Shown in pieces: positions 1-64,000 of a stretch of 64,000 nt of DNA. How positions within the stretch are numbered: the first letter of the stretch is position 1; each line of letters starts with the position of its first letter. This DNA is from a virus (Duplodnaviria > Caudoviricetes), in IMG/VR virus record IMGVR_UViG_2916441648_000002, positions 20,198 to 84,197 of that record; one strand, written 5' to 3'. The notes under the pieces are model-generated. The model saw nothing but the letters and a program-made list of their open reading frames with translations, was not told the DNA's origin and did no database searches. Position numbers and translations under genes: made by a program.

Positions 1-321
1 CTTCAGAGCCTCACTGTCAGGCTGGTTCATTGATGCTTCACGCGATGACTTACCTGAGTGGCACTCGATGCACAGCGTCCACAGGTTGCGCTCATCGTTT
101 TCACCGCCAAACTGCAGTGCTATTCGGTGGTCAAGCTCACTGTCATGAAGATCTACTACGCGTCCACACATGCAGCAATGGCCACCATCACGAACATATA
201 TCCTGCGCTTAAGGCCAACCCTTGCACTTCCACTTACTCGGCGGTTCTCGCCATATACAGGTTTAATGCGGCGGGTGTCGATAGCTTTAAGACGCGGCTT
301 CAGCGTCTTTAGTTTTCCCAT
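1..321 (-). CDS. HNH endonuclease, packaging-associated (3' end outside window)
   Basis: Manual translation from ATG at 321: MGKLKTLKPRLKAIDTRR...HCCMCGR...ELDHRIALQFGGENDERNLWTLCIECH; CxxC, DH-x-GG-N and CxxCH motifs; absent from the ORF track because there is no stop in the window. Confidence 0.85.
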   Translation of the reverse strand, partial: MGKLKTLKPRLKAIDTRRIKPVYGENRRVSGSARVGLKRRIYVRDGGHCCMCGRVVDLHDSELDHRIALQFGGENDERNLWTLCIECHSGKSSREASMNQPDSEALK

Positions 322-538
322 CGGTTGCTCCAGAATCTTTTATATCCTTTAATGCCCTCACCGCAGGCCGAGACATGACGATGCTTTGACACGCATGGAT
401 AGCCTGACAAAACTCTATGCGCTCATTGGGGTGTTCTACGGGAAGTTTTAGATATAGGTTCCAGGCTTCACCTAGCATCTGAGCTACATCTCTTTCTTCT
501 ACACTCAAATAACAAGGAATTGACTCTTCTTTAGACAT
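287..538 (-). CDS. Hypothetical phage protein (83 aa, MSKEESIPCYL...)
   Basis: GGAGG RBS before ATG 538; coupled to the upstream stop at 531-533 and overlapping the HNH start. Confidence 0.65.
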   Translation of the reverse strand: MSKEESIPCYLSVEERDVAQMLGEAWNLYLKLPVEHPNERIEFCQAIHACQSIVMSRPAVRALKDIKDSGATDGKTKDAEAAS

Positions 539-1124
539 GTAACCTCCATGCCTTGCGGCGTTCTGTTCTTGGTTGCTTATCTCTCGCAGGTTCAACAGGC
601 TTCCCATCAGCATGATCAACCAATGAATAACACGGGTAGATGACTGGTCCTCCGTGCGCATCACCCACGGCATAATCAGCAGCTTTACTGTGGCTCCATT
701 TATCCAACACTTTCTGGATATGCTTTGGTGGGACACAGTAGCAGACTCCGTGTATCAATCGCGTGAGCGTGATGAATTCAGCCCGAGACTTATCAGCAGC
801 GATAAGCTTCGATGCAATCTCAAGCTGATACTGAGGTGGCCTTCCTGTACCGAGATAGAAGCTGATAAGTGAATCTGGGTAGCGCTCAATCCAGTCGTAA
901 ACAGAAGAGATAAATCCTTCCACTGGCAGAGCATCATCCTCTAACACAACAACGTGGCAGCCTTGCTCTTTTGCCCACTCAAGTGCGCGTCGATGGTTCC
1001 AGTTCGCGCCATGGTCTTCGTAGTCAATGAGCATGTGAGCATCGAGTATGCCGCATAGCTCCTTAGCTGCATCAATGCGCTTATGATGGCCAACCACAAC
1101 AAACTTCACTTGTGTTTCCACCAT
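531..1124 (-). CDS. Putative glycosyltransferase, GT25-like/GT-A (197 aa)
   Basis: VVVLEDDA motif like the GT25 xEDD motif; clear homolog at 43728-44318. Confidence 0.6.
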   Translation of the reverse strand: MVETQVKFVVVGHHKRIDAAKELCGILDAHMLIDYEDHGANWNHRRALEWAKEQGCHVVVLEDDALPVEGFISSVYDWIERYPDSLISFYLGTGRPPQYQLEIASKLIAADKSRAEFITLTRLIHGVCYCVPPKHIQKVLDKWSHSKAADYAVGDAHGGPVIYPCYSLVDHADGKPVEPARDKQPRTERRKAWRLHV

Positions 1125-2566
1125 GCCGCCTCCTTACCGATACCATCAGTCTTGAAAACGGTATGAACCATAGGGCCGGTGACCAGCCTGTCAGCGAATA
1201 ACTGCGCGACAATACCGAACGCCAGCATGTCACCCACCGCAGCGCCAGCCTGTTCTTTCTTCCAGAAACGATAACTCTCTATCCGGTAGTAAAGACGGAT
1301 GATGCCGTGAGCGAACGCCATTACATCAGTGCGGGTTCCACCCAGCAGACCAGCGTTAAGCATCACATCGCCGCGGTGCGTTTCAATGAATTCCTGATAG
1401 ATACGCTCAGGATGATTCTGTTTCGCCCAGGTGTCGGCGTAGGTCTTCGGTTCAGAACCGACGTATACAGTGCCGGGATGCATTTCTTCCCACGGTGCAC
1501 GGAGCATTTCTACATCGGTACCATCGGTACACCAGACGAACCGGTATTCAGGGTGATCGCGCAGGTGCTGCCAGATATGCAGCCAGCGACGGAAGTAGAC
1601 ATTCATCTTCACGTCAGAAACGCGATGCAGCTCAACGTCTGCCGGTGCCGTCTGAAGTTCATCCACCAGCGCGATACGGCCACAATTCCGAAGCGATGAG
1701 GCCCATTTAGACAGCATGTCAGGCGAGGCCGTCATTTTCGTGCCGCGCTGAGGGTCAGGCTGACTGGTCAGTAACGTAGTGATTACCACGTCGCGTTGCC
1801 GCCGGTACTCCACATAACCGGTAAACCCGGTATCGCGCCGTTCGTTGTGGATTTTAACGTTACGTTCCACCAGCGCCTGCCGGTCTGGTTTCGGTACCGA
1901 ACGCTCCACGGCCTCATGCTCATCGAGAGAATGAATCAGCTTTTCTGAACCGACGACGTCACCGTAAGCCCACGTCGTAAGACCAGCGTTATGGATGCGC
2001 AGGGCAAGGTCGCTGTGTTCGTACATGCCGCGACCGTAAACCGGATCGAAACCGCCAACCTTCTCGATAGCGCTACGGTGGTAATACAGCATCACGCCGC
2101 GCTGCCCGGTGTAAGCGATGTGCTTATCATCCCGGTACAGGACCGCCATATCCTTCAGCTTATTCGTCCCTGCCAGATCGAGAAACTGGTAAGCCAGGTG
2201 CGGTTCGGGTGATTCGATGTATGGAAGGTGCCAGTTATCAGCGATGGGCCAGGCGTCATCGTCCCAAAGGAAAAGATGCTCACACCCGGCGTCCATCAGC
2301 GCGGTTAAACTGGCGTTCTTCGAAGCAACAATGCCGAGTGATGTTTCATGGCGAAGCAGCTGCACGCCGTGGGGAACTACCGCTGCAGGCTTTGAGCCAT
2401 CGTCTATCACAACCACCAGCGCACCAGATGGAAGATGCTTCATGTGCTGCTCAATCGCGCGTAGTAACACTTCAGGACGATTATGAGTAGTGATTGCTAT
2501 CCCGATTCTGCTGGAGACTATGCTGGCAGGTTCATACTGAACACCATCAATTGTGACCTTCGGCAT
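1106..2566 (-). CDS. Two-domain glycosyltransferase: N-terminal GT2 plus C-terminal GT-A-like domain (486 aa)
   Basis: IAITTHNR, VVIDDGS and FLWDDD are GT2 motifs; C-terminal CTDGTDV and LNAGLLGG; start refined to MPKVTIDG; homolog at 44300-45757. Confidence 0.8.
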   Translation of the reverse strand: MPKVTIDGVQYEPASIVSSRIGIAITTHNRPEVLLRAIEQHMKHLPSGALVVVIDDGSKPAAVVPHGVQLLRHETSLGIVASKNASLTALMDAGCEHLFLWDDDAWPIADNWHLPYIESPEPHLAYQFLDLAGTNKLKDMAVLYRDDKHIAYTGQRGVMLYYHRSAIEKVGGFDPVYGRGMYEHSDLALRIHNAGLTTWAYGDVVGSEKLIHSLDEHEAVERSVPKPDRQALVERNVKIHNERRDTGFTGYVEYRRQRDVVITTLLTSQPDPQRGTKMTASPDMLSKWASSLRNCGRIALVDELQTAPADVELHRVSDVKMNVYFRRWLHIWQHLRDHPEYRFVWCTDGTDVEMLRAPWEEMHPGTVYVGSEPKTYADTWAKQNHPERIYQEFIETHRGDVMLNAGLLGGTRTDVMAFAHGIIRLYYRIESYRFWKKEQAGAAVGDMLAFGIVAQLFADRLVTGPMVHTVFKTDGIGKEAAWWKHK

Positions 2567-2641
2567 ATGTTGATCCTGCTCTTTTATGTTTTTAGTTTTC
2601 CAGATGATAAATTGATTGCTCAATCAACAAAGGGCATAAAA

Positions 2642-2989
2642 ATGGGTTTAAAAATTACAGGTTGCATCGTTCAGCACGTAGGAACCATTGTCAGGGCTCC
2701 AGAAGGTTTTGATATATCCATTGATTCATCATCACTTCATAACGTTGGGACAATTGCTGATATTTATGAGAAAAAATCAGAAATTTTAAAGGCTCTCGGT
2801 ATAGATACCAACACGCCGGAGGAAGTGCTGAAATCAGTTGTACAGGAGATGAGACACTCTCCTAACGAAACTGAAGAGAAACGTTTACAAATCGTGAAGA
2901 ACTCCAAGCTGATGGAATTCATATCGACTTCTGCAAACCTTGCAACCATCGCCACATTCATATTTGAGGTTTCAAAACTGGTTGTTTGA
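2642..2989 (+). CDS. AT-rich moron, hypothetical protein (115 aa) antisense to the late operon
   Basis: ATG 2642 with purine-rich RBS; low GC; opposite strand to its neighbours. Confidence 0.65.
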   Translation: MGLKITGCIVQHVGTIVRAPEGFDISIDSSSLHNVGTIADIYEKKSEILKALGIDTNTPEEVLKSVVQEMRHSPNETEEKRLQIVKNSKLMEFISTSANLATIATFIFEVSKLVV

Positions 2990-3060
2990 GAAAAGTTGCA
3001 CGCCCCTTTCACACCCATTACGAAGTTATTCTTCTTTAATGGGGGTGAAAGGTTCAGTAG

Positions 3061-3336
3061 TTAACTTCCAGATTCAACTCCAAACAGAAGCAGGGCTTCT
3101 TCCGACTCTTTGATAGCTTTAGTCGTTCTGGCCACCAGCCCGCTTTCAGATGTTACCCGGCTTAACTGGTTAACGAAGATTTGATACTTCAGCGGATCGT
3201 CACCAACAAACTTAATCGCGTCTGCAGCGGCGGCAGTGTCGTAGTTCAAGTTCTGCAGCAGGTTTAAGCGGATTTGCTGGGCAGGTGTTACCGTGATTTC
3301 AGCCATTGCTGTTCCTCTGTATGGGGTGATTGGCAT
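3061..3336 (-). CDS. Hypothetical phage protein (likely starts at MAEITVTPAQ)
   Basis: Open ORF on the late strand between lysis and GT genes. Confidence 0.6.
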   Translation of the reverse strand: MPITPYRGTAMAEITVTPAQQIRLNLLQNLNYDTAAAADAIKFVGDDPLKYQIFVNQLSRVTSESGLVARTTKAIKESEEALLLFGVESGS

Positions 3337-3341
3337 TACTG

Positions 3342-3536
3342 CTATTTTACGATGCTATCAATTTGATCGCCGAGGGTGGCCGTCTCGCGTATCTCCTGGA
3401 CAATATAGGAGGCATGCTCACGGTTTACGGCGTATATAGTGAAGGAGAAAGAACGCCCATCTGCATCGGAAAAGTTAACAGAGAACGGGTACCAGTCTTT
3501 CCCTTCGTGATGAACGGATCCAGGCATGCTTGCCAT
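3342..3536 (-). CDS. Small hypothetical protein (64 aa)
   Basis: AGAGGA RBS, late-strand orientation. Confidence 0.6.
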   Translation of the reverse strand: MASMPGSVHHEGKDWYPFSVNFSDADGRSFSFTIYAVNREHASYIVQEIRETATLGDQIDSIVK

Positions 3537-3589
3537 GCTTTATCCTCTGGTGGGTATATTGATTGTCTTATCCGCTGGTGGGGATAGGA

Positions 3590-3700
3590 TTAGATTTTTC
3601 TTAGCATTGGCATCCGATGACACCATGGAAAGTAATCAATAGGCTTTAAATCTCTGTATTCAATTACTCTACCGCAGCATAAGCACTGATAAATTGTCAT
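3590..3700 (-). CDS. 36-aa Cys-rich zinc-ribbon-like peptide
   Basis: Manual translation MTIYQCLCCGRVIEYRDLKPIDYFPWCHRMPMLRKI; GAGGG RBS upstream; below the ORF-track cutoff. Confidence 0.5.
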   Translation of the reverse strand: MTIYQCLCCGRVIEYRDLKPIDYFPWCHRMPMLRKI

Positions 3701-3730
3701 GCTGTCACCCTCATGCATTGTTGATGGAAA

Positions 3731-3768
3731 CCATTATCAAGCCCACCAGCAGGTGAGCTTTGTAATGG
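3731..3768. terminator. Conserved hairpin downstream of lysis genes
   Basis: CCATTATCAAGCCCACC-AGCA-GGTGAGCTTTGTAATGG; identical copy near 47596-47633 in prophage 2. Confidence 0.55.
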
Positions 3769-4005
3769 CTATCCGTCAGCAAAAGAAACACCGAGGTCGA
3801 TGATGACTTTTTTCTGTTCCTCAATACGACGTTCAAGCTCTGCTACCGCATGAGGGCGGATTGCCTCTTCAAAGGCAGCATCCTGATATGCTGACTGGAT
3901 AGTCACACCGAGACCACCTCCGCCAGCGATGAGATCGCGCTGTTTTTGCAGTTCTCGAATGTTTTCCCAGATGCTATAGGCACGACTTAAGTCCTGAACT
4001 TTCAT
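3769..4005 (-). CDS. Hypothetical protein (78 aa, MKVQDLSRAY...)
   Basis: Follows the o-spanin, AGAGAG RBS. Confidence 0.6.
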   Translation of the reverse strand: MKVQDLSRAYSIWENIRELQKQRDLIAGGGGLGVTIQSAYQDAAFEEAIRPHAVAELERRIEEQKKVIIDLGVSFADG

Positions 4006-4071
4006 CTGTGTCTCTCTTTTGGGTGGGTATGGAAATATCCCCGCTATTGAATGTGAACACAGCAGCATGCT

Positions 4072-4287
4072 TCACTCCTGTTTCTGGCAGTTCGCCTGCC
4101 ACGCTTTGTTATGCGCCAGGATGTCTTTCTTCGTCTGGCGGTCCATAACGTCGATGTCGTGATCCGTCAGGTAGATTGGACTTACCCATTCGCAGGCAGT
4201 ATCAACTACCACCGGGACGCTTCCACGATTCGCGCAGCTCGCGGTTAACATCGTCATCAGGCATACGGCTAATAGTCTGCTGAACAT
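4072..4287 (-). CDS. o-spanin (Rz1-like lipoprotein)
   Basis: Lipobox LTASC; overlaps the i-spanin 3' end in another frame. Confidence 0.75.
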   Translation of the reverse strand: MFSRLLAVCLMTMLTASCANRGSVPVVVDTACEWVSPIYLTDHDIDVMDRQTKKDILAHNKAWQANCQKQE

Positions 4288-4477
4288 TCCTTGCCTCCTT
4301 AATGACTTCTACGCAGCGTTCTGCTGAAGCTTTCATTGCTGCGGCCTTTTCTTCTGTGCGCTGCTGGTCTGCTTTCGCTTCCGCTTTGCTGGTGCCGCGT
4401 GAATGCCCAATGCCAAAAGCACCAGCGATAGCCGCCATTATCAGGGCAGCAATACCGACGATTGTTTCTAATCCCAT
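4202..4477 (-). CDS. i-spanin (Rz-like)
   Basis: N-terminal TM helix plus coiled coil, directly after the endolysin. Confidence 0.75.
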   Translation of the reverse strand: MGLETIVGIAALIMAAIAGAFGIGHSRGTSKAEAKADQQRTEEKAAAMKASAERCVEVIKEARNVQQTISRMPDDDVNRELRESWKRPGGS

Positions 4478-4484
4478 ATCAACC

Positions 4485-5111
4485 TCACACCAGTACCGTT
4501 TTGGCCTGCCCGAAGCGAGCGCGACGATCTTCCAGTCCGTTCGTGCCGCCGTTGATAATCTTCGTCACCTGCATCAGGTCGCCGGAATACTTCAGGCATC
4601 CCTTAGTAGCAAAGAACCACGCTGCGCTTCTGGCTGCATAAACATCTTCGGCCAACAGTTCAGGCTGCTTAACCAAATCAACCTTCAAGCCGTTCCCACA
4701 ATCACGGTAGTTATTGAGGCCGGTAATCTGGATAAGTCCACGCCCACGGTACAACCAGCCGTCGCCGGGAGCGTTGTTCCCCATGCGTTTGCTGTATACC
4801 AGGTTAGCGATAGCTCGCTGCCGTTCAATGGGTAATGTTCGTTCTTCAGGGCGGCGTCCAAGCGCGTTTGCCTGATCAGTAGTGATGCGGCCTGCTCGGA
4901 TGAAGTTAACAAGGCCAGCAATGCGATAGTTGAAGCTCTCCACCAGCAGAATGAACCCAGCTGATTCATGCCCTGCCTGAGCAATGAACATTGCCTGATC
5001 TACCGGATTGGTGATGCCAAACTCTTTCATCGCATCACTGACTGGCTGAAACCAGCGCACAGCTAATTCGGCGCTTAACCCAGCCGCCTTTTGAAATTGT
5101 GATTGGTTCAT
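4485..5111 (-). CDS. Endolysin, glycoside hydrolase family 19
   Basis: [20 protein letters not shown] and [11 protein letters not shown] are GH19 motifs. Confidence 0.9.
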   Translation of the reverse strand: MNQSQFQKAAGLSAELAVRWFQPVSDAMKEFGITNPVDQAMFIAQAGHESAGFILLVESFNYRIAGLVNFIRAGRITTDQANALGRRPEERTLPIERQRAIANLVYSKRMGNNAPGDGWLYRGRGLIQITGLNNYRDCGNGLKVDLVKQPELLAEDVYAARSAAWFFATKGCLKYSGDLMQVTKIINGGTNGLEDRRARFGQAKTVLV

Positions 5112-5392
5112 TAGTGCCTCAGTGCATCAACCAGACGCGCTACGTTTCCCCGAGCCCAGAGAACGGCAGCACAAATCAGGACGTTCACCAGCACCACAAA
5201 CCAGTGCGATTCATGGTACAGGCCGAACAGGTAACGGAAAGGGACGCTGGCATATACCAGCACCGTGAAATAAGCCATCAGCGATATCAGAGGGCGATGT
5301 CTCGCCCCACCGCGCTGGTAGAACATCAAAGCAATAACGATCACCGCACAGATAAGGGCGTTCACCATTGCTGTAGGATCACTTGCCACCAT
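5111..5392 (-). CDS. Holin-family membrane protein
   Basis: About three hydrophobic segments; stop overlaps the endolysin start. Confidence 0.75.
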   Translation of the reverse strand: MVASDPTAMVNALICAVIVIALMFYQRGGARHRPLISLMAYFTVLVYASVPFRYLFGLYHESHWFVVLVNVLICAAVLWARGNVARLVDALRH

Positions 5393-5774
5393 TGCTGGTC
5401 CCTCCACCACGTAAACGAGAGAGAATTCCAAACAGGCTACCCAGATCCTGACTGTTGACGAAAGTCAGCAGCTTAATTGCAATAGCAGCTACGATTACCG
5501 CGCCAAGCGCATCAAGCGGCCTGTCGCTATACCCCGTCCATTTGGAGAAGTAAGAGCCAAGCAGCGGTGCACCGATGACACCGAAGATAAATGAGGTGAT
5601 GAAGTAGCCCACCAGTTTAAGGCGGCTGATATTAACCGCCGTAGCGACGTAGAACACCGCACCAGCAAATGCGCCAAACACCACACCGTAATCAATTCCG
5701 GTTGCCAGGCCAAACATGCTGGCCCCCATCAGACCACCAGCAGCTACCGTAGTGCCAGAAACAGGATCGGACAT
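5379..5774 (-). CDS. Putative holin/antiholin membrane protein
   Basis: Multiple hydrophobic segments; first gene of the lysis cassette. Confidence 0.7.
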   Translation of the reverse strand: MSDPVSGTTVAAGGLMGASMFGLATGIDYGVVFGAFAGAVFYVATAVNISRLKLVGYFITSFIFGVIGAPLLGSYFSKWTGYSDRPLDALGAVIVAAIAIKLLTFVNSQDLGSLFGILSRLRGGGTSNGGK

Positions 5775-5973
5775 TTAGCCCCCTCTTATTGCCGTGAGTC
5801 CTCTCAGAACGAGGGGAAACAAAAAAGGCCGCCATTTGGCAGCCCTTAGAAACAACAAAACCCCGCCGTAGCGAGGTTTTTTATATTTTCTTTCTAACCG
5901 TGGACATACAAAGCCCATCGTTAGTGTCAAATTACATCAAAAACGGCAACATTGCAAGCATCGTGACGTTAAA

Positions 5974-6804
5974 TTACGCGATATCCGTCAAATTATCGTT
6001 TCGTGTTACTTTTTTCAGTTGGGTGTTTGAATAGCTCTCCTCCTGAAAGCAGCGAGAAACAAGCATTTCGTAGAATGGTTTCCAGCTGTAGCGCCAGGTG
6101 CGATCAGGAAGACTTGGCAGCTCAGAGAATATTCCCCGGTAAGCAACAGATGACTTTGGCCTGCTGTAACCGCGCCCTTCGCAGCGCTTGCATTCCTTAT
6201 AAACAGGTACGCCTTGCAGCTCAGTTGCTTTGCGGTCCAGTGTCTTACCTGTTCCTCCACACTGGCAGCGCTTACTTATTTTCCCGGTACCGTTGCATTT
6301 TGCGCAGAGTGATTGCTCAACGTTCTTCACCTCTCGTTTCTTTTCAAAAGATGATGGCGACTGTCCGAGGTCTTTTGCCCACTGAGGAATCCTCATTGTG
6401 TAATGGCTTTTGGTGACCGTACCGACTTTTTCAATTAGACCTTTACCGTTGCATTTTGGACAATCGGATAAATCAGCAGCTGACGATGCATAGTCGTTAT
6501 AGGCGAACTTGGCCATGATGAGCATACAGAGGGGAAATTTCTTACCTGCGAGACGGCGTACAGCAAAAGGCGCGGATTGCTTGGCATATTCAGCAAGCCA
6601 GTTTATTGAAGCTTCTCTGTCCTGCTTGCTGACTCTGGCCTTACCAAGATACATAGCAAGGCCAATTCCTGCGTCAGCCTGAGTCATACCCAGCGCAGCC
6701 ATAACATCAGTAACCGTCAGTTGTTCGCTGGCAGTAGCGCGAACACTATCGGAAATATGCATTCCTTTTGGGGCAAAGAATTTAACAACGTTATCGAGGT
6801 CCAT
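5974..6804 (-). CDS. Late antitermination protein Q (lambda/P22 type, zinc finger)
   Basis: LTVTDVMAALG, CPKCNGKG, CQCGGTG and CKRCEGRG; immediately upstream of lysis. Confidence 0.85.
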   Translation of the reverse strand: MDLDNVVKFFAPKGMHISDSVRATASEQLTVTDVMAALGMTQADAGIGLAMYLGKARVSKQDREASINWLAEYAKQSAPFAVRRLAGKKFPLCMLIMAKFAYNDYASSAADLSDCPKCNGKGLIEKVGTVTKSHYTMRIPQWAKDLGQSPSSFEKKREVKNVEQSLCAKCNGTGKISKRCQCGGTGKTLDRKATELQGVPVYKECKRCEGRGYSRPKSSVAYRGIFSELPSLPDRTWRYSWKPFYEMLVSRCFQEESYSNTQLKKVTRNDNLTDIA

Positions 6805-6816
6805 GAGCGTCTCCAC

Positions 6817-7806
6817 TTACGCCAGTACGCCGATTTCCAGCGCACGATCTAAAAACCGAAACAACAGCACCAACTGGTCGCCGTGCTTCGCTTCAAATGC
6901 CACAGGATCAGCGTGCAACTCGTCGTGATGTGCTCTGCACAGCGGTATCACAAACAGGTCATGCGCTTTGGTTCCCATTCCACCCTGCCCATGGCCTATC
7001 AGGTGGTGGGGGTCGTCTGCCGGGTTATTGCAGCAACTGCATTGCTGCGACTTCACCCAGCGGGTGTACTTCTCGTTCTCCCAGCGGCGGCGCTTTGGCC
7101 TAAGCATGAAAGATTCCGGTGACTCGGGGTCTACCTTAACGGAGACAACCTTCTTCACCTTCTCCTGGAGGATTTCAGTCGCCGGTAACGACGGAACAAT
7201 GTCGCTTTCCCTCATTACGGAATTATGCGATTCAGGCTTTATCCTGAGGGCTTTGCTCGCCACTGATTCAGGAATAAGGTCAACCAGATCGTTGCGTACC
7301 ATCCACCAGCAGAACTCCGGAAGCGTCAGGGTGTGGTCTTCGCTGAATCCCAGCATAATATTCACCCTTTCGAGTAACCATTTTACCAGGTTCTGCATGG
7401 CAATTCCTGCCAGTCTTTCAGTGGTTTGTTCACGTAACTGGTTATCACAACCCCAGCAAAGACGAATGCTACCGGGTGCATGCCGCATCACGGTAAAGTC
7501 TCTGGCATGCCAGTCTGTATGAGGCCACTGACATTCAAATTTTCTTTCCAGCCAGGCATCAAGCCCATTCAGGCCACCAGCACGCTGGATAACCCTTTCA
7601 TTCTCAAAAATAGCCTGCATACTGTCATCATCTGTCAGCGGCTGGTGCGCTTCCGGAATCAGCCCAGATGGCAGGTGCAGGATTGCTTCCGAAGGCTTTT
7701 CGATCACCACCCTTCCCTGTCGGAATAACCAGAGCAGTTCGTTTCCGGGGCGGAACAGCACCACACCGGACATCGGAGCAACTTCAGGTGTCAGTATGGC
7801 TCTCAC
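6817..7806 (-). CDS. DUF968/YdfU-like protein
   Basis: C-terminal CSCC...DDPHH...PLCRAHHDELH nuclease-like domain; nin-region position. Confidence 0.8.
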   Translation of the reverse strand: MRAILTPEVAPMSGVVLFRPGNELLWLFRQGRVVIEKPSEAILHLPSGLIPEAHQPLTDDDSMQAIFENERVIQRAGGLNGLDAWLERKFECQWPHTDWHARDFTVMRHAPGSIRLCWGCDNQLREQTTERLAGIAMQNLVKWLLERVNIMLGFSEDHTLTLPEFCWWMVRNDLVDLIPESVASKALRIKPESHNSVMRESDIVPSLPATEILQEKVKKVVSVKVDPESPESFMLRPKRRRWENEKYTRWVKSQQCSCCNNPADDPHHLIGHGQGGMGTKAHDLFVIPLCRAHHDELHADPVAFEAKHGDQLVLLFRFLDRALEIGVLA

Positions 7807-8528
7807 GAAATTTGCCCCTTAGCGATATGCTCTGCCCACAGGCCGCCAATCCAGCGCACCCCCTTTGCGGTAAAGCGAGACTGGTTGAAAGCGTAGTTGG
7901 TCTGGTTGGTAGTCCCGGTCTTAACTTCAAAGCGCCCTGCTTCGATATGTTTGCTCTTCGGAGTAAGCACGCGGTTAAGTCGGTACATGATGCCGTTCTC
8001 AATGAGGAACATCGCGAACTCGGGCTCTTTGGCGTTCAGGAGCTTGGCAACCTGCCGGAACGTCATTGAGCCAGTGGCTTTAACATAGCGATCAACAAAT
8101 TCAGCCTTAGGCGCTGCTATGGCCAGTTCTTCACTCAGACGTTGCTTCTGTTCTGCAAGGTCAGCGGCAAGGCGTAGTGCTTCAGGAAGTGTTTGAGGAA
8201 CCACCATCCCGGCCCCGCTCTCCAGTTCCTGCCAGCGGTCAACAAGACGGGCGGTAAACTCTGGGCAGAGCTGCGCGACGATAACGTAGCTATCGCGCTT
8301 GTTAACTTCGTAGTAATGGTAAACCTGCTGGTTCTGGGGATGGGTGTACTGCATTGCAGCATACCCCCCAATTACGCCCGAGTTCATAAGTCGCTCGATT
8401 GTCACGCAGACGTTGCTGTGGCGAGAGTCGACCAGTTTCGCAATTTCACGGCTGGACATCGTTATTTGATGCCCCATCGCGGCGCTGTGATGGGTCGGAC
8501 ACATTACGGTGATATTCATCTGATTCAT
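7803..8528 (-). CDS. Phage antirepressor-like protein (Rha-like N-terminus, ANT/KilAC C-terminus)
   Basis: MSSREIAKL, ARLVDRWQELE, PQTLPEALRLAADL, APKAEFVD. Confidence 0.8.
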   Translation of the reverse strand: MNQMNITVMCPTHHSAAMGHQITMSSREIAKLVDSRHSNVCVTIERLMNSGVIGGYAAMQYTHPQNQQVYHYYEVNKRDSYVIVAQLCPEFTARLVDRWQELESGAGMVVPQTLPEALRLAADLAEQKQRLSEELAIAAPKAEFVDRYVKATGSMTFRQVAKLLNAKEPEFAMFLIENGIMYRLNRVLTPKSKHIEAGRFEVKTGTTNQTNYAFNQSRFTAKGVRWIGGLWAEHIAKGQIS

Positions 8529-8543
8529 GCTCTTCTCCACTTA

Positions 8544-8933
8544 TCAGGCGGCTGCACCCGCCAGAGGTTCATGTTTCTTGATCGATATCTCTACTCGCCC
8601 ACCAGGTACTTTCGGCCCCCACTCCACCAGCATTCTCTGCACCTGACTGTCATCCTCCCAGATGCCAGCGTGAGTAAGCGCATCAAACAGAGCCTTGTTG
8701 TAGTTGTCGATATCACGGCGTCGTTCGTCAGGTGGGTAAAGCATAATTTCGACGGCTGCCGGTGCAGTTGAAGGCTTGGGAAGAAAACGTAACTGCTCAA
8801 CGATAGCCACACAGGCAGCGCTTTGATATGCCCTGCCCTTGGCGCTGATCAGATGCCGGCCTTTTAACGGCCCCTTATTCGGGGCTCGCCAGTAGGTGTT
8901 TACGCTCGGCGGGAACGGGAGCACCAGTTTCAT
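8544..8933 (-). CDS. rusA: RusA-like Holliday junction resolvase
   Basis: LPFPPSVNTYWR, RRDIDNYNKALFDAL and WEDDSQV motifs. Confidence 0.9.
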   Translation of the reverse strand: MKLVLPFPPSVNTYWRAPNKGPLKGRHLISAKGRAYQSAACVAIVEQLRFLPKPSTAPAAVEIMLYPPDERRRDIDNYNKALFDALTHAGIWEDDSQVQRMLVEWGPKVPGGRVEISIKKHEPLAGAAA

Positions 8934-9250
8934 ACATTCACTCCCTGCTTTTTCAGCCATTCAACCGCGTTATCTCTGGCCTTGCCTGCACCGGATAACA
9001 GGTCTTTGATGATTGTTACAGGATCTGCATCCAGTTCCGTTTTGACGACAGTGATCCCCCTGGCAGCGCCAGGAGCAATGGAGAGATAACCTTTTTTCTT
9101 TAGCGCCTTCACATGCTCAGCAGCAGCGTTCGGTGATGAGCAACCAATCAGTTCAGCAAGCTCTATTAAAGTTGGTGGGAAGCCAACCTTCTCAATGTGA
9201 ACCTTGATAGCTTCATACACTTCACTCTGGCGCGACGTTAATTCGATCAT
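8930..9250 (-). CDS. LexA-type DNA-binding-domain protein lacking the peptidase domain
   Basis: RQ...GFPPT...SPNAAAEHVKALKKKG...GAARGI aligns by eye to the LexA N-terminal wHTH. Confidence 0.8.
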   Translation of the reverse strand: MIELTSRQSEVYEAIKVHIEKVGFPPTLIELAELIGCSSPNAAAEHVKALKKKGYLSIAPGAARGITVVKTELDADPVTIIKDLLSGAGKARDNAVEWLKKQGVNV

Positions 9251-9474
9251 GACTCGACTCCATAACGCCCGTTCAGGCGTCCGATTACGCTGTTGAACAT
9301 CACCAGACTTACGCCCATCGGTTTTACCTTCTCGTGGTACTCCTTAAGAATCGGAGGTACAACGACGTTCCAGCTTGGCTTCGGCTTCTTCTTCAGGGCT
9401 TTTTTAATGGCATCAGAGCATTGACGGGCTACATCACGCACAGCGTTTTCCTGCTCGGTTGATAGCTTCTTCAC
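9247..9474 (-). CDS. Hypothetical protein (75 aa)
   Basis: Coupled ORF; homolog at 52651-52899. Confidence 0.7.
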   Translation of the reverse strand: MKKLSTEQENAVRDVARQCSDAIKKALKKKPKPSWNVVVPPILKEYHEKVKPMGVSLVMFNSVIGRLNGRYGVES

Positions 9475-10436
9475 GCAACCTCCAAGTAAGCTCGAATGAA
9501 TTCAGCCGCGGCTTGTGCGTTTATGGCGTTACCATAGCCTTTGAGTCGGCCGACGCGGTTGCTGCTTGCCACTCTTGCCACCCCGGGCTCGACTCGTCCC
9601 ATGCGTGCGGCAGCCCCATCAACCAGCGGGAATGTGCCGGGTTCAACTGGACGCCATTTGCCATCTCGACAAAAGAGCCAGTCCGCATCTCGCCAAAAAC
9701 CGTTAACCTCAAGGGCCCGCATGTGTACGCCTGGCGGGGTAGCTGATCCAGTCTGTCCTTTCCATCCCGCTGCGCTGTCATTCCCGCCGAGTCCTTCCAG
9801 TCGCGTGAGGTTGGTGTCACCCATGCCGCCAGCACTGCAAAGTCCTGAAGGTTTGGCTGACGGCCAGCCTCCTTCCTCGCTATTACCTTTTTCCAGTCCT
9901 GGTAACAGTTTTTGACGTTGCTCGCTAATGGACTCGGCCACCCAATAAGCCCGCTCTCTGATGTGCGGAGCACCGATGCCCGCTGACGTAAACGGCACAA
10001 GCCCGAAGGCGTAGCCCATTCCTTCCAGATCTGCCTGTACAAGGTCGAACCATGTGTTTGCGTTACCGCTTGCAACCTGTTCGCCAAAGACATGCTGAGG
10101 CCTGCGCTCGCTGATGAGCTGGAAGAAGTGTGGCCAAAGGTGCCGCTCGTCAGCAAACCCATCTCCTTTGCCTGCCGCGCTGAAAGGCTGGCACGGGCAG
10201 GAGCCAGTCCAGACTGGTTTATCGTCAGGCCATCCGGCGAGGCGCAAGGAATGAGACCAGACGCCAATTCCGGCGAAGAAGTGGCACTGCGTGAATCCTC
10301 GCAGATCGTCAGGTGTGACATCTTCAATACTCCTTTCATCAACTTCGCCAGGTGCAATGTGACCGTTAGCGATCAGGTTACGCAGCCACTGAGCTGCATA
10401 GGGATCAATTTCGTTGTAATAAGCCGAGGATTTCAT
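9471..10436 (-). CDS. C5-cytosine DNA methyltransferase, alpha polypeptide (motifs I-VIII and X)
   Basis: FFAGIG, SCPCQPFS, GEQV, APHIRER and LKGYGNAI; no motif IX in this frame. Confidence 0.88.
   Translation of the reverse strand: MKSSAYYNEIDPYAAQWLRNLIANGHIAPGEVDERSIEDVTPDDLRGFTQCHFFAGIGVWSHSLRLAGWPDDKPVWTGSCPCQPFSAAGKGDGFADERHLWPHFFQLISERRPQHVFGEQVASGNANTWFDLVQADLEGMGYAFGLVPFTSAGIGAPHIRERAYWVAESISEQRQKLLPGLEKGNSEEGGWPSAKPSGLCSAGGMGDTNLTRLEGLGGNDSAAGWKGQTGSATPPGVHMRALEVNGFWRDADWLFCRDGKWRPVEPGTFPLVDGAAARMGRVEPGVARVASSNRVGRLKGYGNAINAQAAAEFIRAYLEVA
9521..10357 (-). CDS. Nested alternative-frame C5 MTase beta polypeptide (TRD plus motif IX); true start uncertain
   Basis: 278-codon frame fully inside alpha containing WPSPLAS, WVTPTSRDWKD and LNPAHSRWLMGLP. 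Confidence 0.72.
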   Translation of the reverse strand: MHLAKLMKGVLKMSHLTICEDSRSATSSPELASGLIPCASPDGLTINQSGLAPARASLSARQAKEMGLLTSGTFGHTSSSSSASAGLSMSLANRLQAVTQTHGSTLYRQIWKEWATPSGLCRLRQRASVLRTSESGLIGWPSPLASNVKNCYQDWKKVIARKEAGRQPNLQDFAVLAAWVTPTSRDWKDSAGMTAQRDGKDRLDQLPRQAYTCGPLRLTVFGEMRTGSFVEMANGVQLNPAHSRWLMGLPHAWDESSPGWQEWQAATASADSKAMVTP

Positions 10437-11092
10437 GCTGCACGCTCCTGAGGTTTGCCCATTGGAACGGCTACTGCCGGGATAAGCTCAACAGCCGGTG
10501 ATAGCGACTGATTTCCCCAGTGGTCCCAGCCTGGTGCACCGCAGCGGCTAAATAGTTCGATGCGCGGAACATCACCGTAAAGCTTCTCCAGACGGAAACG
10601 CGCCTCGGCGGGCTTTTGGCTGTGCTCACCGAGTGGACTGTAGATAACCTGCTTGATGCTGGCGCACTGGCGTTCGAGTCCATTCCCCCTGGTGGCGATC
10701 AGCAGGTCTTCGGTATTGGCTCGGGTGTAGTTCCCGCCGTTCATGCGGGTCTGTACGTTCAACAAGTCGAGGAAGTCGTAAAAGTCCTCCACTCCACCAG
10801 CCTGAAGTGCTTTGTTGATGTGCTGCTCTGCCAGAGGGTTGAACTTAACCCAGGTGAAGCCCTTCATCGTACGGACCTTAAAGCCCCATGCTTCAGACAG
10901 TTCAATCGCTTCGCGGGTATGCGTGCCGGTGAACCACATAGCCAGAACAGCATCATCAGCAGCAAGGTCCCAAACGGGGAGGCGTTTCATGTCGATAAGC
11001 TTCGTCGTGCCGTAGTGATTGGTGGCAGCGCCGTTACTTACTGTATTGCCATATTCCCAGGCTGGGTCAGCGTAAATCAGTGAGTATTTCAT
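10433..11092 (-). CDS. MT-A70 family adenine methyltransferase
   Basis: IYADPAW, GFTWVK, TEDLLIATRG, HSQKP, IELFSR and GWDHWGNQ. Confidence 0.88.
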   Translation of the reverse strand: MKYSLIYADPAWEYGNTVSNGAATNHYGTTKLIDMKRLPVWDLAADDAVLAMWFTGTHTREAIELSEAWGFKVRTMKGFTWVKFNPLAEQHINKALQAGGVEDFYDFLDLLNVQTRMNGGNYTRANTEDLLIATRGNGLERQCASIKQVIYSPLGEHSQKPAEARFRLEKLYGDVPRIELFSRCGAPGWDHWGNQSLSPAVELIPAVAVPMGKPQERAA

Positions 11093-11586
11093 CAGACGTT
11101 CCTCGCTCTGCCAGCAAGGCACCAGCCATCACCACATGGTTTAGCTCTCTGAACCATGCTCAGGCAGCGCTGGCGCTCATCCAGAATTTTTTCCCGCATC
11201 TCTTCGCTTTTGGAGCGGTTGAAGGCATCCATCAGGACCGTGGCGGCCCTCAGGAACAAACCCTTGTCAGATAATTCCTTGGCCTTCTCCATCATCGCAA
11301 CGACAGCAGGGTTTGGTGCGCTTTCCTGTTTTGGCTCAGGCATCACTTCGGCTTTTTCGACCGGGTAGCGCGGGACAATAGGCCCAATCGGACCAATTGG
11401 AGCTTTGGCGTAGTAGCGGAAGGTTGGACGTTCTCCACGGCGTTCTGCTCGTCCCAACATTGCCAGGCGGCATACCGCACGCTGAACACTGTGCAATTCA
11501 TACTCTGGCAGTGCTGCGGCGATCTCCTTATTCGTCATTCCAGGGTTATTGGCCACGAACAGTTGGATTGTTTTGAGAAAGCTCAT
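11092..11586 (-). CDS. PerC-family transcriptional regulator with N-terminal HTH
   Basis: KAKELSDKGLFLRAA...RQRCL PerC-like C-terminus. Confidence 0.7.
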   Translation of the reverse strand: MSFLKTIQLFVANNPGMTNKEIAAALPEYELHSVQRAVCRLAMLGRAERRGERPTFRYYAKAPIGPIGPIVPRYPVEKAEVMPEPKQESAPNPAVVAMMEKAKELSDKGLFLRAATVLMDAFNRSKSEEMREKILDERQRCLSMVQRAKPCGDGWCLAGRARNV

Positions 11587-12509
11587 GAGTTCGCTCCTCT
11601 GAAACCGTTGGGGACTTTGCTGTAGTCAGTGTTCTTGAAGCTGGAACGGAACACGCCATCCTCTCGGGCCCACTCTCCGTTGACGCGAGGAGGACGCCCA
11701 GCTTTGGCCCAGCTTTTCGCGGACTTCAGGTAGCCAGGGAATTTGCTAGGCTGGAAAAGAGTCTGTGGGCGGAGATAGGCTGCCATCGTCAGGTCTTCGC
11801 TCCACTTGGCGTTGCAGTAGTCCACCACCAGCGATAACTCTTCAACGGTGTAACCTTCCCCGATTCTGGCACGAATGTTTTGCAGCGAGGTTGTTGAAAC
11901 CTGATACTTGGAGTTAGTAACCTGGTTCAGGTGAACCAAAACCTGTTTAGCCTGATCGGTGATCAACACATCACGGTCTGGTTGCGGCGCAACCGGACAA
12001 ATAGGTTTTTTAATATCTGTAGTATTCTCTGTTGTATTCTCTGTAAGAACATCAGTGCAATTTGACCTGATGAGAGCGGTTCGTTTTGACCCGATGGAGC
12101 GTTTCACTTTGACCTCTTCCATCGGTTCATTTTGACCTGATGGAAGAGTGCATTTTGAACTCTTCGATTTGGTCACTTTGACCTCATCTAAAAGTTCGCT
12201 TTCGTAGTTGATCGTGTAGTAGTTAGTCATGTCGCGCTGAGACTTGTTCAGTTGCTCAACTTTGAGCACGCCGAGGTTCTTCAGTCTGGTAAATGTGCGC
12301 TTCAACGTAGACTCAGACCAGAACGGGAACTGCTCCAGCCACTGCTCGTTGGTGTTATAAATCCAGCGCACGCCGTCACGCTCCAGTCCGGAGGTGGTTT
12401 CTTTAAGCCAGTAGTTAACCTGCTGCAACGCAATGGCCTCGTTCAGGCCAATGCTGTACGCAAGGTCAGGGTTTATCACTATCGGCCGGGATGGCATCAA
12501 CAGGCTCAT
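11583..12509 (-). CDS. Replication initiation protein (O-like, conserved phage C-terminal domain)
   Basis: N-terminal wHTH, internal iterons, LRPQTLF..KFPGYL C-terminal domain. Confidence 0.85.
   Translation of the reverse strand: MSLLMPSRPIVINPDLAYSIGLNEAIALQQVNYWLKETTSGLERDGVRWIYNTNEQWLEQFPFWSESTLKRTFTRLKNLGVLKVEQLNKSQRDMTNYYTINYESELLDEVKVTKSKSSKCTLPSGQNEPMEEVKVKRSIGSKRTALIRSNCTDVLTENTTENTTDIKKPICPVAPQPDRDVLITDQAKQVLVHLNQVTNSKYQVSTTSLQNIRARIGEGYTVEELSLVVDYCNAKWSEDLTMAAYLRPQTLFQPSKFPGYLKSAKSWAKAGRPPRVNGEWAREDGVFRSSFKNTDYSKVPNGFRGANS
12061..12183. repeat. Replication origin iterons: six TTTGA(C/A)C cores at about 23-bp period
   Basis: Cores at 12061, 12085, 12108, 12131, 12154 and 12177, next to an AT-rich tract inside the rep gene. 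Confidence 0.8.
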
Positions 12510-12678
12510 GGTCGTCCTTTAACTCTGTAAATTTACGCTGGAATTGGTCAAGAGGGCTGAAGCACTCATGTTCGTACCCTTCGCGCAGGTATATAACGCG
12601 TCGACTCTCAGGCTCCCATCTGATGACACGGACCGGGACGCCGTAGTGGTCTTTGAATCGCCGGTTAAGTTCACGCAT
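12466..12678 (-). CDS. DUF4222-like protein
   Basis: FKDHYGVPVRVIRWE...FQRKF; homolog at 54929-55141. Confidence 0.7.
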   Translation of the reverse strand: MRELNRRFKDHYGVPVRVIRWEPESRRVIYLREGYEHECFSPLDQFQRKFTELKDDHEPVDAIPADSDKP

Positions 12679-12845
12679 AACGATTCCCCTTTACGACGCC
12701 ACACACCCACAATTCCCATGGCCCTGCTGTGGTTACACGCAACCCAGCGGCCTGATACCATGCGCTCATACCGAAACGACGAGGTTCCAACAACGGGAAT
12801 ACCACGGAGTTGCGGGAGACGGTTGTTTACCGTTAAACTGTTCAT
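12519..12845 (-). CDS. Hypothetical protein overlapping the DUF4222-like gene
   Basis: ATG coupled to the upstream stop; positional analog at 54982-55320. Confidence 0.5.
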   Translation of the reverse strand: MNSLTVNNRLPQLRGIPVVGTSSFRYERMVSGRWVACNHSRAMGIVGVWRRKGESLCVNLTGDSKTTTASRSVSSDGSLRVDALYTCAKGTNMSASALLTNSSVNLQS

Positions 12846-13396
12846 GCGTTAGTTTCTCCACTGATACGACACGCCACGGAGCCCGGAGCTGCACACTCGC
12901 GGGCTTCACTCTTTTCTGGTGCGCAAAACACACGGAAAAGTAGCGTTAAATGCTCTTGCCACTTGGCCATAACCTGATAGCTGTTCTCTTCGATTTGAGC
13001 GCGTTCTGACGCGTCAATAACACCATCGGCTGTAGCCTTTCTGAGGTATTGAGAGTGTTTGCCAATCCACTCTACTGATTCCATCAAGCGCTGATTGATA
13101 TCTCCGTTCTCCACTTCCTCAACATCAGCCAGTGGAACAAAGACGCCGTTTGAATGGCGAGCAATTGCGTTTGCAATGTGATTTGACCCACCAGCTCGCT
13201 GTAACACCATGGCCCAGCCAAGAGGGAAAATCTGATCTCCATCCATGCGGAGACGGTTAAATAAAGCGTTTTCTGTAACTCCAAGCCACTCGGCAGCTTC
13301 GCTATATCCGCCAGGTAATTCAGTAATAGTTTTTTTGATAGCAGCAACCAACCAAACCGGTTGTTTATCAACTTTCCATTCAGGTTCTATACCCAC
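12842..13396 (-). CDS. YmfL-family (CII-slot) regulatory protein
   Basis: GTG start; LPGGYSEAAEWLG...LFNRLR...DGVID; directly after cro. Confidence 0.75.
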   Translation of the reverse strand: MGIEPEWKVDKQPVWLVAAIKKTITELPGGYSEAAEWLGVTENALFNRLRMDGDQIFPLGWAMVLQRAGGSNHIANAIARHSNGVFVPLADVEEVENGDINQRLMESVEWIGKHSQYLRKATADGVIDASERAQIEENSYQVMAKWQEHLTLLFRVFCAPEKSEARECAAPGSVACRISGETNA

Positions 13397-13421
13397 GGCC
13401 AACCCCTCATCTCTGTGGTTA

Positions 13422-13622
13422 TTAACAAGCTGCTGAATCTGTAGACTTTTGGTAAAGACTGGCATCGTACTTAAGCTTGCCTTTCGTAATTCTCTCGATA
13501 ACGAACGCTTGCTTTTGAGGGATAACTTCACCCCATCGGCAAACTGCCGGGTGGGAAATCCCAAGAACACTTGCGGTTTTTGATACGCCGCCGAAGTGCT
13601 CAATGACTTCTGATTTACGCAT
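13422..13622 (-). CDS. cro: Cro-like repressor
   Basis: 66-aa HTH divergent from cI. Confidence 0.85.
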   Translation of the reverse strand: MRKSEVIEHFGGVSKTASVLGISHPAVCRWGEVIPQKQAFVIERITKGKLKYDASLYQKSTDSAAC

Positions 13623-13651
13623 GGTTCCTCCTGGTTAACTCACGCCTTAAA

Positions 13652-13715
13652 GGTAACAAAAGGTACATCAAATAGCAAACAACAGTTACAAGGAATCAAT
13701 GTAACATTGGTTACA
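13652..13715. promoter_or_regulatory. OR operators of prophage 1 (GTAAC-N4-G(G/T)TAC)
   Basis: GGTAACAAAAGGTACA 13652, degenerate site 13675, TGTAACATTGGTTACA 13700; same motif recurs at OL. Confidence 0.7.
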
Positions 13716-14374
13716 TGAAAACAGAGATGAAAGACCGAATAAGATCCCGTCGAGTTCAACTCGACATAACACAGCAGACCCTGGCTAAACGCTTGGGCGT
13801 CAGCCGTGTTTCCGTGACTAAATGGGAGAGCGGTACAACCAAGCCTGATGGAGAGAACCTCCACCAGCTGGCAATGGCGCTGCAGACAACTCCAGAATGG
13901 ATTCTTTACGGTCAAGGTGAGGAAACCCAGGACGATACGAAAGTTGTTCCCTTCCTTAAGCCACCAACGGCAGTCCCTATTATCTCGGCCGTTCAAGCCG
14001 GGATGTGGACTGATACTTATGCATGCTCAAGGCTTTCTGATGTGATTTCATGGACGCAAACCACTGCAAACGTTTCTGATGAAGTATTCGGCCTGGTAGT
14101 TCGCGGGGAGTCAATGACCAACCCTCACGGCCTCCCATCCATTCCAGAAGGATCGATCGTTATTGTTGAGCCTCATTATGGCCAACTGGATGACCTTTAC
14201 GGGAAAATAGTTGTGGCGATACTTGATGGTTCAGCAGAGGCAACGGTCAAAAAGCTTGTTTGGGATAGCCCTTACGCATATTTAATGCCCCTCAATCCTT
14301 CATTTAAACCCATCCCAATAGACGGTAATTGCCGAATTGTTGGGAAAGTAGTTCAGATAACCCAGAACATTTAA
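13715..14374 (+). CDS. cI: CI repressor (P22 c2-like HTH plus S24 peptidase)
   Basis: HTH, VQAG cleavage site, GESM Ser and TVKKL Lys. Confidence 0.92.
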   Translation: MKTEMKDRIRSRRVQLDITQQTLAKRLGVSRVSVTKWESGTTKPDGENLHQLAMALQTTPEWILYGQGEETQDDTKVVPFLKPPTAVPIISAVQAGMWTDTYACSRLSDVISWTQTTANVSDEVFGLVVRGESMTNPHGLPSIPEGSIVIVEPHYGQLDDLYGKIVVAILDGSAEATVKKLVWDSPYAYLMPLNPSFKPIPIDGNCRIVGKVVQITQNI

Positions 14375-14386
14375 GTCCTTCATTTC

Positions 14387-14416
14387 CAATGCCAGATATC
14401 CTTCTGGCATTTTTTT
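14387..14416 (+). terminator. Rho-independent terminator after cI
   Basis: AATGCCAGA-N-TCTGGCATT followed by a T-run. Confidence 0.75.
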
Positions 14417-14426
14417 CGCTCATCAA

Positions 14427-14509
14427 GGTAACAAAAAGTACATTCGCCGCTTGACCATTGAAGTAACTAAAGGTACATTTAAATCACACCACAGGTACTG
14501 ACAGTTACC
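14427..14509 (+). promoter_or_regulatory. OL operators and PL promoter of prophage 1
   Basis: Operators at 14427, 14462 and 14494; TTGACC(14451)-17-TACATT(14474). Confidence 0.75.
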
Positions 14510-14760
14510 TGCGCCGGTGTGGTAGTTAGCAGTACGGTATATGGCACATGTGCCGCAGCGGTCCGGGGATTTCTTTCAGTATCCAGATCCAGCGGGTAGC
14601 CGGAATGTGCAAGCCAGGCGTGTACGGCAGCCAGAAGCGTTTCACCAGCGTGGCGATCAGGTGTGACACCTCGGAAGAGACGAGGATAAAAGCCACTCAC
14701 AATAAGTATCAGTTGGATGCTTATCGGGACTGGAGGAATCACCACTTGAAGGAGTTAAGC

Positions 14761-14973
14761 ATGACCATTCAGGTTCGTGTTACTGACAACCCTTGCAATA
14801 TCGGAAATGGATTTTGGGATATAGGTAAAGCTTTCGAGGTTGTTGGTGAAACTAATTGCTTTTACATAATTGAAGGTGGTTTCAAGGTTAATAAGAAACA
14901 CTTTTCGATTGCTGGGACAGCATGTGGTAATCACAGCGTGAAAGTAGAGCTTATCACAGAGAAATCACGATAA
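14761..14973 (+). CDS. AT-rich hypothetical protein (70 aa) inserted in the PL leader, prophage 1 only
   Basis: GGAG RBS; absent from the prophage 2 leader. Confidence 0.6.
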   Translation: MTIQVRVTDNPCNIGNGFWDIGKAFEVVGETNCFYIIEGGFKVNKKHFSIAGTACGNHSVKVELITEKSR

Positions 14974-15494
14974 AAGCCGGGATAACCGGAACATAACTGA
15001 AAGCGCATTCCTCTTTCACTGATGGGGATCGGTTTGTTAACTGGCGGAGTGCGCTTCCAGTTGTGGTGAATGCGCAGGCTGATGCGTCGTGACTACAGTA
15101 GTGCGCGCTTCACGGGGAATTGCTACAACCCTGAGCCGGATTTCAGCACCGGTCACCACAACCACATCACGTTAGGACCGTGGTAACCCGTAGTAGCTGT
15201 ACCAGATGCTGTGTGTAGTCTTGGCGGTCGGCAGTTGTGAATGTCCTTAATGTCGACCGCCCCTTTTCACAACTGAAAGCGCGTTCGGCCAATTCCTTGA
15301 GAGGCCTCAGTCGTTAAATCAACTCAGGGGAACGCGCTCCCAATTGTGGAGAAGCTAACAGGCGGTGGCAGCCGCCCGTTTCACTAAGTGCCCTTTTTGG
15401 GTGCTTATTAAAACGAAACCCACTTATGTTTTGTCGCCAATCGGCGAGGGATTCGTGCAACCAAAATTCAGCGGATATTTCCACTGGAGGACTG

Positions 15495-15749
15495 ATGAAC
15501 CACCTCGAATTTATTGAGAAAAACGTAAGGGAACAGCTGATTAAGCAAGGCTTTTCTTCTTCGGTGGCTCAGGGGGGGGCTTGGCAAGCACTTGATTTAT
15601 ATAAGCGCATGTCACAAGCCAGTAAGAAAGGCGCGATTTTCGATGATGTGATGAGGCATGCGAAAGCCTGGGCAGATAAACAGGTTTCAAAAGCTGAAGT
15701 TACGCGGAGAAAACGCACCTCACACAAAGACCAAGGCGGCCTCTTCTGA
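15495..15749 (+). CDS. Hypothetical early protein (84 aa)
   Basis: GGAGG RBS; identical copy at 57838. Confidence 0.75.
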   Translation: MNHLEFIEKNVREQLIKQGFSSSVAQGGAWQALDLYKRMSQASKKGAIFDDVMRHAKAWADKQVSKAEVTRRKRTSHKDQGGLF

Positions 15750-15807
15750 GTTGTAAGGCCAATAATTCAGCGCTGTGCAGAGCGCTTATAACACGGAGAA
15801 ACTATCC

Positions 15808-16167
15808 ATGACGAACACACAGAACGTCACCGAGCTACAACCACGCATGACCAGAGAGCAGCTGATCGAAGCAGCACGTATCGCCGCTAAGTTCCTGCCA
15901 GTTGCATCAGCTCAGCTTATGAATGAGCTTGCTAACCGTCTCGATATCACCAGCGTAGCGCTTTGCGAAGCGATGGCACAGCGTAAGGAACTTGCTGAGC
16001 AGAACGCCACCCTACGCGAAGATGTTGCCAGCTGGGCCAAAGAGTGTGACCGCCTTGAAGAGCGCCGCACAAAGACGCCTACGAATGTTCACTCACTGGA
16101 AGCGCAGCGCGAATTACGTGAGTTGCCGGCGGTCGTATTTACCCATGAAGACGAGGTAGCGCTCTAA
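15808..16167 (+). CDS. Hypothetical early protein (119 aa)
   Basis: GGAG RBS; identical copy at 58151. Confidence 0.7.
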   Translation: MTNTQNVTELQPRMTREQLIEAARIAAKFLPVASAQLMNELANRLDITSVALCEAMAQRKELAEQNATLREDVASWAKECDRLEERRTKTPTNVHSLEAQRELRELPAVVFTHEDEVAL

Positions 16168-16994
16168 TGGCTAACTCATTCAAACAAATGACCCGTGACG
16201 GTACCATTAAGCGTACCGATACCGGGATGTTCATCCCCCTTTCCGATATCCATGTTCGTGAAGGTTTCAACAAGCGTGAAGACGATGAACGCACCCGCCA
16301 GGCTGATGATGACCTGTTTAACTACCTGATGAACGGCGGATCAGTTCCACCGCTGGAAGTTATCGCCCGTGATGAAGGTGGCGTGTGGGTTGTTGAAGGT
16401 CACCGTCGCCGTCGTTGCTACGCGCGCTGCGCTGAAGCTGGAAAGCCAGTAGACCGCATTCACATCATGCCGTTCAACGGTAACGATGTGCAGAGACTGG
16501 CGCGCATCATGACCAGTAACAACCAGCTGCCGCTCTCCGATATGGAACAGGCCGCAGTTATTCAAGAGCTGCATAACGCCTTTAACCAGACCACCAGCGA
16601 GATCGCAAAACTGGTCAATAAGTCTGTACCTACTGTCGAAAAGCTCTTGCTACTTAGCACAGCTAACCACGACGTTCAGAAAGAAGTTAAATCCGGCAAC
16701 GTGTCCGTAGATGTGGCTGTTGATCGAGTAAAAGAGTTCGGCGAAAAGGCCGGTGAGGTTCTCCAGAAGGATAAAGCTTCCGCTGCCGCAAAGGGTAAGA
16801 AGAAAGTTACCCGCAGCGTTATAGCGCCGGAAATTAGCGTGAAGAAAGCGCGACGTCTTGTAGAGCTGATCAGCCTGGCGGGTGTAAGCGACACAGGCGT
16901 TATCTCTCTCGAAGGATTGGTCCATGCGGAAGTTTTAGGAATCATCGACGAGCACAAAGCTATCGCAGCTCAGCGTCAAGGAGAAACATCGTGA
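16167..16994 (+). CDS. ParB/Srx-like N-terminal domain protein
   Basis: GFNKR...VPPLEV...VVEGHRR motif plus HTH. Confidence 0.8.
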   Translation: MANSFKQMTRDGTIKRTDTGMFIPLSDIHVREGFNKREDDERTRQADDDLFNYLMNGGSVPPLEVIARDEGGVWVVEGHRRRRCYARCAEAGKPVDRIHIMPFNGNDVQRLARIMTSNNQLPLSDMEQAAVIQELHNAFNQTTSEIAKLVNKSVPTVEKLLLLSTANHDVQKEVKSGNVSVDVAVDRVKEFGEKAGEVLQKDKASAAAKGKKKVTRSVIAPEISVKKARRLVELISLAGVSDTGVISLEGLVHAEVLGIIDEHKAIAAQRQGETS

Positions 16995-17467
16995 TTACCG
17001 AAAAAAATAATGTCTTTTATTGCGACTGTGGATTTTCTTTCCTGAGAGGTCACAGCGGCGCGCATGACTGTGCTGTTGGCCTTCGTAATAAGCTGTCCAA
17101 GTCTGAAGCCAGGTGCGCGGCGCTGGCTGCGGAGAATGCGGGGCTGAAGGCTGCATTAAATCCTAAAGTAATCCCTGATGCGGCAGTCGAAGCGTTTAAT
17201 GAAACAGCCATCATGGACCACGACTGGAATGAGACAAGCGAATGGTCATGGGTGGAGAACGATACCGATGTTATTCGTGCCGTACTTGAATCCATCAAGC
17301 CTGATACCCCAGCCACCGACGCTTTCCTGGCTGAAGTGCGGGCGCAGGGTGTTGATGTAGCTATCGAGCACTTGATTAACAAATTCGAAGGAACAGGGCG
17401 CATTGGCGTTCCCATAATGGCTCTGGAGTGGCTGTCGAAGGAACTTCGCAAAGGGGTGCGGTCATGA
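16991..17467 (+). CDS. Eaa/Ead-like early protein
   Basis: LAAENAGLK...TPATDAFLAEVRAQGV signature. Confidence 0.65.
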   Translation: MITEKNNVFYCDCGFSFLRGHSGAHDCAVGLRNKLSKSEARCAALAAENAGLKAALNPKVIPDAAVEAFNETAIMDHDWNETSEWSWVENDTDVIRAVLESIKPDTPATDAFLAEVRAQGVDVAIEHLINKFEGTGRIGVPIMALEWLSKELRKGVRS

Positions 17468-18060
17468 GCAACATCGACAAGCAGTCGCTGCGTGAGCGCT
17501 ACTCCGCAAAACCGATACCAAAATGCCATATTTGCGGTACCGAAATGACAATACAGCGGATGTCTGGTAGCCGCGTAACTTACGGCTGCTCAGGCGCAAT
17601 TTACGATGAAACCGGATGCCACTACGCCGATGGCCGCAGCCTGGCTGATGACCATTATGAACAATCCCGCGTCACTGTCACAGATGAAAGTGATCCTGAT
17701 GTGCTAGCGCTGCAGGATGAGCTGGAAGCCGCAGAGAAGCGGATTTCTGAACTTGAGAGCGACAATGCATACATCAGAAACAGGCACAAAGAACTAGACC
17801 TGTTAATCGGGAAAAACATTCTGGTAATGCAGGCCGCAATCATCGAATGGCAGGGAACTGGCGACGCCAGAAAGGGGCTGGCATGGATTTATAACACGCT
17901 ATTTGGCCCAGGCGAACTGCCGGACGAATCGGAGAAAGACGCCCAGGCCTATTTTGACCGTAAATATGCTCCTCTCGACGAAGAACTCATGAATCTTCAT
18001 CGGTGGTTCTGGGAGCAAAGCGAAGCTGAGCGCGCCGCCGCAGCCGGTAAAGGAGAGTGA
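17464..18060 (+). CDS. Ead/Ea22-like protein
   Basis: MSNIDKQSLRE...CHICG...ELEAAEKRISELE. Confidence 0.7.
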   Translation: MSNIDKQSLRERYSAKPIPKCHICGTEMTIQRMSGSRVTYGCSGAIYDETGCHYADGRSLADDHYEQSRVTVTDESDPDVLALQDELEAAEKRISELESDNAYIRNRHKELDLLIGKNILVMQAAIIEWQGTGDARKGLAWIYNTLFGPGELPDESEKDAQAYFDRKYAPLDEELMNLHRWFWEQSEAERAAAAGKGE

Positions 18061-18350
18061 GCATGGCTACTTTGCAGGAATTAATCGACCTGACGCCAGA
18101 ACAAGAAAAGGCGTGGAAGCGCCTTGAGAAAGCAGTGAAGGATTTCCGAGCAGCCGGAGGTAAGTTCTATAGCGTTTTGGACACGCTGAGCGCCTACAAC
18201 GGCGAGCACGTTGCCTACATTGATAACGACACGGGCTATCACACCGCAAGCGTCTACATGCCGAGCATTGATGCTACAGGATTTACCAGCTGGGCTGATG
18301 ATTGGCACGGCATCACGCTGAAAGATGGCGTTAAAGTGGATGAGGACTAA
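18057..18350 (+). CDS. Hypothetical early protein
   Basis: Coupled ORF; identical copy at 60400. Confidence 0.7.
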   Translation: MSMATLQELIDLTPEQEKAWKRLEKAVKDFRAAGGKFYSVLDTLSAYNGEHVAYIDNDTGYHTASVYMPSIDATGFTSWADDWHGITLKDGVKVDED

Positions 18351-18353
18351 CCC

Positions 18354-18986
18354 ATGAGCACTATTACCAAAGAGCGCGTTGCGGAATTCATTAAAAACCC
18401 TCTCGATAACGGCTTAACCCGTGGCGAACAAATGGAGCTGGCGCGTATCGCGCTGGCATCGCTCGAAGCGGAGGCTGTGCCGGAATGGACAAACGAGCAG
18501 TGCATGGAGTTCCTGTCTATCGCTTTCCGGCATGCAGAAATTAACGGCGACCTTCAGCTGGACGATATCCGCCTGGGTGTGAAGATGGTTAATGGTAGCC
18601 GCGCCGCCATGCTTCAGGGTGCCGATGGCAACTCTCCGGTGATTACGGATGAGAAAGGCTCATCTTTGCAGTTACGCAATCTCATCCGTCAGCGCCATGC
18701 TGAGTGGTCACAGGCTACGTTCGGCGATGTTGGTCCTGTTGGACCGCTTAAACACCTCAGCAAAGAAGCGCTGGAAGCAGCGGCGGAACCTGAAGACCTC
18801 AGCGAGTGGGCTGATATGCAATTCCTGCTATGGGATGCCCAGCGCCGCGCCGGTATCAGCGATGTTGAAATTACAGCAGCGATGGAAGAAAAGCTGAAGG
18901 TGAATATGGCGCGCCAGTGGCCAGAGCCGAAAGACGGAGAGCCGAGACAGCATATCAAAGCAGCACCACAGCAGGAGGTGAAGTGA
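18354..18986 (+). CDS. DUF550 (dATP/dGTP pyrophosphohydrolase-like) domain fusion protein
   Basis: WSQATFG.VGP.GPLKHL.KE..E...DLSEWADMQFLLWDAQRRAG, MazG-like DUF550. Confidence 0.8.
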   Translation: MSTITKERVAEFIKNPLDNGLTRGEQMELARIALASLEAEAVPEWTNEQCMEFLSIAFRHAEINGDLQLDDIRLGVKMVNGSRAAMLQGADGNSPVITDEKGSSLQLRNLIRQRHAEWSQATFGDVGPVGPLKHLSKEALEAAAEPEDLSEWADMQFLLWDAQRRAGISDVEITAAMEEKLKVNMARQWPEPKDGEPRQHIKAAPQQEVK

Positions 18987-19219
18987 TGGTTACTGGAGGA
19001 TATACCCTTGACCTCACCTGTGACTGCCAAAAGTGCCAGTCCTACATGGGCGATCCTGATTACAGAACGGAAGAGCGCGGGTTTAAGCGGCTAATTGGCG
19101 ACAATTTTACGGAGTGTTTCAGGGCGGCCAAGAAGCGAGGCTGGAAATTTAACGCAAACAAAACTCACTGCCTTGCGCCTGGTCATTCATACCGAAAAGA
19201 TGGTGACATCCATGCCTAA
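18986..19219 (+). CDS. Cys-rich hypothetical protein (77 aa)
   Basis: GGAGG RBS, TGATG coupling, CDCQKC. Confidence 0.6.
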   Translation: MVTGGYTLDLTCDCQKCQSYMGDPDYRTEERGFKRLIGDNFTECFRAAKKRGWKFNANKTHCLAPGHSYRKDGDIHA

Positions 19220-19292
19220 CCCATTCGACGCAGTAATGTTCGTACTGCTGGCAATCGGCGCACTTCAGCAAATTGGGTGGCTGCCATGGTGA
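19212..19292 (+). CDS. 26-aa hydrophobic peptide
   Basis: MPNPFDAVMFVLLAIGALQQIGWLPW; overlaps the flanking stop and start. Confidence 0.45.
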   Translation: MPNPFDAVMFVLLAIGALQQIGWLPW

Positions 19293-19555
19293 GCAAACTC
19301 AAACAGCGGCGCTTGCGCCGCCTTAAAGCAGATGTCGCCTGGTGGCGTGAAGAGGCTGAGGATTGCCGCGCCCGCCTGCTGGAGCTGGCCGGGGAAATAG
19401 ACAGGCTAAAAAAGCTGGTTATCCGCGTACCGATGCCTGTTCTGATGCCAAAGGAGATGCTCCACCAGCTCTATTACACCGAAACAAAAAGATGTCGTAC
19501 CTGCAATGATGGGCTCCGTGGTGGTTGTTCATCATGCATTTTCTTTAAGAGATAG
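19286..19555 (+). CDS. Hypothetical protein with C-terminal CxxC/CxxC
   Basis: Homolog at 61707-61976. Confidence 0.7.
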   Translation: MVSKLKQRRLRRLKADVAWWREEAEDCRARLLELAGEIDRLKKLVIRVPMPVLMPKEMLHQLYYTETKRCRTCNDGLRGGCSSCIFFKR

Positions 19556-19586
19556 CCGGGTGCAGCCGGTTAAGTGGAGAATAGCC

Positions 19587-19796
19587 ATGGCCAAGTTGAT
19601 GAAGGCGAGTCTGTGGGGTAAGCGAGAGTTTGAACCAGGCTCTGTTCCAGATAACAGAACTATTAAACGCTGGATTGAAAACGGTAAGCTTCAGGGTCGC
19701 ATCGTAGATGGAACGATCCTTGTAAGTTCCTCAGAAAAATGGGGCGTTGACTCAATGGTCAGTGAAAGAGTTCGTCAGTTAATTCAAGAGGATTAA
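19587..19796 (+). CDS. xis: Excisionase-like protein (69 aa)
   Basis: Small wHTH (RTIKRWIENG) immediately upstream of int; GGAG RBS. Confidence 0.75.
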   Translation: MAKLMKASLWGKREFEPGSVPDNRTIKRWIENGKLQGRIVDGTILVSSSEKWGVDSMVSERVRQLIQED

Positions 19797-19797
19797 C

Positions 19798-20976
19798 ATG
19801 GCCGCAAGACCACGTAAAAGGGAAAACCGCAATCTCCCTGACTTCCTGCTTTATGATAAAGCCACCGGACAATATCGCTTTACGCTTATAACCGGGAAAC
19901 GTAAAAGCATTGGAACTGATCGCGTAATGGCAATCGCCATTGCCAAAGAATATAACCTCAGAATGAGGCCTGAAACGGTCCCATCCGTTGAAAGTCTAAT
20001 CAGAGACTCAGGCGGACTTAATGGAGAAGCGCAACCATTCAGCCACCATGTTGATCGCATTATGGCGCGTGCCGTTGCCGATGAAAAACCATCACAAAGT
20101 ACCTTGGACGACTGGAATAATGACGCTATAAGGGTTAAGGAATTTTTTATCGACATCCCTGCTTGTGACATTGAGCTTGAGCATGTTAACCAGTTTATTA
20201 ACCGCTACCATGCTGATGCATCAGCTAACGTTCAAAACAGGAAAGTGAGCTTTCTAAAAAAACTGTTCTCTTATGCTGTTGACGAATCATTAATGATGGA
20301 TAACCCGGCAGCACGTAAAAAAATGCGCCGCGTTGAAGAGAAGAAGCGCAAGCGGCTCGCGCTGGATAACTTTATTGCTATTAGAAACGCAGCAGAACCA
20401 TGGTTAAGAACCGCAATGGACCTTGCCCTTCAAACGACACATGCTCGTCTCGAAGTTTCAAGAATAAAATATTCGATAAGAGAACCGAAGAACGGCGTTT
20501 GTGGATGTGTATGGTTAGACCAACCTGAAAACGGAATATACGGAACTTTGTACATTCACCGCCAGAAGGTGCAAAAGAAAGAAGCATCGCACGTAGCGAT
20601 CCCAATTGGAGAGGAATTGAAGAGGATTATTGACGATAGCCGGGATAGTGTTGCCAGTCCGTATGTTGTTCACCGGATACCAGAACGAAATAACAAGCGC
20701 AGTAAAGAGGTTTCGCACCCTACTCAGGTAGCGCCAGATTATCTTAGCCGTTCGTTCTCTGCACTGCGTGACAAACTTGGGTTGTGTGATCATCTTCCAA
20801 TGGATGAGCGTCCAACCTTTCATGAGATCAGGGCACTTGCCGCTCACTTGTTTGATAGCCAGGGTATCGACCCTCAGGGCAGGATGGCTCATAGTGATGC
20901 CAAATCAACGAAGATATATACCAGTAATCATATCGACTGGGTTATGGTTCCACATGGTGAGATCAAGGCAGGATAA
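19798..20976 (+). CDS. int: Tyrosine integrase
   Basis: Arm-binding N-terminus; AR, HEIR and AH...IY catalytic motifs; adjacent to att. Confidence 0.95.
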   Translation: MAARPRKRENRNLPDFLLYDKATGQYRFTLITGKRKSIGTDRVMAIAIAKEYNLRMRPETVPSVESLIRDSGGLNGEAQPFSHHVDRIMARAVADEKPSQSTLDDWNNDAIRVKEFFIDIPACDIELEHVNQFINRYHADASANVQNRKVSFLKKLFSYAVDESLMMDNPAARKKMRRVEEKKRKRLALDNFIAIRNAAEPWLRTAMDLALQTTHARLEVSRIKYSIREPKNGVCGCVWLDQPENGIYGTLYIHRQKVQKKEASHVAIPIGEELKRIIDDSRDSVASPYVVHRIPERNNKRSKEVSHPTQVAPDYLSRSFSALRDKLGLCDHLPMDERPTFHEIRALAAHLFDSQGIDPQGRMAHSDAKSTKIYTSNHIDWVMVPHGEIKAG

Positions 20977-21109
20977 CCAATGGCGAAACCACACCTTAAG
21001 TCATTGATGTGTATAGTGCAGATAATGCGTAAATTTCACTGTTTGCTTATACAGTCGAATGATGTGCAAGCCAGTAATGGCGCGGCTTAGAGGCATTTTA
21101 CACAGGTGA

Positions 21110-21198
21110 CATGGGGTGTCGGGGGTCGGAGGTTCAAATCCTCTCGTGCCGACCAAAAATACTCTTTAAACCAGCCAGCTATGGCTGGTTTTTTTATT
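21110..21198 (+). repeat. att junction between the prophages (attP-like): 3' half of tRNA-Pro(GGG) plus terminator
   Basis: CATGGGGTGTCGGGGGTCGGAGGTTCAAATCCTCTCGTGCCGACCA matches the proL 3' half; 89-bp block identical to 63531-63619; no tRNA 5' half. Confidence 0.92.
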
Positions 21199-21213
21199 TA
21201 TGTAAAATCAAAA

Positions 21214-21241
21214 TGGTGAAACTGTGGTGAAAAGGTGGTTA
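21214..21241. promoter_or_regulatory. Putative integrase arm-type sites (TGGTGAAA repeats)
   Basis: TGGTGAAA at 21214 and 21225; similar TGGCGAAA at 20981 in the other arm; absent right of 63619. Confidence 0.45.
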
Positions 21242-21250
21242 AACCGCTCC

Positions 21251-21571
21251 TTAAATTGCCGGACAGTTATCATTAACAACTCTGTTTAGGCTGTGTGTAA
21301 GCACCCCAAAAACCTCAACCCCATCTAGCGCGTCACCTTCTATTGATTCCCCATCTTCAGTTATCAATGCCTCACCGTAGAGCTTCGCGAACTCGTTACT
21401 GTTATCGATTCTTACAAGTAACGTATCCCCTTGCTCTGGCTTCAATGCAACGTTAATTACAGCCCATCCGCTTGACGTTTCAATTACCCGGCAGTTTCCA
21501 TCAATCCCGCATAGAAGGTCGATAGTTAATCTTTGTTCCTGATAGTCCATGGCAGGTGAAGGAAAGCCCAT
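21251..21571 (-). CDS. HumD-like, pre-cleaved UmuD' homolog
   Basis: Starts MGFPSPAMDY, at the Gly after the UmuD cleavage site; lacks the GDSM serine; ends VFGVLTH...DNCPAI as in phage P1 HumD. Confidence 0.75.
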   Translation of the reverse strand: MGFPSPAMDYQEQRLTIDLLCGIDGNCRVIETSSGWAVINVALKPEQGDTLLVRIDNSNEFAKLYGEALITEDGESIEGDALDGVEVFGVLTHSLNRVVNDNCPAI

Positions 21572-21810
21572 TAGAAAATCCTCCCCATGTTACGCAGGAT
21601 CCAATATCGGTTATCGCTACCGTCTGTAGTCTTATCTGCGAAGTCAGGCTGGTAACGTTCAATCCATGCATTTGCATCTTCCCTGCTGAAGTGCCAGCTC
21701 TTCTCTCGCAGCTTTGTGACAAAACTGTCTGTTCTCAAGTAGCGGTACCCTTTAGGATTTAGTTGTATGGCCGCACTGAAAGCGGTTTGGATGTCAGATT
21801 GACGAGGCAT
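21571..21810 (-). CDS. Hypothetical SOS-boxed protein (79 aa, MPRQSDIQ...)
   Basis: GGGGGA RBS; TAATG coupling to the HumD-like gene. Confidence 0.7.
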   Translation of the reverse strand: MPRQSDIQTAFSAAIQLNPKGYRYLRTDSFVTKLREKSWHFSREDANAWIERYQPDFADKTTDGSDNRYWILRNMGRIF

Positions 21811-21828
21811 GATCCCCCCAACAAGTAA

Positions 21829-21844
21829 CTGTATATGCATACAG
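21829..21844. promoter_or_regulatory. LexA (SOS) box
   Basis: CTGTATATGCATACAG, CTG-N10-CAG, 19-34 nt upstream of ATG 21810. Confidence 0.85.
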
Positions 21845-21890
21845 TATCATTGTTTATTGCGGAGGGATCAAGTCAGGAAAAGACTATCAA

Positions 21891-23198
21891 TTATTTATTC
21901 TGGATAATGTTTTGATCTTCATGAGAAGACTTAGCATGCATGTTCCAAATGCTGTCATCTGGCATATCAAGGCGCACGTCTATCCAGCTGTTGTCTGGTA
22001 CGTCCATCGGCTCACCTTTTGTTTTAACGATCTCACCATCATCGCTAAGCATGTACTTGCGTTTAAATAGACGAATTGTCAGGCCGCCGCTTTCCGTTTG
22101 CTCTGCCTCAACCACACCCAACTCACCCATTCCGCCTGGGTCCATCGGTGGAAGAAGTTGCCACCCCTCAGATGCCAGGCCCGCTGAACCCGTAAGTACA
22201 TAAACACCAACATCAAAACGGGTAATTTTGATGCCCTCCGCTTCTTCGTTAGCCGTTCCGCATCCGCACCAGGTGAAACCTTCTTCTGCCACATCAGTAC
22301 GCTGGCTATCTTCCTTAGATTTGACGATACGAGCCACCGGCGATGCTGCTTTAAGCGTTCCATCACTGGCTTTTGTGGTGTTGGCGGTTGAGTAATTTTC
22401 ATACCAGCTTGTATAGGTTCCACCTTCCAGAGCCCGAAGGTAAGAACGCCCGCCTCTGAATGCAACCTGTGTATTATAAGCGGATAACTGTGTGGAGTGG
22501 GTTACTGTAAAACCAAAAACAACACCGGAGATCGGTCCGCTACCTTGCCCAGTCCAGAAACAGGTTTTACCGGCAAACGTATTGATGTTTTCAGACCCAG
22601 TTCCGATACTGTTGCCTCCAATACCAGAAGAACCTACCGTAACAACGTTTTCACGAGACTCGCCAGTATTAAGAGTGGCTACGTTGCCCAAACCGAGGTT
22701 TGTGCGAACGCCTGCAGCGTTCGTTGCACCTGTCCCGCCCTGGCTGATACTGAGCGCGGTAGTCAGGCCGCTTAGGCTGGTTATATCGCTGTTAGCCCCT
22801 TTCTTCGCCAGTGATTTCTGACCCGGTACTGTGACGGCCACGCCGTTAATCGTGATGGTGACGTCTGTAGTACCGTTCATCACATCAGCGAACCCGCTCA
22901 TGTAGCGCTGGTACATCGTGAAGGTTTCAGCAATATCCTGTGCCAGGCCGTCAACGCTCAGGCTGTCGCTCAGAAGAATGGCGTATTTAGTTCCAGAAGG
23001 TACGGCAGGGTTAGCAGCGGGCGTAACGGTAAGAGAGGTTGCGCTTCCAATCGCGGTAATCTGAAAAACCTGCGCCGGACTGGTCAGGGCGATAACAGTG
23101 CAGCCGTTACGAATAAGTGAGCCAGCTGCAGTGAAGTTTGTGCCGGTACCTGTAAGGGTGTTTCCGCTGATGGCAATAGTGCCAGTGGTATAAATCAT
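21891..23198 (-). CDS. Tail fibre protein
   Basis: Gly/Thr-rich N-terminus; ANTTKASDGTLKAASP followed by a conserved C-terminal domain; end of tail operon. Confidence 0.8.
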   Translation of the reverse strand: MIYTTGTIAISGNTLTGTGTNFTAAGSLIRNGCTVIALTSPAQVFQITAIGSATSLTVTPAANPAVPSGTKYAILLSDSLSVDGLAQDIAETFTMYQRYMSGFADVMNGTTDVTITINGVAVTVPGQKSLAKKGANSDITSLSGLTTALSISQGGTGATNAAGVRTNLGLGNVATLNTGESRENVVTVGSSGIGGNSIGTGSENINTFAGKTCFWTGQGSGPISGVVFGFTVTHSTQLSAYNTQVAFRGGRSYLRALEGGTYTSWYENYSTANTTKASDGTLKAASPVARIVKSKEDSQRTDVAEEGFTWCGCGTANEEAEGIKITRFDVGVYVLTGSAGLASEGWQLLPPMDPGGMGELGVVEAEQTESGGLTIRLFKRKYMLSDDGEIVKTKGEPMDVPDNSWIDVRLDMPDDSIWNMHAKSSHEDQNIIQNK

Positions 23199-23259
23199 AT
23201 TTTCTCCAGGAAATAAAAACCCCCGCCGGAGCGAGGGTGCATTTAAATGGTGATATTTT

Positions 23260-24225
23260 TCAGACGTACATATCGGGAAGAACGGGAAGACTGAGGGGCG
23301 TTACCGTGTCATTACCAAAAATGGCATATTGTTCGCGCCCGAGATACTTGCCTCCCTGAACTGAAGCGTAACCATTCTGAATTTTTATACCGAACATTCG
23401 ATACACATATACCCCGTTAACCTCATGGGTCATTAACCCAAACCTGCCCAGCGGAACATACCCGCTGCCTATGTTCACAGCGCTTTTAGAAGGCGACCAG
23501 AGTTGATTGAGGTATACGAAAGGTCGTTTTGTGGTTGAAAAGGTACAGGCCCCTGCAGCATTGAAAATATTGAGGCCGATACCAGCCTGCGGCGCTACAC
23601 CACTGGCGAAGATAACGATGTCTATCGTGCCGGTCGCGGGAGCGTCATCGTTCGTGGACGGAGGGCTGAAGAACCTGACCGTGTTACCGTCGAAGTCAAT
23701 CGTGTTACCACTGTTACAGCGCCCGAAAACGACATACTTCGACTTGTCGTATCCTGCTATCGTGGGAACCGCCCACCCCCCGGTCGGAACATTAACGGTA
23801 CCCTTCCAGATACACTGCCCTGACTGCGTGGCATTGGTTATCGAGGTGAAGTCAGTACTGTCGCTGATAAGCAGGCCCACCCCGCTTCGCTGACCTGTCG
23901 GAAATATCTGCCAGACACTACCGGGAAACGTATAGGTGCTATCTCTTTCACTAATGCCCAGAGCCTGCATTCTCGAATTCTGCGTAACCCTGCCACCAGA
24001 GATGGTGATGGAATTCATTTTATGCCACAGCCCCGCATCAACATAGGCAGTCGCATGCGGTATAAACAGCACCTGCGCACCTGAAACATAACCGGCAATA
24101 TCCACATACTTTGATTTCTGGTAGCCAGTATCAAAGCTTGCACCAAACGACGGGCATCTCAGGCCCGCAGTTATCTCCATGCGCTTTCCACCGTCATTCA
24201 GGTCAATCAAAAGTCCTCTTGGCAT
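23260..24225 (-). CDS. Tail-tip accessory protein (DUF6453-like)
   Basis: Between J and the fibre gene; start MPRGLLIDLNDGG. Confidence 0.65.
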   Translation of the reverse strand: MPRGLLIDLNDGGKRMEITAGLRCPSFGASFDTGYQKSKYVDIAGYVSGAQVLFIPHATAYVDAGLWHKMNSITISGGRVTQNSRMQALGISERDSTYTFPGSVWQIFPTGQRSGVGLLISDSTDFTSITNATQSGQCIWKGTVNVPTGGWAVPTIAGYDKSKYVVFGRCNSGNTIDFDGNTVRFFSPPSTNDDAPATGTIDIVIFASGVAPQAGIGLNIFNAAGACTFSTTKRPFVYLNQLWSPSKSAVNIGSGYVPLGRFGLMTHEVNGVYVYRMFGIKIQNGYASVQGGKYLGREQYAIFGNDTVTPLSLPVLPDMYV

Positions 24226-24226
24226 A

Positions 24227-27200
24227 TTATGTCCATTCTCCAAGTACGATACGGCCGCCTCCGGTCAGGTTGATAGTGACACCATTGCTATCAATCACAG
24301 TCGCCTTGTTCGGTCCACTGAAGCCAAAGTTACCCGTTGTGGCGTAAAGTGCCCCACGGAAGGTGCCACTGTTAAACTCTGGTGAGCCATTTTTGGGAAT
24401 ACTCCAGCCCTTTGAGCCAGCCGCATAATCATTGGACTGGATGTAGTTACCGATCTTGGCGTTGCTGATGGTACCGTCCTGGATGAACGTATCCCGGATA
24501 AATGTCTGCCCATTCTGGATGACAAAAGGCAGAGTAACTGCGCCGCCAGCCTGACTCATCACAGCGAAGCGGTCAGCAAGGAACAGAACCTGCGGTTGCA
24601 TGCCGGACGGCGTATTCTGAACACCAATGCCAATTCCTGCTGCGTACTGTTTGCCATTAGAATCAACAGCGACCTTGATGCTGTACATCGCATTCAGGTT
24701 GTTATTGATATCTGCCGACACCTGAGCGTTCGTGACAATTGCCGCTGACTGACCGTTAACCGTGACCTTTAGCGAATTGATTTGCGTAGCAGATGCCTGA
24801 GAGAAGTCCGCCATGGTTTTGGCAAAATCCGTCACGTTCGCGGTGTTACCACCTGCGCTGGAGTCCAGCGTTTTCAGCGATTCAGTAACTGCTTTGCTCG
24901 CATCAGCCATCACGTTATCAACGCGCTCAATACCGGCTTTGTTATCGCCATATTGCACGCTCAGGAGGTTGCGCTGGTTAACCTGCGCGAGCGTACTGGT
25001 GATCAGCGCGATAGCATTGTTCTGAATACCGCCGCTGGCCTTATCAGTTTGTGCTCCCAGTTCTTCCAGGCGTGATGCCATTGAGGAATCGAGGTCTGTG
25101 ACAACCTGGCTAAGGTCAGTGATTGATGCTGTATTCTGAGCACCTACAGCAGCTGCTGAATCAGCTTTATCAGAGGCGCTCTGCGTGGCAGCAGTCAATT
25201 GGCTTACCGCAGAAGCGCGAGCTTCAGTTTCCGTTGCTAACGCCTGGCGAACATCAGTAATACCCGCTTCATTCTGGGCAGTTTTCGCCTCAAGACGAGT
25301 AACATCCGTAACGCGGGCTTCCGTCTCAGTGGCGATCACCTCCCTGAGCTGTTCGAATGTCGCAGAGTTAGCGCCCTGCTGGGCTGTCTGGCGCACGACA
25401 ACATCGGCAATAGCCAGCGCGTTTCCGATGATTGCTTCTGCTGTCTGCTTATTCGAACCTACTGCTGCAGCCAGCCCATCGGCGTTCTCCTTAATTGCAT
25501 CAGAAAGCTCGGCCAGTTTCTCGCTACTGTCTACAGCACTTTCAATCAGATCCTTAAATACCTCGGAATCTTTAATCTCCTCCAGGATCGCATCGGTGAT
25601 ATCGGATACATCGATGCTCGCCTGTCCGCGCACCCAGTCTGTGTACCCTGATTCGTTGCCGCTGCGGTCCACCAGCTGCGCGCGGTACCAGAAAATCTGC
25701 CCAGCCTTCAGGCCCATCTGCTGATATTTGCGCTGCGGATAGGGTACGTCTGCCAGCAGCATCGCATCGTCTTCCGTCCCGGTCAGGCTGTACTGAATTT
25801 CCGTCTTCAGCGTGTCGTCGGTGTTCGCCGGGAATCCCCAGCTCAGCTCGATACCGAAAACCACATTATCAGAAGCGATGAAGCCGACCGGTTTCGGCGG
25901 ATTGCCCACTTTACCCGTAAGATTTACTTCTGATGATGTCGCCCATACTGATGAAACGTCGCTGGCGTTCACCGCCCTGACACGGACCAGATAGCGACCC
26001 GAGTAGATGCCCTGCACTTCAAAGCCGAGAGAAGACGTTCGGGGCACACTAATCCAGTTGCCGCTGTCACGCCGCCATTCCGCCTCGTAAGCAACTGCAC
26101 CCTGAACAGAATCCCAGGCAACGCGCATAGTGGTAATCGCAATGTTCTGGTTAACCGTAGAGTAACTGTCTACGACAATATTTCCTGGGGGAGCCTGAAC
26201 CCCCGGTGGAATGACACTGACTGGCCGCTCGTCCAGTCTTGCGCCGGTATCAACAGCGGAATAGATATCAGGGTTGTAAGTCGTCCCGGTGACCTCGAAA
26301 GTACCGTCGTTGTTGTCCCGCGTTCCCGTAACACGGAAAAGCGCTATAAACAGATCGTCAGAGTCCACACCCCAGTTACATTCAGCCTCCGGCGTTTCGC
26401 TGTAGGGTGTGGTGACAGTGACTGTGTTTCCGTTAACGGCCTGGACGGTTCTGGCCTGAGCTGTGCCTGACGGAAGATTCAAAAACAGCCTGTTACCGGC
26501 TTTCACATCAGCAGCGCGATCGAGGGTTATGTTGCGGCCGTTAACCGCACTCACCCTGCCGCCGATAGTTCTTCCGGCCAGCTCGTTAGCAGCCACGCCG
26601 ATCACCTCACCAACAGGGGGGACGTCCATGCCTGTGCTGAAGGTCACCACCTCGCCGATACCGTTGGTAAGCAACGCCCAGCGCCCCCGCCGGTTTGCCT
26701 CTGACTGCCTGGTGCAGCCGATCGCAGTCATTTCGAGCTGACGATAATCGAAGCGCATGGCCAGATCGCTATCGTAAACAGGCTCAGGCGTATCTTTGTA
26801 GTGGTTGGCAGGATCTGACCAGTTCACCAGCGCGGCAGTGTTTCGGGTGGTTTCACTCGGGTCCGCAAAGGTAAATTTTCCTTCAACAACGCTGGCGTGG
26901 TTGTAGATGTGCCACACATCCCGGGGCATATCGGCCAGGACATACATCTTATTGTCGCCCCAGTACGTCATGCCGCGAAATATACCCGCCAGATCACGAA
27001 GTACGGTCCAGGCGTCATTACGGTCCTGGATATAAACGTTGCAACGAAAACGAGGCTCCGTCCCGCTGCCGCCCTTGCCGTCTGGTACCAGTTGATCGCA
27101 ATACTGGGCGATGCGATAAAGTTCCCATTTGTCTATCTGAGTCGCATCGATTCTTTGACCCAGCCCGAAGCGCTCGTTCAGAATGATGTCGTAATAAATC

Positions 27201-28063
27201 CAGGCAGGGTTATCCGTCCACGCCCATTTAAATACGCCCTCCCATGTACCAGAATAAGTGCGGGTTTCGGGATCATAAGTATCAGGTACACGGATGATTC
27301 GCCCTTTCGGATTGCAAACAACCTGAGGAATGCCATTAGGGAACTGCTTTGCGTCAAACTCTACATACAGCAGCGCTGTGTTAACGTAGCGAAGTTTGGC
27401 GTCAATAATTTCAGTAACGGCCACAACGCGCATGGTGTCGACGATATTCACGCTCGTGGAATCCGGCGTGATTCTGCGAACCCGCAACTGCCATCCAGTC
27501 GAGGCTTTCGGAAGATTGACGCGGTGACTGCGCTCATAAAGCGACGTGGTTTTGTCATCAACAGCACCGTTAACCACCGTTTCATACGGCCCGCCATCGA
27601 CCGACAGATCGATAGCATACTCGACGCGGGTGCCGACTTTATCACCGTTGTTTTTCTGGAGTAAAAGAGTTGGCCATCCCAGGCGAATTCGCAGCGCAGA
27701 GAGCTGCGTGTTGGATACCGCGCGCACGTACGGCACAGCCTGTTTCAGCTCGTATGAAACCTGAAGTTCGTTTTCAATGCCGGGGAAGCCCTGAATGTAG
27801 TCCTGGTCCTGAGTACCGGAACGGAACTCATATTTCACATTATTGAAGTTATAACTTCCGTCGGCGTTCTGAAGAGGCGTGTAGGAAGATGAGTCACCAA
27901 GAAAAATGTTTTTACCATCAAGCCCGCCAGCGAACTCACCCTCTCCAAGCGCAATCAGCACCTTTGCCCTTGCAATGGACTGAATGCTGTCCGGTGCTTC
28001 AACGGGTGTTCGGGTCTGATTGCTGCCACCTTTACCGCGGCCTTTGATGATTGTCGTCGTCAT
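24227..28063 (-). CDS. Central tail fibre / host-specificity protein J
   Basis: 1278 aa; lambda-J motifs (IDAKLRY, WTDNPAWIYYD), FN3 region, coiled coil, DUF1983-like C-terminus. Confidence 0.92.
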   Translation of the reverse strand: MTTTIIKGRGKGGSNQTRTPVEAPDSIQSIARAKVLIALGEGEFAGGLDGKNIFLGDSSSYTPLQNADGSYNFNNVKYEFRSGTQDQDYIQGFPGIENELQVSYELKQAVPYVRAVSNTQLSALRIRLGWPTLLLQKNNGDKVGTRVEYAIDLSVDGGPYETVVNGAVDDKTTSLYERSHRVNLPKASTGWQLRVRRITPDSTSVNIVDTMRVVAVTEIIDAKLRYVNTALLYVEFDAKQFPNGIPQVVCNPKGRIIRVPDTYDPETRTYSGTWEGVFKWAWTDNPAWIYYDIILNERFGLGQRIDATQIDKWELYRIAQYCDQLVPDGKGGSGTEPRFRCNVYIQDRNDAWTVLRDLAGIFRGMTYWGDNKMYVLADMPRDVWHIYNHASVVEGKFTFADPSETTRNTAALVNWSDPANHYKDTPEPVYDSDLAMRFDYRQLEMTAIGCTRQSEANRRGRWALLTNGIGEVVTFSTGMDVPPVGEVIGVAANELAGRTIGGRVSAVNGRNITLDRAADVKAGNRLFLNLPSGTAQARTVQAVNGNTVTVTTPYSETPEAECNWGVDSDDLFIALFRVTGTRDNNDGTFEVTGTTYNPDIYSAVDTGARLDERPVSVIPPGVQAPPGNIVVDSYSTVNQNIAITTMRVAWDSVQGAVAYEAEWRRDSGNWISVPRTSSLGFEVQGIYSGRYLVRVRAVNASDVSSVWATSSEVNLTGKVGNPPKPVGFIASDNVVFGIELSWGFPANTDDTLKTEIQYSLTGTEDDAMLLADVPYPQRKYQQMGLKAGQIFWYRAQLVDRSGNESGYTDWVRGQASIDVSDITDAILEEIKDSEVFKDLIESAVDSSEKLAELSDAIKENADGLAAAVGSNKQTAEAIIGNALAIADVVVRQTAQQGANSATFEQLREVIATETEARVTDVTRLEAKTAQNEAGITDVRQALATETEARASAVSQLTAATQSASDKADSAAAVGAQNTASITDLSQVVTDLDSSMASRLEELGAQTDKASGGIQNNAIALITSTLAQVNQRNLLSVQYGDNKAGIERVDNVMADASKAVTESLKTLDSSAGGNTANVTDFAKTMADFSQASATQINSLKVTVNGQSAAIVTNAQVSADINNNLNAMYSIKVAVDSNGKQYAAGIGIGVQNTPSGMQPQVLFLADRFAVMSQAGGAVTLPFVIQNGQTFIRDTFIQDGTISNAKIGNYIQSNDYAAGSKGWSIPKNGSPEFNSGTFRGALYATTGNFGFSGPNKATVIDSNGVTINLTGGGRIVLGEWT

Positions 28064-28115
28064 ATCGCGTCCATAAAAAAGCCACCGTCAGGTGGCTTGC
28101 AGTACGTGGTTTGGT

Positions 28116-28703
28116 TTATTGCTGATCTTCTGCATAAACCCCGGCGGATATAATGGCGCCGCCAATTTCCCGTTGCCCATAAAGCAGGGGGACTGGATTT
28201 CCAGATGCCGTCGTGTTAACGGGACCACCAAACGCATAGGAGGGTTTGTTATCAGGATCCTGACGCATTCGCAGACCTGAAACCTGAGGAGAGAGCATTT
28301 GCACTACACCGCCAACGGCCATAGAACCAGCTGCGGCATATAGTGCCATTTGTGTGCTTGCTGCCCATCCTATTGGATTCCACCAGGTGAAGGCCGCAAT
28401 TGCGGCGGCAGTAACAATTTGAAAGAGGCCCGCCCTTTTACTACCGCGTATGACAGGGATAATTCGGATCTCATCGCCAGGCCCAAGAAGATCAAACTCT
28501 TCCTTGCCTATGTTAATTTCGTTTCGGAAGATGACAAAATCCAGCCCTTTCGCTCTGGTCTCGCGCAGGTAAGCATCAAAGCCATCAATGGTGTTAGAAA
28601 GCGCTCTGAATACTTCGCTGGCGGACGTTAGTGCACGGCGATGTGTCCTGCCGAATCGCTGAGCCATTGAGCCGCTGAGTTTGATAATGGTTTTTCTTTC
28701 CAT
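28116..28703 (-). CDS. Tail assembly protein I
   Basis: Ubiquitin-like N-terminus; PVPLLYG..EIGG. Confidence 0.88.
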   Translation of the reverse strand: MERKTIIKLSGSMAQRFGRTHRRALTSASEVFRALSNTIDGFDAYLRETRAKGLDFVIFRNEINIGKEEFDLLGPGDEIRIIPVIRGSKRAGLFQIVTAAAIAAFTWWNPIGWAASTQMALYAAAGSMAVGGVVQMLSPQVSGLRMRQDPDNKPSYAFGGPVNTTASGNPVPLLYGQREIGGAIISAGVYAEDQQ

Positions 28704-29413
28704 TACATCAAATCCTTATAACGCAGAATTTTGATGGTACGGTCACGGTAATAGCCACCGTAGGGAATACGCTGGCTTAGCTGGCCATACATGTGATGCA
28801 GTAGCATGTTGCCATCAAGCAAAATCCCGGCATGGTTCGGGACGGTGGACTGAACCTGCATGATAACCATATCACCGGGCTGAGCGGGACCGTCGTACTC
28901 ACGGAAACCGCATTCCTGCCAGTTATCCATATAGAGATTTTCACCCTGCTCCCACCAGTGGCGATCTACACTGTAGTTGGGCAGTTCAATGCCGTGTTCG
29001 ATGCGGAAATAGTCCATGATGAGAGACCAGCAGTCTGCATATCCGAGTACAAACTGGCGCCCTGTGAGGGGTCGGTCTCCGCGAGGCATGACGGTGCGAA
29101 TGTCGCCCTCCGGCCACGATGCAATAATCCAGGGCAGTTCCGTGGCATCACACATCAGCATGTCGAGCTCGCTCGGCTGGGTTGTTGCCCCGTCGCCGGG
29201 GTGACTGTGGACGATCGCCACCACAGTACCCTGCTCTTCGGCGGCCGCATAATCCTCAGGATTGAGTTCAAATTGCTCAGTTGGCGACTCAGCATTATTT
29301 TTGCAGGGGATGTACTTCTCCACCCGCCCCTTCTGGATAACCACGCCACAGCACTCTTCAGGGAAGGATGCGGCGGCATGCGCCAGAATGGCGCTAACTG
29401 TTTTCTCGCGCAT
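28703..29413 (-). CDS. Tail tip protein K (JAB plus NlpC/P60)
   Basis: ECCG, HSHP, DCWSL and HAGI motifs. Confidence 0.9.
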   Translation of the reverse strand: MREKTVSAILAHAAASFPEECCGVVIQKGRVEKYIPCKNNAESPTEQFELNPEDYAAAEEQGTVVAIVHSHPGDGATTQPSELDMLMCDATELPWIIASWPEGDIRTVMPRGDRPLTGRQFVLGYADCWSLIMDYFRIEHGIELPNYSVDRHWWEQGENLYMDNWQECGFREYDGPAQPGDMVIMQVQSTVPNHAGILLDGNMLLHHMYGQLSQRIPYGGYYRDRTIKILRYKDLM

Positions 29414-29415
29414 GA

Positions 29416-30174
29416 TTATCCTCTCAGAAGTGAAGCCCCAGGGAACCCGCCATAATCCAGTTGCTCATTCTCTCCGAAACGAGGTTTGCAGCCCGTTGAC
29501 AGCAGTCCGGAGCAAACATCCTGTGAAGGATCGTCCACCCGGTTGCCGTCTTTATCGAACCAGCCATTTTGCCCGGCGTAGGTGCAGCCGTTCCCGGTTT
29601 TGTACCAGCCCCGCATACACCACGTACACATGGGCTGAATCTGCCGGGTAGGGATTAACTGCCCGCGAAGATCAGCAGGACTGGAAAGCTCAAACTCTAC
29701 TGTTTCATCATCAGAGCCTGATTTTCTGTCGATGTAATAAACCTGCTTGCGTTCCTCATTGGGATTCGCGGTTGGGTTACCATCAGAAAAGTTTCTGGCG
29801 TCAAGGTAATGAGCGAAGGTGTCGTGGATTATCACCTTAGCTTTTGCCATACCCTGAAATCGCCGGCAAAGCGCACCAATCGTGCCGCTGATGTTTGCCA
29901 CGGTGAGAGACGGCCGTGAACTCTGGCCGTCACTGCTGACAGATATGCCGGTCAGTTCATACGGCCACGCGCCATACTCCTGCCCCTGCCACCACACCGA
30001 CTTCGGCTCAAGTTTTGACTCGTCGCCGCCTGCGGCGATGATTTCCGCCTCGGTATGCGGGATTGTCTCGTTGTGAAAGCGAAGAATACCGGCACCGAAA
30101 GCTGAGCCGTCCACCTCGATCAGACGGACGCGTTTACCCGGTTCCAGTTTCTGGACATCAGATGAAATGCTCAT
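29416..30174 (-). CDS. Minor tail protein L
   Basis: MSISSDVQKLEPG; C-terminal Cys cluster; GGFPGA. Confidence 0.9.
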   Translation of the reverse strand: MSISSDVQKLEPGKRVRLIEVDGSAFGAGILRFHNETIPHTEAEIIAAGGDESKLEPKSVWWQGQEYGAWPYELTGISVSSDGQSSRPSLTVANISGTIGALCRRFQGMAKAKVIIHDTFAHYLDARNFSDGNPTANPNEERKQVYYIDRKSGSDDETVEFELSSPADLRGQLIPTRQIQPMCTWCMRGWYKTGNGCTYAGQNGWFDKDGNRVDDPSQDVCSGLLSTGCKPRFGENEQLDYGGFPGASLLRG

Positions 30175-30509
30175 GGATGGTATGCCTGTATGAATGTGCT
30201 GCTGAGGGTGTATTTTTTGTTGCCGTGGGTAGATATCTGGAAGGATTCCGCGCGCCATAAACCTGAAGGCTCAAGCGGCGGCTTCCAGATAAATGACTTC
30301 CACCCTGCATGTCTGTTCAGAAAGTTTTTAATGGCCTGAATGTAAGCCTCGTCACCGGTAAAGCTCACGCTCCACTGAGGTGTTACCGGGTTGATACCGT
30401 CCCCGGCCACCTGCGCATAGCCATCGCCAAACTGTGCCTTTCGGGTACGAAAATTTGTATCAACCTGAGAGGCAACCTTTGGGCACCAGCTGAAGGTTTC
30501 GACTGCCAT
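30171..30509 (-). CDS. Minor tail protein M (distal tail)
   Basis: FGDGYAQ...GIN...SFIWKPP. Confidence 0.88.
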   Translation of the reverse strand: MAVETFSWCPKVASQVDTNFRTRKAQFGDGYAQVAGDGINPVTPQWSVSFTGDEAYIQAIKNFLNRHAGWKSFIWKPPLEPSGLWRAESFQISTHGNKKYTLSSTFIQAYHP

Positions 30510-30511
30510 GG

Positions 30512-33500
30512 TTAAACTCCCTTGATTAATCGCCACAGAGGCGAGCCCGGCATGCTGGCCTGTTCGTTAATGACACCAGTGATGGCATCCTTAAGCTGCC
30601 TGCCTGCTGCTCCAGCAGTACCCTGACTGGCCGCCTGGGATGATCCGCCCTGAATATTGATATCGCCGAAGTTAACTGAAGGCACGCCGCCAGAGACCTG
30701 CGGCATCCCTACTGCGCGAACAGCAAGATCACCATTAGGTGCCCGCGTGAGTGGCATGATTGCTTCAGGACCTGCCTCGCCGAAAATCCCTGCGCCTTTA
30801 GCAAAAGCAAACAGTTGAGGTGTCTGAAAAACACCATTGCTGTAAGCGCTCAGGGACGGAGAGTCGTAAACATTACCCTTCGCATTAAAGGTAAAGTTCG
30901 CGCCGGCATTCTGAATAGCGGTACCGCTGCTGGCGGTTGCGGCTGACGAGGCGCCAAAACTGAACAGTGATCCAATTGAGCTGACGCCATTAGCAACAGC
31001 CATATTCACCAGGACGTTCTGGATAATCTTCAGTACGCTGACGCCCCAGTCCTTCCAGCTGTCAACGTTGCCATTGAGCATGTCGGTGATCGTGGTGACC
31101 GCGCCACCCATGGCCTGCTTCATGCCGTCAGCGGCCATGGAAGAATAATCAGTAGCTTCGTCCACCCAGTTCGCATAACCCTCAGACAGTCCCGTCATCC
31201 AGTCGTCACGCTGCGCATCAGAAGCTGCGTAATATCCCTCCTGGTCGCGCAGGCGCTCTTCGAGGTAGCGCTTATTAAGTGCCAGCCCCTGCTGATAGAA
31301 CGTCTCGTCGATTTCACCAGCCTGACGCTGGCGGAGAAGATCGGTATTCTTCTGCTCAAACTCCTTACGCAGATTGAACTGCTCCTGAAGTCTTTCACGG
31401 AACCTGGAGCCCTGCCCGTAGCCCAGCAGTTGCGCTTCATTGGCTGCGCGGGCGCTGGCGTTACTGTCAGCAAGGTTGGCTTCGTAATTTCGCAGTTGCT
31501 CACGTAATTTAACCTGGTCAATCAGCGCAGCATTCTGCAATACCGTCTTTTTCTGGGCTTCCGTCAGAGAAGCAAGTTCGCCCTGGCTGACCTGATATTT
31601 AACCTTCGCCAGTTCAGTATTCTGACCTTGCAGGGCAATCTGCTCTTTTTGCTGCTTGATAAGGCGCTTATACACATCCTCGGTTTTCTCGCCTTCGGTT
31701 TTACCGCCCTTCGCCTTAGGTTTGTTGGCCTCATTATTCCGCCATTCAGCAAGACCGTTATTAATCAACTCCTGACGGCCTGTCTGGAATTGCGGATCAC
31801 TGGTTAACCCCAGGTCATCGGCTGCATAACTCAGTCGCAGACGCTCTTTTGCTTCACCCTTCAGGCGTGACAACTCCAGATCCCGACGGCTCTTTTCGAG
31901 GGCATCGGTTTGCTTTTTGTCGAGGTCGGCCTGAGGAAGTCTGAGAGGGACGTTCGCCAGCCCTTGCCGAGCCATTAATAGCTGATTTCCCAGCCCCAGT
32001 AGACGGTTAAATTCAGTATGCTGACCATTCATCATGATCATAGATTGATATACCGCATTCTGTCGCCAGGCTTGTTCGCGTATTAAATCATTACGACGCC
32101 GCTCAATTTCTTCGAGAGCCTGCTGTATGCCGCGAGATTTATCTCGCATGTCATTCAATTTTCCCTCTTCAACAGCGAGTTGATCCGTAACAATAGCTAT
32201 TGCTTTAAGGATATTTGCATCGTTCTCGCTGGTAATGCCCGGTTTTCCACGCGATGCATTCAAATCGTCGATCTGGTTCTTCAGCTCACCAACCTTTTTG
32301 GCTTGCTCATCAACCAAACGATTTTGTTCAACGAGAGCCTCAACGGTTTGCCCACGATTTTCATCCGTCTCGGTCAGAGACATTTTTGAGGTTTTTTGCC
32401 TGATTTCATCAATCTGACCAGCATACTCCTGGGCGGAACGACGTGCCTGCTCCTGATTCTGATACATCGTGTACCAGGCACCGGCCCCCAGCATCAACAG
32501 CCCAGGCAACCCGCCGACAAGACCCAGCAGGCCTGTAGCGCCTGTTTTTACAAGCCCCAGCACTGATGTTGCAGAGTTTAGTGCCTGCTGAGAGGCTGCA
32601 ACGGCTCTGTTTGACTGTACCAGTGCCGCATTTGCTGCAATCATTGCCCGGCGCTTGGATATGGCATTTTGAGTGGCAGTAGCCTCAGCATTAGTATTCT
32701 TTGCCAGCACAAGTTCTGACTGGGCAAGCTGGTAAGCCCGCTCAGCAGCAATAGCATCGGCAGCGGCCTTGCGCTGTGATTGTGTGGCTGTACTTGCCCT
32801 TGCGGCGGCGAGCGCTATTTCATTTTTCCTCGCTTCAACCAACTGTGCCGTCTGGCTTCCAAGATCGCCAATCATGCCGCCAATAAATCTTGAACCTCCG
32901 ATGGCCGCCAGCACGCCAGCAGCAGAGGCAACGGTATTGATATTATCTGAAATCGCATTCAATGCCCCGGTTAGCGCGCTTGTCGCCCCAGTGGCTTCAT
33001 TTGCACCACCTACCCACGCCAGAAATGCGTTTTCAATTTTGGTCGTTGCTGATGCAACGGTCTGTGGCATCGCGCTATATTCATCCTGTAACGCCCCAAG
33101 CTGGCTGATTAAAGCCGGAACAACTTTATCGGCGGTAAGTTGTCCCTGATCGGCCATAGCCTTTAAGTCTTTCCTGGCGACACCCATGCCGGATGCCAGC
33201 GCGCGAATAACGCGATCACCGTTTTCGTTGACGGAGTTAAATTCCTCGCCACGAAGAACACCCTGCGCCAGAGCCTGGCTGAACTGCGTGATTACAGAAC
33301 TGGCCTCAGACGAGCTTGCACCTGACAGCTTAAGCCCTGTTGATATAGCCTCGGTTACCTTCAGAACCTCTTCTGAACTGTAGCCATATTCACGCATAGA
33401 AGCGGCTGAACGCGCAAAGAGGCTGGCATTATCTGAAAATGCCGTACCGGTTCGCTGACTGATTTCCATCAGCGCGCGCTGTGACTCGTTGAAATCATCT

Positions 33501-33814
33501 GTAGATTGTGATGCCTGCTTTAACCTGGCGTTAACTGAACTCCACTCGTCAGCTAAAGAAATAAGGTGCCCGGTGGCATATGCTCCTGCAAATGCTCCGG
33601 CAAGACCAACAGCAGATGCCTTAGCGGAATTAAGTTGCCCCGTTAAGTCAGCCAAAGCTCTCTGAGTTTCTCTGGACGCGGCAGCCGCCTGGCGGCCACC
33701 ATTTTGCATGGTTCGGTAATAATCCTGCCCCATGCGTGAGGCGCGGGAAATTTCCGACTGGAACGATTGGGAGTTAGCAGAGATTTTGATTATCAGTTCG
33801 CGAAGAGTTGCCAT
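30512..33814 (-). CDS. Tail tape measure protein (about 1100 aa)
   Basis: MATLRELII start; Ala-rich repeats; lambda-type C-terminal tape-measure domain. Confidence 0.92.
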   Translation of the reverse strand: MATLRELIIKISANSQSFQSEISRASRMGQDYYRTMQNGGRQAAAASRETQRALADLTGQLNSAKASAVGLAGAFAGAYATGHLISLADEWSSVNARLKQASQSTDDFNESQRALMEISQRTGTAFSDNASLFARSAASMREYGYSSEEVLKVTEAISTGLKLSGASSSEASSVITQFSQALAQGVLRGEEFNSVNENGDRVIRALASGMGVARKDLKAMADQGQLTADKVVPALISQLGALQDEYSAMPQTVASATTKIENAFLAWVGGANEATGATSALTGALNAISDNINTVASAAGVLAAIGGSRFIGGMIGDLGSQTAQLVEARKNEIALAAARASTATQSQRKAAADAIAAERAYQLAQSELVLAKNTNAEATATQNAISKRRAMIAANAALVQSNRAVAASQQALNSATSVLGLVKTGATGLLGLVGGLPGLLMLGAGAWYTMYQNQEQARRSAQEYAGQIDEIRQKTSKMSLTETDENRGQTVEALVEQNRLVDEQAKKVGELKNQIDDLNASRGKPGITSENDANILKAIAIVTDQLAVEEGKLNDMRDKSRGIQQALEEIERRRNDLIREQAWRQNAVYQSMIMMNGQHTEFNRLLGLGNQLLMARQGLANVPLRLPQADLDKKQTDALEKSRRDLELSRLKGEAKERLRLSYAADDLGLTSDPQFQTGRQELINNGLAEWRNNEANKPKAKGGKTEGEKTEDVYKRLIKQQKEQIALQGQNTELAKVKYQVSQGELASLTEAQKKTVLQNAALIDQVKLREQLRNYEANLADSNASARAANEAQLLGYGQGSRFRERLQEQFNLRKEFEQKNTDLLRQRQAGEIDETFYQQGLALNKRYLEERLRDQEGYYAASDAQRDDWMTGLSEGYANWVDEATDYSSMAADGMKQAMGGAVTTITDMLNGNVDSWKDWGVSVLKIIQNVLVNMAVANGVSSIGSLFSFGASSAATASSGTAIQNAGANFTFNAKGNVYDSPSLSAYSNGVFQTPQLFAFAKGAGIFGEAGPEAIMPLTRAPNGDLAVRAVGMPQVSGGVPSVNFGDINIQGGSSQAASQGTAGAAGRQLKDAITGVINEQASMPGSPLWRLIKGV

Positions 33815-33825
33815 GCTTTCACCAA

Positions 33826-33852
33826 ATAAAAAAGCTCGCACACAGCGAGCTT
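33826..33852 (-). terminator. Terminator after the lipoprotein moron
   Basis: AAGCTCGC-TGTGT-GCGAGCTT followed by a T-run on the minus strand. Confidence 0.7.
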
Positions 33853-33871
33853 CGTATTGAATAAAATTGCC

Positions 33872-34213
33872 CTACCTGCAAAGCGTCTTATAGACCTCAA
33901 GAAATGCCTTGTCGTCCTCTTTAATCACCACTGCTGAACCATTACTTGTTAATTTCCCATCAATAATCTCGACATAGACGTAAAATTTATTACGATAACT
34001 TGTGCCATCATTATTTTTTTTGTAAGTCACATCACCACAAACGTATGCTGCATTATCACCATACTTAAAATATTCAGCGTTAAACTTAGCATCATCTGGG
34101 TTATTTAATTTCTCTCTGACGATGTTTTCGCCATTTTTAATAAAATCATTTTTCTCAGGCTTGCACGCGCTGATAAAAAACAAACACATGACGGCTATAA
34201 TTAACTTTTTCAT
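33872..34213 (-). CDS. AT-rich lipoprotein moron (113 aa)
   Basis: Lipobox FISAC after MKK plus a hydrophobic core; inserted between tail chaperones and tape measure. Confidence 0.75.
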   Translation of the reverse strand: MKKLIIAVMCLFFISACKPEKNDFIKNGENIVREKLNNPDDAKFNAEYFKYGDNAAYVCGDVTYKKNNDGTSYRNKFYVYVEIIDGKLTSNGSAVVIKEDDKAFLEVYKTLCR

Positions 34214-34268
34214 TTTTGCACCTTGATTGCATTATTCATGCTAATGCTAAACCCAGGTACTAGATTTG

Positions 34269-34547
34269 TCACTGAGTTGCAGCTGTAAGTGCAGCCTCAA
34301 GCCCAGCAAACGGGTCCTTCGGTGCTGATTGCTCATCACCACCCCAGCGCAGGATCGCATCGTCCAGCGGTACTTTTGCCCCCTGCGAACCGTAGATGGC
34401 AGAGACGAGCTGGGCGGCCTGAATGTCACCACGAATATCGCCAACCGGACTTTGCCTGTCGTACTCAATCCACATCAGAAGCTCGCTTGCCGTCATATTC
34501 TGCCGAAGCTCTGAGAGCGTGCGCCCCATCCGGAGCGCAAGCGACAT
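34269..34547 (-). CDS. Tail assembly chaperone T part (GT frameshift product)
   Basis: Open in the -1 frame from the slippery site at 34574-34581. Confidence 0.8.
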   Translation of the reverse strand: MSLALRMGRTLSELRQNMTASELLMWIEYDRQSPVGDIRGDIQAAQLVSAIYGSQGAKVPLDDAILRWGGDEQSAPKDPFAGLEAALTAATQ

Positions 34548-34555
34548 CAGAAACT

Positions 34556-34939
34556 TTACGCCGGGGGTTGAGACTTTTCCCGCGCTTCGTCCGCGTTGTT
34601 GATCAGGTCAAGCGCCTGCTTGAGCAGGCGTGAATGGACGGGGCCGTAGATTTCACGCACCTGCTCTTCTTCGTCTACGCTGAATACCGGTTGCTTATCG
34701 GTGTCGCACAGGACGTCAATGAAGAGCACCACGTCAGCGCAAAGATTACGGTGTGCCTTTTCCGATACCGACACATTTTCATCATCAGCACCCGCTTTCA
34801 CCACTTCCTGCCAGCGCAGCCAGGCTTCACCTGACGGCTCACGGAGAACCACTTTGACGCCCTCCCACTCAGGAACGGCGACCGTCTTATGACGGAAACC
34901 CGACATCTTAGCCAGGGCGAGATTTTTAATATTCTTCAT
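34556..34939 (-). CDS. Tail assembly chaperone G
   Basis: HK97-like, ends AREKSQPPA, follows the major tail gene. Confidence 0.85.
   Translation of the reverse strand: MKNIKNLALAKMSGFRHKTVAVPEWEGVKVVLREPSGEAWLRWQEVVKAGADDENVSVSEKAHRNLCADVVLFIDVLCDTDKQPVFSVDEEEQVREIYGPVHSRLLKQALDLINNADEAREKSQPPA
34574..34581 (-). other. Putative programmed -1 frameshift site GGGAAAAG
   Basis: CGG GAA AAG; -1 frame reads KVSTPGVKFLMSLALR into the T ORF. Confidence 0.7.
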
Positions 34940-34947
34940 GCGACCTC

Positions 34948-35391
34948 TCAGGAGCCAGACTCGATATTTTCAGGCTTACCTTTCAGACGCAGGGAGAACG
35001 TTGCCGCCACTACGCCGTTGGTACCTGAAGACCAGGTGTGCTGGCGGATTTCAGCCAGGAACTTAAAGCCCTTGCCGGAAGGGAAGATTACCTGGAAAGC
35101 GTAGGTCGTATCGTTGTCATACGCATCACGCAAGGCGTCCTGCGCCGGATTCTTGTAGAAGTTTCCGGACAGAGAGATTTCTGACGGAGAAGGCAGGCCG
35201 TTAATGTTCTCCTGCTCGGTCGAGCAAAGCGTTGTTACGTCGATATCCTGCTTCTGACCACCGGTGAACTGAATTTCTTTGATGGTGCAACTCAAATCGA
35301 GGAAGGTTGCGGAGTCCATCGTTTCTTTGGTGGCTGGCAAGGAGGAAATAAGGATCTTCGTCAGCTGCGATTTTTCATAAAGTGCAGACAT
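34948..35391 (-). CDS. Major tail tube protein
   Basis: IDVTTLCSTEQENINGL motif; position in tail operon. Confidence 0.85.
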   Translation of the reverse strand: MSALYEKSQLTKILISSLPATKETMDSATFLDLSCTIKEIQFTGGQKQDIDVTTLCSTEQENINGLPSPSEISLSGNFYKNPAQDALRDAYDNDTTYAFQVIFPSGKGFKFLAEIRQHTWSSGTNGVVAATFSLRLKGKPENIESGS

Positions 35392-35450
35392 AGCTGTCTC
35401 CTGGAAAAAGAAAACCCGCCATCAGGCGGGTTCGTTGGGTGAATTAATTG

Positions 35451-35798
35451 TCAGGGGGTAACTTTAAAATCCAGGGTGGCACGGTAGAGCCGATAATCTG
35501 GCTCGTACCCGGGGATTTTTACCACCTCTGTAGGGTTTAACGGCTCAAGCGAAGCGAGCACCAAATCTCTCAGGGATCGTGATTCAGCGATCGAAGTGGA
35601 ATACACATCGACCTGAACGGAAACCCTGCTCTCTGCCTGGCCACACAGTACGTCAGCGGAAACATCATCGACGATGGAAAAGATAATCCAGGGTGGAGAG
35701 ACAGACGGTTTCCCGTCACTACCTAATGGCGCAACATAGGGGTATACCCGTCCTTCTGCCAGGGAAGAAAGCAAGGCGTAGATATTATCTTCATTCAC
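35451..35798 (-). CDS. Tail terminator (DUF3168-like)
   Basis: RVYPYVAP...QVDVYS; HK97-like gene order. Confidence 0.8.
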   Translation of the reverse strand: MNEDNIYALLSSLAEGRVYPYVAPLGSDGKPSVSPPWIIFSIVDDVSADVLCGQAESRVSVQVDVYSTSIAESRSLRDLVLASLEPLNPTEVVKIPGYEPDYRLYRATLDFKVTP

Positions 35799-36244
35799 TT
35801 GCTCAATACCTCATCAATAGCCTGATTCATCCTGGCAATGGCGACGCTGGCGGCCTCTTCCTCGCGAGTATCGTAAGCGGGTCGCACAAACGGATGTGCA
35901 GGCATGTTCGCGGTGCCCAGTTCAACGAATCGCCAGTAAAAGGCGTTTCTCGGGTTATTCGCCTTCATCGTGTTATCGCTGTTTCCGGTGCGCGGATTAA
36001 CGCCACGAATATGGACGCCGGAAGAAATCTCCCCGCGACGGCGGCTTTTTTGGGTCACCACCACCACATTTTTTTTCAGTTTCCCTGTACGCACCGGAGC
36101 GCGGGCGATCACTTCTTCCTTAAGCACTTCGGCGCCAGCGCGCGTGGCATCACGCAGAACCTTGTTGTTTTCAGCGCGACTAAGCGCCTCCAGGTCCTTT
36201 GCGATATCATTTAACCCAGAAAAATCGAGGCTCGTGTCTATCAT
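35795..36244 (-). CDS. HK97 gp10-like neck protein
   Basis: APVRTGKL...WRFVELGT...PF.RPA. Confidence 0.88.
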   Translation of the reverse strand: MIDTSLDFSGLNDIAKDLEALSRAENNKVLRDATRAGAEVLKEEVIARAPVRTGKLKKNVVVVTQKSRRRGEISSGVHIRGVNPRTGNSDNTMKANNPRNAFYWRFVELGTANMPAHPFVRPAYDTREEEAASVAIARMNQAIDEVLSK

Positions 36245-36579
36245 TTTTCGATCCCCTGCTTACAAAGAATTTCGAGCTGAATACCACGAGAATCAGGGAT
36301 AGGCGGACCAATAATATTCAAAATGGCCCCCTTGAACGGGCCAGTCATAACCCTGAGTCTGGACGCAGCAGTTATATCGCTACGAAATCGTGTCCATACC
36401 CTGATGGTGGCGACTGCGGTTTCAGCACCAGCGGCTACCAGCTCTCGCCCACTGATACCTTTTACTTCTGCCCAGGTTTCTGCACCGTCATGCCACGTTT
36501 CAACAGGCTGACCAGAAGGATCACGCGATGTTGTAATGTTCTGAATTACCACCCTGTCTCTCAGTCTTCCGGCCTGCAT
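36241..36579 (-). CDS. Head closure / head-tail adaptor
   Basis: AGRLRDRV...WAEV..ISGRE. Confidence 0.85.
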   Translation of the reverse strand: MQAGRLRDRVVIQNITTSRDPSGQPVETWHDGAETWAEVKGISGRELVAAGAETAVATIRVWTRFRSDITAASRLRVMTGPFKGAILNIIGPPIPDSRGIQLEILCKQGIEK

Positions 36580-36588
36580 AATGTCCTC

Positions 36589-36915
36589 CTATACCCCATA
36601 AATTCGGTATGGCTGCAGCAAGGCTTCAACAGCAAGCGGGACCTCTGCAACGGTTTGCCCGATGGCCACGGATTCCCGGTTTGCATACCAGTGACCGATA
36701 AGCAGTAGCATGGCTGCCTTAACATCATCATTCAGTAGAATTGGGGCCGGGTCGTCTGAATAGCCAGGGCTGCTTTCATTCTCATACAGCGTTCGCCTTG
36801 TCCATGTCTGGACGTACCGGGCCGCCGCGCCTGTGTAAATCTCCAGCAGAGCATCATCACCCGTAAAGTCGGTATCAATGCGGCAATGCTGTTTCACCAC
36901 ATTCTGATCAAGCAT
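36589..36915 (-). CDS. Head-tail connector (gp6-like)
   Basis: VKQHCRID...LLLIGHWYANRE. Confidence 0.88.
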   Translation of the reverse strand: MLDQNVVKQHCRIDTDFTGDDALLEIYTGAAARYVQTWTRRTLYENESSPGYSDDPAPILLNDDVKAAMLLLIGHWYANRESVAIGQTVAEVPLAVEALLQPYRIYGV

Positions 36916-36957
36916 TTGTTTGCCCCAAAAAAAGCGGCCCGAAGGCCGCCATTGATT

Positions 36958-38166
36958 TTAGCTACCAGCACCGGACAGGTCGCCCCAGACAAATGCTTCT
37001 GGACGGTATACCGCCAGCGCCGCACGCTCTTCGCAACGAATCGAGATCATGTTTTTCTCGAAATCGTCGGCGTTCTCGGTTGAAATAACCACGTTGGCTT
37101 CTTCACGGTCGAACAGTTGCGCACCAGCATTAAATGCGCCCGTAAGGAACTTACCGATAAACTGCGCGGTCTCAGTCGCCACCACTGGCAGCGCCCACAA
37201 TGTCGGCGTAGTGAGCTGCGCCGGGTTCGCCAGGATGTAACGACCAAGCTCATCTTTGGTCAGCTCAATTTTGGCCCAGTCGATGAAGTGCAGCACATGT
37301 CCTGATGCAGGGAAGCGCGCCAGTTGCGCCTGAAGCATCGCCAGACGCAGGCGGTCAATACCTGTTTCACGCTCTACCGCAAATGCCGGATTAAACGCCG
37401 TCGCCTGCGGAATGATGCCCTTCAGATGTGCGCCGGTGCCGTCGCCGAATAGAATTTCCTGCTCTTCAGCATATTTCAGGCCGTAGCGCATCTCAGCGTC
37501 GATAGTTGACTGAAGCTGTGCAAAATCGTCCAAGATCTGTTTGGATGCTTTGAACATGTGCGCAATGGTGCGCACGGGCGTTGTTTCTTCAGCGAACTCA
37601 ATTTCACTGTAAGGTTTGGTGGTATTTTCCGGAACAGCAGCGGCGTTATTAGTGAATCCTGTCTGTTTCACGTAATAAATGGTGTTGGACTGCGTGCGGC
37701 CCGGGGAGATAAGGTCACGGATGAACAGACGCTGCTTTGGTGTAGTGTCGATACCGGGCAGGCGCTGCGGAGCGACAATGGTTCCACCTACATCCACTGT
37801 GGTCAGTGCCGCCTTAACAGGCACGGCAATACGTTTATTACCTTCTAGGCTTGAGCGAATGTCTTTCATCATGTCAGCAGAAACTACCTGCTGACCGACG
37901 GACTGAATAACTTCCTTTGCGGCATTCAGCGGCATATTTGCCACATGCTGCTCAAGCTCCCCCAGGGAAGCGGCCAACGTTTTATGCGCACCGTTAAGGG
38001 CATTAAATTCGGTAGCAATTTTATCCACCGACTCTTTGGTTTCTGCGGAAAGCTTGCCTGAGGCCTGAGCCTCGTTAATCGCTTTTTCCGCCTTCTGGCT
38101 GAATTCACCAGATACTTCTTCCAGCTTCGCAGAAACTTTTTTCAGCAATTCGTTTACATCAGACAT
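36958..38166 (-). CDS. Major capsid protein (HK97 fold)
   Basis: 402 aa; coiled-coil delta domain; EEQEILFGDGTG; FEKNMISIRCEER. Confidence 0.92.
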   Translation of the reverse strand: MSDVNELLKKVSAKLEEVSGEFSQKAEKAINEAQASGKLSAETKESVDKIATEFNALNGAHKTLAASLGELEQHVANMPLNAAKEVIQSVGQQVVSADMMKDIRSSLEGNKRIAVPVKAALTTVDVGGTIVAPQRLPGIDTTPKQRLFIRDLISPGRTQSNTIYYVKQTGFTNNAAAVPENTTKPYSEIEFAEETTPVRTIAHMFKASKQILDDFAQLQSTIDAEMRYGLKYAEEQEILFGDGTGAHLKGIIPQATAFNPAFAVERETGIDRLRLAMLQAQLARFPASGHVLHFIDWAKIELTKDELGRYILANPAQLTTPTLWALPVVATETAQFIGKFLTGAFNAGAQLFDREEANVVISTENADDFEKNMISIRCEERAALAVYRPEAFVWGDLSGAGS

Positions 38167-38175
38167 ATTTATTCC

Positions 38176-39024
38176 TTATTTGCCGAACGCGGCCAGCGCG
38201 TTTTCAAGCGTTTGAATGTTTTCGGGGTTTATTTGGTCGGTAGCGCCCGGCATACCGTCAGGATTGGTGGCAGCGCCAGGCATGCCACCGGATAAGGCTT
38301 TAATGAGTTTTCTGCGCTCAGAGCGCGGGGTGTTGGTTTTAGCCAGCAGCGCATCAAGTTTGCGAAGCGCGGCCGCGGGTGATTCATCGCCATCACTGAC
38401 CGCATCAGCAGAAAGCAGGCTGTCTGCCAGTCCCTTCGCCACAGCGTCACTGCCACCGATATAGCTTTCCGCGTCCATCAGCTTCTGCACAGCGGCCATA
38501 TCAAGGCCGGAGCGCGCCGCGTAGATGTCAGCCATAGCGGTATCGAAGGGTTCCAGTGACTGTGCCAGTTCTGCAAAATCATGGCGGTTTCCCATCGCAT
38601 ATACCCAGCAGTTGTGGATCATCAGGAAGGCACCGCGGCCAATCTGAATATCATCCCCGGCCATCGCAATTATCGAGGCGGCGCTGGCGGCAATGCCCAG
38701 CACCTTCACCGTTACACGGCCTTCGTATTCGCGGAGCAGGTTGTAAATAGCCAGACCTTCGAACATGTCGCCGCCCGGTGAGTTGATATTCACCGTGACG
38801 TCGGCGCCGTTCATCGCCCGAAGCGCACCGGCAATACGTTTAGCTGTTACCCCTTCGCCCCAGTAGTCCTGTCCGATAACATCAAAAACAGAAATGCTGT
38901 TATCGTCGGTGGCCGCCGCTTTGATCCCGCCGTCCCAGCGGTCCAGTGCGGACGGTAATGTTTCACAGGTAACGCGCGCGCAGGGGCGACCCGCCGGTGC
39001 TACCGGAAGTTGTTTTTTGCTCAT
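38176..39024 (-). CDS. ClpP-like prohead protease
   Basis: INSPGGDMFEG, AASAAS, LMIHN. Confidence 0.9.
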   Translation of the reverse strand: MSKKQLPVAPAGRPCARVTCETLPSALDRWDGGIKAAATDDNSISVFDVIGQDYWGEGVTAKRIAGALRAMNGADVTVNINSPGGDMFEGLAIYNLLREYEGRVTVKVLGIAASAASIIAMAGDDIQIGRGAFLMIHNCWVYAMGNRHDFAELAQSLEPFDTAMADIYAARSGLDMAAVQKLMDAESYIGGSDAVAKGLADSLLSADAVSDGDESPAAALRKLDALLAKTNTPRSERRKLIKALSGGMPGAATNPDGMPGATDQINPENIQTLENALAAFGK

Positions 39025-39037
39025 CAGGAAAGTGCTC

Positions 39038-40342
39038 CTAAGCGGCCTGTTTCAGCGGAGATTGTTCAAAGGAAATGTCAGGGAATATGTGGTTATGCAA
39101 TTCTCTCAAGGCCAGAGCCTGAACAGCAGGATTGCTGCTTTCGAGATTTTTCAGTTGCGTCAGGTTGAGCTGAACGGTGTAAATGTCGCCCCCTTCAATC
39201 GGTGGCATATTTTCAAGGCGACGCACGTCATTGCGGGACATCCACCCATTCTGGAGCGCGCTGGTATAGTACGCAGCACGACCGGCACTATCGGCACGCA
39301 GCAGTCCTTCTACGGAGAACTCCGCGAATACCTCATCATCGCTGTCCAGCAGGCACCGTCCAATTTCCTGTTCGATGTTCACCAGCAGGGGACGCAGGGT
39401 ATGCGTCAGGAACTGGAGGTTCATGCCCTCCAGACTGGATGCCCAGCTGCTTTGCTTCGTGGTATGACCGACCATGAAAGGTGGAACGCGAAACCAGCGA
39501 CAGATTTCCTCAATACTGAAAGAGCGGCTTTCCAGCATCTGGGCGTCTTCCGGATTCATGGTGACGCCCTGATACTTCAATCCGCCTTCAAGTACCATTA
39601 TTTTCCCGGCGTTTTTTGAGCCGGTAAATGCAGCCATGTAGCTGCGAAGTCTTTCACGTTGTTCGTCAGACAGCGCATTATCAGCGGAGAGAAAACCTGA
39701 ACTCTGAAGCCCCTGTTCAAATATCTTTGCAGCAGACTCCTCAACCGCCATTGCAGAACCGAACACATCCCGGCCTGTTTTCATCGGCATCATGCCGCAA
39801 ACACCGTCCAGACCAAACCCGCGAATGTGCATGATGTTTTTGACGGGAATGACGCGCTCGTTACCATTTTCAGTGTATTTGTATTCCAGCGCCCCGGTAG
39901 TGAGACGTTTAACCACCATGTTCTGCGGAAGCAAAGGCACCAGCGAAACCAGGCGGTTTGCGATGAATTTCTTCTCAATGAAGGCGTTCCCGCGCAGGCA
40001 AATACTGGCGACAACCATCAACATAAAGCGTGATGGTGTCATTTCTAAATTGGGTCGTCGGCACAGTATCGAATAGGCCGGATGATCGGTTGCTGCTTTA
40101 CGCGAACCGTCAGGCTGTCGAACGTATATTTTCAGCGGAAGGGTTGAAATAGACTCGCTTAACAGTCTTACGCATGCCCACACAGCAGATAGCTGGATGG
40201 CTTTATCGGCCGTGACCACCTTTCCGCTACTGCTGGTGCCAAACCATTCCTCCCAGAACGTGCCGGTAGTCAGGCTGATAGGCACCCCAAGCCAGTTAAG
40301 CAGAGCGCTTTTCACCCTGCCTGGCTGTTTGTTTTTTTTCAT
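39038..40342 (-). CDS. Portal protein (HK97 family)
   Basis: LSAVWACVRLLSE; EEICRWFRVPP. Confidence 0.92.
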   Translation of the reverse strand: MKKNKQPGRVKSALLNWLGVPISLTTGTFWEEWFGTSSSGKVVTADKAIQLSAVWACVRLLSESISTLPLKIYVRQPDGSRKAATDHPAYSILCRRPNLEMTPSRFMLMVVASICLRGNAFIEKKFIANRLVSLVPLLPQNMVVKRLTTGALEYKYTENGNERVIPVKNIMHIRGFGLDGVCGMMPMKTGRDVFGSAMAVEESAAKIFEQGLQSSGFLSADNALSDEQRERLRSYMAAFTGSKNAGKIMVLEGGLKYQGVTMNPEDAQMLESRSFSIEEICRWFRVPPFMVGHTTKQSSWASSLEGMNLQFLTHTLRPLLVNIEQEIGRCLLDSDDEVFAEFSVEGLLRADSAGRAAYYTSALQNGWMSRNDVRRLENMPPIEGGDIYTVQLNLTQLKNLESSNPAVQALALRELHNHIFPDISFEQSPLKQAA

Positions 40343-42078
40343 CAGAAACCTACCATGATGGGATTATTGAAGAATCCGGAGAGATCCTGCTGGTCGTTGC
40401 CGCCGTTAACCAGAACGCGGCTCATTGCTGTGAACAATGCCGCCGGGCCATCAATCTTGGCCTCTGGTGTGGACTTGTTCGGGAAAATGTTCTCGTTCCG
40501 GTCAGGTTTGACGGTTACGTTGGACATCATCCAGTTCATTACCGGGTGATCGCTGTGATGGAAGCGGCCACCGTATACCAGTGCTTCGACCTCTTTCATC
40601 GCCTCAGAGAAATTGCGAACCGTCTGCGGCACTTCCACCAGCGGCAGCCCTTCTTCTGCCAGCGCAAGGCTGAACTGCGTCGCACTCCACGGGTCGAAGC
40701 CAATTTCTTTCAGACTCTCGCCAGCAACCCACACCTGCAGCTCTTCCTTAATCTGAGCATGGTCGATTACATCCCCGTCGGTAAGGATCAGCTTGTCCAT
40801 CTCGGCCCACTTACGATAGAGCTCTGCCATCTGGCGGGAACACTTCTCAAGGCGTCCCTCCGGCAGCCAGAATTTAAAATCCGCATGAACGTGGCCACCT
40901 GGCGCGCGCCAGACTTTAGCGGCTGCACAGATATCAATTTTGTTTGAAAGGTCAACGCCCACCCAGGAGGGATAGGTTTTAAGTTCGTGCTGCGGGGCGA
41001 TAAACTCGCATTTTTCCCATTTCATCATGTCCATCCAGGCAGACTCAGCGGTAACCCAGATATTCATGTGTTTGGTGAAAAAGTTAATCCTGGCCGAAAC
41101 CTGCTCTTTCGCCTTTTTAGCCAGGCGGCGCAGGTCATCCCAACGCTTACAGATACCCAGCCCCGGATTCGCCTTCTGCCAGACTTTTTCATCGAAGGGA
41201 TCGTCACCTTCATCTAAGGTGTAGATGATGGCAAAAAACGTATCGTCTTTAACCAGGCCGCGCAGGACCTTGATTGCGTAATCGCGTAGTTCGTAACAGA
41301 TACCTTCTTTGTTGAAGCCGGCGGTGGTGATACCGAAAAGCAGAGATTGCAGGCGCGCGCCGGTGGCCGTCTCAAGAACGTCCCAGACGTCACGGGTTTT
41401 ATGAGCATGCAGCTCGTCGACGATGGCGCAATGAATGTTCAGGCCGTCGAGGTTGTTCGCATCTGATGATAAAGGCTCGAATTTGGAGGCCGTTTGCTCT
41501 TGGTAGATAGCGAGCTTGTTGAATTCGAAAATCCGCCCAAGAGTGGCTTTCGCCTTCTTGACCATATTTTTCGCGTCTTCAAAAACAATTCGCGCCTGGT
41601 CACGGGTGGTTGCAGCGGAATAAACCTCCGCTCCGCCTTCGCCGTCTGCGCCAGCCATATAAAGCCCCACACCGGAGCAAAGCGTTGATTTGGCATTTTT
41701 ACGGGCCACCTCAACATCTGCTGTACGGAAACGCCGAACCATCACCGGCCGACCGCTGCCGTCGTTACGCAGGACGGTTTCTCCCGTTTCTTCGTTAACC
41801 AGTGGGATAACAAAACCAAAAATATTAATCAGGATAAAAACATGCCAGTCCATCAGCTCGATAGGCTGGCCTGCCAGCGCGCCTTTTACGTGAGGCACAA
41901 AATTATAGAAATTCAGAATGTGCTGCGCGCGCGGCTCACTGAAGAAAATACCGCGCTCTTCGCCATGTGCCAGATCGTCAAGAAAACGCTGGCAGGCAAG
42001 GCGCACATACTCACAGGCAATAATTTCCCCCGCCACCACCCTCTCGGCGTAGCGGATGCCTTCTGCAACCTTAGCCAT
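40342..42078 (-). CDS. Terminase large subunit
   Basis: VARKNAKST Walker A, IVDELH Walker B, KIDG nuclease motif. Confidence 0.95.
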   Translation of the reverse strand: MAKVAEGIRYAERVVAGEIIACEYVRLACQRFLDDLAHGEERGIFFSEPRAQHILNFYNFVPHVKGALAGQPIELMDWHVFILINIFGFVIPLVNEETGETVLRNDGSGRPVMVRRFRTADVEVARKNAKSTLCSGVGLYMAGADGEGGAEVYSAATTRDQARIVFEDAKNMVKKAKATLGRIFEFNKLAIYQEQTASKFEPLSSDANNLDGLNIHCAIVDELHAHKTRDVWDVLETATGARLQSLLFGITTAGFNKEGICYELRDYAIKVLRGLVKDDTFFAIIYTLDEGDDPFDEKVWQKANPGLGICKRWDDLRRLAKKAKEQVSARINFFTKHMNIWVTAESAWMDMMKWEKCEFIAPQHELKTYPSWVGVDLSNKIDICAAAKVWRAPGGHVHADFKFWLPEGRLEKCSRQMAELYRKWAEMDKLILTDGDVIDHAQIKEELQVWVAGESLKEIGFDPWSATQFSLALAEEGLPLVEVPQTVRNFSEAMKEVEALVYGGRFHHSDHPVMNWMMSNVTVKPDRNENIFPNKSTPEAKIDGPAALFTAMSRVLVNGGNDQQDLSGFFNNPIMVGF

Positions 42079-42551
42079 TAATCCCTCGCATTCATAAACT
42101 CGGTCAGCGGATCAACCGCATCAGGACCTTTGGCATTAACCTTAGAACGGCTGGCTGGCGTCATGCCAAACTCACCGAGCATGGCGCGCAGACGTTTCCA
42201 GGCATCAGCTTTCATGATGGCCGCCGGGTGAGCCTTTATCAGCACATCCCCGCTCTGCGTTTCGGTCCGGTAGGTGTAGCCCTCAACTTCAAGCGTGTCG
42301 CAGTGATGCCGGTATTCGGTATAAGCCTCAACAAGCAGCTCAAGGGCTCTGGCGTCCAGCTGAGACATCACACCGATAGCATCAAGCTCGTCGGCCATCC
42401 GTTTAAACCAGTATTTCCCCTGCTTATCGAAATGCTTCGGCGTTGGGGGTACCCCTGAAGGGGGTTTTGGTTCGTTCTCATTGATCGGGCGCTTTGATGG
42501 GTTACCCCTCACCAAACGTAGATGGGTCGGGGTTTTCGGTGGTCCAGACAT
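42078..42551 (-). CDS. Terminase small subunit (P27 family)
   Basis: GPPKTPT..L.RGNPSKR; EFGMTPASR. Confidence 0.92.
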   Translation of the reverse strand: MSGPPKTPTHLRLVRGNPSKRPINENEPKPPSGVPPTPKHFDKQGKYWFKRMADELDAIGVMSQLDARALELLVEAYTEYRHHCDTLEVEGYTYRTETQSGDVLIKAHPAAIMKADAWKRLRAMLGEFGMTPASRSKVNAKGPDAVDPLTEFMNARD

Positions 42552-42559
42552 AATCGAAA

Positions 42560-42700
42560 ACTCCTATTAATCATCGAATGGGGTACCCCTAAAAAAAGTT
42601 TTCTAACCTGCGGCGATGTGAAAAGAGGTTAGGCGGCGGTCCTTTAGGGTGATTTCCCTGAGGTTTTTACCCGCCCTCCCCCAGACCGCGCAAATGAGAG
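42560..42700. other. Putative cos/packaging region
   Basis: Non-coding gap between HNH and terS; inverted repeat CTAACCT/AGGTTAG and a GC-rich core; cut site not determinable. Confidence 0.5.
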
Positions 42701-42706
42701 CAGATA

Positions 42707-43357
42707 TCATTTAACCGACTCATGCACGATTTTCGCCAGTTTCCGGCTCGGGGGACCACTGTTACCAATGCGAGGGCTGAACACCTTACTGATGTCCCAG
42801 CCTGCCTTCAGTCGATACTCAATGGAGTTTCTCGAAATACCCAGGTAATCCGCCCATTCGTTAAGACACATCGTCTTGCCGTGAGCGGTATATCTGCGGT
42901 CGGAGTTCTCTCGCATTGTCTTTCTCATCTTGTCTACGCCTCGCTTCTGATTGCACACAGGGCAACTTGGCACAAGATTGTCAGGCTCGTTATTGGTCTT
43001 ACAGTCATCGAGGTGGTCGATGTGAAGGGTGTCCCAGCCAACGGTTTTTGCACACCAGTGACAACGGAACGGTCCAGCCCCATGTTTGTCGTAATAGACT
43101 TTCCGGTGCTCGTAAACACGAGGACTCCCACATGCCAAAGGATGATCGGGCGCATACACCAGCAGATATCCGCCAGTGTGCTCCAGCTTGCCATCCTTTC
43201 TTGTGCTGAGCTTCTCTGTCGTTCCATGACGCCGGACGCGCATGTAATGCTTTTCACAGTAGTGGCTGTTACGGGATCGTACCGATAATTCGCATCCATC
43301 CACAATGCAGGCAGCATGGGCGTGCGGAAGCCCTGAACCATGTTTCGATTCAGTCAT
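42707..43357 (-). CDS. Homing-type HNH endonuclease with C-terminal HTH
   Basis: EHRKVY...CHWC...HIDHLDDCKTNNEPDNLVPSCPVCN; C-terminal LNEWADYLGIS. Confidence 0.8.
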   Translation of the reverse strand: MTESKHGSGLPHAHAACIVDGCELSVRSRNSHYCEKHYMRVRRHGTTEKLSTRKDGKLEHTGGYLLVYAPDHPLACGSPRVYEHRKVYYDKHGAGPFRCHWCAKTVGWDTLHIDHLDDCKTNNEPDNLVPSCPVCNQKRGVDKMRKTMRENSDRRYTAHGKTMCLNEWADYLGISRNSIEYRLKAGWDISKVFSPRIGNSGPPSRKLAKIVHESVK

Positions 43358-43371
43358 CTTCACCTCGTTAC

Positions 43372-43728
43372 TTAATTTCTGTTCAGGCGCTCGCGTGCTG
43401 TCTTAGCTTTATGGCAGCCGCGGCAAATTGATTCCAGATTAGAAAGATCGTCAGTGCCACCGTGAGCTTTCGGCTTTATGTGGTCCACCGTCTCAGCGGG
43501 TGTATACCTTCCATTTCGCAGGCATTCCTGACAAAGGTGTTTATCTCTGTCGAGAACGATTGGACGCAGCCTGTCCCACTTGCTGCCATAACCTCGCTGA
43601 TGCCTGCTCTGTCCTCGCTGATGCTGCTGCCAGCCTTCGTTAAGGTGCTGGGGACAATAGCCTGAGCGGTCTGTGGTTGTGCCAGGACAGCCACGCTTGC
43701 GGCATGCTCTCGGTATTAACGCAGGCAT
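43372..43728 (-). CDS. HNH endonuclease, HK97 gp74-like packaging factor
   Basis: RGYGSKW..LR...RD..LCQEC...VDHIKP...GG.DD.SNL..IC..CH. Confidence 0.9.
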   Translation of the reverse strand: MPALIPRACRKRGCPGTTTDRSGYCPQHLNEGWQQHQRGQSRHQRGYGSKWDRLRPIVLDRDKHLCQECLRNGRYTPAETVDHIKPKAHGGTDDLSNLESICRGCHKAKTARERLNRN

Positions 43729-44318
43729 CAGGCTAACCTCCACGCCACCCGGCGTTCTGTACGTGGCGCTGAGTCAGGGTGACGCTCAACCGGTTCACCA
43801 TCTGCATGGTCCACCAGCGAGTAACACGGATAAACCACAGCGCCGCCATAGGCATCACCAACGGCATAATCGGCAGGCTTGCTGCTGTCCCACCGAGCCA
43901 GCACACGTTCAATGTGTTGCTGTGGGACGCTGTAGCAGACACCGTGTATCAGTCGCGGCAGCGTGATGTAGTCAGCCTGAGTCTTATCAGCAACAATCAG
44001 CCGTTCGGCTATCGGCATTTGATACTGTGGCGGGCGGCCGGTACCGAGATAAAAGCTCACGAGCGCCTCGGGAAAACGAGCAAGCCACTCATCCATCAAT
44101 TCTGTAAAACCAGCAACTGGAAGCGCATCGTCCTCACACACCACTACCCGGCAAGGTTGCTCAGCAGCCCATTCGATAGCGCGACGATGATTCCAGTTCG
44201 CGCCGCGGTTACCGTCATCAATAAGCAGATGAGCATCCAGCAGCGAGGCAAGTCGTTGCGCATGACCTATGCGCGAGTGATGGCCAACCACAACAAACTT
44301 CACTTGTGTTTCCACCAT
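43728..44318 (-). CDS. Putative glycosyltransferase, GT25-like/GT-A (196 aa)
   Basis: VVVCEDDA; homolog of 531-1124; stop overlaps the HNH start. Confidence 0.6.
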   Translation of the reverse strand: MVETQVKFVVVGHHSRIGHAQRLASLLDAHLLIDDGNRGANWNHRRAIEWAAEQPCRVVVCEDDALPVAGFTELMDEWLARFPEALVSFYLGTGRPPQYQMPIAERLIVADKTQADYITLPRLIHGVCYSVPQQHIERVLARWDSSKPADYAVGDAYGGAVVYPCYSLVDHADGEPVERHPDSAPRTERRVAWRLA

Positions 44319-45757
44319 GCGGCCTCCTTACCAAATCCGTCAGTTTTAAAGATGGTGTGAACCTTAGGGCCTGTGACGATTCGATCACCGAATGACTTTG
44401 CAGCCATACCGAACGCGCCCATATCCACCAGCGTTGCGGGTGCTGTCTCCATTTTCCAGAAGCGATGGCTCTCTATCCGGTAGTAAAGGCGGATGATCCG
44501 GTGTGCAAACTCCATGACGTCCTCACGGCTGCCACCAAGCAGACCAGCATTAAGCAAAGGTTCGTCGCGGTGCCGCTCCAGAAATTGTCGGTATGCACTG
44601 CCGTGGTGATTGACCCTCATCCATTCGTCGGCATACGTCTTATGCTCTGAGCCCACGTAAATTTTACCCGGCTCCATTTCTGCCCATGGCTCTCGCAACA
44701 TTTCGACGTCAGTACCGTCCGTACACCAGACAAGATGATACTCAGGATGCGCACGCAGAAACTGATAGATGTGTAGCCAGCGAGCAAAGTAAGGGCTCAT
44801 GTCCACCAGCGGGACTTCAACCAGATCGGCACCAGTTGGCGACTCTTTTAATTCGTCAGCCAGGACAATCGGCAACGCGCCGGATATTGAGTCCGCCCAA
44901 ACCTGAAGAGCCCGCGGGTCAGGCTTCATTTTTCCGCCGCGCTGTGGGTCTGGCTGACTCGTAAGCAGCGTCGTAATCACCAGATTCGGATTGGTACTGT
45001 ATGAAGCGAATCCGGCATAACCACTATCCCGCCGGCCGTTGAATATTCCGACGTTTCGTTTCACCAGTGCTTCACGGTCAGGCCGGGGAATAGAGCGCGT
45101 CCCCTCTTCATGCTCATCCATGGAGTGAATCAGCTTTTCAGAGCCGACCACATCAGCGAACGCCCAGGTCGATAACCCGGCGTTGTGAATGCGCAGCGCC
45201 AGATCGGGATGCTCGTACATGCCGCGACCGTATACCCGATCGAAACCGCCAACCTTCTCGATAGCGCTGCGGTGGTAATACAGCATCACGCCGCGCTGAC
45301 CGGTGTAAGCTATGTGCTTATCATCCCGATACAGGACCGCCATATCCTTCAGCTTATTCGTCCCTGCAAGATCGAGAAACTGATAAGCCAGGTGCGGCTC
45401 GGGTGATTCGATGTAAGGCAAGTGCCAGTTATCAGCGATGGGCCAGGCGTCATCGTCCCACAGGAAGAGATGCTCACACCCGGCGTCCATCAGCGCGGTT
45501 AAACTGGCGTTCTTCGATGCAACAATGCCGAGTGATGTTTCATGGCGAAGCAGCTGCACGCCGTTAGGCACTACTGCGGCAGGTTTCGAACCATCATCTA
45601 CAACCACCACCAGCGCGCCGGCTGGCAGGTGCCTCAGATGCTGTTCGAGTGAACGTTTTAAAACGTCTGCGCGCTGATGTGTCGAAATGGCAATGCCGAT
45701 CCGGGATGAAACGACGCTGGCGGGAGCGTATGGGACACCATCAATAGTGACCTGCAT
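44300..45757 (-). CDS. Two-domain glycosyltransferase (GT2 plus GT-A-like, 485 aa)
   Basis: IAISTHQR, VVVDDGS, FLWDDD; C-terminal CTDGTDV and LNAGLLGG. Confidence 0.8.
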   Translation of the reverse strand: MQVTIDGVPYAPASVVSSRIGIAISTHQRADVLKRSLEQHLRHLPAGALVVVVDDGSKPAAVVPNGVQLLRHETSLGIVASKNASLTALMDAGCEHLFLWDDDAWPIADNWHLPYIESPEPHLAYQFLDLAGTNKLKDMAVLYRDDKHIAYTGQRGVMLYYHRSAIEKVGGFDRVYGRGMYEHPDLALRIHNAGLSTWAFADVVGSEKLIHSMDEHEEGTRSIPRPDREALVKRNVGIFNGRRDSGYAGFASYSTNPNLVITTLLTSQPDPQRGGKMKPDPRALQVWADSISGALPIVLADELKESPTGADLVEVPLVDMSPYFARWLHIYQFLRAHPEYHLVWCTDGTDVEMLREPWAEMEPGKIYVGSEHKTYADEWMRVNHHGSAYRQFLERHRDEPLLNAGLLGGSREDVMEFAHRIIRLYYRIESHRFWKMETAPATLVDMGAFGMAAKSFGDRIVTGPKVHTIFKTDGFGKEAAWWKHK

Positions 45758-45768
45758 AAAACCTCCCG

Positions 45769-46422
45769 TCAGATTCCACGCCGTAAGGAAGTCCAGATCG
45801 CACCGCCTGGCTGCATAGCTTGTTGAATAATTTCGTCCACAACCTTTTTGATGGACTGCTGTAAGGCGGTCTCTAACGCGTTTTGGTGATTGGCGGCAAC
45901 CGCCAACTTTTCAGCCAAAATCTTCACGCGGCTTTTACCATCGTCAACATCGAGTGCCATGCCAGCTTCGTGCTGCTTACCCTTGTCGGTGACGTTCACG
46001 TTCAATTTCACGTTATAACCCGTAGACAATACGCCATCACCGATCAGCGCCTTATGGATGTAGGCTTGCCCTGATTTATCGACAAACCAGCCCCATTTAA
46101 AGTCTTCAATTGGGCAGTAGCTATTGATGCCGTCTCTTGGCTCATCTATAGGGCAGCCGATATAACCACCAGCGGGAACACCAAATCGAGTATTTGCCAG
46201 ATGCTTAATGGCAAACTCCTGCCCTTCAGCAGTCAGGAACGTGAAGAAGTTTTTCTCATGATATTTTGTAGCGGTATGGCGACTTTCAGCAAACCCCAGT
46301 TCTCGAAGCTCAGCTGCGCCAGATTTAGATGGCAGATCTCCACCAGTCAACGCACCACGAAAAAACAGCGCATAAAGAACATCCGTCGCAGCGCCGGACA
46401 ACGTAATGATTTTCTGACCCAT
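45769..46422 (-). CDS. Hypothetical protein with a tail-J (DUF1983)-like segment
   Basis: YNVKLNVNVTDKGKQHEAGMAL...ILAEKLAV resembles J YSIKVAVDSNGKQYAAGIGI...FLADRFAV. Confidence 0.6.
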   Translation of the reverse strand: MGQKIITLSGAATDVLYALFFRGALTGGDLPSKSGAAELRELGFAESRHTATKYHEKNFFTFLTAEGQEFAIKHLANTRFGVPAGGYIGCPIDEPRDGINSYCPIEDFKWGWFVDKSGQAYIHKALIGDGVLSTGYNVKLNVNVTDKGKQHEAGMALDVDDGKSRVKILAEKLAVAANHQNALETALQQSIKKVVDEIIQQAMQPGGAIWTSLRRGI

Positions 46423-46440
46423 GATTTATTTCCTTTTAGG

Positions 46441-46534
46441 CGTGAGCCTGTCGCACGGCAAAGCCGCCGAAAGTTAACGGTTTGCCCAGGCTCACAGCTG
46501 AAAGACTTTCTTTGATGTGCGCGTGCGATGCGCA
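46441..46534 (-). ncRNA. Candidate structured RNA leader
   Basis: 9-bp stem GTGAGCCTG/CAGGCTCAC enclosing a GGCAAA/TTTGCC stem; 5' TCGCACG complementary to bulged CGTGCGA; abuts the RBS of 46422. Confidence 0.45.
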
Positions 46535-46543
46535 GAGGTGTTA

Positions 46544-46879
46544 TTACCAGGAACCTTCGTATGCGATATTCGTCAGCTCATCTGACAGTTCGCTGATGGA
46601 GTAAGCTATAGCCATCTTCTGCTCCCTACTGAACGAAGACCATAGATGACGCAAAGATTCGCTAAGATGATATTGCCAGTGCCCGTCACCGCTTAGATCT
46701 TCCCAGCCAGCAGGCAGGAGACAGAGCCCGCGACCGTAAAGCTCCTCTTCCGGGGTAAGGGGTGGACGAGCGGCTGCCGTATTTACTGGGCCATCACCCC
46801 AATTGCCGATAACTATTTTCCCGCCGCCAGCCATATTGACTGTCATCCCAACCTCACTGATCTCAATTGTTCCGCCCAT
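46544..46879 (-). CDS. Hypothetical protein (111 aa)
   Basis: GAGGT RBS; late strand. Confidence 0.6.
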   Translation of the reverse strand: MGGTIEISEVGMTVNMAGGGKIVIGNWGDGPVNTAAARPPLTPEEELYGRGLCLLPAGWEDLSGDGHWQYHLSESLRHLWSSFSREQKMAIAYSISELSDELTNIAYEGSW

Positions 46880-46955
46880 GAGTTACCTCTCTGTATACTG
46901 GTGTAGAGTGCTCATCTGCCCACGAGCACTGGCACAATCAACAAAGGAATGATTT

Positions 46956-47501
46956 ATGAATAAGAAAATTTTCAATGAAATGGTTCTGCTTAATGAACAA
47001 ACATGGGAAAGGCTATCTTCGATAATGCAAAGTGAAGACGACATAGGTGTAGTCTTACGCCTTCACCTGGTAACCGAGAAAATTATTGAAGCGTGGTGCT
47101 GTGCGGCATCAAACAACGTTAATTTTTTTGATGGTTTCGGCGAAAACCTAACTATGTCATACGCAGCAAAACTCAAGCTCGCTACAAATTTTGGTTTGAA
47201 TGAGTTTTCTTACCAGGAGCTTAAAGTCGTAAACAAAATCAGGAATGCACGCTCCCATCAAATTGATAACTCAGAAATTACCGATGAAGAAATAAATAAA
47301 CTAATCACCCACATAAGCAAGGGCGATCAAAAAGAGCTAATTGAAAACCCCAAATTTGGCATTCTGGTTGGTGATAAAGGAATACATCTCAATGACGAGG
47401 GTATTTCAAATCGCGAAAAGTTCATTGCCTCTATTGCTGCGGTAATTCTCAGGATTGCCAAGCAAGTTAACGACAGCGATAAATTTATAAAATTACTCTA
47501 A
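46956..47501 (+). CDS. AT-rich moron with HEPN-like RxxxxH motif (181 aa)
   Basis: LRLHLVTE N-terminal helix and KIRNARSH; AAGGA RBS; antisense to late genes. Confidence 0.7.
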   Translation: MNKKIFNEMVLLNEQTWERLSSIMQSEDDIGVVLRLHLVTEKIIEAWCCAASNNVNFFDGFGENLTMSYAAKLKLATNFGLNEFSYQELKVVNKIRNARSHQIDNSEITDEEINKLITHISKGDQKELIENPKFGILVGDKGIHLNDEGISNREKFIASIAAVILRIAKQVNDSDKFIKLL

Positions 47502-47645
47502 CCATCCATTTTACAGCAGGCGTTCACTGAGTACCTACTGTAATGCTTATCCCTTAGCGGGGATAATGATTGTCTTATCTGCTGGTGGGGATAACCATTA
47601 TCAAGCCCACCAGCAGGTGAGCTTTGTAATGGCTAACACTCAGTG

Positions 47646-47759
47646 TCACTTCGGCCAGCTGATAAAAAACATAAAGCCGATGAATGCGAAAAACAGCCCA
47701 GCGGCTGCCGCAACAACGATTAGAGTCCAAACAAGAATTGTTCCGATGGTTGCGATCAC
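47646..47759 (-). CDS. 37-aa hydrophobic peptide after the o-spanin
   Basis: GTG start overlapping the o-spanin stop; GAGGT RBS; MIATIGTILVWTLIVVAAAAGLFFAFIGFMFFISWPK. Confidence 0.5.
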   Translation of the reverse strand: MIATIGTILVWTLIVVAAAAGLFFAFIGFMFFISWPK

Positions 47760-47986
47760 TTGGACCTCGCTAATTTTGGTTTCTGGCAGTTCGCCTGCCA
47801 CGCTTTGTTATGCGCCAGGATGTCTTTCTTCGTCTGGCGGTCCATAACGTCGATATCGTGATCGGTCAGGTAGATTGGCTTTACCCAGTCACAGGCGGTA
47901 TCAACCACCACCGGGACGCTTCCACGTGTCACGCAGCTCGCGATCAACATCGTCATCAGGCATATGGTTAACAGTCTGCTGTACAT
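47756..47986 (-). CDS. o-spanin lipoprotein
   Basis: Lipobox LIASC; homolog of 4072-4287. Confidence 0.75.
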   Translation of the reverse strand: MYSRLLTICLMTMLIASCVTRGSVPVVVDTACDWVKPIYLTDHDIDVMDRQTKKDILAHNKAWQANCQKPKLARSK

Positions 47987-48176
47987 TGCTGGCCTCTTTC
48001 GTTGCTTCTACCCGTCGTTCGGCTACTGCTTCAGTGGCTGCGGCCTTTTCTTCGGTGCGCTGTTGGTCTGCTTTGGCTTCCGCTTTGCTGGTGCCGCGTG
48101 AATGGCCAATGCCAAAGGCACCCGCGATAGCAGCCATGACCAGCGCAGCAAGACCAATGATTGTTTCTAATCCCAT
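47901..48176 (-). CDS. i-spanin
   Basis: N-terminal TM plus coiled coil. Confidence 0.75.
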   Translation of the reverse strand: MGLETIIGLAALVMAAIAGAFGIGHSRGTSKAEAKADQQRTEEKAAATEAVAERRVEATKEASNVQQTVNHMPDDDVDRELRDTWKRPGGG

Positions 48177-48183
48177 ATCAACC

Positions 48184-48810
48184 TCACACCAGTACCGTTT
48201 TGGCCTGATCGAAGCGCGCGCGACGATCTTCCAGTCCGTTCGTGCCGCCGTTGATAATCTTCGTCACCTGCATCAGGTCGCCGGAATACTTCAGGCATCC
48301 CTTAGTAGCAAAGAACCACGCTGCGCTTCTGGCTGCATAAACATCTTCGGCCAATAGCTCAGGCTGCTTAACCAGATCAACCTTCAGGCCGTTCCCGCAA
48401 TCACGGTAGTTGTTGAGGCCGGTAATCTGGATAAGGCCACGCCCACGGTATAACCAGCCGTCGCCTGGAGCGTTGTTCCCCATGCGTTTGCTGTATACCA
48501 GGTTCGCGATGGCGCGTTGTCGCTCAATCGGTAATGTTCGCTCTTCAGGACGACGCCCAAGCGCGTTAGCCTGGTCTGCCGTGAGGCGTCCCGCACGGAT
48601 GAAGTTAACCAGTCCTGCAATGCGATAGTTGAAGCTCTCCACCAGCAGAGTGAAACCTGCTGATTCGTGCCCAGCCTGAGCAATGAACATGGCCTGGTCT
48701 ACCGGCTTGGTGATGCCGAACTCTTCCATCGCATCACTGATTGGCTGAAACCAGCGCGCAGCTAACTCGGCGCTTAGACCAGCCGCCTTTTGAAATTGTG
48801 ATTGGTTCAT
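48184..48810 (-). CDS. Endolysin, GH19
   Basis: Nearly identical to 4485-5111. Confidence 0.9.
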
Positions 48811-49091
48811 TAGTGCCTCAGTGCGTCAACCAGGCGCGCCACGTTTCCCCGAGCCCAGAGAACGGCGGCGCATATCAGGACGTTCACCAGCACCACGAAC
48901 CAGTGCGATTCATGGTACAGGCCGAACAGGTAACGGAAAGGGACGCTGGCGTATACCAGCACCGTGAAATAAGCCATCAGCGATATCAGAGGGCGATGTC
49001 TCGCCCCGCCGCGCTGGTAGAACATCAGAGCAATAACGATAACAGCAGATATAATTGCGTTTGCCATCGCGCTCGGATCACTTGTTACCAT
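48810..49091 (-). CDS. Holin-family membrane protein
   Basis: Homolog of 5111-5392. Confidence 0.75.
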
Positions 49092-49473
49092 TGCTGGCCC
49101 CTCCACCACGTAAACGCGAGAGAATTCCAAACAGGCTACCCAAATCCTGACTGTTGACGAACGTCAGCAGCTTAATTGCAATAGCAGCTACGATTACCGC
49201 GCCAAGCGCATCAAGCGGCCTGTCGCTATACCCCGTCCATTTGGAGAAGTAAGAGCCAAGCAGCGGTGCACCGATGACACCGAAGATAAATGAGGTGATG
49301 AAGTAGCCCACCAGTTTAAGGCGGCTGATATTAACCGCCGTAGCGACGTAGAACACCGCACCAGCAAATGCGCCAAACACCACACCGTAATCAATTCCGG
49401 TTGCCAGGCCAAACATGCTGGCCCCCATCAGACCGCCAGCCGCTACCGTAGTGCCAGAAACAGGATCGGACAT
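49078..49473 (-). CDS. Putative holin/antiholin
   Basis: Homolog of 5379-5774. Confidence 0.7.
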   Translation of the reverse strand: MSDPVSGTTVAAGGLMGASMFGLATGIDYGVVFGAFAGAVFYVATAVNISRLKLVGYFITSFIFGVIGAPLLGSYFSKWTGYSDRPLDALGAVIVAAIAIKLLTFVNSQDLGSLFGILSRLRGGGASNGNK

Positions 49474-49628
49474 TGAGCCCCCTCTTATTGCCGTGAGTCC
49501 TCTCAGAACGAGGGGAAACAAAAAAGGCCGCCCGTAGGCAGCCCTTAAAATAAAAAACCCGCAGCAGTGGCGGGTTTATGTTTTGTTCTGTTGCTCAGTA
49601 CGCTTTACTGTCCCGAGCCTAACACAAT

Positions 49629-50207
49629 TTAAGCACTTTCTTGCTCACTCTGCAACTTAAATCTGTCGCTATTTGTGCCAAACGCATCACAAAGTGGAGC
49701 GTACAGGATCGATTCTGCCAAACTTACCCATGTGTCGATTCGGCGTCGGCATGTGATAAGTGTCCAGTCAGGGTGTTTTGCATTCAGCTCGTTGGCCATC
49801 TGCAGTTTGCTCTTACGCAGCCGGTGACGGTCAACGATTACGCCATACAACCCACGGTATTCATCATTCATCAGGACCGAAGCAATAACACCATCCACCT
49901 TCAGACCCTCTTCATCCGAGCAGAACGCCAGGCCGCTTTTGTTTTTGCTGTCGAGGATTTCGCGCAGGTATGCTTCCAGCTCAGGTTTAGTGATGCCGGA
50001 TTTCTTCATGCGACGAAGCGCATCGTTGATTGCGGTTTTGGTAATTTTTACGGATGCAAGCAACTGGTTGAACATGTTTCCGCAGGAGCCACCGCCGATG
50101 TATGACCATCGGCCCCACATGCGGAGCTTTCCCTGTACCCAGATGCTTTCGAGAGTGCGAAGGCGAACCATCTCGCCGGATTTGCCAACTTCTGAAGGAT
50201 TGATCAT
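49629..50207 (-). CDS. DUF1133-like protein in the Q slot (putative late regulator)
   Basis: LESIWVQGKLRMWGRWS signature; sits between DUF968 and lysis where prophage 1 has Q. Confidence 0.7.
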   Translation of the reverse strand: MINPSEVGKSGEMVRLRTLESIWVQGKLRMWGRWSYIGGGSCGNMFNQLLASVKITKTAINDALRRMKKSGITKPELEAYLREILDSKNKSGLAFCSDEEGLKVDGVIASVLMNDEYRGLYGVIVDRHRLRKSKLQMANELNAKHPDWTLITCRRRIDTWVSLAESILYAPLCDAFGTNSDRFKLQSEQESA

Positions 50208-50220
50208 GTTGCGTCTCCAC

Positions 50221-51210
50221 TTACGCCAGTGCGCCGATTGCCAGCGCGCGATCTAAAAACCGAAACAACAGCGTTAACTGGTCGCCGTGCTTCGCTTCAA
50301 ATGCCACAGGATCAGCGTGCAACTCGTCGTGATGTGCTCTGCACAGCGGTATCACAAACAGGTCATGCGCTTTGGTTCCCATTCCACCCTGCCCGTGGCC
50401 TATCAGGTGGTGGGGGTCGTCTGCCGGGTTATTGCAGCAACTGCATTGCTGCGACTTCACCCAGCGGGTGTACTTCTCGTTCTCCCAGCGGCGGCGCTTT
50501 GGCCTAAGCATGAAAGATTCCGGTGACTCGGGGTCTACCTTAACGGAGACAACCTTCTTCACCTTCTCCTGGAGGATTTCAGTCGCCGGTAACGACGGAA
50601 CAATGTAGCTTTCCCTCATTACGGAACTATGCGATTCAGGCTTTATCCTGAGGGCTTTGCTCGCCACTGATTCAGGAATAAGGTCAGCCAGATCGTTGCG
50701 TACCATCCACCAGCAGAACTCCGGAAGCGTCAGGGTGTGGTCTTCGCTGAATCCCAGCATAATATTCACCCTTTCGAGTAACCATTTTACCAGGTTCTGC
50801 ATGGCAATTCCTGCCAGTCTTTCAGTGGTTTGTTCACGAAACTGGTTATCACAACCCCAGCAAAGACGAATGCTACCGGGTGCATGCCGCATCACGGTAA
50901 AGTCTCTGGCATGCCAGTCTGTATGAGGCCACTGACATTCAAATTTTCTTTCCAGCCAGGCATCAAGCCCATTCAGGCCACCAGCACGCTGGATAACCCT
51001 TTCATTCTCAAAAATAGCCTGCATACTGTCATCATCTGTCAGCGGCTGGTGCGCTTCCGGAATCAGCCCAGATGGCAGGTGCTGGATTGCTTCCGAAGGC
51101 TTTTCGATCACCACCCTTCCCTGTCGGAATAACCAGAGCAGTTCGTTTCCGGGGCGGAACAGCACCACACCGGACATCGGAGCAACTTCAGGTGTCAGTA
51201 TGGCTCTCAC
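50221..51210 (-). CDS. DUF968/YdfU-like protein
   Basis: Near-identical to 6817-7806. Confidence 0.8.
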   Translation of the reverse strand: MRAILTPEVAPMSGVVLFRPGNELLWLFRQGRVVIEKPSEAIQHLPSGLIPEAHQPLTDDDSMQAIFENERVIQRAGGLNGLDAWLERKFECQWPHTDWHARDFTVMRHAPGSIRLCWGCDNQFREQTTERLAGIAMQNLVKWLLERVNIMLGFSEDHTLTLPEFCWWMVRNDLADLIPESVASKALRIKPESHSSVMRESYIVPSLPATEILQEKVKKVVSVKVDPESPESFMLRPKRRRWENEKYTRWVKSQQCSCCNNPADDPHHLIGHGQGGMGTKAHDLFVIPLCRAHHDELHADPVAFEAKHGDQLTLLFRFLDRALAIGALA

Positions 51211-51932
51211 GAAATTTGCCCCTTAGCGATATGCTCTGCCCACAGGCCGCCAATCCAGCGCACCCCCTTTGCGGTAAAGCGAGACTGGTTGAAAGCGTAG
51301 TTGGTCTGGTTGGTAGTCCCGGTCTTAACTTCAAAGCGCCCTGCTTCGATATGTTTGCTCTTCGGAGTAAGCACGCGGTTAAGTCGGTACATGATGCCGT
51401 TCTCAATGAGGAACATCGCGAACTCGGGCTCTTTGGCGTTCAGGAGCTTGGCAACCTGCCGGAACGTCATTGAGCCAGTGGCTTTAACATAGCGATCAAC
51501 AAATTCAGCCTTAGGCGCTGCTATGGCCAGTTCTTCACTCAGACGTTGCTTCTGTTCTGCAAGGTCAGCGGCAAGGCGTAGTGCTTCAGGAAGTGTTTGA
51601 GGAACCACCATCCCGGCCCCGCTCTCTAGTTCCTGCCAGCGGTCAACAAGACGGGCGGTAAACTCCGGGCAGAGCTGCGCGACGATAACGTAGCTATCGC
51701 GCTTGTTAACTTCGTAGTAATGGTAAACCTGCTGGTTCTGGGGATGGGTGTACTGCATTGCAGCATACCCCCCAATTACGCCCGAGTTCATCAGTCGCTC
51801 GATTGTCACGCAGACGTTGCTGTGGCGAGAGTCGACCAGTTTCGCAATTTCACGGCTGGACATCGTTATTTGCTGCCCCATCGCGGCGCTGTGATGGGTC
51901 GGACACATTACGGTGATATTCATCTGATTCAT
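51207..51932 (-). CDS. Antirepressor-like protein
   Basis: Near-identical to 7803-8528. Confidence 0.8.
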   Translation of the reverse strand: MNQMNITVMCPTHHSAAMGQQITMSSREIAKLVDSRHSNVCVTIERLMNSGVIGGYAAMQYTHPQNQQVYHYYEVNKRDSYVIVAQLCPEFTARLVDRWQELESGAGMVVPQTLPEALRLAADLAEQKQRLSEELAIAAPKAEFVDRYVKATGSMTFRQVAKLLNAKEPEFAMFLIENGIMYRLNRVLTPKSKHIEAGRFEVKTGTTNQTNYAFNQSRFTAKGVRWIGGLWAEHIAKGQIS

Positions 51933-51947
51933 GCTCTTCTCCACTTA

Positions 51948-52337
51948 TCAGGCGGCTGCACCCGCCAGAGGTTCATGTTTCTTGATCGATATCTCTACTC
52001 GCCCACCCGGTACCTTCGGCCCCCACTCCACCAGCATTCTCTGCACCTGGCTGTCATCCTCCCAGATACCTGCGTGAGTGAGAGCGTCAAACAGAGCCTT
52101 GTTGTAATTGTCGATATCGCGGCGGCGTGCATCTGGCGGAAAGAGAAGGATCTCCACCGCAGCTGGTGACGATGATGGTTTAGGAAGGCAACGCAGCTGC
52201 TCAATAATCGCTGCGCAGGCCGCACTCTGATATGCCCTGCCTTTCTCACTGATAAGATGGCGGCCTTTTAACGGCCCCTTGTTTGGAGCTCGCCAGTAGG
52301 TGTTTACGCTCGGCGGGAACGGGAGCACCAGTTTCAT
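51948..52337 (-). CDS. rusA: RusA-like resolvase
   Basis: RusA motifs as in 8544-8933. Confidence 0.9.
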   Translation of the reverse strand: MKLVLPFPPSVNTYWRAPNKGPLKGRHLISEKGRAYQSAACAAIIEQLRCLPKPSSSPAAVEILLFPPDARRRDIDNYNKALFDALTHAGIWEDDSQVQRMLVEWGPKVPGGRVEISIKKHEPLAGAAA

Positions 52338-52654
52338 AAAGTCACTCCCTGCTTTTTCAGCCATTCCACCGCGTTATCTCTGGCCATGTCTCCACCGGAT
52401 AACAGGCCTTTAATGATCGATACCGGATCAGCATCCAGTTCTGTTTTGACGACGGTAATGCCCCTGGCAGCGCCAGGAGCAATGGAGATGTAACCCTTTT
52501 TCTTGAGCGCCTTCACATGCTCAGCAGCAGCGTTCTGCGATGAGCAACCAATCAGTTCAGCAAGCTCTATCAACGTTGGTGGGAAGCCAACCTTTTCGAT
52601 GTGAACCTTGATAGCTTCATACACTTCACTCTGACGCTGTGTTAATTCGATCAT
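52334..52654 (-). CDS. LexA-type DNA-binding-domain protein
   Basis: SQNAAAEHVKALKKKG; homolog of 8930-9250. Confidence 0.8.
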   Translation of the reverse strand: MIELTQRQSEVYEAIKVHIEKVGFPPTLIELAELIGCSSQNAAAEHVKALKKKGYISIAPGAARGITVVKTELDADPVSIIKGLLSGGDMARDNAVEWLKKQGVTL

Positions 52655-52899
52655 GATTCCTCCCCAATTCGGCCCTTGTAGCGTCCAAAACGACCGTTAA
52701 GTCGCCCGATGATGCTGTAGAACATCACAAGGCTCACGCCCATAGGCTTAACCTTCTCGTGATATTCCTTCAGGATCGGCGTTGCTATTGAATTCCACCC
52801 TGCAGATGGATTCTCAGTTATGGCTTTCTTAAGCGCGGTGCTGCATTGGCGAGCTACATCACGAACCGCGTTATCCTGCTCGGTTGATAGTTTGATCAT
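52651..52899 (-). CDS. Hypothetical protein (82 aa)
   Basis: Homolog of 9247-9474. Confidence 0.7.
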   Translation of the reverse strand: MIKLSTEQDNAVRDVARQCSTALKKAITENPSAGWNSIATPILKEYHEKVKPMGVSLVMFYSIIGRLNGRFGRYKGRIGEES

Positions 52900-53555
52900 G
52901 CTGCATGCTCCTGGTTATTTGTCACCGGAACAGCAATGCCGGAAATCAATTCAACCGCAGCTGACTCGGCCTGATTACCCCAATGGTCCCAGCCTGGCGC
53001 ACCGCAACGGCTAAATAGTTCGATACGCGGTACGTCACCGTAAAGCTTCTCCAGACGGAAACGCGCCTCGGCGGGCTTTTGGCTGTGCTCACCGAGTGGA
53101 CTGTAGATAACCTGCTTGATGCTGGCGCACTGGCGTTCGAGTCCATTCCCCCTGGTGGCGATCAGCAGGTCTTCGGTATTGGCTCGGGTGTAGTTCCCGC
53201 CGTTCATGCGGGTCTGTACGTTCAGCAATTCGAGGAAGTCGTAAAAGTCCTCCACTCCACCAGCCTGAAGCGCTTTGTTAATGTGTTGCTCTGCCAGAGG
53301 GTTGAACTTAACCCAGGTGAAGCCCTTCATCGTACGGACCTTAAAGCCCCATGCTTCAGCCAGTTCAATAGCTTCTCGTGTGTGCGTGCCGGTGAACCAC
53401 ATAGCCAGAACAGCATTATCTGCAGCGAGGTCCCAAACCGGTAGGCGCTTCATGTCGATAAGCTTCATCGTGCCGTAGTGGTTGTTGGCCGCACCGTTGC
53501 TGACGGTGTTCCCGTATTCCCAGGCTGGGTCAGCGTAAATCAGAGAGTATTTCAT
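52896..53555 (-). CDS. MT-A70 family adenine methyltransferase
   Basis: DPAW motif; homolog of 10433-11092. Confidence 0.88.
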   Translation of the reverse strand: MKYSLIYADPAWEYGNTVSNGAANNHYGTMKLIDMKRLPVWDLAADNAVLAMWFTGTHTREAIELAEAWGFKVRTMKGFTWVKFNPLAEQHINKALQAGGVEDFYDFLELLNVQTRMNGGNYTRANTEDLLIATRGNGLERQCASIKQVIYSPLGEHSQKPAEARFRLEKLYGDVPRIELFSRCGAPGWDHWGNQAESAAVELISGIAVPVTNNQEHAA

Positions 53556-54049
53556 CAGACGTTCCTCGCTCGGCCAGCAAGACACCATCCATCACCAGAT
53601 GGCTTAGCTCGCTGAACCATGTTCAGGCAGCGCTGACGCTCATCAAGAATTTTCCCCCGCATCTCTTCGCTTTTGGAACGGTTGAAGGCATCCATCAGGA
53701 CCGTGGCGGCCCTCAGGAACAAACCCTTGTCAGATAATTCCTTTGCCTTCTCCATCATCGCAACGACAGCAGGGTTTGGTGCGCTTTCCTGTTTTGGCTC
53801 AGGCATCACTTCGGCTTTTTCGACCGGGTAGCGCGGGACAATAGGCCCAATCGGACCAATTGGAGCTTTGGCGTAGTAGCGGAAGGTTGGACGTTCTCCA
53901 CGGCGTTCTGCTCGTCCCAACATTGCCAGGCGGCATACCGCACGCTGAACACTGTGCAATTCATACTCTGGCAGTGCTGCGGCGATCTCCTTATTCGTCA
54001 TTCCAGGGTTATTGGCCACGAACAGTTGGATTGTTTTGAGAAAGCTCAT
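53555..54049 (-). CDS. PerC-family regulator
   Basis: Near-identical to 11092-11586. Confidence 0.7.
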   Translation of the reverse strand: MSFLKTIQLFVANNPGMTNKEIAAALPEYELHSVQRAVCRLAMLGRAERRGERPTFRYYAKAPIGPIGPIVPRYPVEKAEVMPEPKQESAPNPAVVAMMEKAKELSDKGLFLRAATVLMDAFNRSKSEEMRGKILDERQRCLNMVQRAKPSGDGWCLAGRARNV

Positions 54050-54972
54050 GAGTTCGCTCCTCTGAAACCGTTGGGGACTTTGCTGTAGTCAGTGTTCTTG
54101 AAGCTGGAACGGAACACGCCATCCTCTCGGGCCCACTCTCCGTTGACGCGAGGAGGACGCCCAGCTTTGGCCCAGCTTTTCGCGGACTTCAGGTAGCCAG
54201 GGAATTTGCTAGGCTGGAAAAGAGTCTGTGGGCGGAGATAGGCTGCCATCGTCAGGTCTTCGCTCCACTTGGCGTTGCAGTAGTCCACCACCAGCGATAA
54301 CTCTTCAACGGTGTAACCTTCCCCGATTCTGGCACGAATGTTTTGCAGCGAGGTTGTTGAAACCTGATATTTGGAGTTAGTAACCTGGTTCAGGTGAACC
54401 AAAACCTGTTTAGCCTGATCGGTGATCAACACATCACGGTCTGGTTGCGGCGCAACCGGACAAATAGGTTTTTTAATATCTGTAGTATTCTCTGTTGTAT
54501 TCTCTGTAAGAACATCAGTGCAATTTGACCTGATGAGAGCGGTTCGTTTTGACCCGATGGAGCGTTTCACTTTGACCTCTTCCATCGGTTCATTTTGACC
54601 TGATGGAAGAGTGCATTTTGAACTCTTCGATTTTGTCACTTTGACCTCATCTAAAAGTTCGCTTTCGTAGTTGATCGTGTAGTAGTTAGTCATGTCGCGC
54701 TGAGACTTGTTCAGTTGCTCAACTTTGAGTACGCCGAGGTTCTTCAGGCGGGTAAATGTGCGCTTCAGCGTAGACTCAGACCAGAACGGGAACTGTTCCA
54801 GCCACTGCTCATTGGTGTTGTAAATCCAGCGCACTCCGTCACGCTCCAGTCCGGAGGTGGTTTCTTTAAGCCAGTAGTTCACCTGCTGCAACGCAATAGC
54901 CTCGTTCAGGCCAATGCTGTATGCAAGGTCAGGGTTTATCACTATCGGCCGGGATGGCATCAACAGGCTCAT
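54046..54972 (-). CDS. Replication initiation protein
   Basis: Translation identical to 11583-12509. Confidence 0.85.
   Translation of the reverse strand: MSLLMPSRPIVINPDLAYSIGLNEAIALQQVNYWLKETTSGLERDGVRWIYNTNEQWLEQFPFWSESTLKRTFTRLKNLGVLKVEQLNKSQRDMTNYYTINYESELLDEVKVTKSKSSKCTLPSGQNEPMEEVKVKRSIGSKRTALIRSNCTDVLTENTTENTTDIKKPICPVAPQPDRDVLITDQAKQVLVHLNQVTNSKYQVSTTSLQNIRARIGEGYTVEELSLVVDYCNAKWSEDLTMAAYLRPQTLFQPSKFPGYLKSAKSWAKAGRPPRVNGEWAREDGVFRSSFKNTDYSKVPNGFRGANS
54524..54646. repeat. Origin iterons
   Basis: Same six TTTGA(C/A)C cores as 12061-12183. Confidence 0.8.
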
Positions 54973-55141
54973 GGTCGTCCTTTAACTCTGTAAATTTACG
55001 CTGGAATTGGTCAAGAGGGCTGAAGCACTCATGTTCGTACCCTTCGCGCAGGTATATAACGCGTCGACTCTCAGGCTCCCATCTGATGACACGGACCGGG
55101 ACGCCGTAGTGGTCTTTGAATCGCCGGTTAACTTCAGCCAT
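54929..55141 (-). CDS. DUF4222-like protein
   Basis: Homolog of 12466-12678. Confidence 0.7.
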   Translation of the reverse strand: MAEVNRRFKDHYGVPVRVIRWEPESRRVIYLREGYEHECFSPLDQFQRKFTELKDDHEPVDAIPADSDKP

Positions 55142-55320
55142 TCCTCATGCCCCTTCTCGTTCATCTGAGCAAAAGCCTCTACCATCGCGTTCTCAGGCTG
55201 GTAGTTGTTCTCACCAGGCTGGTCGTTTAATCTCTCCACATAGCCGAACGGGGAATCTTTTCCCACCAGTGGAAGGCATCTGAATTGCTTCGCTGGTCTC
55301 AAACGGTTTAAACTGTTCAT
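54982..55320 (-). CDS. Hypothetical protein overlapping the DUF4222-like gene
   Basis: GGAG RBS; positional analog of 12519-12845. Confidence 0.55.
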   Translation of the reverse strand: MNSLNRLRPAKQFRCLPLVGKDSPFGYVERLNDQPGENNYQPENAMVEAFAQMNEKGHEEWLKLTGDSKTTTASRSVSSDGSLRVDALYTCAKGTNMSASALLTNSSVNLQS

Positions 55321-55381
55321 GCGTTAGTTTCTCCACTGAATACGACACGCCACGACGCCCGGAGCTGCACACTCGCGGGCG

Positions 55382-55852
55382 TCACTTCTTTTGGGTTTTC
55401 TTACGGCTAAACAGCGCGACAATCGCGCGGATTTCTTCTTCACGCGCAGCCAGGTGACGGCGGTGATGCTCGTGAATTTCTTCGGCTTCATGTTGCTCAA
55501 TAACTCCATCCTCAAGTGCCTTCTGGATAATCTGATCAACCTGACCTCGTGCAGCTGCCGTTCTCATTGCGCGCGTAAACAGGTCTACGCGATCGAGGTC
55601 TTCCAGCTGCGGAACGTCCACCAGCAGAGCGCCGCGACGTTGCGCGAAGTAATCAGCCAGGAGAGATGTGTTTGAAATGTCTTCCATCGCTTCCAGCTCG
55701 TTCACTTCAAAGAAGCGGCAGCCGTTCTTCTCGTACAGGTTGTTGTTGAACTGCGTGACTGACATACCAAGAGCACCGGCCATAGCCTCACGGCCACCTG
55801 GGTACGCTTTGCACATCGCTTTCACTACTTCTTTCAGGCTTGGCTCTACCAT
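55382..55852 (-). CDS. YmfL-family (CII-slot) regulator
   Basis: YPGGREAMAGALG...NNLYEK...EDGVI. Confidence 0.75.
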   Translation of the reverse strand: MVEPSLKEVVKAMCKAYPGGREAMAGALGMSVTQFNNNLYEKNGCRFFEVNELEAMEDISNTSLLADYFAQRRGALLVDVPQLEDLDRVDLFTRAMRTAAARGQVDQIIQKALEDGVIEQHEAEEIHEHHRRHLAAREEEIRAIVALFSRKKTQKK

Positions 55853-55893
55853 GTTGTTTTTCCTTTGGTAGTTACGTAATGCTGGTTGCTGGG

Positions 55894-56112
55894 TTACGGT
55901 GTTACTGCAACGTCAGGATCAGCAGGTTTGTTTTTGTTAGGGAATGGTCGTACTTCCTCGGCTTCAATCTTCCCGTCTTCGTTAACCAGGATATTTACCC
56001 GGCGATTACGCTTGAGAGCTTTGCTGATTGCGCTTTGGTATACCCCAAGTGCCTCAGCTGTTTTTGCCTGACCGTTTTCCAAAACATATTCAGATAGCGG
56101 AATAATCTTCAT
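55894..56112 (-). CDS. cro: Lambda-like Cro
   Basis: GQAKTAEALGVYQSAISKA...EEVRPFP matches lambda Cro. Confidence 0.9.
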   Translation of the reverse strand: MKIIPLSEYVLENGQAKTAEALGVYQSAISKALKRNRRVNILVNEDGKIEAEEVRPFPNKNKPADPDVAVTP

Positions 56113-56140
56113 TGGTTTTCCTCGTGGTTTGCACATAAGG

Positions 56141-56206
56141 AGTATCACTGTTAGTGATAAATATGTCAACACTAGCGGTGATTGGTGATTATGCCGTGCG
56201 GTGATA
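56141..56206. promoter_or_regulatory. Lambda-like OR1/OR2/OR3 and PR
   Basis: 17-bp sites at 56143, 56167 and 56190 (24/23-bp spacing as in lambda); PR TTGACA-17-GATACT on the minus strand. Confidence 0.85.
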
Positions 56207-56210
56207 AATT

Positions 56211-56930
56211 ATGAGAATGAAAAAGAAACCATTGACCGCCGAACAACTTGCCGACGCCAACAGGCTGAAAGCTATTTTTGAGTCCAAGAAAAAAGCGCTG
56301 GGGCTCTCACAGGAGACTTTGGCTGAACAAATGGGGATGGGACAAAGTGGTGTTGCGCAGTTACTGAATGGTACAAACGCTATCAACGCTACTCATGCTG
56401 CACAGTTCGCTAAAATTCTAGGGGTAAAAGTCGATGATTTCAGTCCATCCCTTGCAGCTGAGATATCAGCAATGTTTGAGGCGATTGCGAACGGAAGAAA
56501 TCAATCCTCTGTGTATGAATACCCCTTATTAACCGAAGTGCAGGCGGGATCATTTTGCCCCGTTAGTTCATACACAGAACGCGACGCGAAGGAATGGGTT
56601 TCAACCACTGTCAAAGCCAGTGATTCTGCATTTTGGCTTGAGGTATCAGGTCATTCAATGACTGCACCTCCCGGAGTTAAGCCAAGCTTTCCTGAGGGAA
56701 TGCTCATACTCATAGATCCAGAACAAGATGTTGAGCCTGGTGATTTCTGTGTTGCTGGAATATTCAACGATTCAGAAGTTACCTTTAAAAAATTTGTTCG
56801 TGAAGACGGGAAGCCCTGGCTAGAACCTCTAAACCCCAGCCCTCGCTATCAGGCCATTGAATGTAATGAGAATTGCAGGATAATAGGCAAAGTTGTTAAG
56901 GCCCAATGGCCTGAAACCATCTTCGAATAA
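56211..56930 (+). CDS. cI: Lambda-like CI repressor
   Basis: [17 protein letters not shown]...GMGQSGV; VQAG, GHSM and TFKK. Confidence 0.95.
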
Positions 56931-56954
56931 GGAGCCAATCGGCTCCTTTTTTTT
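56929..56954 (+). terminator. Terminator after cI
   Basis: AAGGAGCC-AATC-GGCTCCTT followed by a T-run. Confidence 0.75.
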
Positions 56955-56985
56955 GCATCTTTTTTCATCTTACTAATCATAAAGT

Positions 56986-57049
56986 TAACACTATACGTGA
57001 TATTTTTATCACTACAGGTGTTGACCGTTTAATTACTATTGGTGATACT
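56986..57049 (+). promoter_or_regulatory. OL operators and PL of prophage 2
   Basis: 17-bp sites at 56986, 57007 and 57031; TTGACC(57021)-17-GATACT(57044). Confidence 0.8.
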
Positions 57050-57837
57050 CATTATGCGCCGGGGTGATGATGTTTAAGGCCATCGGTAGGTTAGCAGTAC
57101 GGTATATGGCACATGTGCCGCAGCGGTCCGGGGATTCCTTGCATTACTTTTTCCAGATCCAGCGGGTAGCCGGAATGTGCAAGCCAGTTGTGTACGACAG
57201 CCAGAGACGTTTCACCAGCGTGGCGATCAGGTGTGACACCTCGGAAGAGACGAGGCCATAACAGGATTGAGCATTGTATTTTGGCTGATTGGTCTAATCG
57301 CACCATTCAACGCCAAGATAGAAAAGAATGCAGTGCTCCTTCCGTTGTGGTGAATGGCGGGGCTGACCGCCAAACGGTTGAGAAAAGATAAGCAGGCGAA
57401 ACGTTCTAAGCGAGCATATGGACTGATCGAACGCGGATGGAACGGGCGGTTACGATATTGAAACACCGCGCCACTGAGCTGGAGTTCAGCACCAGCCACC
57501 ACAAACGAATCACGTTAGGACCGTGGTAAACCGTAGTAGCTGTACCAGATGCTGTGTGTAGTCTTGGCGGTCGGCAGTTGTGAATGTCCTTAATGTCGAC
57601 CGCCCCTTTTCACAACTGAAAGCGCGTTCGGCCAATTCCTTGAGAGGCCTCAGTCGTTAAATCAACTCAGGGGAACGCGCTCCCAATTGTGGAGAAGCTA
57701 ACAGGCGGTGGCAGCCGCCCGTTTCACTAAGTGCCCTTTTTGGGTGCTTATTAAAACGAAACCCACTTATGTTTTGTCGCCAATCGGCGAGGGATTCGTG
57801 CAACCAAAATTCAGCGGATATTTCCACTGGAGGACTG

Positions 57838-58092
57838 ATGAACCACCTCGAATTTATTGAGAAAAACGTAAGGGAACAGCTGATTAAGCAAGGCTTTTCT
57901 TCTTCGGTGGCTCAGGGGGGGGCTTGGCAAGCACTTGATTTATATAAGCGCATGTCACAAGCCAGTAAGAAAGGCGCGATTTTCGATGATGTGATGAGGC
58001 ATGCGAAAGCCTGGGCAGATAAACAGGTTTCAAAAGCTGAAGTTACGCGGAGAAAACGCACCTCACACAAAGACCAAGGCGGCCTCTTCTGA
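57838..58092 (+). CDS. Hypothetical early protein
   Basis: Identical to 15495-15749. Confidence 0.75.
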   Translation: MNHLEFIEKNVREQLIKQGFSSSVAQGGAWQALDLYKRMSQASKKGAIFDDVMRHAKAWADKQVSKAEVTRRKRTSHKDQGGLF

Positions 58093-58150
58093 GTTGTAAG
58101 GCCAATAATTCAGCGCTGTGCAGAGCGCTTATAACACGGAGAAACTATCC

Positions 58151-58510
58151 ATGACGAACACACAGAACGTCACCGAGCTACAACCACGCATGACCAGAGA
58201 GCAGCTGATCGAAGCAGCACGTATCGCCGCTAAGTTCCTGCCAGTTGCATCAGCTCAGCTTATGAATGAGCTTGCTAACCGTCTCGATATCACCAGCGTA
58301 GCGCTTTGCGAAGCGATGGCACAGCGTAAGGAACTTGCTGAGCAGAACGCCACCCTACGCGAAGATGTTGCCAGCTGGGCCAAAGAGTGTGACCGCCTTG
58401 AAGAGCGCCGCACAAAGACGCCTACGAATGTTCACTCACTGGAAGCGCAGCGCGAATTACGTGAGTTGCCGGCGGTCGTATTTACCCATGAAGACGAGGT
58501 AGCGCTCTAA
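58151..58510 (+). CDS. Hypothetical early protein
   Basis: Identical to 15808-16167. Confidence 0.7.
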   Translation: MTNTQNVTELQPRMTREQLIEAARIAAKFLPVASAQLMNELANRLDITSVALCEAMAQRKELAEQNATLREDVASWAKECDRLEERRTKTPTNVHSLEAQRELRELPAVVFTHEDEVAL

Positions 58511-59337
58511 TGGCTAACTCATTCAAACAAATGACCCGTGACGGTACCATTAAGCGTACCGATACCGGGATGTTCATCCCCCTTTCCGATATCCATGTTC
58601 GTGAAGGTTTCAACAAGCGTGAAGACGATGAACGCACCCGCCAGGCTGATGATGACCTGTTTAACTACCTGATGAACGGCGGATCAGTTCCACCGCTGGA
58701 AGTTATCGCCCGTGATGAAGGTGGCGTGTGGGTTGTTGAAGGTCACCGTCGCCGTCGTTGCTACGCGCGCTGCGCTGAAGCTGGAAAGCCAGTAGACCGC
58801 ATTCACATCATGCCGTTCAACGGTAACGATGTGCAGAGACTGGCGCGCATCATGACCAGTAACAACCAGCTGCCGCTCTCCGATATGGAACAGGCCGCAG
58901 TTATTCAAGAGCTGCATAACGCCTTTAACCAGACCACCAGCGAGATCGCAAAACTGGTCAATAAGTCTGTACCTACTGTCGAAAAGCTCTTGCTACTTAG
59001 CACAGCTAACCACGACGTTCAGAAAGAAGTTAAATCCGGCAACGTGTCCGTAGATGTGGCTGTTGATCGAGTAAAAGAGTTCGGCGAAAAGGCCGGTGAG
59101 GTTCTCCAGAAGGATAAAGCTTCCGCTGCCGCAAAGGGTAAGAAGAAAGTTACCCGCAGCGTTATAGCGCCGGAAATTAGCGTGAAGAAAGCGCGACGTC
59201 TTGTAGAGCTGATCAGCCTGGCGGGTGTAAGCGACACAGGCGTTATCTCTCTCGAAGGATTGGTCCATGCGGAAGTTTTAGGAATCATCGACGAGCACAA
59301 AGCTATCGCAGCTCAGCGTCAAGGAGAAACATCGTGA
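58510..59337 (+). CDS. ParB/Srx-like domain protein
   Basis: Identical to 16167-16994. Confidence 0.8.
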   Translation: MANSFKQMTRDGTIKRTDTGMFIPLSDIHVREGFNKREDDERTRQADDDLFNYLMNGGSVPPLEVIARDEGGVWVVEGHRRRRCYARCAEAGKPVDRIHIMPFNGNDVQRLARIMTSNNQLPLSDMEQAAVIQELHNAFNQTTSEIAKLVNKSVPTVEKLLLLSTANHDVQKEVKSGNVSVDVAVDRVKEFGEKAGEVLQKDKASAAAKGKKKVTRSVIAPEISVKKARRLVELISLAGVSDTGVISLEGLVHAEVLGIIDEHKAIAAQRQGETS

Positions 59338-59810
59338 TTACCGAAAAAAATAATGTCTTTTATTGCGACTGTGGATTTTCTTTCCTGAGAGGTCACAGCG
59401 GCGCGCATGACTGTGCTGTTGGCCTTCGTAATAAGCTGTCCAAGTCTGAAGCCAGGTGCGCGGCGCTGGCTGCGGAGAATGCGGGGCTGAAGGCTGCATT
59501 AAATCCTAAAGTAATCCCTGATGCGGCAGTCGAAGCGTTTAATGAAACAGCCATCATGGACCACGACTGGAATGAGACAAGCGAATGGTCATGGGTGGAG
59601 AACGATACCGATGTTATTCGTGCCGTACTTGAATCCATCAAGCCTGATACCCCAGCCACCGACGCTTTCCTGGCTGAAGTGCGGGCGCAGGGTGTTGATG
59701 TAGCTATCGAGCACTTGATTAACAAATTCGAAGGAACAGGGCGCATTGGCGTTCCCATAATGGCTCTGGAGTGGCTGTCGAAGGAACTTCGCAAAGGGGT
59801 GCGGTCATGA
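59334..59810 (+). CDS. Eaa/Ead-like protein
   Basis: Identical to 16991-17467. Confidence 0.65.
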   Translation: MITEKNNVFYCDCGFSFLRGHSGAHDCAVGLRNKLSKSEARCAALAAENAGLKAALNPKVIPDAAVEAFNETAIMDHDWNETSEWSWVENDTDVIRAVLESIKPDTPATDAFLAEVRAQGVDVAIEHLINKFEGTGRIGVPIMALEWLSKELRKGVRS

Positions 59811-60403
59811 GCAACATCGACAAGCAGTCGCTGCGTGAGCGCTACTCCGCAAAACCGATACCAAAATGCCATATTTGCGGTACCGAAATGACAATACAGC
59901 GGATGTCTGGTAGCCGCGTAACTTACGGCTGCTCAGGCGCAATTTACGATGAAACCGGATGCCACTACGCCGATGGCCGCAGCCTGGCTGATGACCATTA
60001 TGAACAATCCCGCGTCACTGTCACAGATGAAAGTGATCCTGATGTGCTAGCGCTGCAGGATGAGCTGGAAGCCGCAGAGAAGCGGATTTCTGAACTTGAG
60101 AGCGACAATGCATACATCAGAAACAGGCACAAAGAACTAGACCTGTTAATCGGGAAAAACATTCTGGTAATGCAGGCCGCAATCATCGAATGGCAGGGAA
60201 CTGGCGACGCCAGAAAGGGGCTGGCATGGATTTATAACACGCTATTTGGCCCAGGCGAACTGCCGGACGAATCGGAGAAAGACGCCCAGGCCTATTTTGA
60301 CCGTAAATATGCTCCTCTCGACGAAGAACTCATGAATCTTCATCGGTGGTTCTGGGAGCAAAGCGAAGCTGAGCGCGCCGCCGCAGCCGGTAAAGGAGAG
60401 TGA
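59807..60403 (+). CDS. Ead/Ea22-like protein
   Basis: Identical to 17464-18060. Confidence 0.7.
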   Translation: MSNIDKQSLRERYSAKPIPKCHICGTEMTIQRMSGSRVTYGCSGAIYDETGCHYADGRSLADDHYEQSRVTVTDESDPDVLALQDELEAAEKRISELESDNAYIRNRHKELDLLIGKNILVMQAAIIEWQGTGDARKGLAWIYNTLFGPGELPDESEKDAQAYFDRKYAPLDEELMNLHRWFWEQSEAERAAAAGKGE

Positions 60404-60693
60404 GCATGGCTACTTTGCAGGAATTAATCGACCTGACGCCAGAACAAGAAAAGGCGTGGAAGCGCCTTGAGAAAGCAGTGAAGGATTTCCGAGCAGCCGG
60501 AGGTAAGTTCTATAGCGTTTTGGACACGCTGAGCGCCTACAACGGCGAGCACGTTGCCTACATTGATAACGACACGGGCTATCACACCGCAAGCGTCTAC
60601 ATGCCGAGCATTGATGCTACAGGATTTACCAGCTGGGCTGATGATTGGCACGGCATCACGCTGAAAGATGGCGTTAAAGTGGATGAGGACTAA
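60400..60693 (+). CDS. Hypothetical early protein
   Basis: Identical to 18057-18350. Confidence 0.7.
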   Translation: MSMATLQELIDLTPEQEKAWKRLEKAVKDFRAAGGKFYSVLDTLSAYNGEHVAYIDNDTGYHTASVYMPSIDATGFTSWADDWHGITLKDGVKVDED

Positions 60694-60696
60694 CCC

Positions 60697-60975
60697 ATGA
60701 GCACTATTACCAAAGAGCGCGTTGCGGAATTCATTAAAAACCCTCTCGATAACGGCTTAACCCGTGGCGAACAAATGGAGCTGGCGCGTATCGCGCTGGC
60801 ATCGCTCGAAGCGGAGCCTGTGCCGGAATGGACAAACGAGCAGTGTCTGGAGTTCCTGTCTATCGCTTTCCGGCATGCAGAAATTAACGGCGACCTTCAG
60901 CTGGACGATATCCGCCTGGGTGTGAAGATGGTTAATGGTAGCCGCGCCGCCATGCTTCAGGGAGGTAAATCATGA
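60697..60975 (+). CDS. Hypothetical protein (free N-terminal module of the prophage 1 DUF550 fusion)
   Basis: Matches the first ~88 aa of 18354-18986. Confidence 0.7.
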   Translation: MSTITKERVAEFIKNPLDNGLTRGEQMELARIALASLEAEPVPEWTNEQCLEFLSIAFRHAEINGDLQLDDIRLGVKMVNGSRAAMLQGGKS

Positions 60976-61412
60976 GCGATATCACTGTTGACCCGCGCGA
61001 CGAGTTCGAAAAGGTTTTCCCACTTCCAAAGCACGTAATCAGATGCGGAAAGGGTTACGCCTGCACTGAGTACAATGCGTGGGGTGCGCATAACTTCATT
61101 CGGCAATGGGAAGGATGGAGTGCCGCCATGCTTCAGGGTGCCGATGGCAACTATCCGGTAATTCCGGATGGTTACGTTGTGGTGCCGAAGCGCCTAACCG
61201 CAGAGAACTTCGCGAAGGCGGCTTTATCTGGTGAGTTTTCTGAAACCAAGTTCATAAACTGTCCCGAGTGTTTTGGTGATGATGAGTGCGAAACATGCGA
61301 TGGAAGCGGAAGAATTGAAATCACCGTTCCTGTCACATGGACGACCATCAAAGCTATTTGGGCTAAAGGTGTCGAGCATTTCGCAGCAGCGCCGCAGCAG
61401 GAGGTGAAGTGA
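60972..61412 (+). CDS. Hypothetical protein with CPEC...CETC zinc finger
   Basis: GGAGG RBS; ends AAPQQEVK as 18354-18986 does. Confidence 0.7.
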   Translation: MSDITVDPRDEFEKVFPLPKHVIRCGKGYACTEYNAWGAHNFIRQWEGWSAAMLQGADGNYPVIPDGYVVVPKRLTAENFAKAALSGEFSETKFINCPECFGDDECETCDGSGRIEITVPVTWTTIKAIWAKGVEHFAAAPQQEVK

Positions 61413-61717
61413 TGGCCAACCTGCATCTGGCTGTTAACGGTGAATACTTCGACCAGATGAAGTCAGGCGAGAAAACGGAAGAGTATCGCCTGGTTAATCC
61501 GTACTGGTGCCGCAGGCTATCTCATGGCCATAACCAACAATTACCGCGGCGCTTTGATCGCCTGATTATCACCCGCGGATATCCTAAGCGCGGTGACGCG
61601 AGCAAGCGCATCGACATCCCGTATAACGGTTACGAAGTGAAGGTGATAACGCATCCGCACTTCGGCCCCGACCCGGTCAAGGTCTTCGCTATCAAGGTGA
61701 ATATCGATGGCCAGTAA
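61412..61717 (+). CDS. ASCH-domain protein
   Basis: LAVNGEYFDQMKSGEKTEEYR ASCH motif (GxKxxExR). Confidence 0.8.
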   Translation: MANLHLAVNGEYFDQMKSGEKTEEYRLVNPYWCRRLSHGHNQQLPRRFDRLIITRGYPKRGDASKRIDIPYNGYEVKVITHPHFGPDPVKVFAIKVNIDGQ

Positions 61718-61976
61718 ACTCAAACATCGGCGCCTGCGCCGCCTTAAAGCCGATGTCGCATGGTGGCGCGAAGAGGCCGAAGATTGTCGCTCCCGCCTGC
61801 TGGAGCTGGCCGGTGAAATCGACAGGCTCAAAAAGCTGGTTATCCGCGTTCCGATGCCGGTGCTCATACCTAAAGAGATGGCCCACCAGCTTTATTACAC
61901 CGAAACAAAAAGATGTCGTACCTGCAATGATGGGCTCCGTGGTGGTTGCTCAAATTGCATTTTCTATAAGAGATAG
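61707..61976 (+). CDS. Hypothetical protein with C-terminal Cys cluster
   Basis: Homolog of 19286-19555. Confidence 0.7.
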   Translation: MASKLKHRRLRRLKADVAWWREEAEDCRSRLLELAGEIDRLKKLVIRVPMPVLIPKEMAHQLYYTETKRCRTCNDGLRGGCSNCIFYKR

Positions 61977-62007
61977 CCGGGTGCAGCCGGTTAAGTGGAG
62001 AATAGCC

Positions 62008-62217
62008 ATGGCCAAGTTGATGAAGGCGAGTCTGTGGGGTAAGCGAGAGTTTGAACCAGGCTCTGTTCCAGATAACAGAACTATCCGACGCTGGATTGAA
62101 AACGGTAAGCTTCAGGGCCGTATCGTAGATGGTACGATTCTTGTTAGCTCCTCAGAGAAATGGGGCGTTGACTCAATGGTCAGTGAAAGAGTTCGTCAGT
62201 TAATTCAAGAGGATTAA
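62008..62217 (+). CDS. xis: Excisionase-like protein
   Basis: Homolog of 19587-19796. Confidence 0.75.
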   Translation: MAKLMKASLWGKREFEPGSVPDNRTIRRWIENGKLQGRIVDGTILVSSSEKWGVDSMVSERVRQLIQED

Positions 62218-62218
62218 C

Positions 62219-63397
62219 ATGGCCGCAAGACCACGAAAAAGGGAGAACCGCAATCTCCCTGACTTCCTGCTTTTTGATAAAGCTACCGGACAATATCGCT
62301 TTACGCTTATAACCGGGAAACGTAAAAGCATTGGAACTGATCGCGTAATGGCAATCGCCATTGCCAAAGAATATAACCTCAGAATGAGGCCTGAAACGGT
62401 TCCATCCGTTGAAAGCCTGATTAGAGACTCAGGCGGACTTAATGGAGAAGCGCAACCATTCAGCCACCATATTGATCGTATTATGGCGCGTGCCGTTGCC
62501 GACGAAAAACCATCACAAAGTACCCTGGACGACTGGAATAATGACGCTATAAGGGTTAAGGAATTTTTTATCGACATCCCTGCTTGTGATATCGAGCTTG
62601 AGCATGTGAACCAGTTTATTAACCGCTACCATGCTGATGCATCAGCTAACGTTCAAAACAGGAAAGTGAGCTTTCTCAAAAAACTATTCTCTTATGCTGT
62701 TGACGAATCATTAATGATGGATAACCCGGCAGCACGTAAAAAAATGCGCCGCGTTGAAGAGAAGAAGCGCAAGCGGCTCGCGCTGGATAACTTTATTGCT
62801 ATTAGAAACGCAGCAGAACCATGGTTAAGAACCGCAATGGACCTTGCCCTTCAAACGACAAATGCTCGTCTCGAAGTTTCAAGAATAAAATATTCGATAA
62901 GGGAACCGAAGAACGGAGTTTGTGGATGTGTATGGTTAGATCAACCTGAAAACGGAATATACGGAACTTTGTACATTCACCGCCAGAAGGTGCAAAAGAA
63001 AGAAGCATCGCACGTAGCGATCCCAATTGGAGAGGAATTGAAGAGGATTATTGACGATAGCCGGGATAGTGTTGCCAGTCCGTATGTTGTTCACCGGATA
63101 CCAGAACGAAATAACAAACGCAGCAAAGAGGTTTCGCACCCTACTCAGGTAGCGCCAGATTATCTTAGCCGTTCGTTCTCTGCACTGCGTGACAAACTTG
63201 GGTTGTGTGATCATCTTCCAATGGATGAGCGTCCAACCTTTCATGAGATCAGGGCACTTGCCGCTCACTTGTTTGATAGCCAGGGTATCGACCCTCAGGG
63301 CAGGATGGCTCATAGTGATGCCAAATCAACGAAGATATATACCAGTAATCATATCGACTGGGTTATGGTTCCACATGGTGAGATCAAGGCAGGATAA
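62219..63397 (+). CDS. int: Tyrosine integrase
   Basis: Differs from 19798-20976 at only about three residues. Confidence 0.95.
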   Translation: MAARPRKRENRNLPDFLLFDKATGQYRFTLITGKRKSIGTDRVMAIAIAKEYNLRMRPETVPSVESLIRDSGGLNGEAQPFSHHIDRIMARAVADEKPSQSTLDDWNNDAIRVKEFFIDIPACDIELEHVNQFINRYHADASANVQNRKVSFLKKLFSYAVDESLMMDNPAARKKMRRVEEKKRKRLALDNFIAIRNAAEPWLRTAMDLALQTTNARLEVSRIKYSIREPKNGVCGCVWLDQPENGIYGTLYIHRQKVQKKEASHVAIPIGEELKRIIDDSRDSVASPYVVHRIPERNNKRSKEVSHPTQVAPDYLSRSFSALRDKLGLCDHLPMDERPTFHEIRALAAHLFDSQGIDPQGRMAHSDAKSTKIYTSNHIDWVMVPHGEIKAG

Positions 63398-63530
63398 CCA
63401 ATGGCGAAACCACACCTTAAGTCATTGATGTGCATAGTGCAGATAATGCGTAAATTTCACTGTTTGCTTATACAGTCGAATGATGTACAAGCCAGTAATG
63501 GCGCGGCTTAGAGGCATTTTACACAGGTGA

Positions 63531-63619
63531 CATGGGGTGTCGGGGGTCGGAGGTTCAAATCCTCTCGTGCCGACCAAAAATACTCTTTAAACCAGCCAGC
63601 TATGGCTGGTTTTTTTATT
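63531..63619 (+). repeat. attR: 3' half of tRNA-Pro(GGG) plus terminator
   Basis: Identical to 21110-21198; includes hairpin AAACCAGCCA...TGGCTGGTTT and a T-run. Confidence 0.92.
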
Positions 63620-63704
63620 GCTTCATTTCTGATGGGAATCATTACCTGTAGTTTCAGCACCAACGGTCGACAACCCCCCTTAAAACACTCCGCCACGCTT
63701 GACG

Positions 63705-63720
63705 CTGTATATTTTTACAG
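63705..63720. promoter_or_regulatory. LexA box overlapping a promoter
   Basis: CTGTATATTTTTACAG directly after a TTGACG -35-like hexamer. Confidence 0.85.
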
Positions 63721-63760
63721 TAAAAATACCTCCCCCACTTGAAGTTATTACGGAGGTTTT

Positions 63761-64000
63761 ATGTTTGTTGAGTTGGTTTACGATAAGCGAAATGTTCAGG
63801 GCCTGGATGGAGCCAGAGAAATTATATTGGCCGAGCTTACGAAGCGAGTGCATAACATCTTCCCTGATGCTGAAGTGAAGGTTAAGCCTATGCAGGCTAA
63901 CGGACTCAATAGCGATGCCAGCAAAAGCGATCGTGAAAAGTTGAACCGCATGCTGGAGGATATGTTTGAAGAGTCTGATATGTGGCTTACAAATGAATAA
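63761..64000 (+). CDS. DinI/MsgA-family protein
   Basis: MFVELVYDKRN...ELTKRVH..FPDAEV.VKPMQAN; GGAGG RBS; SOS box upstream. Confidence 0.85.
   Translation: MFVELVYDKRNVQGLDGAREIILAELTKRVHNIFPDAEVKVKPMQANGLNSDASKSDREKLNRMLEDMFEESDMWLTNE

Follow-up and report, generated by a model that had tools for sequence, protein, structure and literature searches.

We propose that a two-gene glycosyltransferase cassette, carried beside the packaging genes by both prophages in the DNA analysed here, acts late and in the cytoplasm to O-glycosylate virion subunits at their C-terminal serine. From sequence comparisons and predicted structures, we give this reading about three chances in four. The window, by which we mean the whole stretch of DNA that was analysed, comprises 64,000 nucleotides (positions 20,198 to 84,197 of IMG/VR record IMGVR_UViG_2916441648_000002). 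An earlier note on it had suggested that three GT-A active sites, expressed late, could glycosylate virion proteins or packaged DNA. The folds, homology, synteny and virion protein tails described below favor the protein part of that suggestion, but the DNA part gained no support.

The cassette is present in both prophages and coupled to the packaging genes

The same two-gene cassette was located on the minus strand of both prophages (A and B), as the earlier note had described. The cassettes and the packaging genes next to them are as follows.

1-321, minus strand: HNH endonuclease of the HK97 gp74 type, associated with packaging in prophage A; its 3' end is open and runs off the start of the window
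287-538, minus strand: 83-aa ORF between gene 2 and the HNH gene of cassette A, with translational coupling to its neighbors; phrog_13916 is its sole match
531-1124, minus strand: cassette A gene 2, predicted minimal GT-A glycosyltransferase, 197 aa (phrog_854, E 4e-70)
1106-2566, minus strand: cassette A gene 1, predicted two-domain glycosyltransferase, 486 aa from the ATG at 2566 (phrog_1579, E 1e-252)
40342-42078, minus strand: terminase large subunit of prophage B, downstream of the cassette (phrog_9, E 2e-186)
42078-42551, minus strand: terminase small subunit of prophage B, downstream of the cassette (phrog_83, E 1e-53)
43372-43743, minus strand: packaging-associated HNH endonuclease of prophage B, overlapping the end of gene 2 (phrog_144, E 9e-42)
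43728-44318, minus strand: cassette B gene 2, predicted minimal GT-A glycosyltransferase, 196 aa (phrog_854, E 4e-74)
44300-45757, minus strand: cassette B gene 1, predicted two-domain glycosyltransferase, 485 aa (phrog_1579, E 6.5e-228)

The two copies share 74% identity in gene 1 and 68% in gene 2. Inspection of the gene boundaries bore out the proposed chain of overlapping or coupled genes that leads to the packaging HNH gene. Gene 1 and gene 2 overlap by 19 nt in cassette A and by 19 nt in cassette B. In cassette A the stop codon of gene 2 overlaps the ATG of the 83-aa ORF, and the end of that ORF overlaps the HNH start at 321; in prophage B the HNH gene itself overlaps gene 2. Searches of Pfam and NCBIfam with the 83-aa ORF returned no match. 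The HNH gene of prophage A encodes a CxxC...HH-type sequence, and mEp390 and ECP1 each have a gene annotated as HNH at the orthologous position. The order gene 1, gene 2, HNH, terS, terL is common to the window, mEp390 and ECP1; the synteny of more distant homologs was read from IMG/VR loci.

Predicted folds of the cassette proteins

The motifs quoted by the earlier note were all found, and their columns are invariant or nearly invariant in alignments that span phyla. Gene 1 contains IDDGS (residues 54-58), WDDD (101-104), TDGTDV (347-352) and LNAG (403-406). Across 99 diverse homologs, conservation is at least 90% at D55-D56, D102-D104, D348/D351 and N404/G406. Gene 2 contains EDDA (residues 62-65). 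Its E62-D63-D64 is invariant across phyla, being among the 31 invariant columns of an alignment of proteins from enterobacterial and actinobacterial phages.

Sequence families gave weaker signals. Pfam Glycos_transf_2 (PF00535) scored gene 1 at 21.0 bits (P0001) and 16.2 bits (P0003), below the gathering cut-off of 23.3 bits. Some close homologs carry a precomputed PF00535 match, suggesting that the gene 1 family is a borderline, divergent relative of PF00535. We did not find a sequence-family match to GT6 for the C-terminal domain of gene 1, nor any Pfam match of gene 2, GT25 and GT13 included, at E values up to 1. The NCBIfam search with the cassette proteins yielded far sub-threshold matches only, and a sequence search of PDB chains with both proteins returned nothing useful.

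We examined the folds with AF2 models (pLDDT 96 for gene 1 and 89.6 for gene 2), and all three domains, two in gene 1 and one in gene 2, were predicted to be GT-A, in line with the three GT-A domains proposed previously. Each has the Rossmann-like alpha/beta/alpha architecture in its model, and the acidic DxD-type motif (D102-D104, D348/D351 and E62-D64, respectively) follows the central strand. The N-terminal domain of gene 1 (approximately residues 15-251) matched human GalNAc-T2 with a VIA Z of 18.4 (rmsd 3.6, 221 residues aligned, 16% identity), and GT2 enzymes such as WrtF followed at Z 17.1, within about 1.3 Z units of GalNAc-T2. The model thus indicates that this domain, which had been taken for a GT2 domain, is a GT-A domain of ppGalNAc-T/GT2-like type. 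It resembles the ppGalNAc-transferases (GT27), which act on serine or threonine of proteins, in its predicted GT-A fold and DxD-type motif; it differs from them in its low identity, the lack of a lectin domain and a predicted cytoplasmic location.

The C-terminal domain of gene 1 (approximately residues 252-486) is likewise predicted to be GT-A, of GT6-like type. Its best fold matches were GT6 enzymes, which are retaining alpha-1,3-galactosyl/GalNAc transferases: bovine alpha-1,3-GalT (Z 16.8, rmsd 3.7, 210 residues aligned) and, with it, GTA/GTB and BoGT6a (Z 16.4-16.8 for the group, identity 7-14%). The Asp-rich motif (D348, D351) lies at the DxD position. A resemblance of the TDGTDV...LNAG domain to PLOD/LH3 had been suggested and is partly right: the best match is to the GT6 alpha-1,3-galactosyltransferases, and LH3 stands lower in the list.

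Gene 2 is, according to its model, a minimal GT-A glycosyltransferase. Its top structural matches were COLGALT1, LH3/PLOD3, Mimivirus R655 and GnT-I/POMGnT1 (Z 12-13.7, identity 9-16%), several of which have proteins or protein-linked glycans as their substrates. In gene 2, the E-D-D motif is predicted to occupy the metal-binding position of these enzymes, from which gene 2 differs in being a bare core of about 195 residues. The proposed link of the xEDD motif to GT25 was upheld in part: the GT25 domain of COLGALT1 is among the top matches (Z 13.0), but it is tied with R655 (13.7) and with the GT13 enzyme GnT-I (13.4).

Homology to the mycobacteriophage virion glycosylation system

Freeman et al. 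2023 (Cell Host Microbe 31:1216) reportedly described O-glycosylation of mycobacteriophage virions, with the Che8 glycans on the C terminus. The earlier note had drawn an analogy to the multi-glycosyltransferase cassettes of such phages, and our comparisons indicate that the relationship is one of homology. Gene 2 shares 34% identity over 191 aa with Che8 gp110 (BLASTP, E 2e-26), and gene 1 shares 43-45% identity over its full length (residues 1-486) with the glycosyltransferase of the cluster F phages among the listed matches (gp107 in Taj). In all, gene 1 has matches in about 570 Mycobacterium phage records. PMC12363180 counts Che8 gp110 among the glycosyltransferases that capsid glycosylation requires, and has the homologous Che8 enzyme acting on both the capsid and the tail tube. 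The gene order is also shared. In Taj it runs gp107 (glycosyltransferase), gp108, gp109 (glycosyltransferase, the gene 2 homolog), gp110 (HNH) and the genome end, and in Che8 gp108-110 (glycosyltransferases), gp111 and gp112 (HNH), so that glycosyltransferases precede an HNH gene beside cos and the terminase, at the cos-proximal genome end, as they do here.

The sequence and synteny evidence therefore indicates that the cassette is orthologous to the cluster F mycobacteriophage system (Che8/Taj type). The systems differ in their setting: the present phages are temperate, lambdoid and HK97-like, and they infect Gram-negative Enterobacteriaceae. Furthermore, Che8 uses two other transferases (gp108 and gp109), which are unrelated to gene 1 by BLASTP.

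C-terminal tails of the candidate acceptors

The major capsid and tail-tube proteins of prophage B are the predicted acceptors.

34948-35391, minus strand: major tail (tube) protein of prophage B, ending ...NIESGS-COOH (phrog_158, E 4e-59)
36958-38166, minus strand: major capsid protein of prophage B, ending ...DLSGAGS-COOH (phrog_10, E 7e-81)

Both end in G-S-COOH, as do the capsid (...KTGS) and tail-tube (...SDGS) proteins of Che8 and Taj. The corresponding proteins of prophage A end ...GSTS (capsid) and ...QPTS (tail tube), and the present phages thus differ from the cluster F phages in showing Thr-Ser tails besides Gly-Ser. Only 10 of the 371 mechanical ORFs in the record have GS or TS endings, and four of these are the capsid and tail-tube proteins of the two prophages. 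The two kinds of tail did not split cleanly with the subtype of gene 2; TS was found with gene 2 variants ranging from 66% to 98% identity.

We surveyed IMG/VR loci for the co-occurrence of cassette and tail. Capsids of the prophage B type ended in GS in 40/40 cassette-bearing loci and in 0/17 cassette-free loci, and on a tree of these capsids, built with the tail left out, the cassette state switches three times and the tail switches at the same three places. The 74 prophage A-type capsid loci that could be classified all have the cassette, and each of these capsids ends in [GT]S. The HK97-type capsids end in GS in 62/62 cassette-bearing loci. The tail tubes, which belong to at least four families, had a [GT]S end in 96/99 loci with the cassette and in 1/14 loci without it. 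Over all the surveys, six cassette-bearing phages were seen to have tail tubes that lack such an end. Independent contrasts ran in the expected direction in 3/3 cases for the capsid and in about 4/5 on average for the tail tube, neither being significant alone. These counts suggest that the tail-tube tails track the cassette closely.

The capsid tail is not confined to phages with the cassette. Both glycosyltransferase genes are missing from HK97 and from five complete genomes of HK97/HK022-like phages, and their capsids still end ...SSGS (the tail tube of HK97 ends ...TLTIS), indicating that the tail can exist without the enzyme and that part of the association may reflect inheritance of linked modules. 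It is conceivable, though in our judgement unlikely, that the enzymes act on another phage or host protein, for instance in blocking defence or superinfection, and that the serine tails are inherited baggage. Besides these capsids, such a reading would accommodate the 91-aa DUF2560 protein (3061-3336) just upstream of cassette A, which also ends ESGS, and the HK97-type Ad1 adaptors, which end EEGS with or without the cassette. It accounts poorly for the capsid tail, which none of the cassette-bearing phages we examined lacked, in more than 170 loci and three capsid families, and for the tail-tube tails, which switch with the cassette. The homologous Che8 enzyme, moreover, acts on the capsid and tail tube, according to PMC12363180.

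Genomic context of the cassette

Both cassettes sit in the Q-dependent late operon, between the lysis genes and the HNH/terminase genes. The start of late operon A (4202-6816) was assigned through phrog_127, 198, 217, 181 and 1026.

4202-4477, minus strand: Rz-like spanin (PHROG match)
4485-5111, minus strand: endolysin (PHROG match)
5111-5774, minus strand: holins (PHROG match)
5824-5880: two strong terminator-like hairpins
5974-6816, minus strand: Q-like antiterminator (PHROG match)

Cassette A lies downstream of Q, the holins, the endolysin and Rz on the same strand, which places it in the Q-dependent late transcript; we infer late expression of the cassette from this position only. In a related prophage, contigs from four oligo-dT RNA libraries extend across most of the late region. 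They may derive from DNA and are silent on timing and level, so we draw no conclusion on expression from them.

A gap of about 490 nt, variable and containing a weak promoter-like site (2783-2811), lies directly upstream of gene 1 in cassette A. Such a site would suit lysogenic conversion, in which the cassette is moron-like and is expressed in the lysogen from its own promoter, and its soluble transferases modify an envelope glycan (LPS core, O-antigen or another) on the cytoplasmic face. The position of the cassette, in a slot between lysis and packaging genes that is a known moron site in lambdoid phages, agrees with this, as does the PHROGs class of both families ('moron, auxiliary metabolic gene and host takeover'). 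The familiar phage-borne glycosyltransferase genes of temperate phages in the same hosts are the gtrABC cassettes, which encode membrane proteins, adjoin att and act on the O-antigen through bactoprenol. The present cassette differs in its late-operon position and in lacking both a membrane segment and GtrA. In 19-residue Kyte-Doolittle windows we found no segment in the cassette proteins that fits a transmembrane helix; the maximum, 1.61, falls inside a helix that is buried in a globular fold modelled with confidence. GtrA (PF04138) had zero matches in the whole 84-kb provirus record, whereas control genomes do match. Both results agree with the earlier note, which had seen neither a transmembrane segment nor a flippase gene nearby, and the 84-kb record held no other envelope gene. 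Lysogenic conversion also fits poorly with the translational chaining of gene 2 to the packaging HNH gene, with the covariation of virion protein tails with the cassette, and with the same cassette in phages of Mycobacterium, a host whose envelope is wholly different. We therefore regard it as improbable, and somewhat more so than another protein target.

Phage DNA glucosyltransferases are a known class, and the cassette adjoins the packaging genes, which raises the idea that it glycosylates phage DNA, whose hypermodified bases would then escape restriction. GT-B is the fold of the T4 alpha- and beta-glucosyltransferases, whereas all three domains here are predicted to be GT-A. A PHROGs/Pfam scan, which covered mainly late and virion ORFs, found no hydroxymethyl-pyrimidine or modified-base gene; the early regions are where such genes would be expected. 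With the closest characterised homolog acting on protein, as stated in PMC12363180, we consider a DNA target very improbable. We give equally little credence to the genes being decaying or inactive passengers, for which nothing specific speaks beyond the rarity of the cassette in E. coli (9/5,426 complete genomes), since both copies are intact, hundreds of homologs drawn from two phyla show no variation in the catalytic-type motifs, and a single 90%-identity cluster of homologs holds 4,655 member sequences.

Proposed mechanism

Under our preferred reading, glycosylation of the C-terminal serine of virion subunits, the two genes would be expressed late, on a transcript that starts at the Q-dependent late promoter and also carries the lysis, HNH, terminase and head genes; the position and translational coupling of the cassette genes are the observed parts of this step. 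The gene 2 product is the putative initiating protein O-glycosyltransferase, with the invariant E-D-D as its metal/sugar-nucleotide motif. It would recognise major capsid and tail-tube subunits by their free C-terminal ...[Gly/Thr]-Ser-COOH and transfer the first sugar to the terminal serine. The two domains of gene 1, ppGalNAc-T/GT2-like and GT6-like, may then add sugars of two different linkages, generating a short glycan, and assembled virions would display hundreds of such glycans on head and tail. In mycobacteriophages, virion glycans shield the particles from antibodies.

Implications for HK97-like phages

To our knowledge, virion glycosylation has been demonstrated experimentally for mycobacteriophages only. 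Freeman et al. 2023 are said to have found little evidence of it in the wider phage population. A glycostaining study of ten unrelated phages gave no signal and does not mention glycosyltransferase genes, and our literature search found no paper on glycosylation by mEp390, HK542, ECP1 or HK97-like phages. The present analysis places the same enzymes, gene order and acceptor tail in HK97-like phages of Enterobacteriaceae, which are among the best-studied capsid model systems. As mEp390, HK542 and ECP1 plate on E. coli K-12, the prediction is readily testable. If it is correct, glycan coats on the particles of gut phages would matter for phage therapy against Klebsiella and Enterobacter, where they would affect recognition by antibodies and clearance, as well as for the interaction of phages with mucus and for how capsid mass and cryo-EM data are interpreted. 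A very small tag for glycosylating cytoplasmic proteins in E. coli might also be drawn from the system.

A broader and more tentative proposal, which we hold to be possible although the odds are against it, is that the cassette and the tail may together make up a protein O-glycosylation system that works in the cytoplasm, is self-contained and independent of the host, and has passed between phages of Actinobacteria and Proteobacteria, and for which an acceptor need only have a free C-terminal x-[Gly/Thr]-Ser-COOH. In that case many gut Enterobacter, Klebsiella, Citrobacter and Cronobacter prophages would release sugar-coated virions, the HK97 capsid, with its SSGS end, would become glycosylated once both genes are supplied in trans, and the two-residue tail could be a portable glyco-tag in E. 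coli.

Two glycosyltransferase cassettes in a tandem double lysogen

The 84-kb IMG/VR provirus record (G000, 1-84197) is a tandem double lysogen of two different HK97-like prophages, A and B, arranged head to tail; the window is its right-hand 64 kb, and the virion genes of prophage A lie in the preceding 20 kb. Near-identical early-region blocks are common to both prophages. The tandem arrangement shows at window 19798-21571 and 62219-63397. Each prophage carries a pair of glycosyltransferase genes (cassettes A and B), with gene 1 encoding a two-domain enzyme and gene 2 a small one. Window positions are as follows.

531-1124, minus, cassette A gene 2 (197 aa)
1106-2566, minus, cassette A gene 1 (486 aa)
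5824-5880, two strong terminator-like hairpins, prophage A
5974-6816, minus, Q-like antiterminator, prophage A
19798-20976, integrase gene ending one prophage
43728-44318, minus, cassette B gene 2 (196 aa)
44300-45757, minus, cassette B gene 1 (485 aa)
62219-63397, integrase gene ending the other prophage

Gene 1 and gene 2 overlap by 19 nt in both prophages, and the cassettes are 74% (gene 1) and 68% (gene 2) identical. The minus strand of prophage A runs from the antiterminator through the two hairpins, two holins, an endolysin, an Rz-like spanin and two small ORFs to a variable gap of ~490 nt and the cassette. An 83-aa ORF comes next, its ATG overlapping the gene 2 stop, and then an HNH gene of the HK97-gp74 type that extends past the window edge. 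Downstream of cassette B come an HNH gene and a second HNH-like ORF, then terS and terL, the portal, protease, capsid and connector genes, and the tail-tube gene. The cassette is found at the equivalent position in the cultured phages mEp390, HK542, ECP1 and ENT39118. For a related prophage, contigs from RNA libraries spanned most of the late region and were uninformative on timing. Re-reading of coordinates and gene order bore out the earlier note throughout as to the presence of the cassette in both prophages, its position and the motifs quoted.

The slot directly upstream of gene 1 varies between the prophages (45769-46422, minus, and 2483-3060). Prophage B encodes there a 217-aa protein of unknown function (phrog_16910, weak Phage_Tail_Tip match); the ~490 nt of prophage A contain a weak promoter-like site (2783-2811) but nothing convincing as a gene. 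The second HNH-like ORF of prophage B (42707-43363, minus; 218 aa; endonuclease VII-like, phrog_4160/phrog_9443) lies between the gp74-type HNH gene and terS. In many relatives an insert of 0.5-1.3 kb separates gene 1 from gene 2 (for example mEp390, L001, 1296-1808, and, among many IMG/VR loci, L167, 3974-4520). In mEp390 the annotation of the insert is an HNH endonuclease resembling one encoded by mycobacteriophage Corndog, and the junction thus resembles a homing-endonuclease target. Neither window cassette has an insert. The head genes of prophage A have an unusual order (L250, 13492-19581, minus): terL, a 645-aa protease-capsid fusion (phrog_617), a 445-aa portal and a 300-aa protein that matches families of the portal C terminus.

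Sequence families and predicted folds

Gene 1 scored 21 bits against Pfam GT2, under the 23.3 cut-off, and gene 2 had no Pfam match; neither gave a usable NCBIfam match or a hit in a PDB sequence search. Both fell into whole-length PHROGs families, gene 1 in phrog_1579 ('glycosyltransferase') and gene 2 in phrog_854 ('glucosyltransferase'). An exhaustive HMMER search with gene 1 recovered 1,490 cluster representatives at E up to 0.001 (255 below 1e-30), and most of the best 150 of these spanned both domains.

The AlphaFold model of gene 1 (99 diverse sequences) had a mean pLDDT of 96. Residues 15-251 best matched polypeptide GalNAc-transferase T2 (Z 18.4, rmsd 3.6, 221 residues), with GT2 enzymes within ~1.3 Z units (WrtF, 17.1), and residues 252-486 best matched GT6 alpha-1,3-galactosyltransferase and the blood-group transferases (Z 16.4-16.8). 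The top Foldseek matches of the whole chain were enzymes that naturally hold two GT-A domains, namely heparosan synthase 2, K4 chondroitin polymerase, COLGALT1 and LH3. Gene 2 is a predicted minimal GT-A; its model (26 sequences from two phyla; pLDDT 89.6) gave a structural tie between Mimivirus R655 (Z 13.7), GnT-I (13.4) and the catalytic GT25 domain of COLGALT1 (13.0). Foldseek and structural alignment of the predicted models thus placed all three domains in the GT-A fold. The residues conserved in homolog alignments (D55-D56, D102-D104, D348/D351 and N404/G406 in gene 1; E62-D63-D64 in gene 2) were the acidic motifs quoted in the earlier note, and neither product has a transmembrane-like segment; 'three cytoplasmic GT-A active sites' was a fair description.

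Relationship to mycobacteriophage glycosylation genes

A tblastn search of 50,697 phage records with gene 1 matched 607, ~570 of them Mycobacterium phages; among the matches listed, cluster F phages showed 43-45% identity over the full length. The right end of the cluster F phage Taj carries gp107, a two-domain transferase homologous to gene 1, small gp108, gp109 ('glucosyltransferase'), gp110 (HNH) and the genome end. Homologous two-domain and small transferases followed by an HNH gene occur in both Taj and the window; in Taj, gp108 lies between them. Che8 ends in three transferases (gp108, gp109, gp110), gp111 and gp112 (HNH). Gene 2 is homologous to Che8 gp110 (34% identity, 191 residues, E 2e-26), whereas gene 1 is unrelated to gp108 and gp109, making the window cassette the Taj-type version. 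Papers citing Freeman et al. 2023 count gp110 among the transferases that capsid glycosylation requires (PMC12363180) and describe the glycans as bound covalently to the capsid protein of Che8, with the genes near the genome 3' end (PMC11256854), and as O-linked (PMC13445384). By homology, the cassette would be this known mycobacteriophage mechanism in a new host phylum and a model phage family.

Putative acceptor tails in capsid and tail-tube proteins

If the system is that of the mycobacteriophages, similar-looking substrates are expected. The 2023 study by Freeman and colleagues reportedly placed glycans at the C terminus of capsid and tail-tube subunits. Che8 and Taj capsid proteins end in ...NKTGS and their tail tubes in ...YSDGS. 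The corresponding proteins end in ...SGAGS and ...NIESGS in prophage B, and in ...STGSTS (protease-capsid fusion) and ...AQPTS in prophage A. These four are among only ten GS/TS ends in the 371 mechanical ORFs of at least 60 aa in the record. The Thr-Ser form of this putative tail is a difference from the mycobacteriophage system.

For three capsid families we collected relatives in IMG/VR, with flanks long enough to score the cassette. For the prophage B type, a GS end was found in 40/40 cassette-bearing and 0/17 cassette-free loci, the latter ending, for example, in ...TAPAAAA or ...TVPASGGQ. When a capsid tree of this type was computed with the last 16 residues left off, three changes of cassette state appeared and the tail changed at exactly the same three places; L195, a cassette-bearing locus, was nested among cassette-free ones. 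All 74 classifiable loci of the prophage A type had the cassette and a GS/TS end, and 62/62 cassette-bearing HK97-type loci had a GS end. The tail tubes belong to four or more families, unrelated or distantly related to each other; a GS/TS end was found in 96/99 cassette-bearing against 1/14 cassette-free loci. In the HK97-type set the figure was 54/56 cassette-bearing loci. Homologous tail tubes diverged just at the tail (for example ...GVVAGS with the cassette, ...GVVPKP without). In a few cassette-bearing phages the tail tube lacks the tail and carries an additional Ig-like C-terminal domain.

HK97 has neither gene, yet its gp5 ends in ...TFSSGS, identical to mEp390 and ECP1 (L334, NC_002167, 4028-5545: capsid ...SSGS, head-tail adaptor Ad1 ...EEGS; HK97/HK022-like relatives, L335-L343). 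Five more complete HK97/HK022-like genomes were the same, and the HK97-type Ad1 ends in ...EEGS with or without the cassette. These ends look like an orphan acceptor tail, making HK97 a natural control. The tail tubes of these cassette-free phages lack the tail (...TLTIS, ...VVTP). The capsid association is thus one-sided, the tail being apparently necessary where the cassette is present and able to persist without it, as expected from recent cassette loss or head-module exchange in mosaic phages; part of the correlation may therefore be linkage. Independent contrasts numbered 3/3 for the capsid; for the tail tube ~4/5 agreed in direction and none ran the other way. Neither set was significant alone.

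Directly before cassette A, the late operon encodes a 91-aa DUF2560/phrog_571 protein (3061-3336, minus) that also ends in ...VESGS, which may mark a further acceptor or be chance.

Alternative targets of the enzymes

Conversion of the host surface is unlikely. The cassette proteins have no membrane segment, the 84-kb record holds no GtrA match, the genes are translationally chained to the packaging HNH gene, and the same cassette occurs in phages whose hosts have a completely different envelope. Some expression in the lysogen may still come from the weak promoter-like site of the variable gap before gene 1. A different protein target has a low probability and is not needed. Glycosylation of DNA has nothing for it beyond the position of the cassette: the folds are GT-A, unlike the GT-B enzymes that glycosylate T4 DNA, and no modified-base pathway gene was found by PHROGs or Pfam among the ORFs scanned, mainly late and virion genes rather than the early regions where such genes are expected.

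Distribution

To judge from the literature found, no report describes this system glycosylating any phage of Gram-negative bacteria, and the Freeman study is said to have seen little evidence of glycosylation across the broader phage population. At 90% identity, gene 1 and gene 2 each form far more than a thousand clusters, one of them with 4,655 member sequences; named sources include Enterobacter, Klebsiella, Citrobacter, Cronobacter, Salmonella and E. coli, the cassette being rare in the last (9/5,426 complete genomes). A full-length gene 1 homolog (54% identity) lies at 4001-5449 of Serratia phage KpSz_1 (L165, MN871448), a 299-kb jumbo phage whose record is unannotated and marked unverified, so the family is not confined to small temperate siphoviruses.

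Follow-up and report, generated by a model that had tools for sequence, protein, structure and literature searches.

A single stretch of prophage DNA was found to carry two genes that are read on the same strand in different frames, here termed alpha and beta. Each of the two frames is conserved and shows purifying selection, and beta, which lies inside alpha, has start signals of its own. Of the two products, alpha (321 aa) would correspond to the large, catalytic domain of a C5 cytosine methyltransferase, and beta (266 aa, or shorter if an internal start is used) would be made in the +1 frame from a separate ribosome-binding site. We consider it likely that the two together constitute a two-polypeptide C5 methyltransferase of the M.EcoHK31I type, present in the prophage as an orphan. 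A preliminary description of this DNA had proposed such a nested design for an orphan prophage methyltransferase, and sequence comparison supports the proposal through the ribosome-binding site and ATG of beta, a region selected in the beta frame only, relatives that number in the thousands, and a gap in alpha where the target-recognition domain (TRD) and motif IX would be expected. The assembly of the chains, the division of labor between them and the biological role of the enzyme are what we infer from this pattern.

Genomic setting

The window, by which we mean the whole 64,000-nucleotide stretch that was analyzed, is part of an 84-kb provirus record (IMG/VR IMGVR_UViG_2916441648_000002) that holds two syntenic prophages. 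In the first of these, alpha (9471–10436) lies immediately downstream of a gene for an MT-A70 family N6-adenine methyltransferase (10433–11122; PF05063, E 1e-22); these genes, and all features within alpha and beta described below, are on the minus strand. The gene order is replication gene, 164-aa ORF, MT-A70, alpha/beta, 75-aa ORF, LexA-type DNA-binding protein, RusA and Rha/KilAC antirepressor. The start of alpha shares bases with the stop of MT-A70 in an ATGA overlap (10433–10436), and the alpha stop shares bases with the GTG start of the 75-aa ORF in a GTGA overlap (9471–9474). This arrangement suggests translational coupling along the operon, in which alpha would be coupled to the upstream MT-A70 gene.

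No restriction endonuclease gene was found among the neighbors of alpha/beta (MT-A70, LexA-type protein, RusA, Rha/KilAC antirepressor), and the annotation of these neighbors thus agrees with the earlier statement that a cognate restriction gene is not adjacent. A search of family members for plasmid copies linked to restriction–modification genes returned phage-like copies only. In the second prophage (50200–54100, corresponding to 7800–11600 in the first), the gene order is the same minus the C5 gene, and MT-A70 (52896–53588, 92% identical) is followed directly by the small downstream gene. The C5 gene is therefore confined to the first prophage, following MT-A70, as had been described, and it behaves as an insertable orphan cassette.

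Alpha, the probable catalytic chain

The alpha coding sequence (321 aa plus stop) carries motifs I, IV, VI, VIII and X of the C5 DNA methyltransferases, the set that had been assigned to it previously, together with the noted absence of motif IX. Specifically, motif I (FAGIG, aa 54–58; 10263–10277) contains invariant F54 and G56 and a nearly invariant G58; motif IV (PCQPFS, aa 81–86) contains the invariant residues P81, C82 and Q83 (10188–10196), with Cys82 as the catalytic residue and the PCQ aligned to that of M.HhaI; and motif VI is GEQV (aa 118–121). Motif VIII (HIRER, aa 158–162; 9951–9965) was placed by translation, the list of invariant residues and the M.HhaI alignment, and motif X (GYGNAI, aa 300–305; 9522–9539) by translation and the same list. 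Across 73 sequences the key residues of FAGIG, PCQ, GEQV, HIRER and GYGNAI are invariant or nearly so.

Profile searches recovered the catalytic core of this chain. PF00145 matched at 50.5 bits (cut-off 22, E 2.6e-13) over aa 76–168 only, spanning profile positions 65–161 of 324, and no Pfam profile matched alpha beyond aa 168. The alpha profile aligns with M.HhaI residues 71–170, from the PCQ to motif VIII, and phrog_363 is a full-length match. Between motifs VIII and X, alpha lacks a constrained target-recognition domain or motif IX (dNN/dSN 0.99, aa 166–240). This part is a Gly/Ser-rich linker (codons 166–240; 9717–9941) that is free of amino acid constraint in the alpha frame (frame A), and the same DNA encodes the WxTP modules of beta. 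Beyond it lies a conserved block (aa 243–270, NGFWRDADWLFCRDGKWRPVEPG...; 9627–9710) that is doubly coded with beta aa 205–232, includes invariant residues and has an entropy near zero at all three codon positions. Alpha would accordingly be laid out as motifs I–VIII, an unconstrained linker that need only be read without a stop, a short conserved block, and motif X.

The N-terminal part of alpha (10188–10425, aa 5–83) shows what seems to be an unusual order of motifs, with AYYNEID..AA (motif II-like) and DERSIEDV (motif III-like) both preceding FAGIG, which itself stands shortly before the PCQ. Positions 25–161 of TIGR00675 align to alpha aa 6–169. The AlphaFold2 model of alpha (pLDDT 39) is too poor for interpretation, including the fold of these N-terminal motifs.

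The nested frame and its start signals

With respect to beta, the preliminary description had reported a second same-strand frame that stays open for 278 codons inside alpha, and this frame is present at 9521–10357, where the ORF listing gives 278 aa from a TTG and 283 codons from stop to stop. It is the +1 frame, in which position 2 of each alpha codon is position 1 of a beta codon; the longest open run in the third frame at alpha is only 45 codons. The TTG at 10357 did not hold up as the start. The conserved start is an ATG at 10321–10319, kept in all 77 loci compared, and beta is accordingly 9521–10321, encoding 266 aa plus stop (not 278 aa) wholly inside alpha. In all loci the +1 frame is shut by a stop at alpha codon 21 or 22.

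The ATG is preceded, at a spacing of 8 nt, by the Shine–Dalgarno sequence AAAGGAG (10330–10336), which falls within alpha codons 34–36. Its GGAG core is retained in 75 of 77 loci, and no variation is seen at the sites in codons 34, 38 and 39 that could change without altering alpha. A further AAAGGAG stands ahead of two possible internal starts, an ATG at beta aa 54 and a TTG at aa 56 (10154–10162), which are kept in 75/77 and 76/77 loci, respectively. In phage N15 the only possible start of beta is the equivalent internal ATG, behind a GGAGG with an 8-nt spacer. The conserved internal codons and the N15 start make two beta isoforms possible. The real N terminus of beta is uncertain, and aa 2–40 are without significant constraint (ratio 0.51, interval 0.14–1.5).

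Database searches placed beta in PHROGs phrog_1008 and phrog_31772, both labeled 'DNA methyltransferase'. No Pfam or NCBIfam match was obtained, comparison with the PDB by sequence and by profile gave nothing even at E 10, and an ESM Atlas search returned unnamed viral clusters only. The AlphaFold2 model of beta has a mean pLDDT of 57, with moderate confidence only at aa 70–120 and 228–259; with this poor model Foldseek found no match at E 0.001 or better, and the best VIA-align score was Z 3.6, with unrelated rows.

WxTP modules and a motif IX-like segment

The WPSP and WVTP..RDWKD repeats reported earlier in the second frame were confirmed, and a WATP unit precedes them. These modules span 9812–10018 (WATP 10007–10018, WPSP 9929–9940, WVTP 9812–9823) and are followed by LNPAHSRWLMGLP, giving the order WATP, WPSP, WVTP..RDWKD, LNPAHSRWLMGLP. 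Related loci mostly have three, four or five WxTP units (two in one locus), and the length of alpha follows this number, at about 321, 350 and 389 aa.

The segment LNPAHSRWLMGLP (9608–9646) occupies aa 226–238 of the 266-aa form of beta, and its residues L226, P228, W233 and L234 are invariant; across 118 diverse sequences the invariant residues of beta include these four along with W99, G210 and W241. The segment and RLTPRECARLMGF of Escherichia coli Dcm have L.P.....LMG in common. When a profile of the segment was run against E. coli Dcm and 2000 Dcm shuffles, Dcm itself went unscored, and hhalign of the beta alignment against Dcm gave nothing; the alpha alignment matched Dcm in motifs IV–VI only. 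The LNP..RWLMGLP segment may thus be read as motif IX by visual resemblance, a likeness that is not statistically supported. Of the earlier phrase 'typical motif IX', the segment itself stands, whereas 'typical' describes its look and found no match in the Dcm profile test.

Selection in the two frames

The action of selection on each frame was mapped with an OLGenie-like scheme, in which the differences within 60 nearest-neighbor pairs were classed according to what they change in frame A and in the beta frame (frame B); dNN/dSN reports on frame A and dNN/dNS on frame B. Two control segments outside beta are constrained in frame A only: alpha codons 2–37, upstream of the beta ATG (A 0.05, B 1.8), and codons 306–320, after the beta stop (A 0.044, B 1.2). 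Codons 40–78, which encode beta aa 2–40, are likewise constrained in A (0.026), the value for B (0.51, 0.14–1.5) not being significant. Both frames are under selection in codons 79–165 (A 0.066; B 0.16, 0.07–0.32) and again in codons 266–304 (A 0.044, B 0.057), and codons 241–265 contain too few changes to resolve (A 0.16, 0–0.71; B 0.30, 0–4.2). In the linker, codons 166–240, selection is on B only (A 0.99, 0.43–2.1; B 0.062), with beta-altering changes accepted about 16 times less often than beta-silent ones. Beta is under purifying selection from approximately residue 41 to its stop.

The entropy at each position of the alpha codons follows the same map. Codons 1–75 vary at position 3, which indicates that alpha alone is coding there; codons 76–165 are quiet at all three positions; in codons 166–240 the variation peaks at alpha position 1, corresponding to beta position 3; codons 241–265 are almost invariant; and from about codon 291 the variation is again at position 3. 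With regard to the linker, frame A is free of stops in 77/77 loci, as compared to approximately 19% expected from beta-synonymous codon resampling, which indicates that alpha is maintained as a readable frame as far as its conserved C-terminal block and motif X.

Conservation of the nesting across relatives

Nearly all of the homologs compared keep both frames open, a point on which the preliminary description had proposed that the nested reading be checked. Among 80 related IMG/VR loci with alpha 65–95% identical, the +1 frame is open for 270–358 codons in 76, the +2 frame reaching only 34–83 codons; in three loci (L008, L022 and L080) beta is interrupted by a stop and alpha is intact. The nesting was also seen in every full-length distant relative that was opened, namely K1ind1, N15, Erwinia, Pseudomonas, Xanthomonas, Rhodobacter and Vibrio phages and cyanophage Cr-LKS3, and beta lies inside alpha in each of the approximately 90 full-length loci examined. 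In public collections, beta-frame proteins gave more than 5450 matches among the candidates scored and 9810 clusters at 50% identity.

Comparison with N15 separates the two frames. N15 gp58 is 47% identical to the alpha of the window, and the two can be aligned toward either terminus, the linker between being unalignable; over that linker DNA, beta aligns without a break at 46% identity. As for the window sequence by itself, 76 of 20,000 synonymous-codon shuffles of alpha reach a +1 open run of 283 codons; in 5000 shuffles, the mean run was 138 codons and the longest 298. An open +1 frame is thus only moderately unlikely in this sequence alone, and the comparative evidence is decisive.

In some members an endonuclease VII/HNH domain is inserted in the reading frame of beta (P0238 and P0213; phrog_3322, E 7e-25 and 8.5e-29, and phrog_1035), which we take as an independent sign that the beta frame is read. 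In the P0238 contig (L097:1–1566), the alpha frame is open over the entire insert. The insert, of about 170 aa, lies between alpha-frame motifs VI and VIII, and alpha looks like junk there.

Several records depart from the usual layout. One (L090:1292–1696, from a record named Dunaliella viridis virus SI2) has a shortened alpha of 134 aa from which the whole catalytic core is missing; what remains is the AYYNE segment at the N terminus, together with the conserved C-terminal block and motif X. Its beta frame is still open for 105 codons, with a WPTP unit and LNPALSRWLMGLP. A search for in-frame alpha–beta fusions among 269 beta matches returned short or frame-switched hybrids only. P0216 (660 aa) is beta joined in frame to a downstream N6/N4 methyltransferase, P0127 consists of the first 25 residues of alpha followed by beta, and P0123, P0129 and P0241 begin as beta and finish with motif X of alpha. 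These database ORFs that mix frames or genes may reflect either errors of assembly or frameshift variants that occur in nature.

Alternative readings of the second frame

If beta is a real protein, its function might nonetheless be separate from that of the alpha methyltransferase, as for an overprinted accessory gene with, for example, a DNA-binding, regulatory or anti-defense role. The failure of beta to match any characterized family, the lack of statistical support for its motif IX likeness, and the endonuclease VII/HNH insert in some betas, which hints that these betas take part in DNA transactions of their own, are all in keeping with this idea. We nevertheless judge it rather unlikely, as alpha alone looks incomplete, with no constrained sequence where the TRD and motif IX belong, and the conserved elements of beta stand in canonical order between motifs VIII and X. 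Moreover, beta is nested in alpha throughout the roughly 90 full-length loci, and M.EcoHK31I, the one characterized nested case, requires both chains.

A very unlikely reading is that there is no separate beta at all, and that the locus either encodes one polypeptide whose frame changes twice by programmed shifts, from A to B near codon 166 and back to A near codon 290, or is a frameshifted pseudogene. Reading the DNA as A, B and A does give the canonical order of motifs I–VIII, variable region, IX and X, and P0123, P0129 and P0241 change frame at these very points. However, constraint on frame B begins about 90 codons before that on frame A lapses, the two frames are constrained together on both sides of the linker (codons 79–165 and 266–304), frame A is open through the linker in all 77 loci, and beta has its own conserved Shine–Dalgarno sequence and ATG. 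The alignment is also at its most variable, and richest in indels, across the supposed shift zone, which hence holds no conserved slippery signal. This reading was therefore rejected on the selection map, the start signals of beta, the open frame A and the variable shift zone.

The notion that frame B is non-coding, open by chance or composition and conserved in appearance only through alpha, has in its favor the permissive composition seen in the shuffles and the unconstrained beta aa 2–40, but was rejected as scarcely credible because it is contradicted by the roughly 16-fold deficit of beta-altering changes in a linker where alpha is unconstrained and by the known endonuclease domain that some members carry in the beta frame, along with the conservation of beta relative to N15 where alpha is not conserved and the conserved Shine–Dalgarno sequence and ATG.

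Comparison with known split C5 enzymes

The nested alpha/beta design of M.EcoHK31I was reportedly described by Lee, Kam and Shaw in 1995. This C5 enzyme (YGGCCR, E. coli HK31) consists of alpha and beta chains, with beta nested in the alpha gene (PMC2836561; PMC3404938); its activity requires both chains, and internal beta starts have been reported (PMC2836561). Compared by published description, the window pair resembles it in that beta lies wholly inside the alpha gene on the same strand in another frame, a motif IX-like element is found in beta, and internal beta starts are possible in both. The differences are that the window gene is a prophage orphan without a restriction gene, and that its beta is longer (266 versus 176 aa) and has a modular WxTP region. 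In addition, the TRD of M.EcoHK31I has been assigned to alpha, whereas here most of that part of alpha is linker without constraint, and it is beta that holds the variable modules. The name M.EcoHK31I appeared on none of the database matches retrieved for the family.

A second precedent is M.AquI, whose genes are separate rather than nested. In this two-subunit C5 enzyme (CYCGRG), the smaller chain carries motifs IX and X (PMC3404938). The window pair would similarly be a C5 enzyme divided in its variable region, one chain being catalytic and the smaller one bearing motif IX (here motif IX-like), but its motif X (GYGNAI) belongs to alpha, inside which beta is nested. Closer relatives are the phage orphan C5 methyltransferases N15 gp58, the epsilon15 cytosine methylase and K1ind1 ORF29 (PHROG 363), which belong to the same family as the window alpha; their records differ in that one frame is annotated in most.

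Building from these comparisons, a two-chain enzyme of the M.EcoHK31I type would operate as follows. Beta would supply the parts that alpha is missing, namely a helix resembling motif IX and a modular, variable WxTP region that might recognize the target, and the two chains would most likely combine to form a single active enzyme, as in M.EcoHK31I. Alongside the upstream MT-A70 gene, the enzyme would methylate phage DNA, in self-protection against host restriction, or host DNA.

Annotation and significance

The preliminary description had also held that standard annotation would miss beta. This is true of most records, which give one frame only, but not of all, as a few GenBank records list the inner ORF, either as an 'Mte8-like protein' or as one of two 'DNA methyltransferase' CDS. 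In Burkholderia phage records (among L087, L094, L092 and L003), the beta frame is labeled 'putative metabolic enzyme' or 'DNA repair protein'; in the cyanophage Cr-LKS3 record, beta is the 'methyltransferase' and alpha is omitted; and in an E. coli RefSeq genome the locus is given as two incomplete pseudogene pieces. Pipelines thus report a single frame, which is not always the right one, or mark the locus as defective, and as a consequence of single-frame annotation the second subunit of the putative enzyme is missing from most records.

The nested design as such has been known since M.EcoHK31I (1995); what is new here is the regional selection map, the conserved start of beta and the variants with an endonuclease insert. 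No paper describing this nested arrangement in phage methyltransferases was found in the literature searched. In bacteria and their viruses, long overlaps between genes on the same strand are uncommon and contested; the alpha/beta pair shows clear signs of dual-frame selection over approximately 800 bases, recurring in thousands of phage and prophage genomes.

More tentatively, a very large family of orphan C5 methyltransferases in phages might follow the nested design as a rule, with beta serving as a modular target-recognition subunit that evolves by in-frame insertions and deletions over an unconstrained alpha linker. Such a rule would take in thousands of clusters, from enterobacterial to cyanobacterial phages, with WxTP units mostly in three to five copies and sometimes an endonuclease insert. 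If it is true, these genes would rank among the largest and longest (approximately 800 nt) same-strand overlapping pairs under dual purifying selection in prokaryotic viruses, and the target-recognition role given to the alpha chain of M.EcoHK31I would merit re-examination. If beta does carry target recognition, neither specificity typing nor functional expression would be possible from the annotated gene alone, which would bear on the reading of phage methylomes, on anti-restriction biology and on engineered split methyltransferases.
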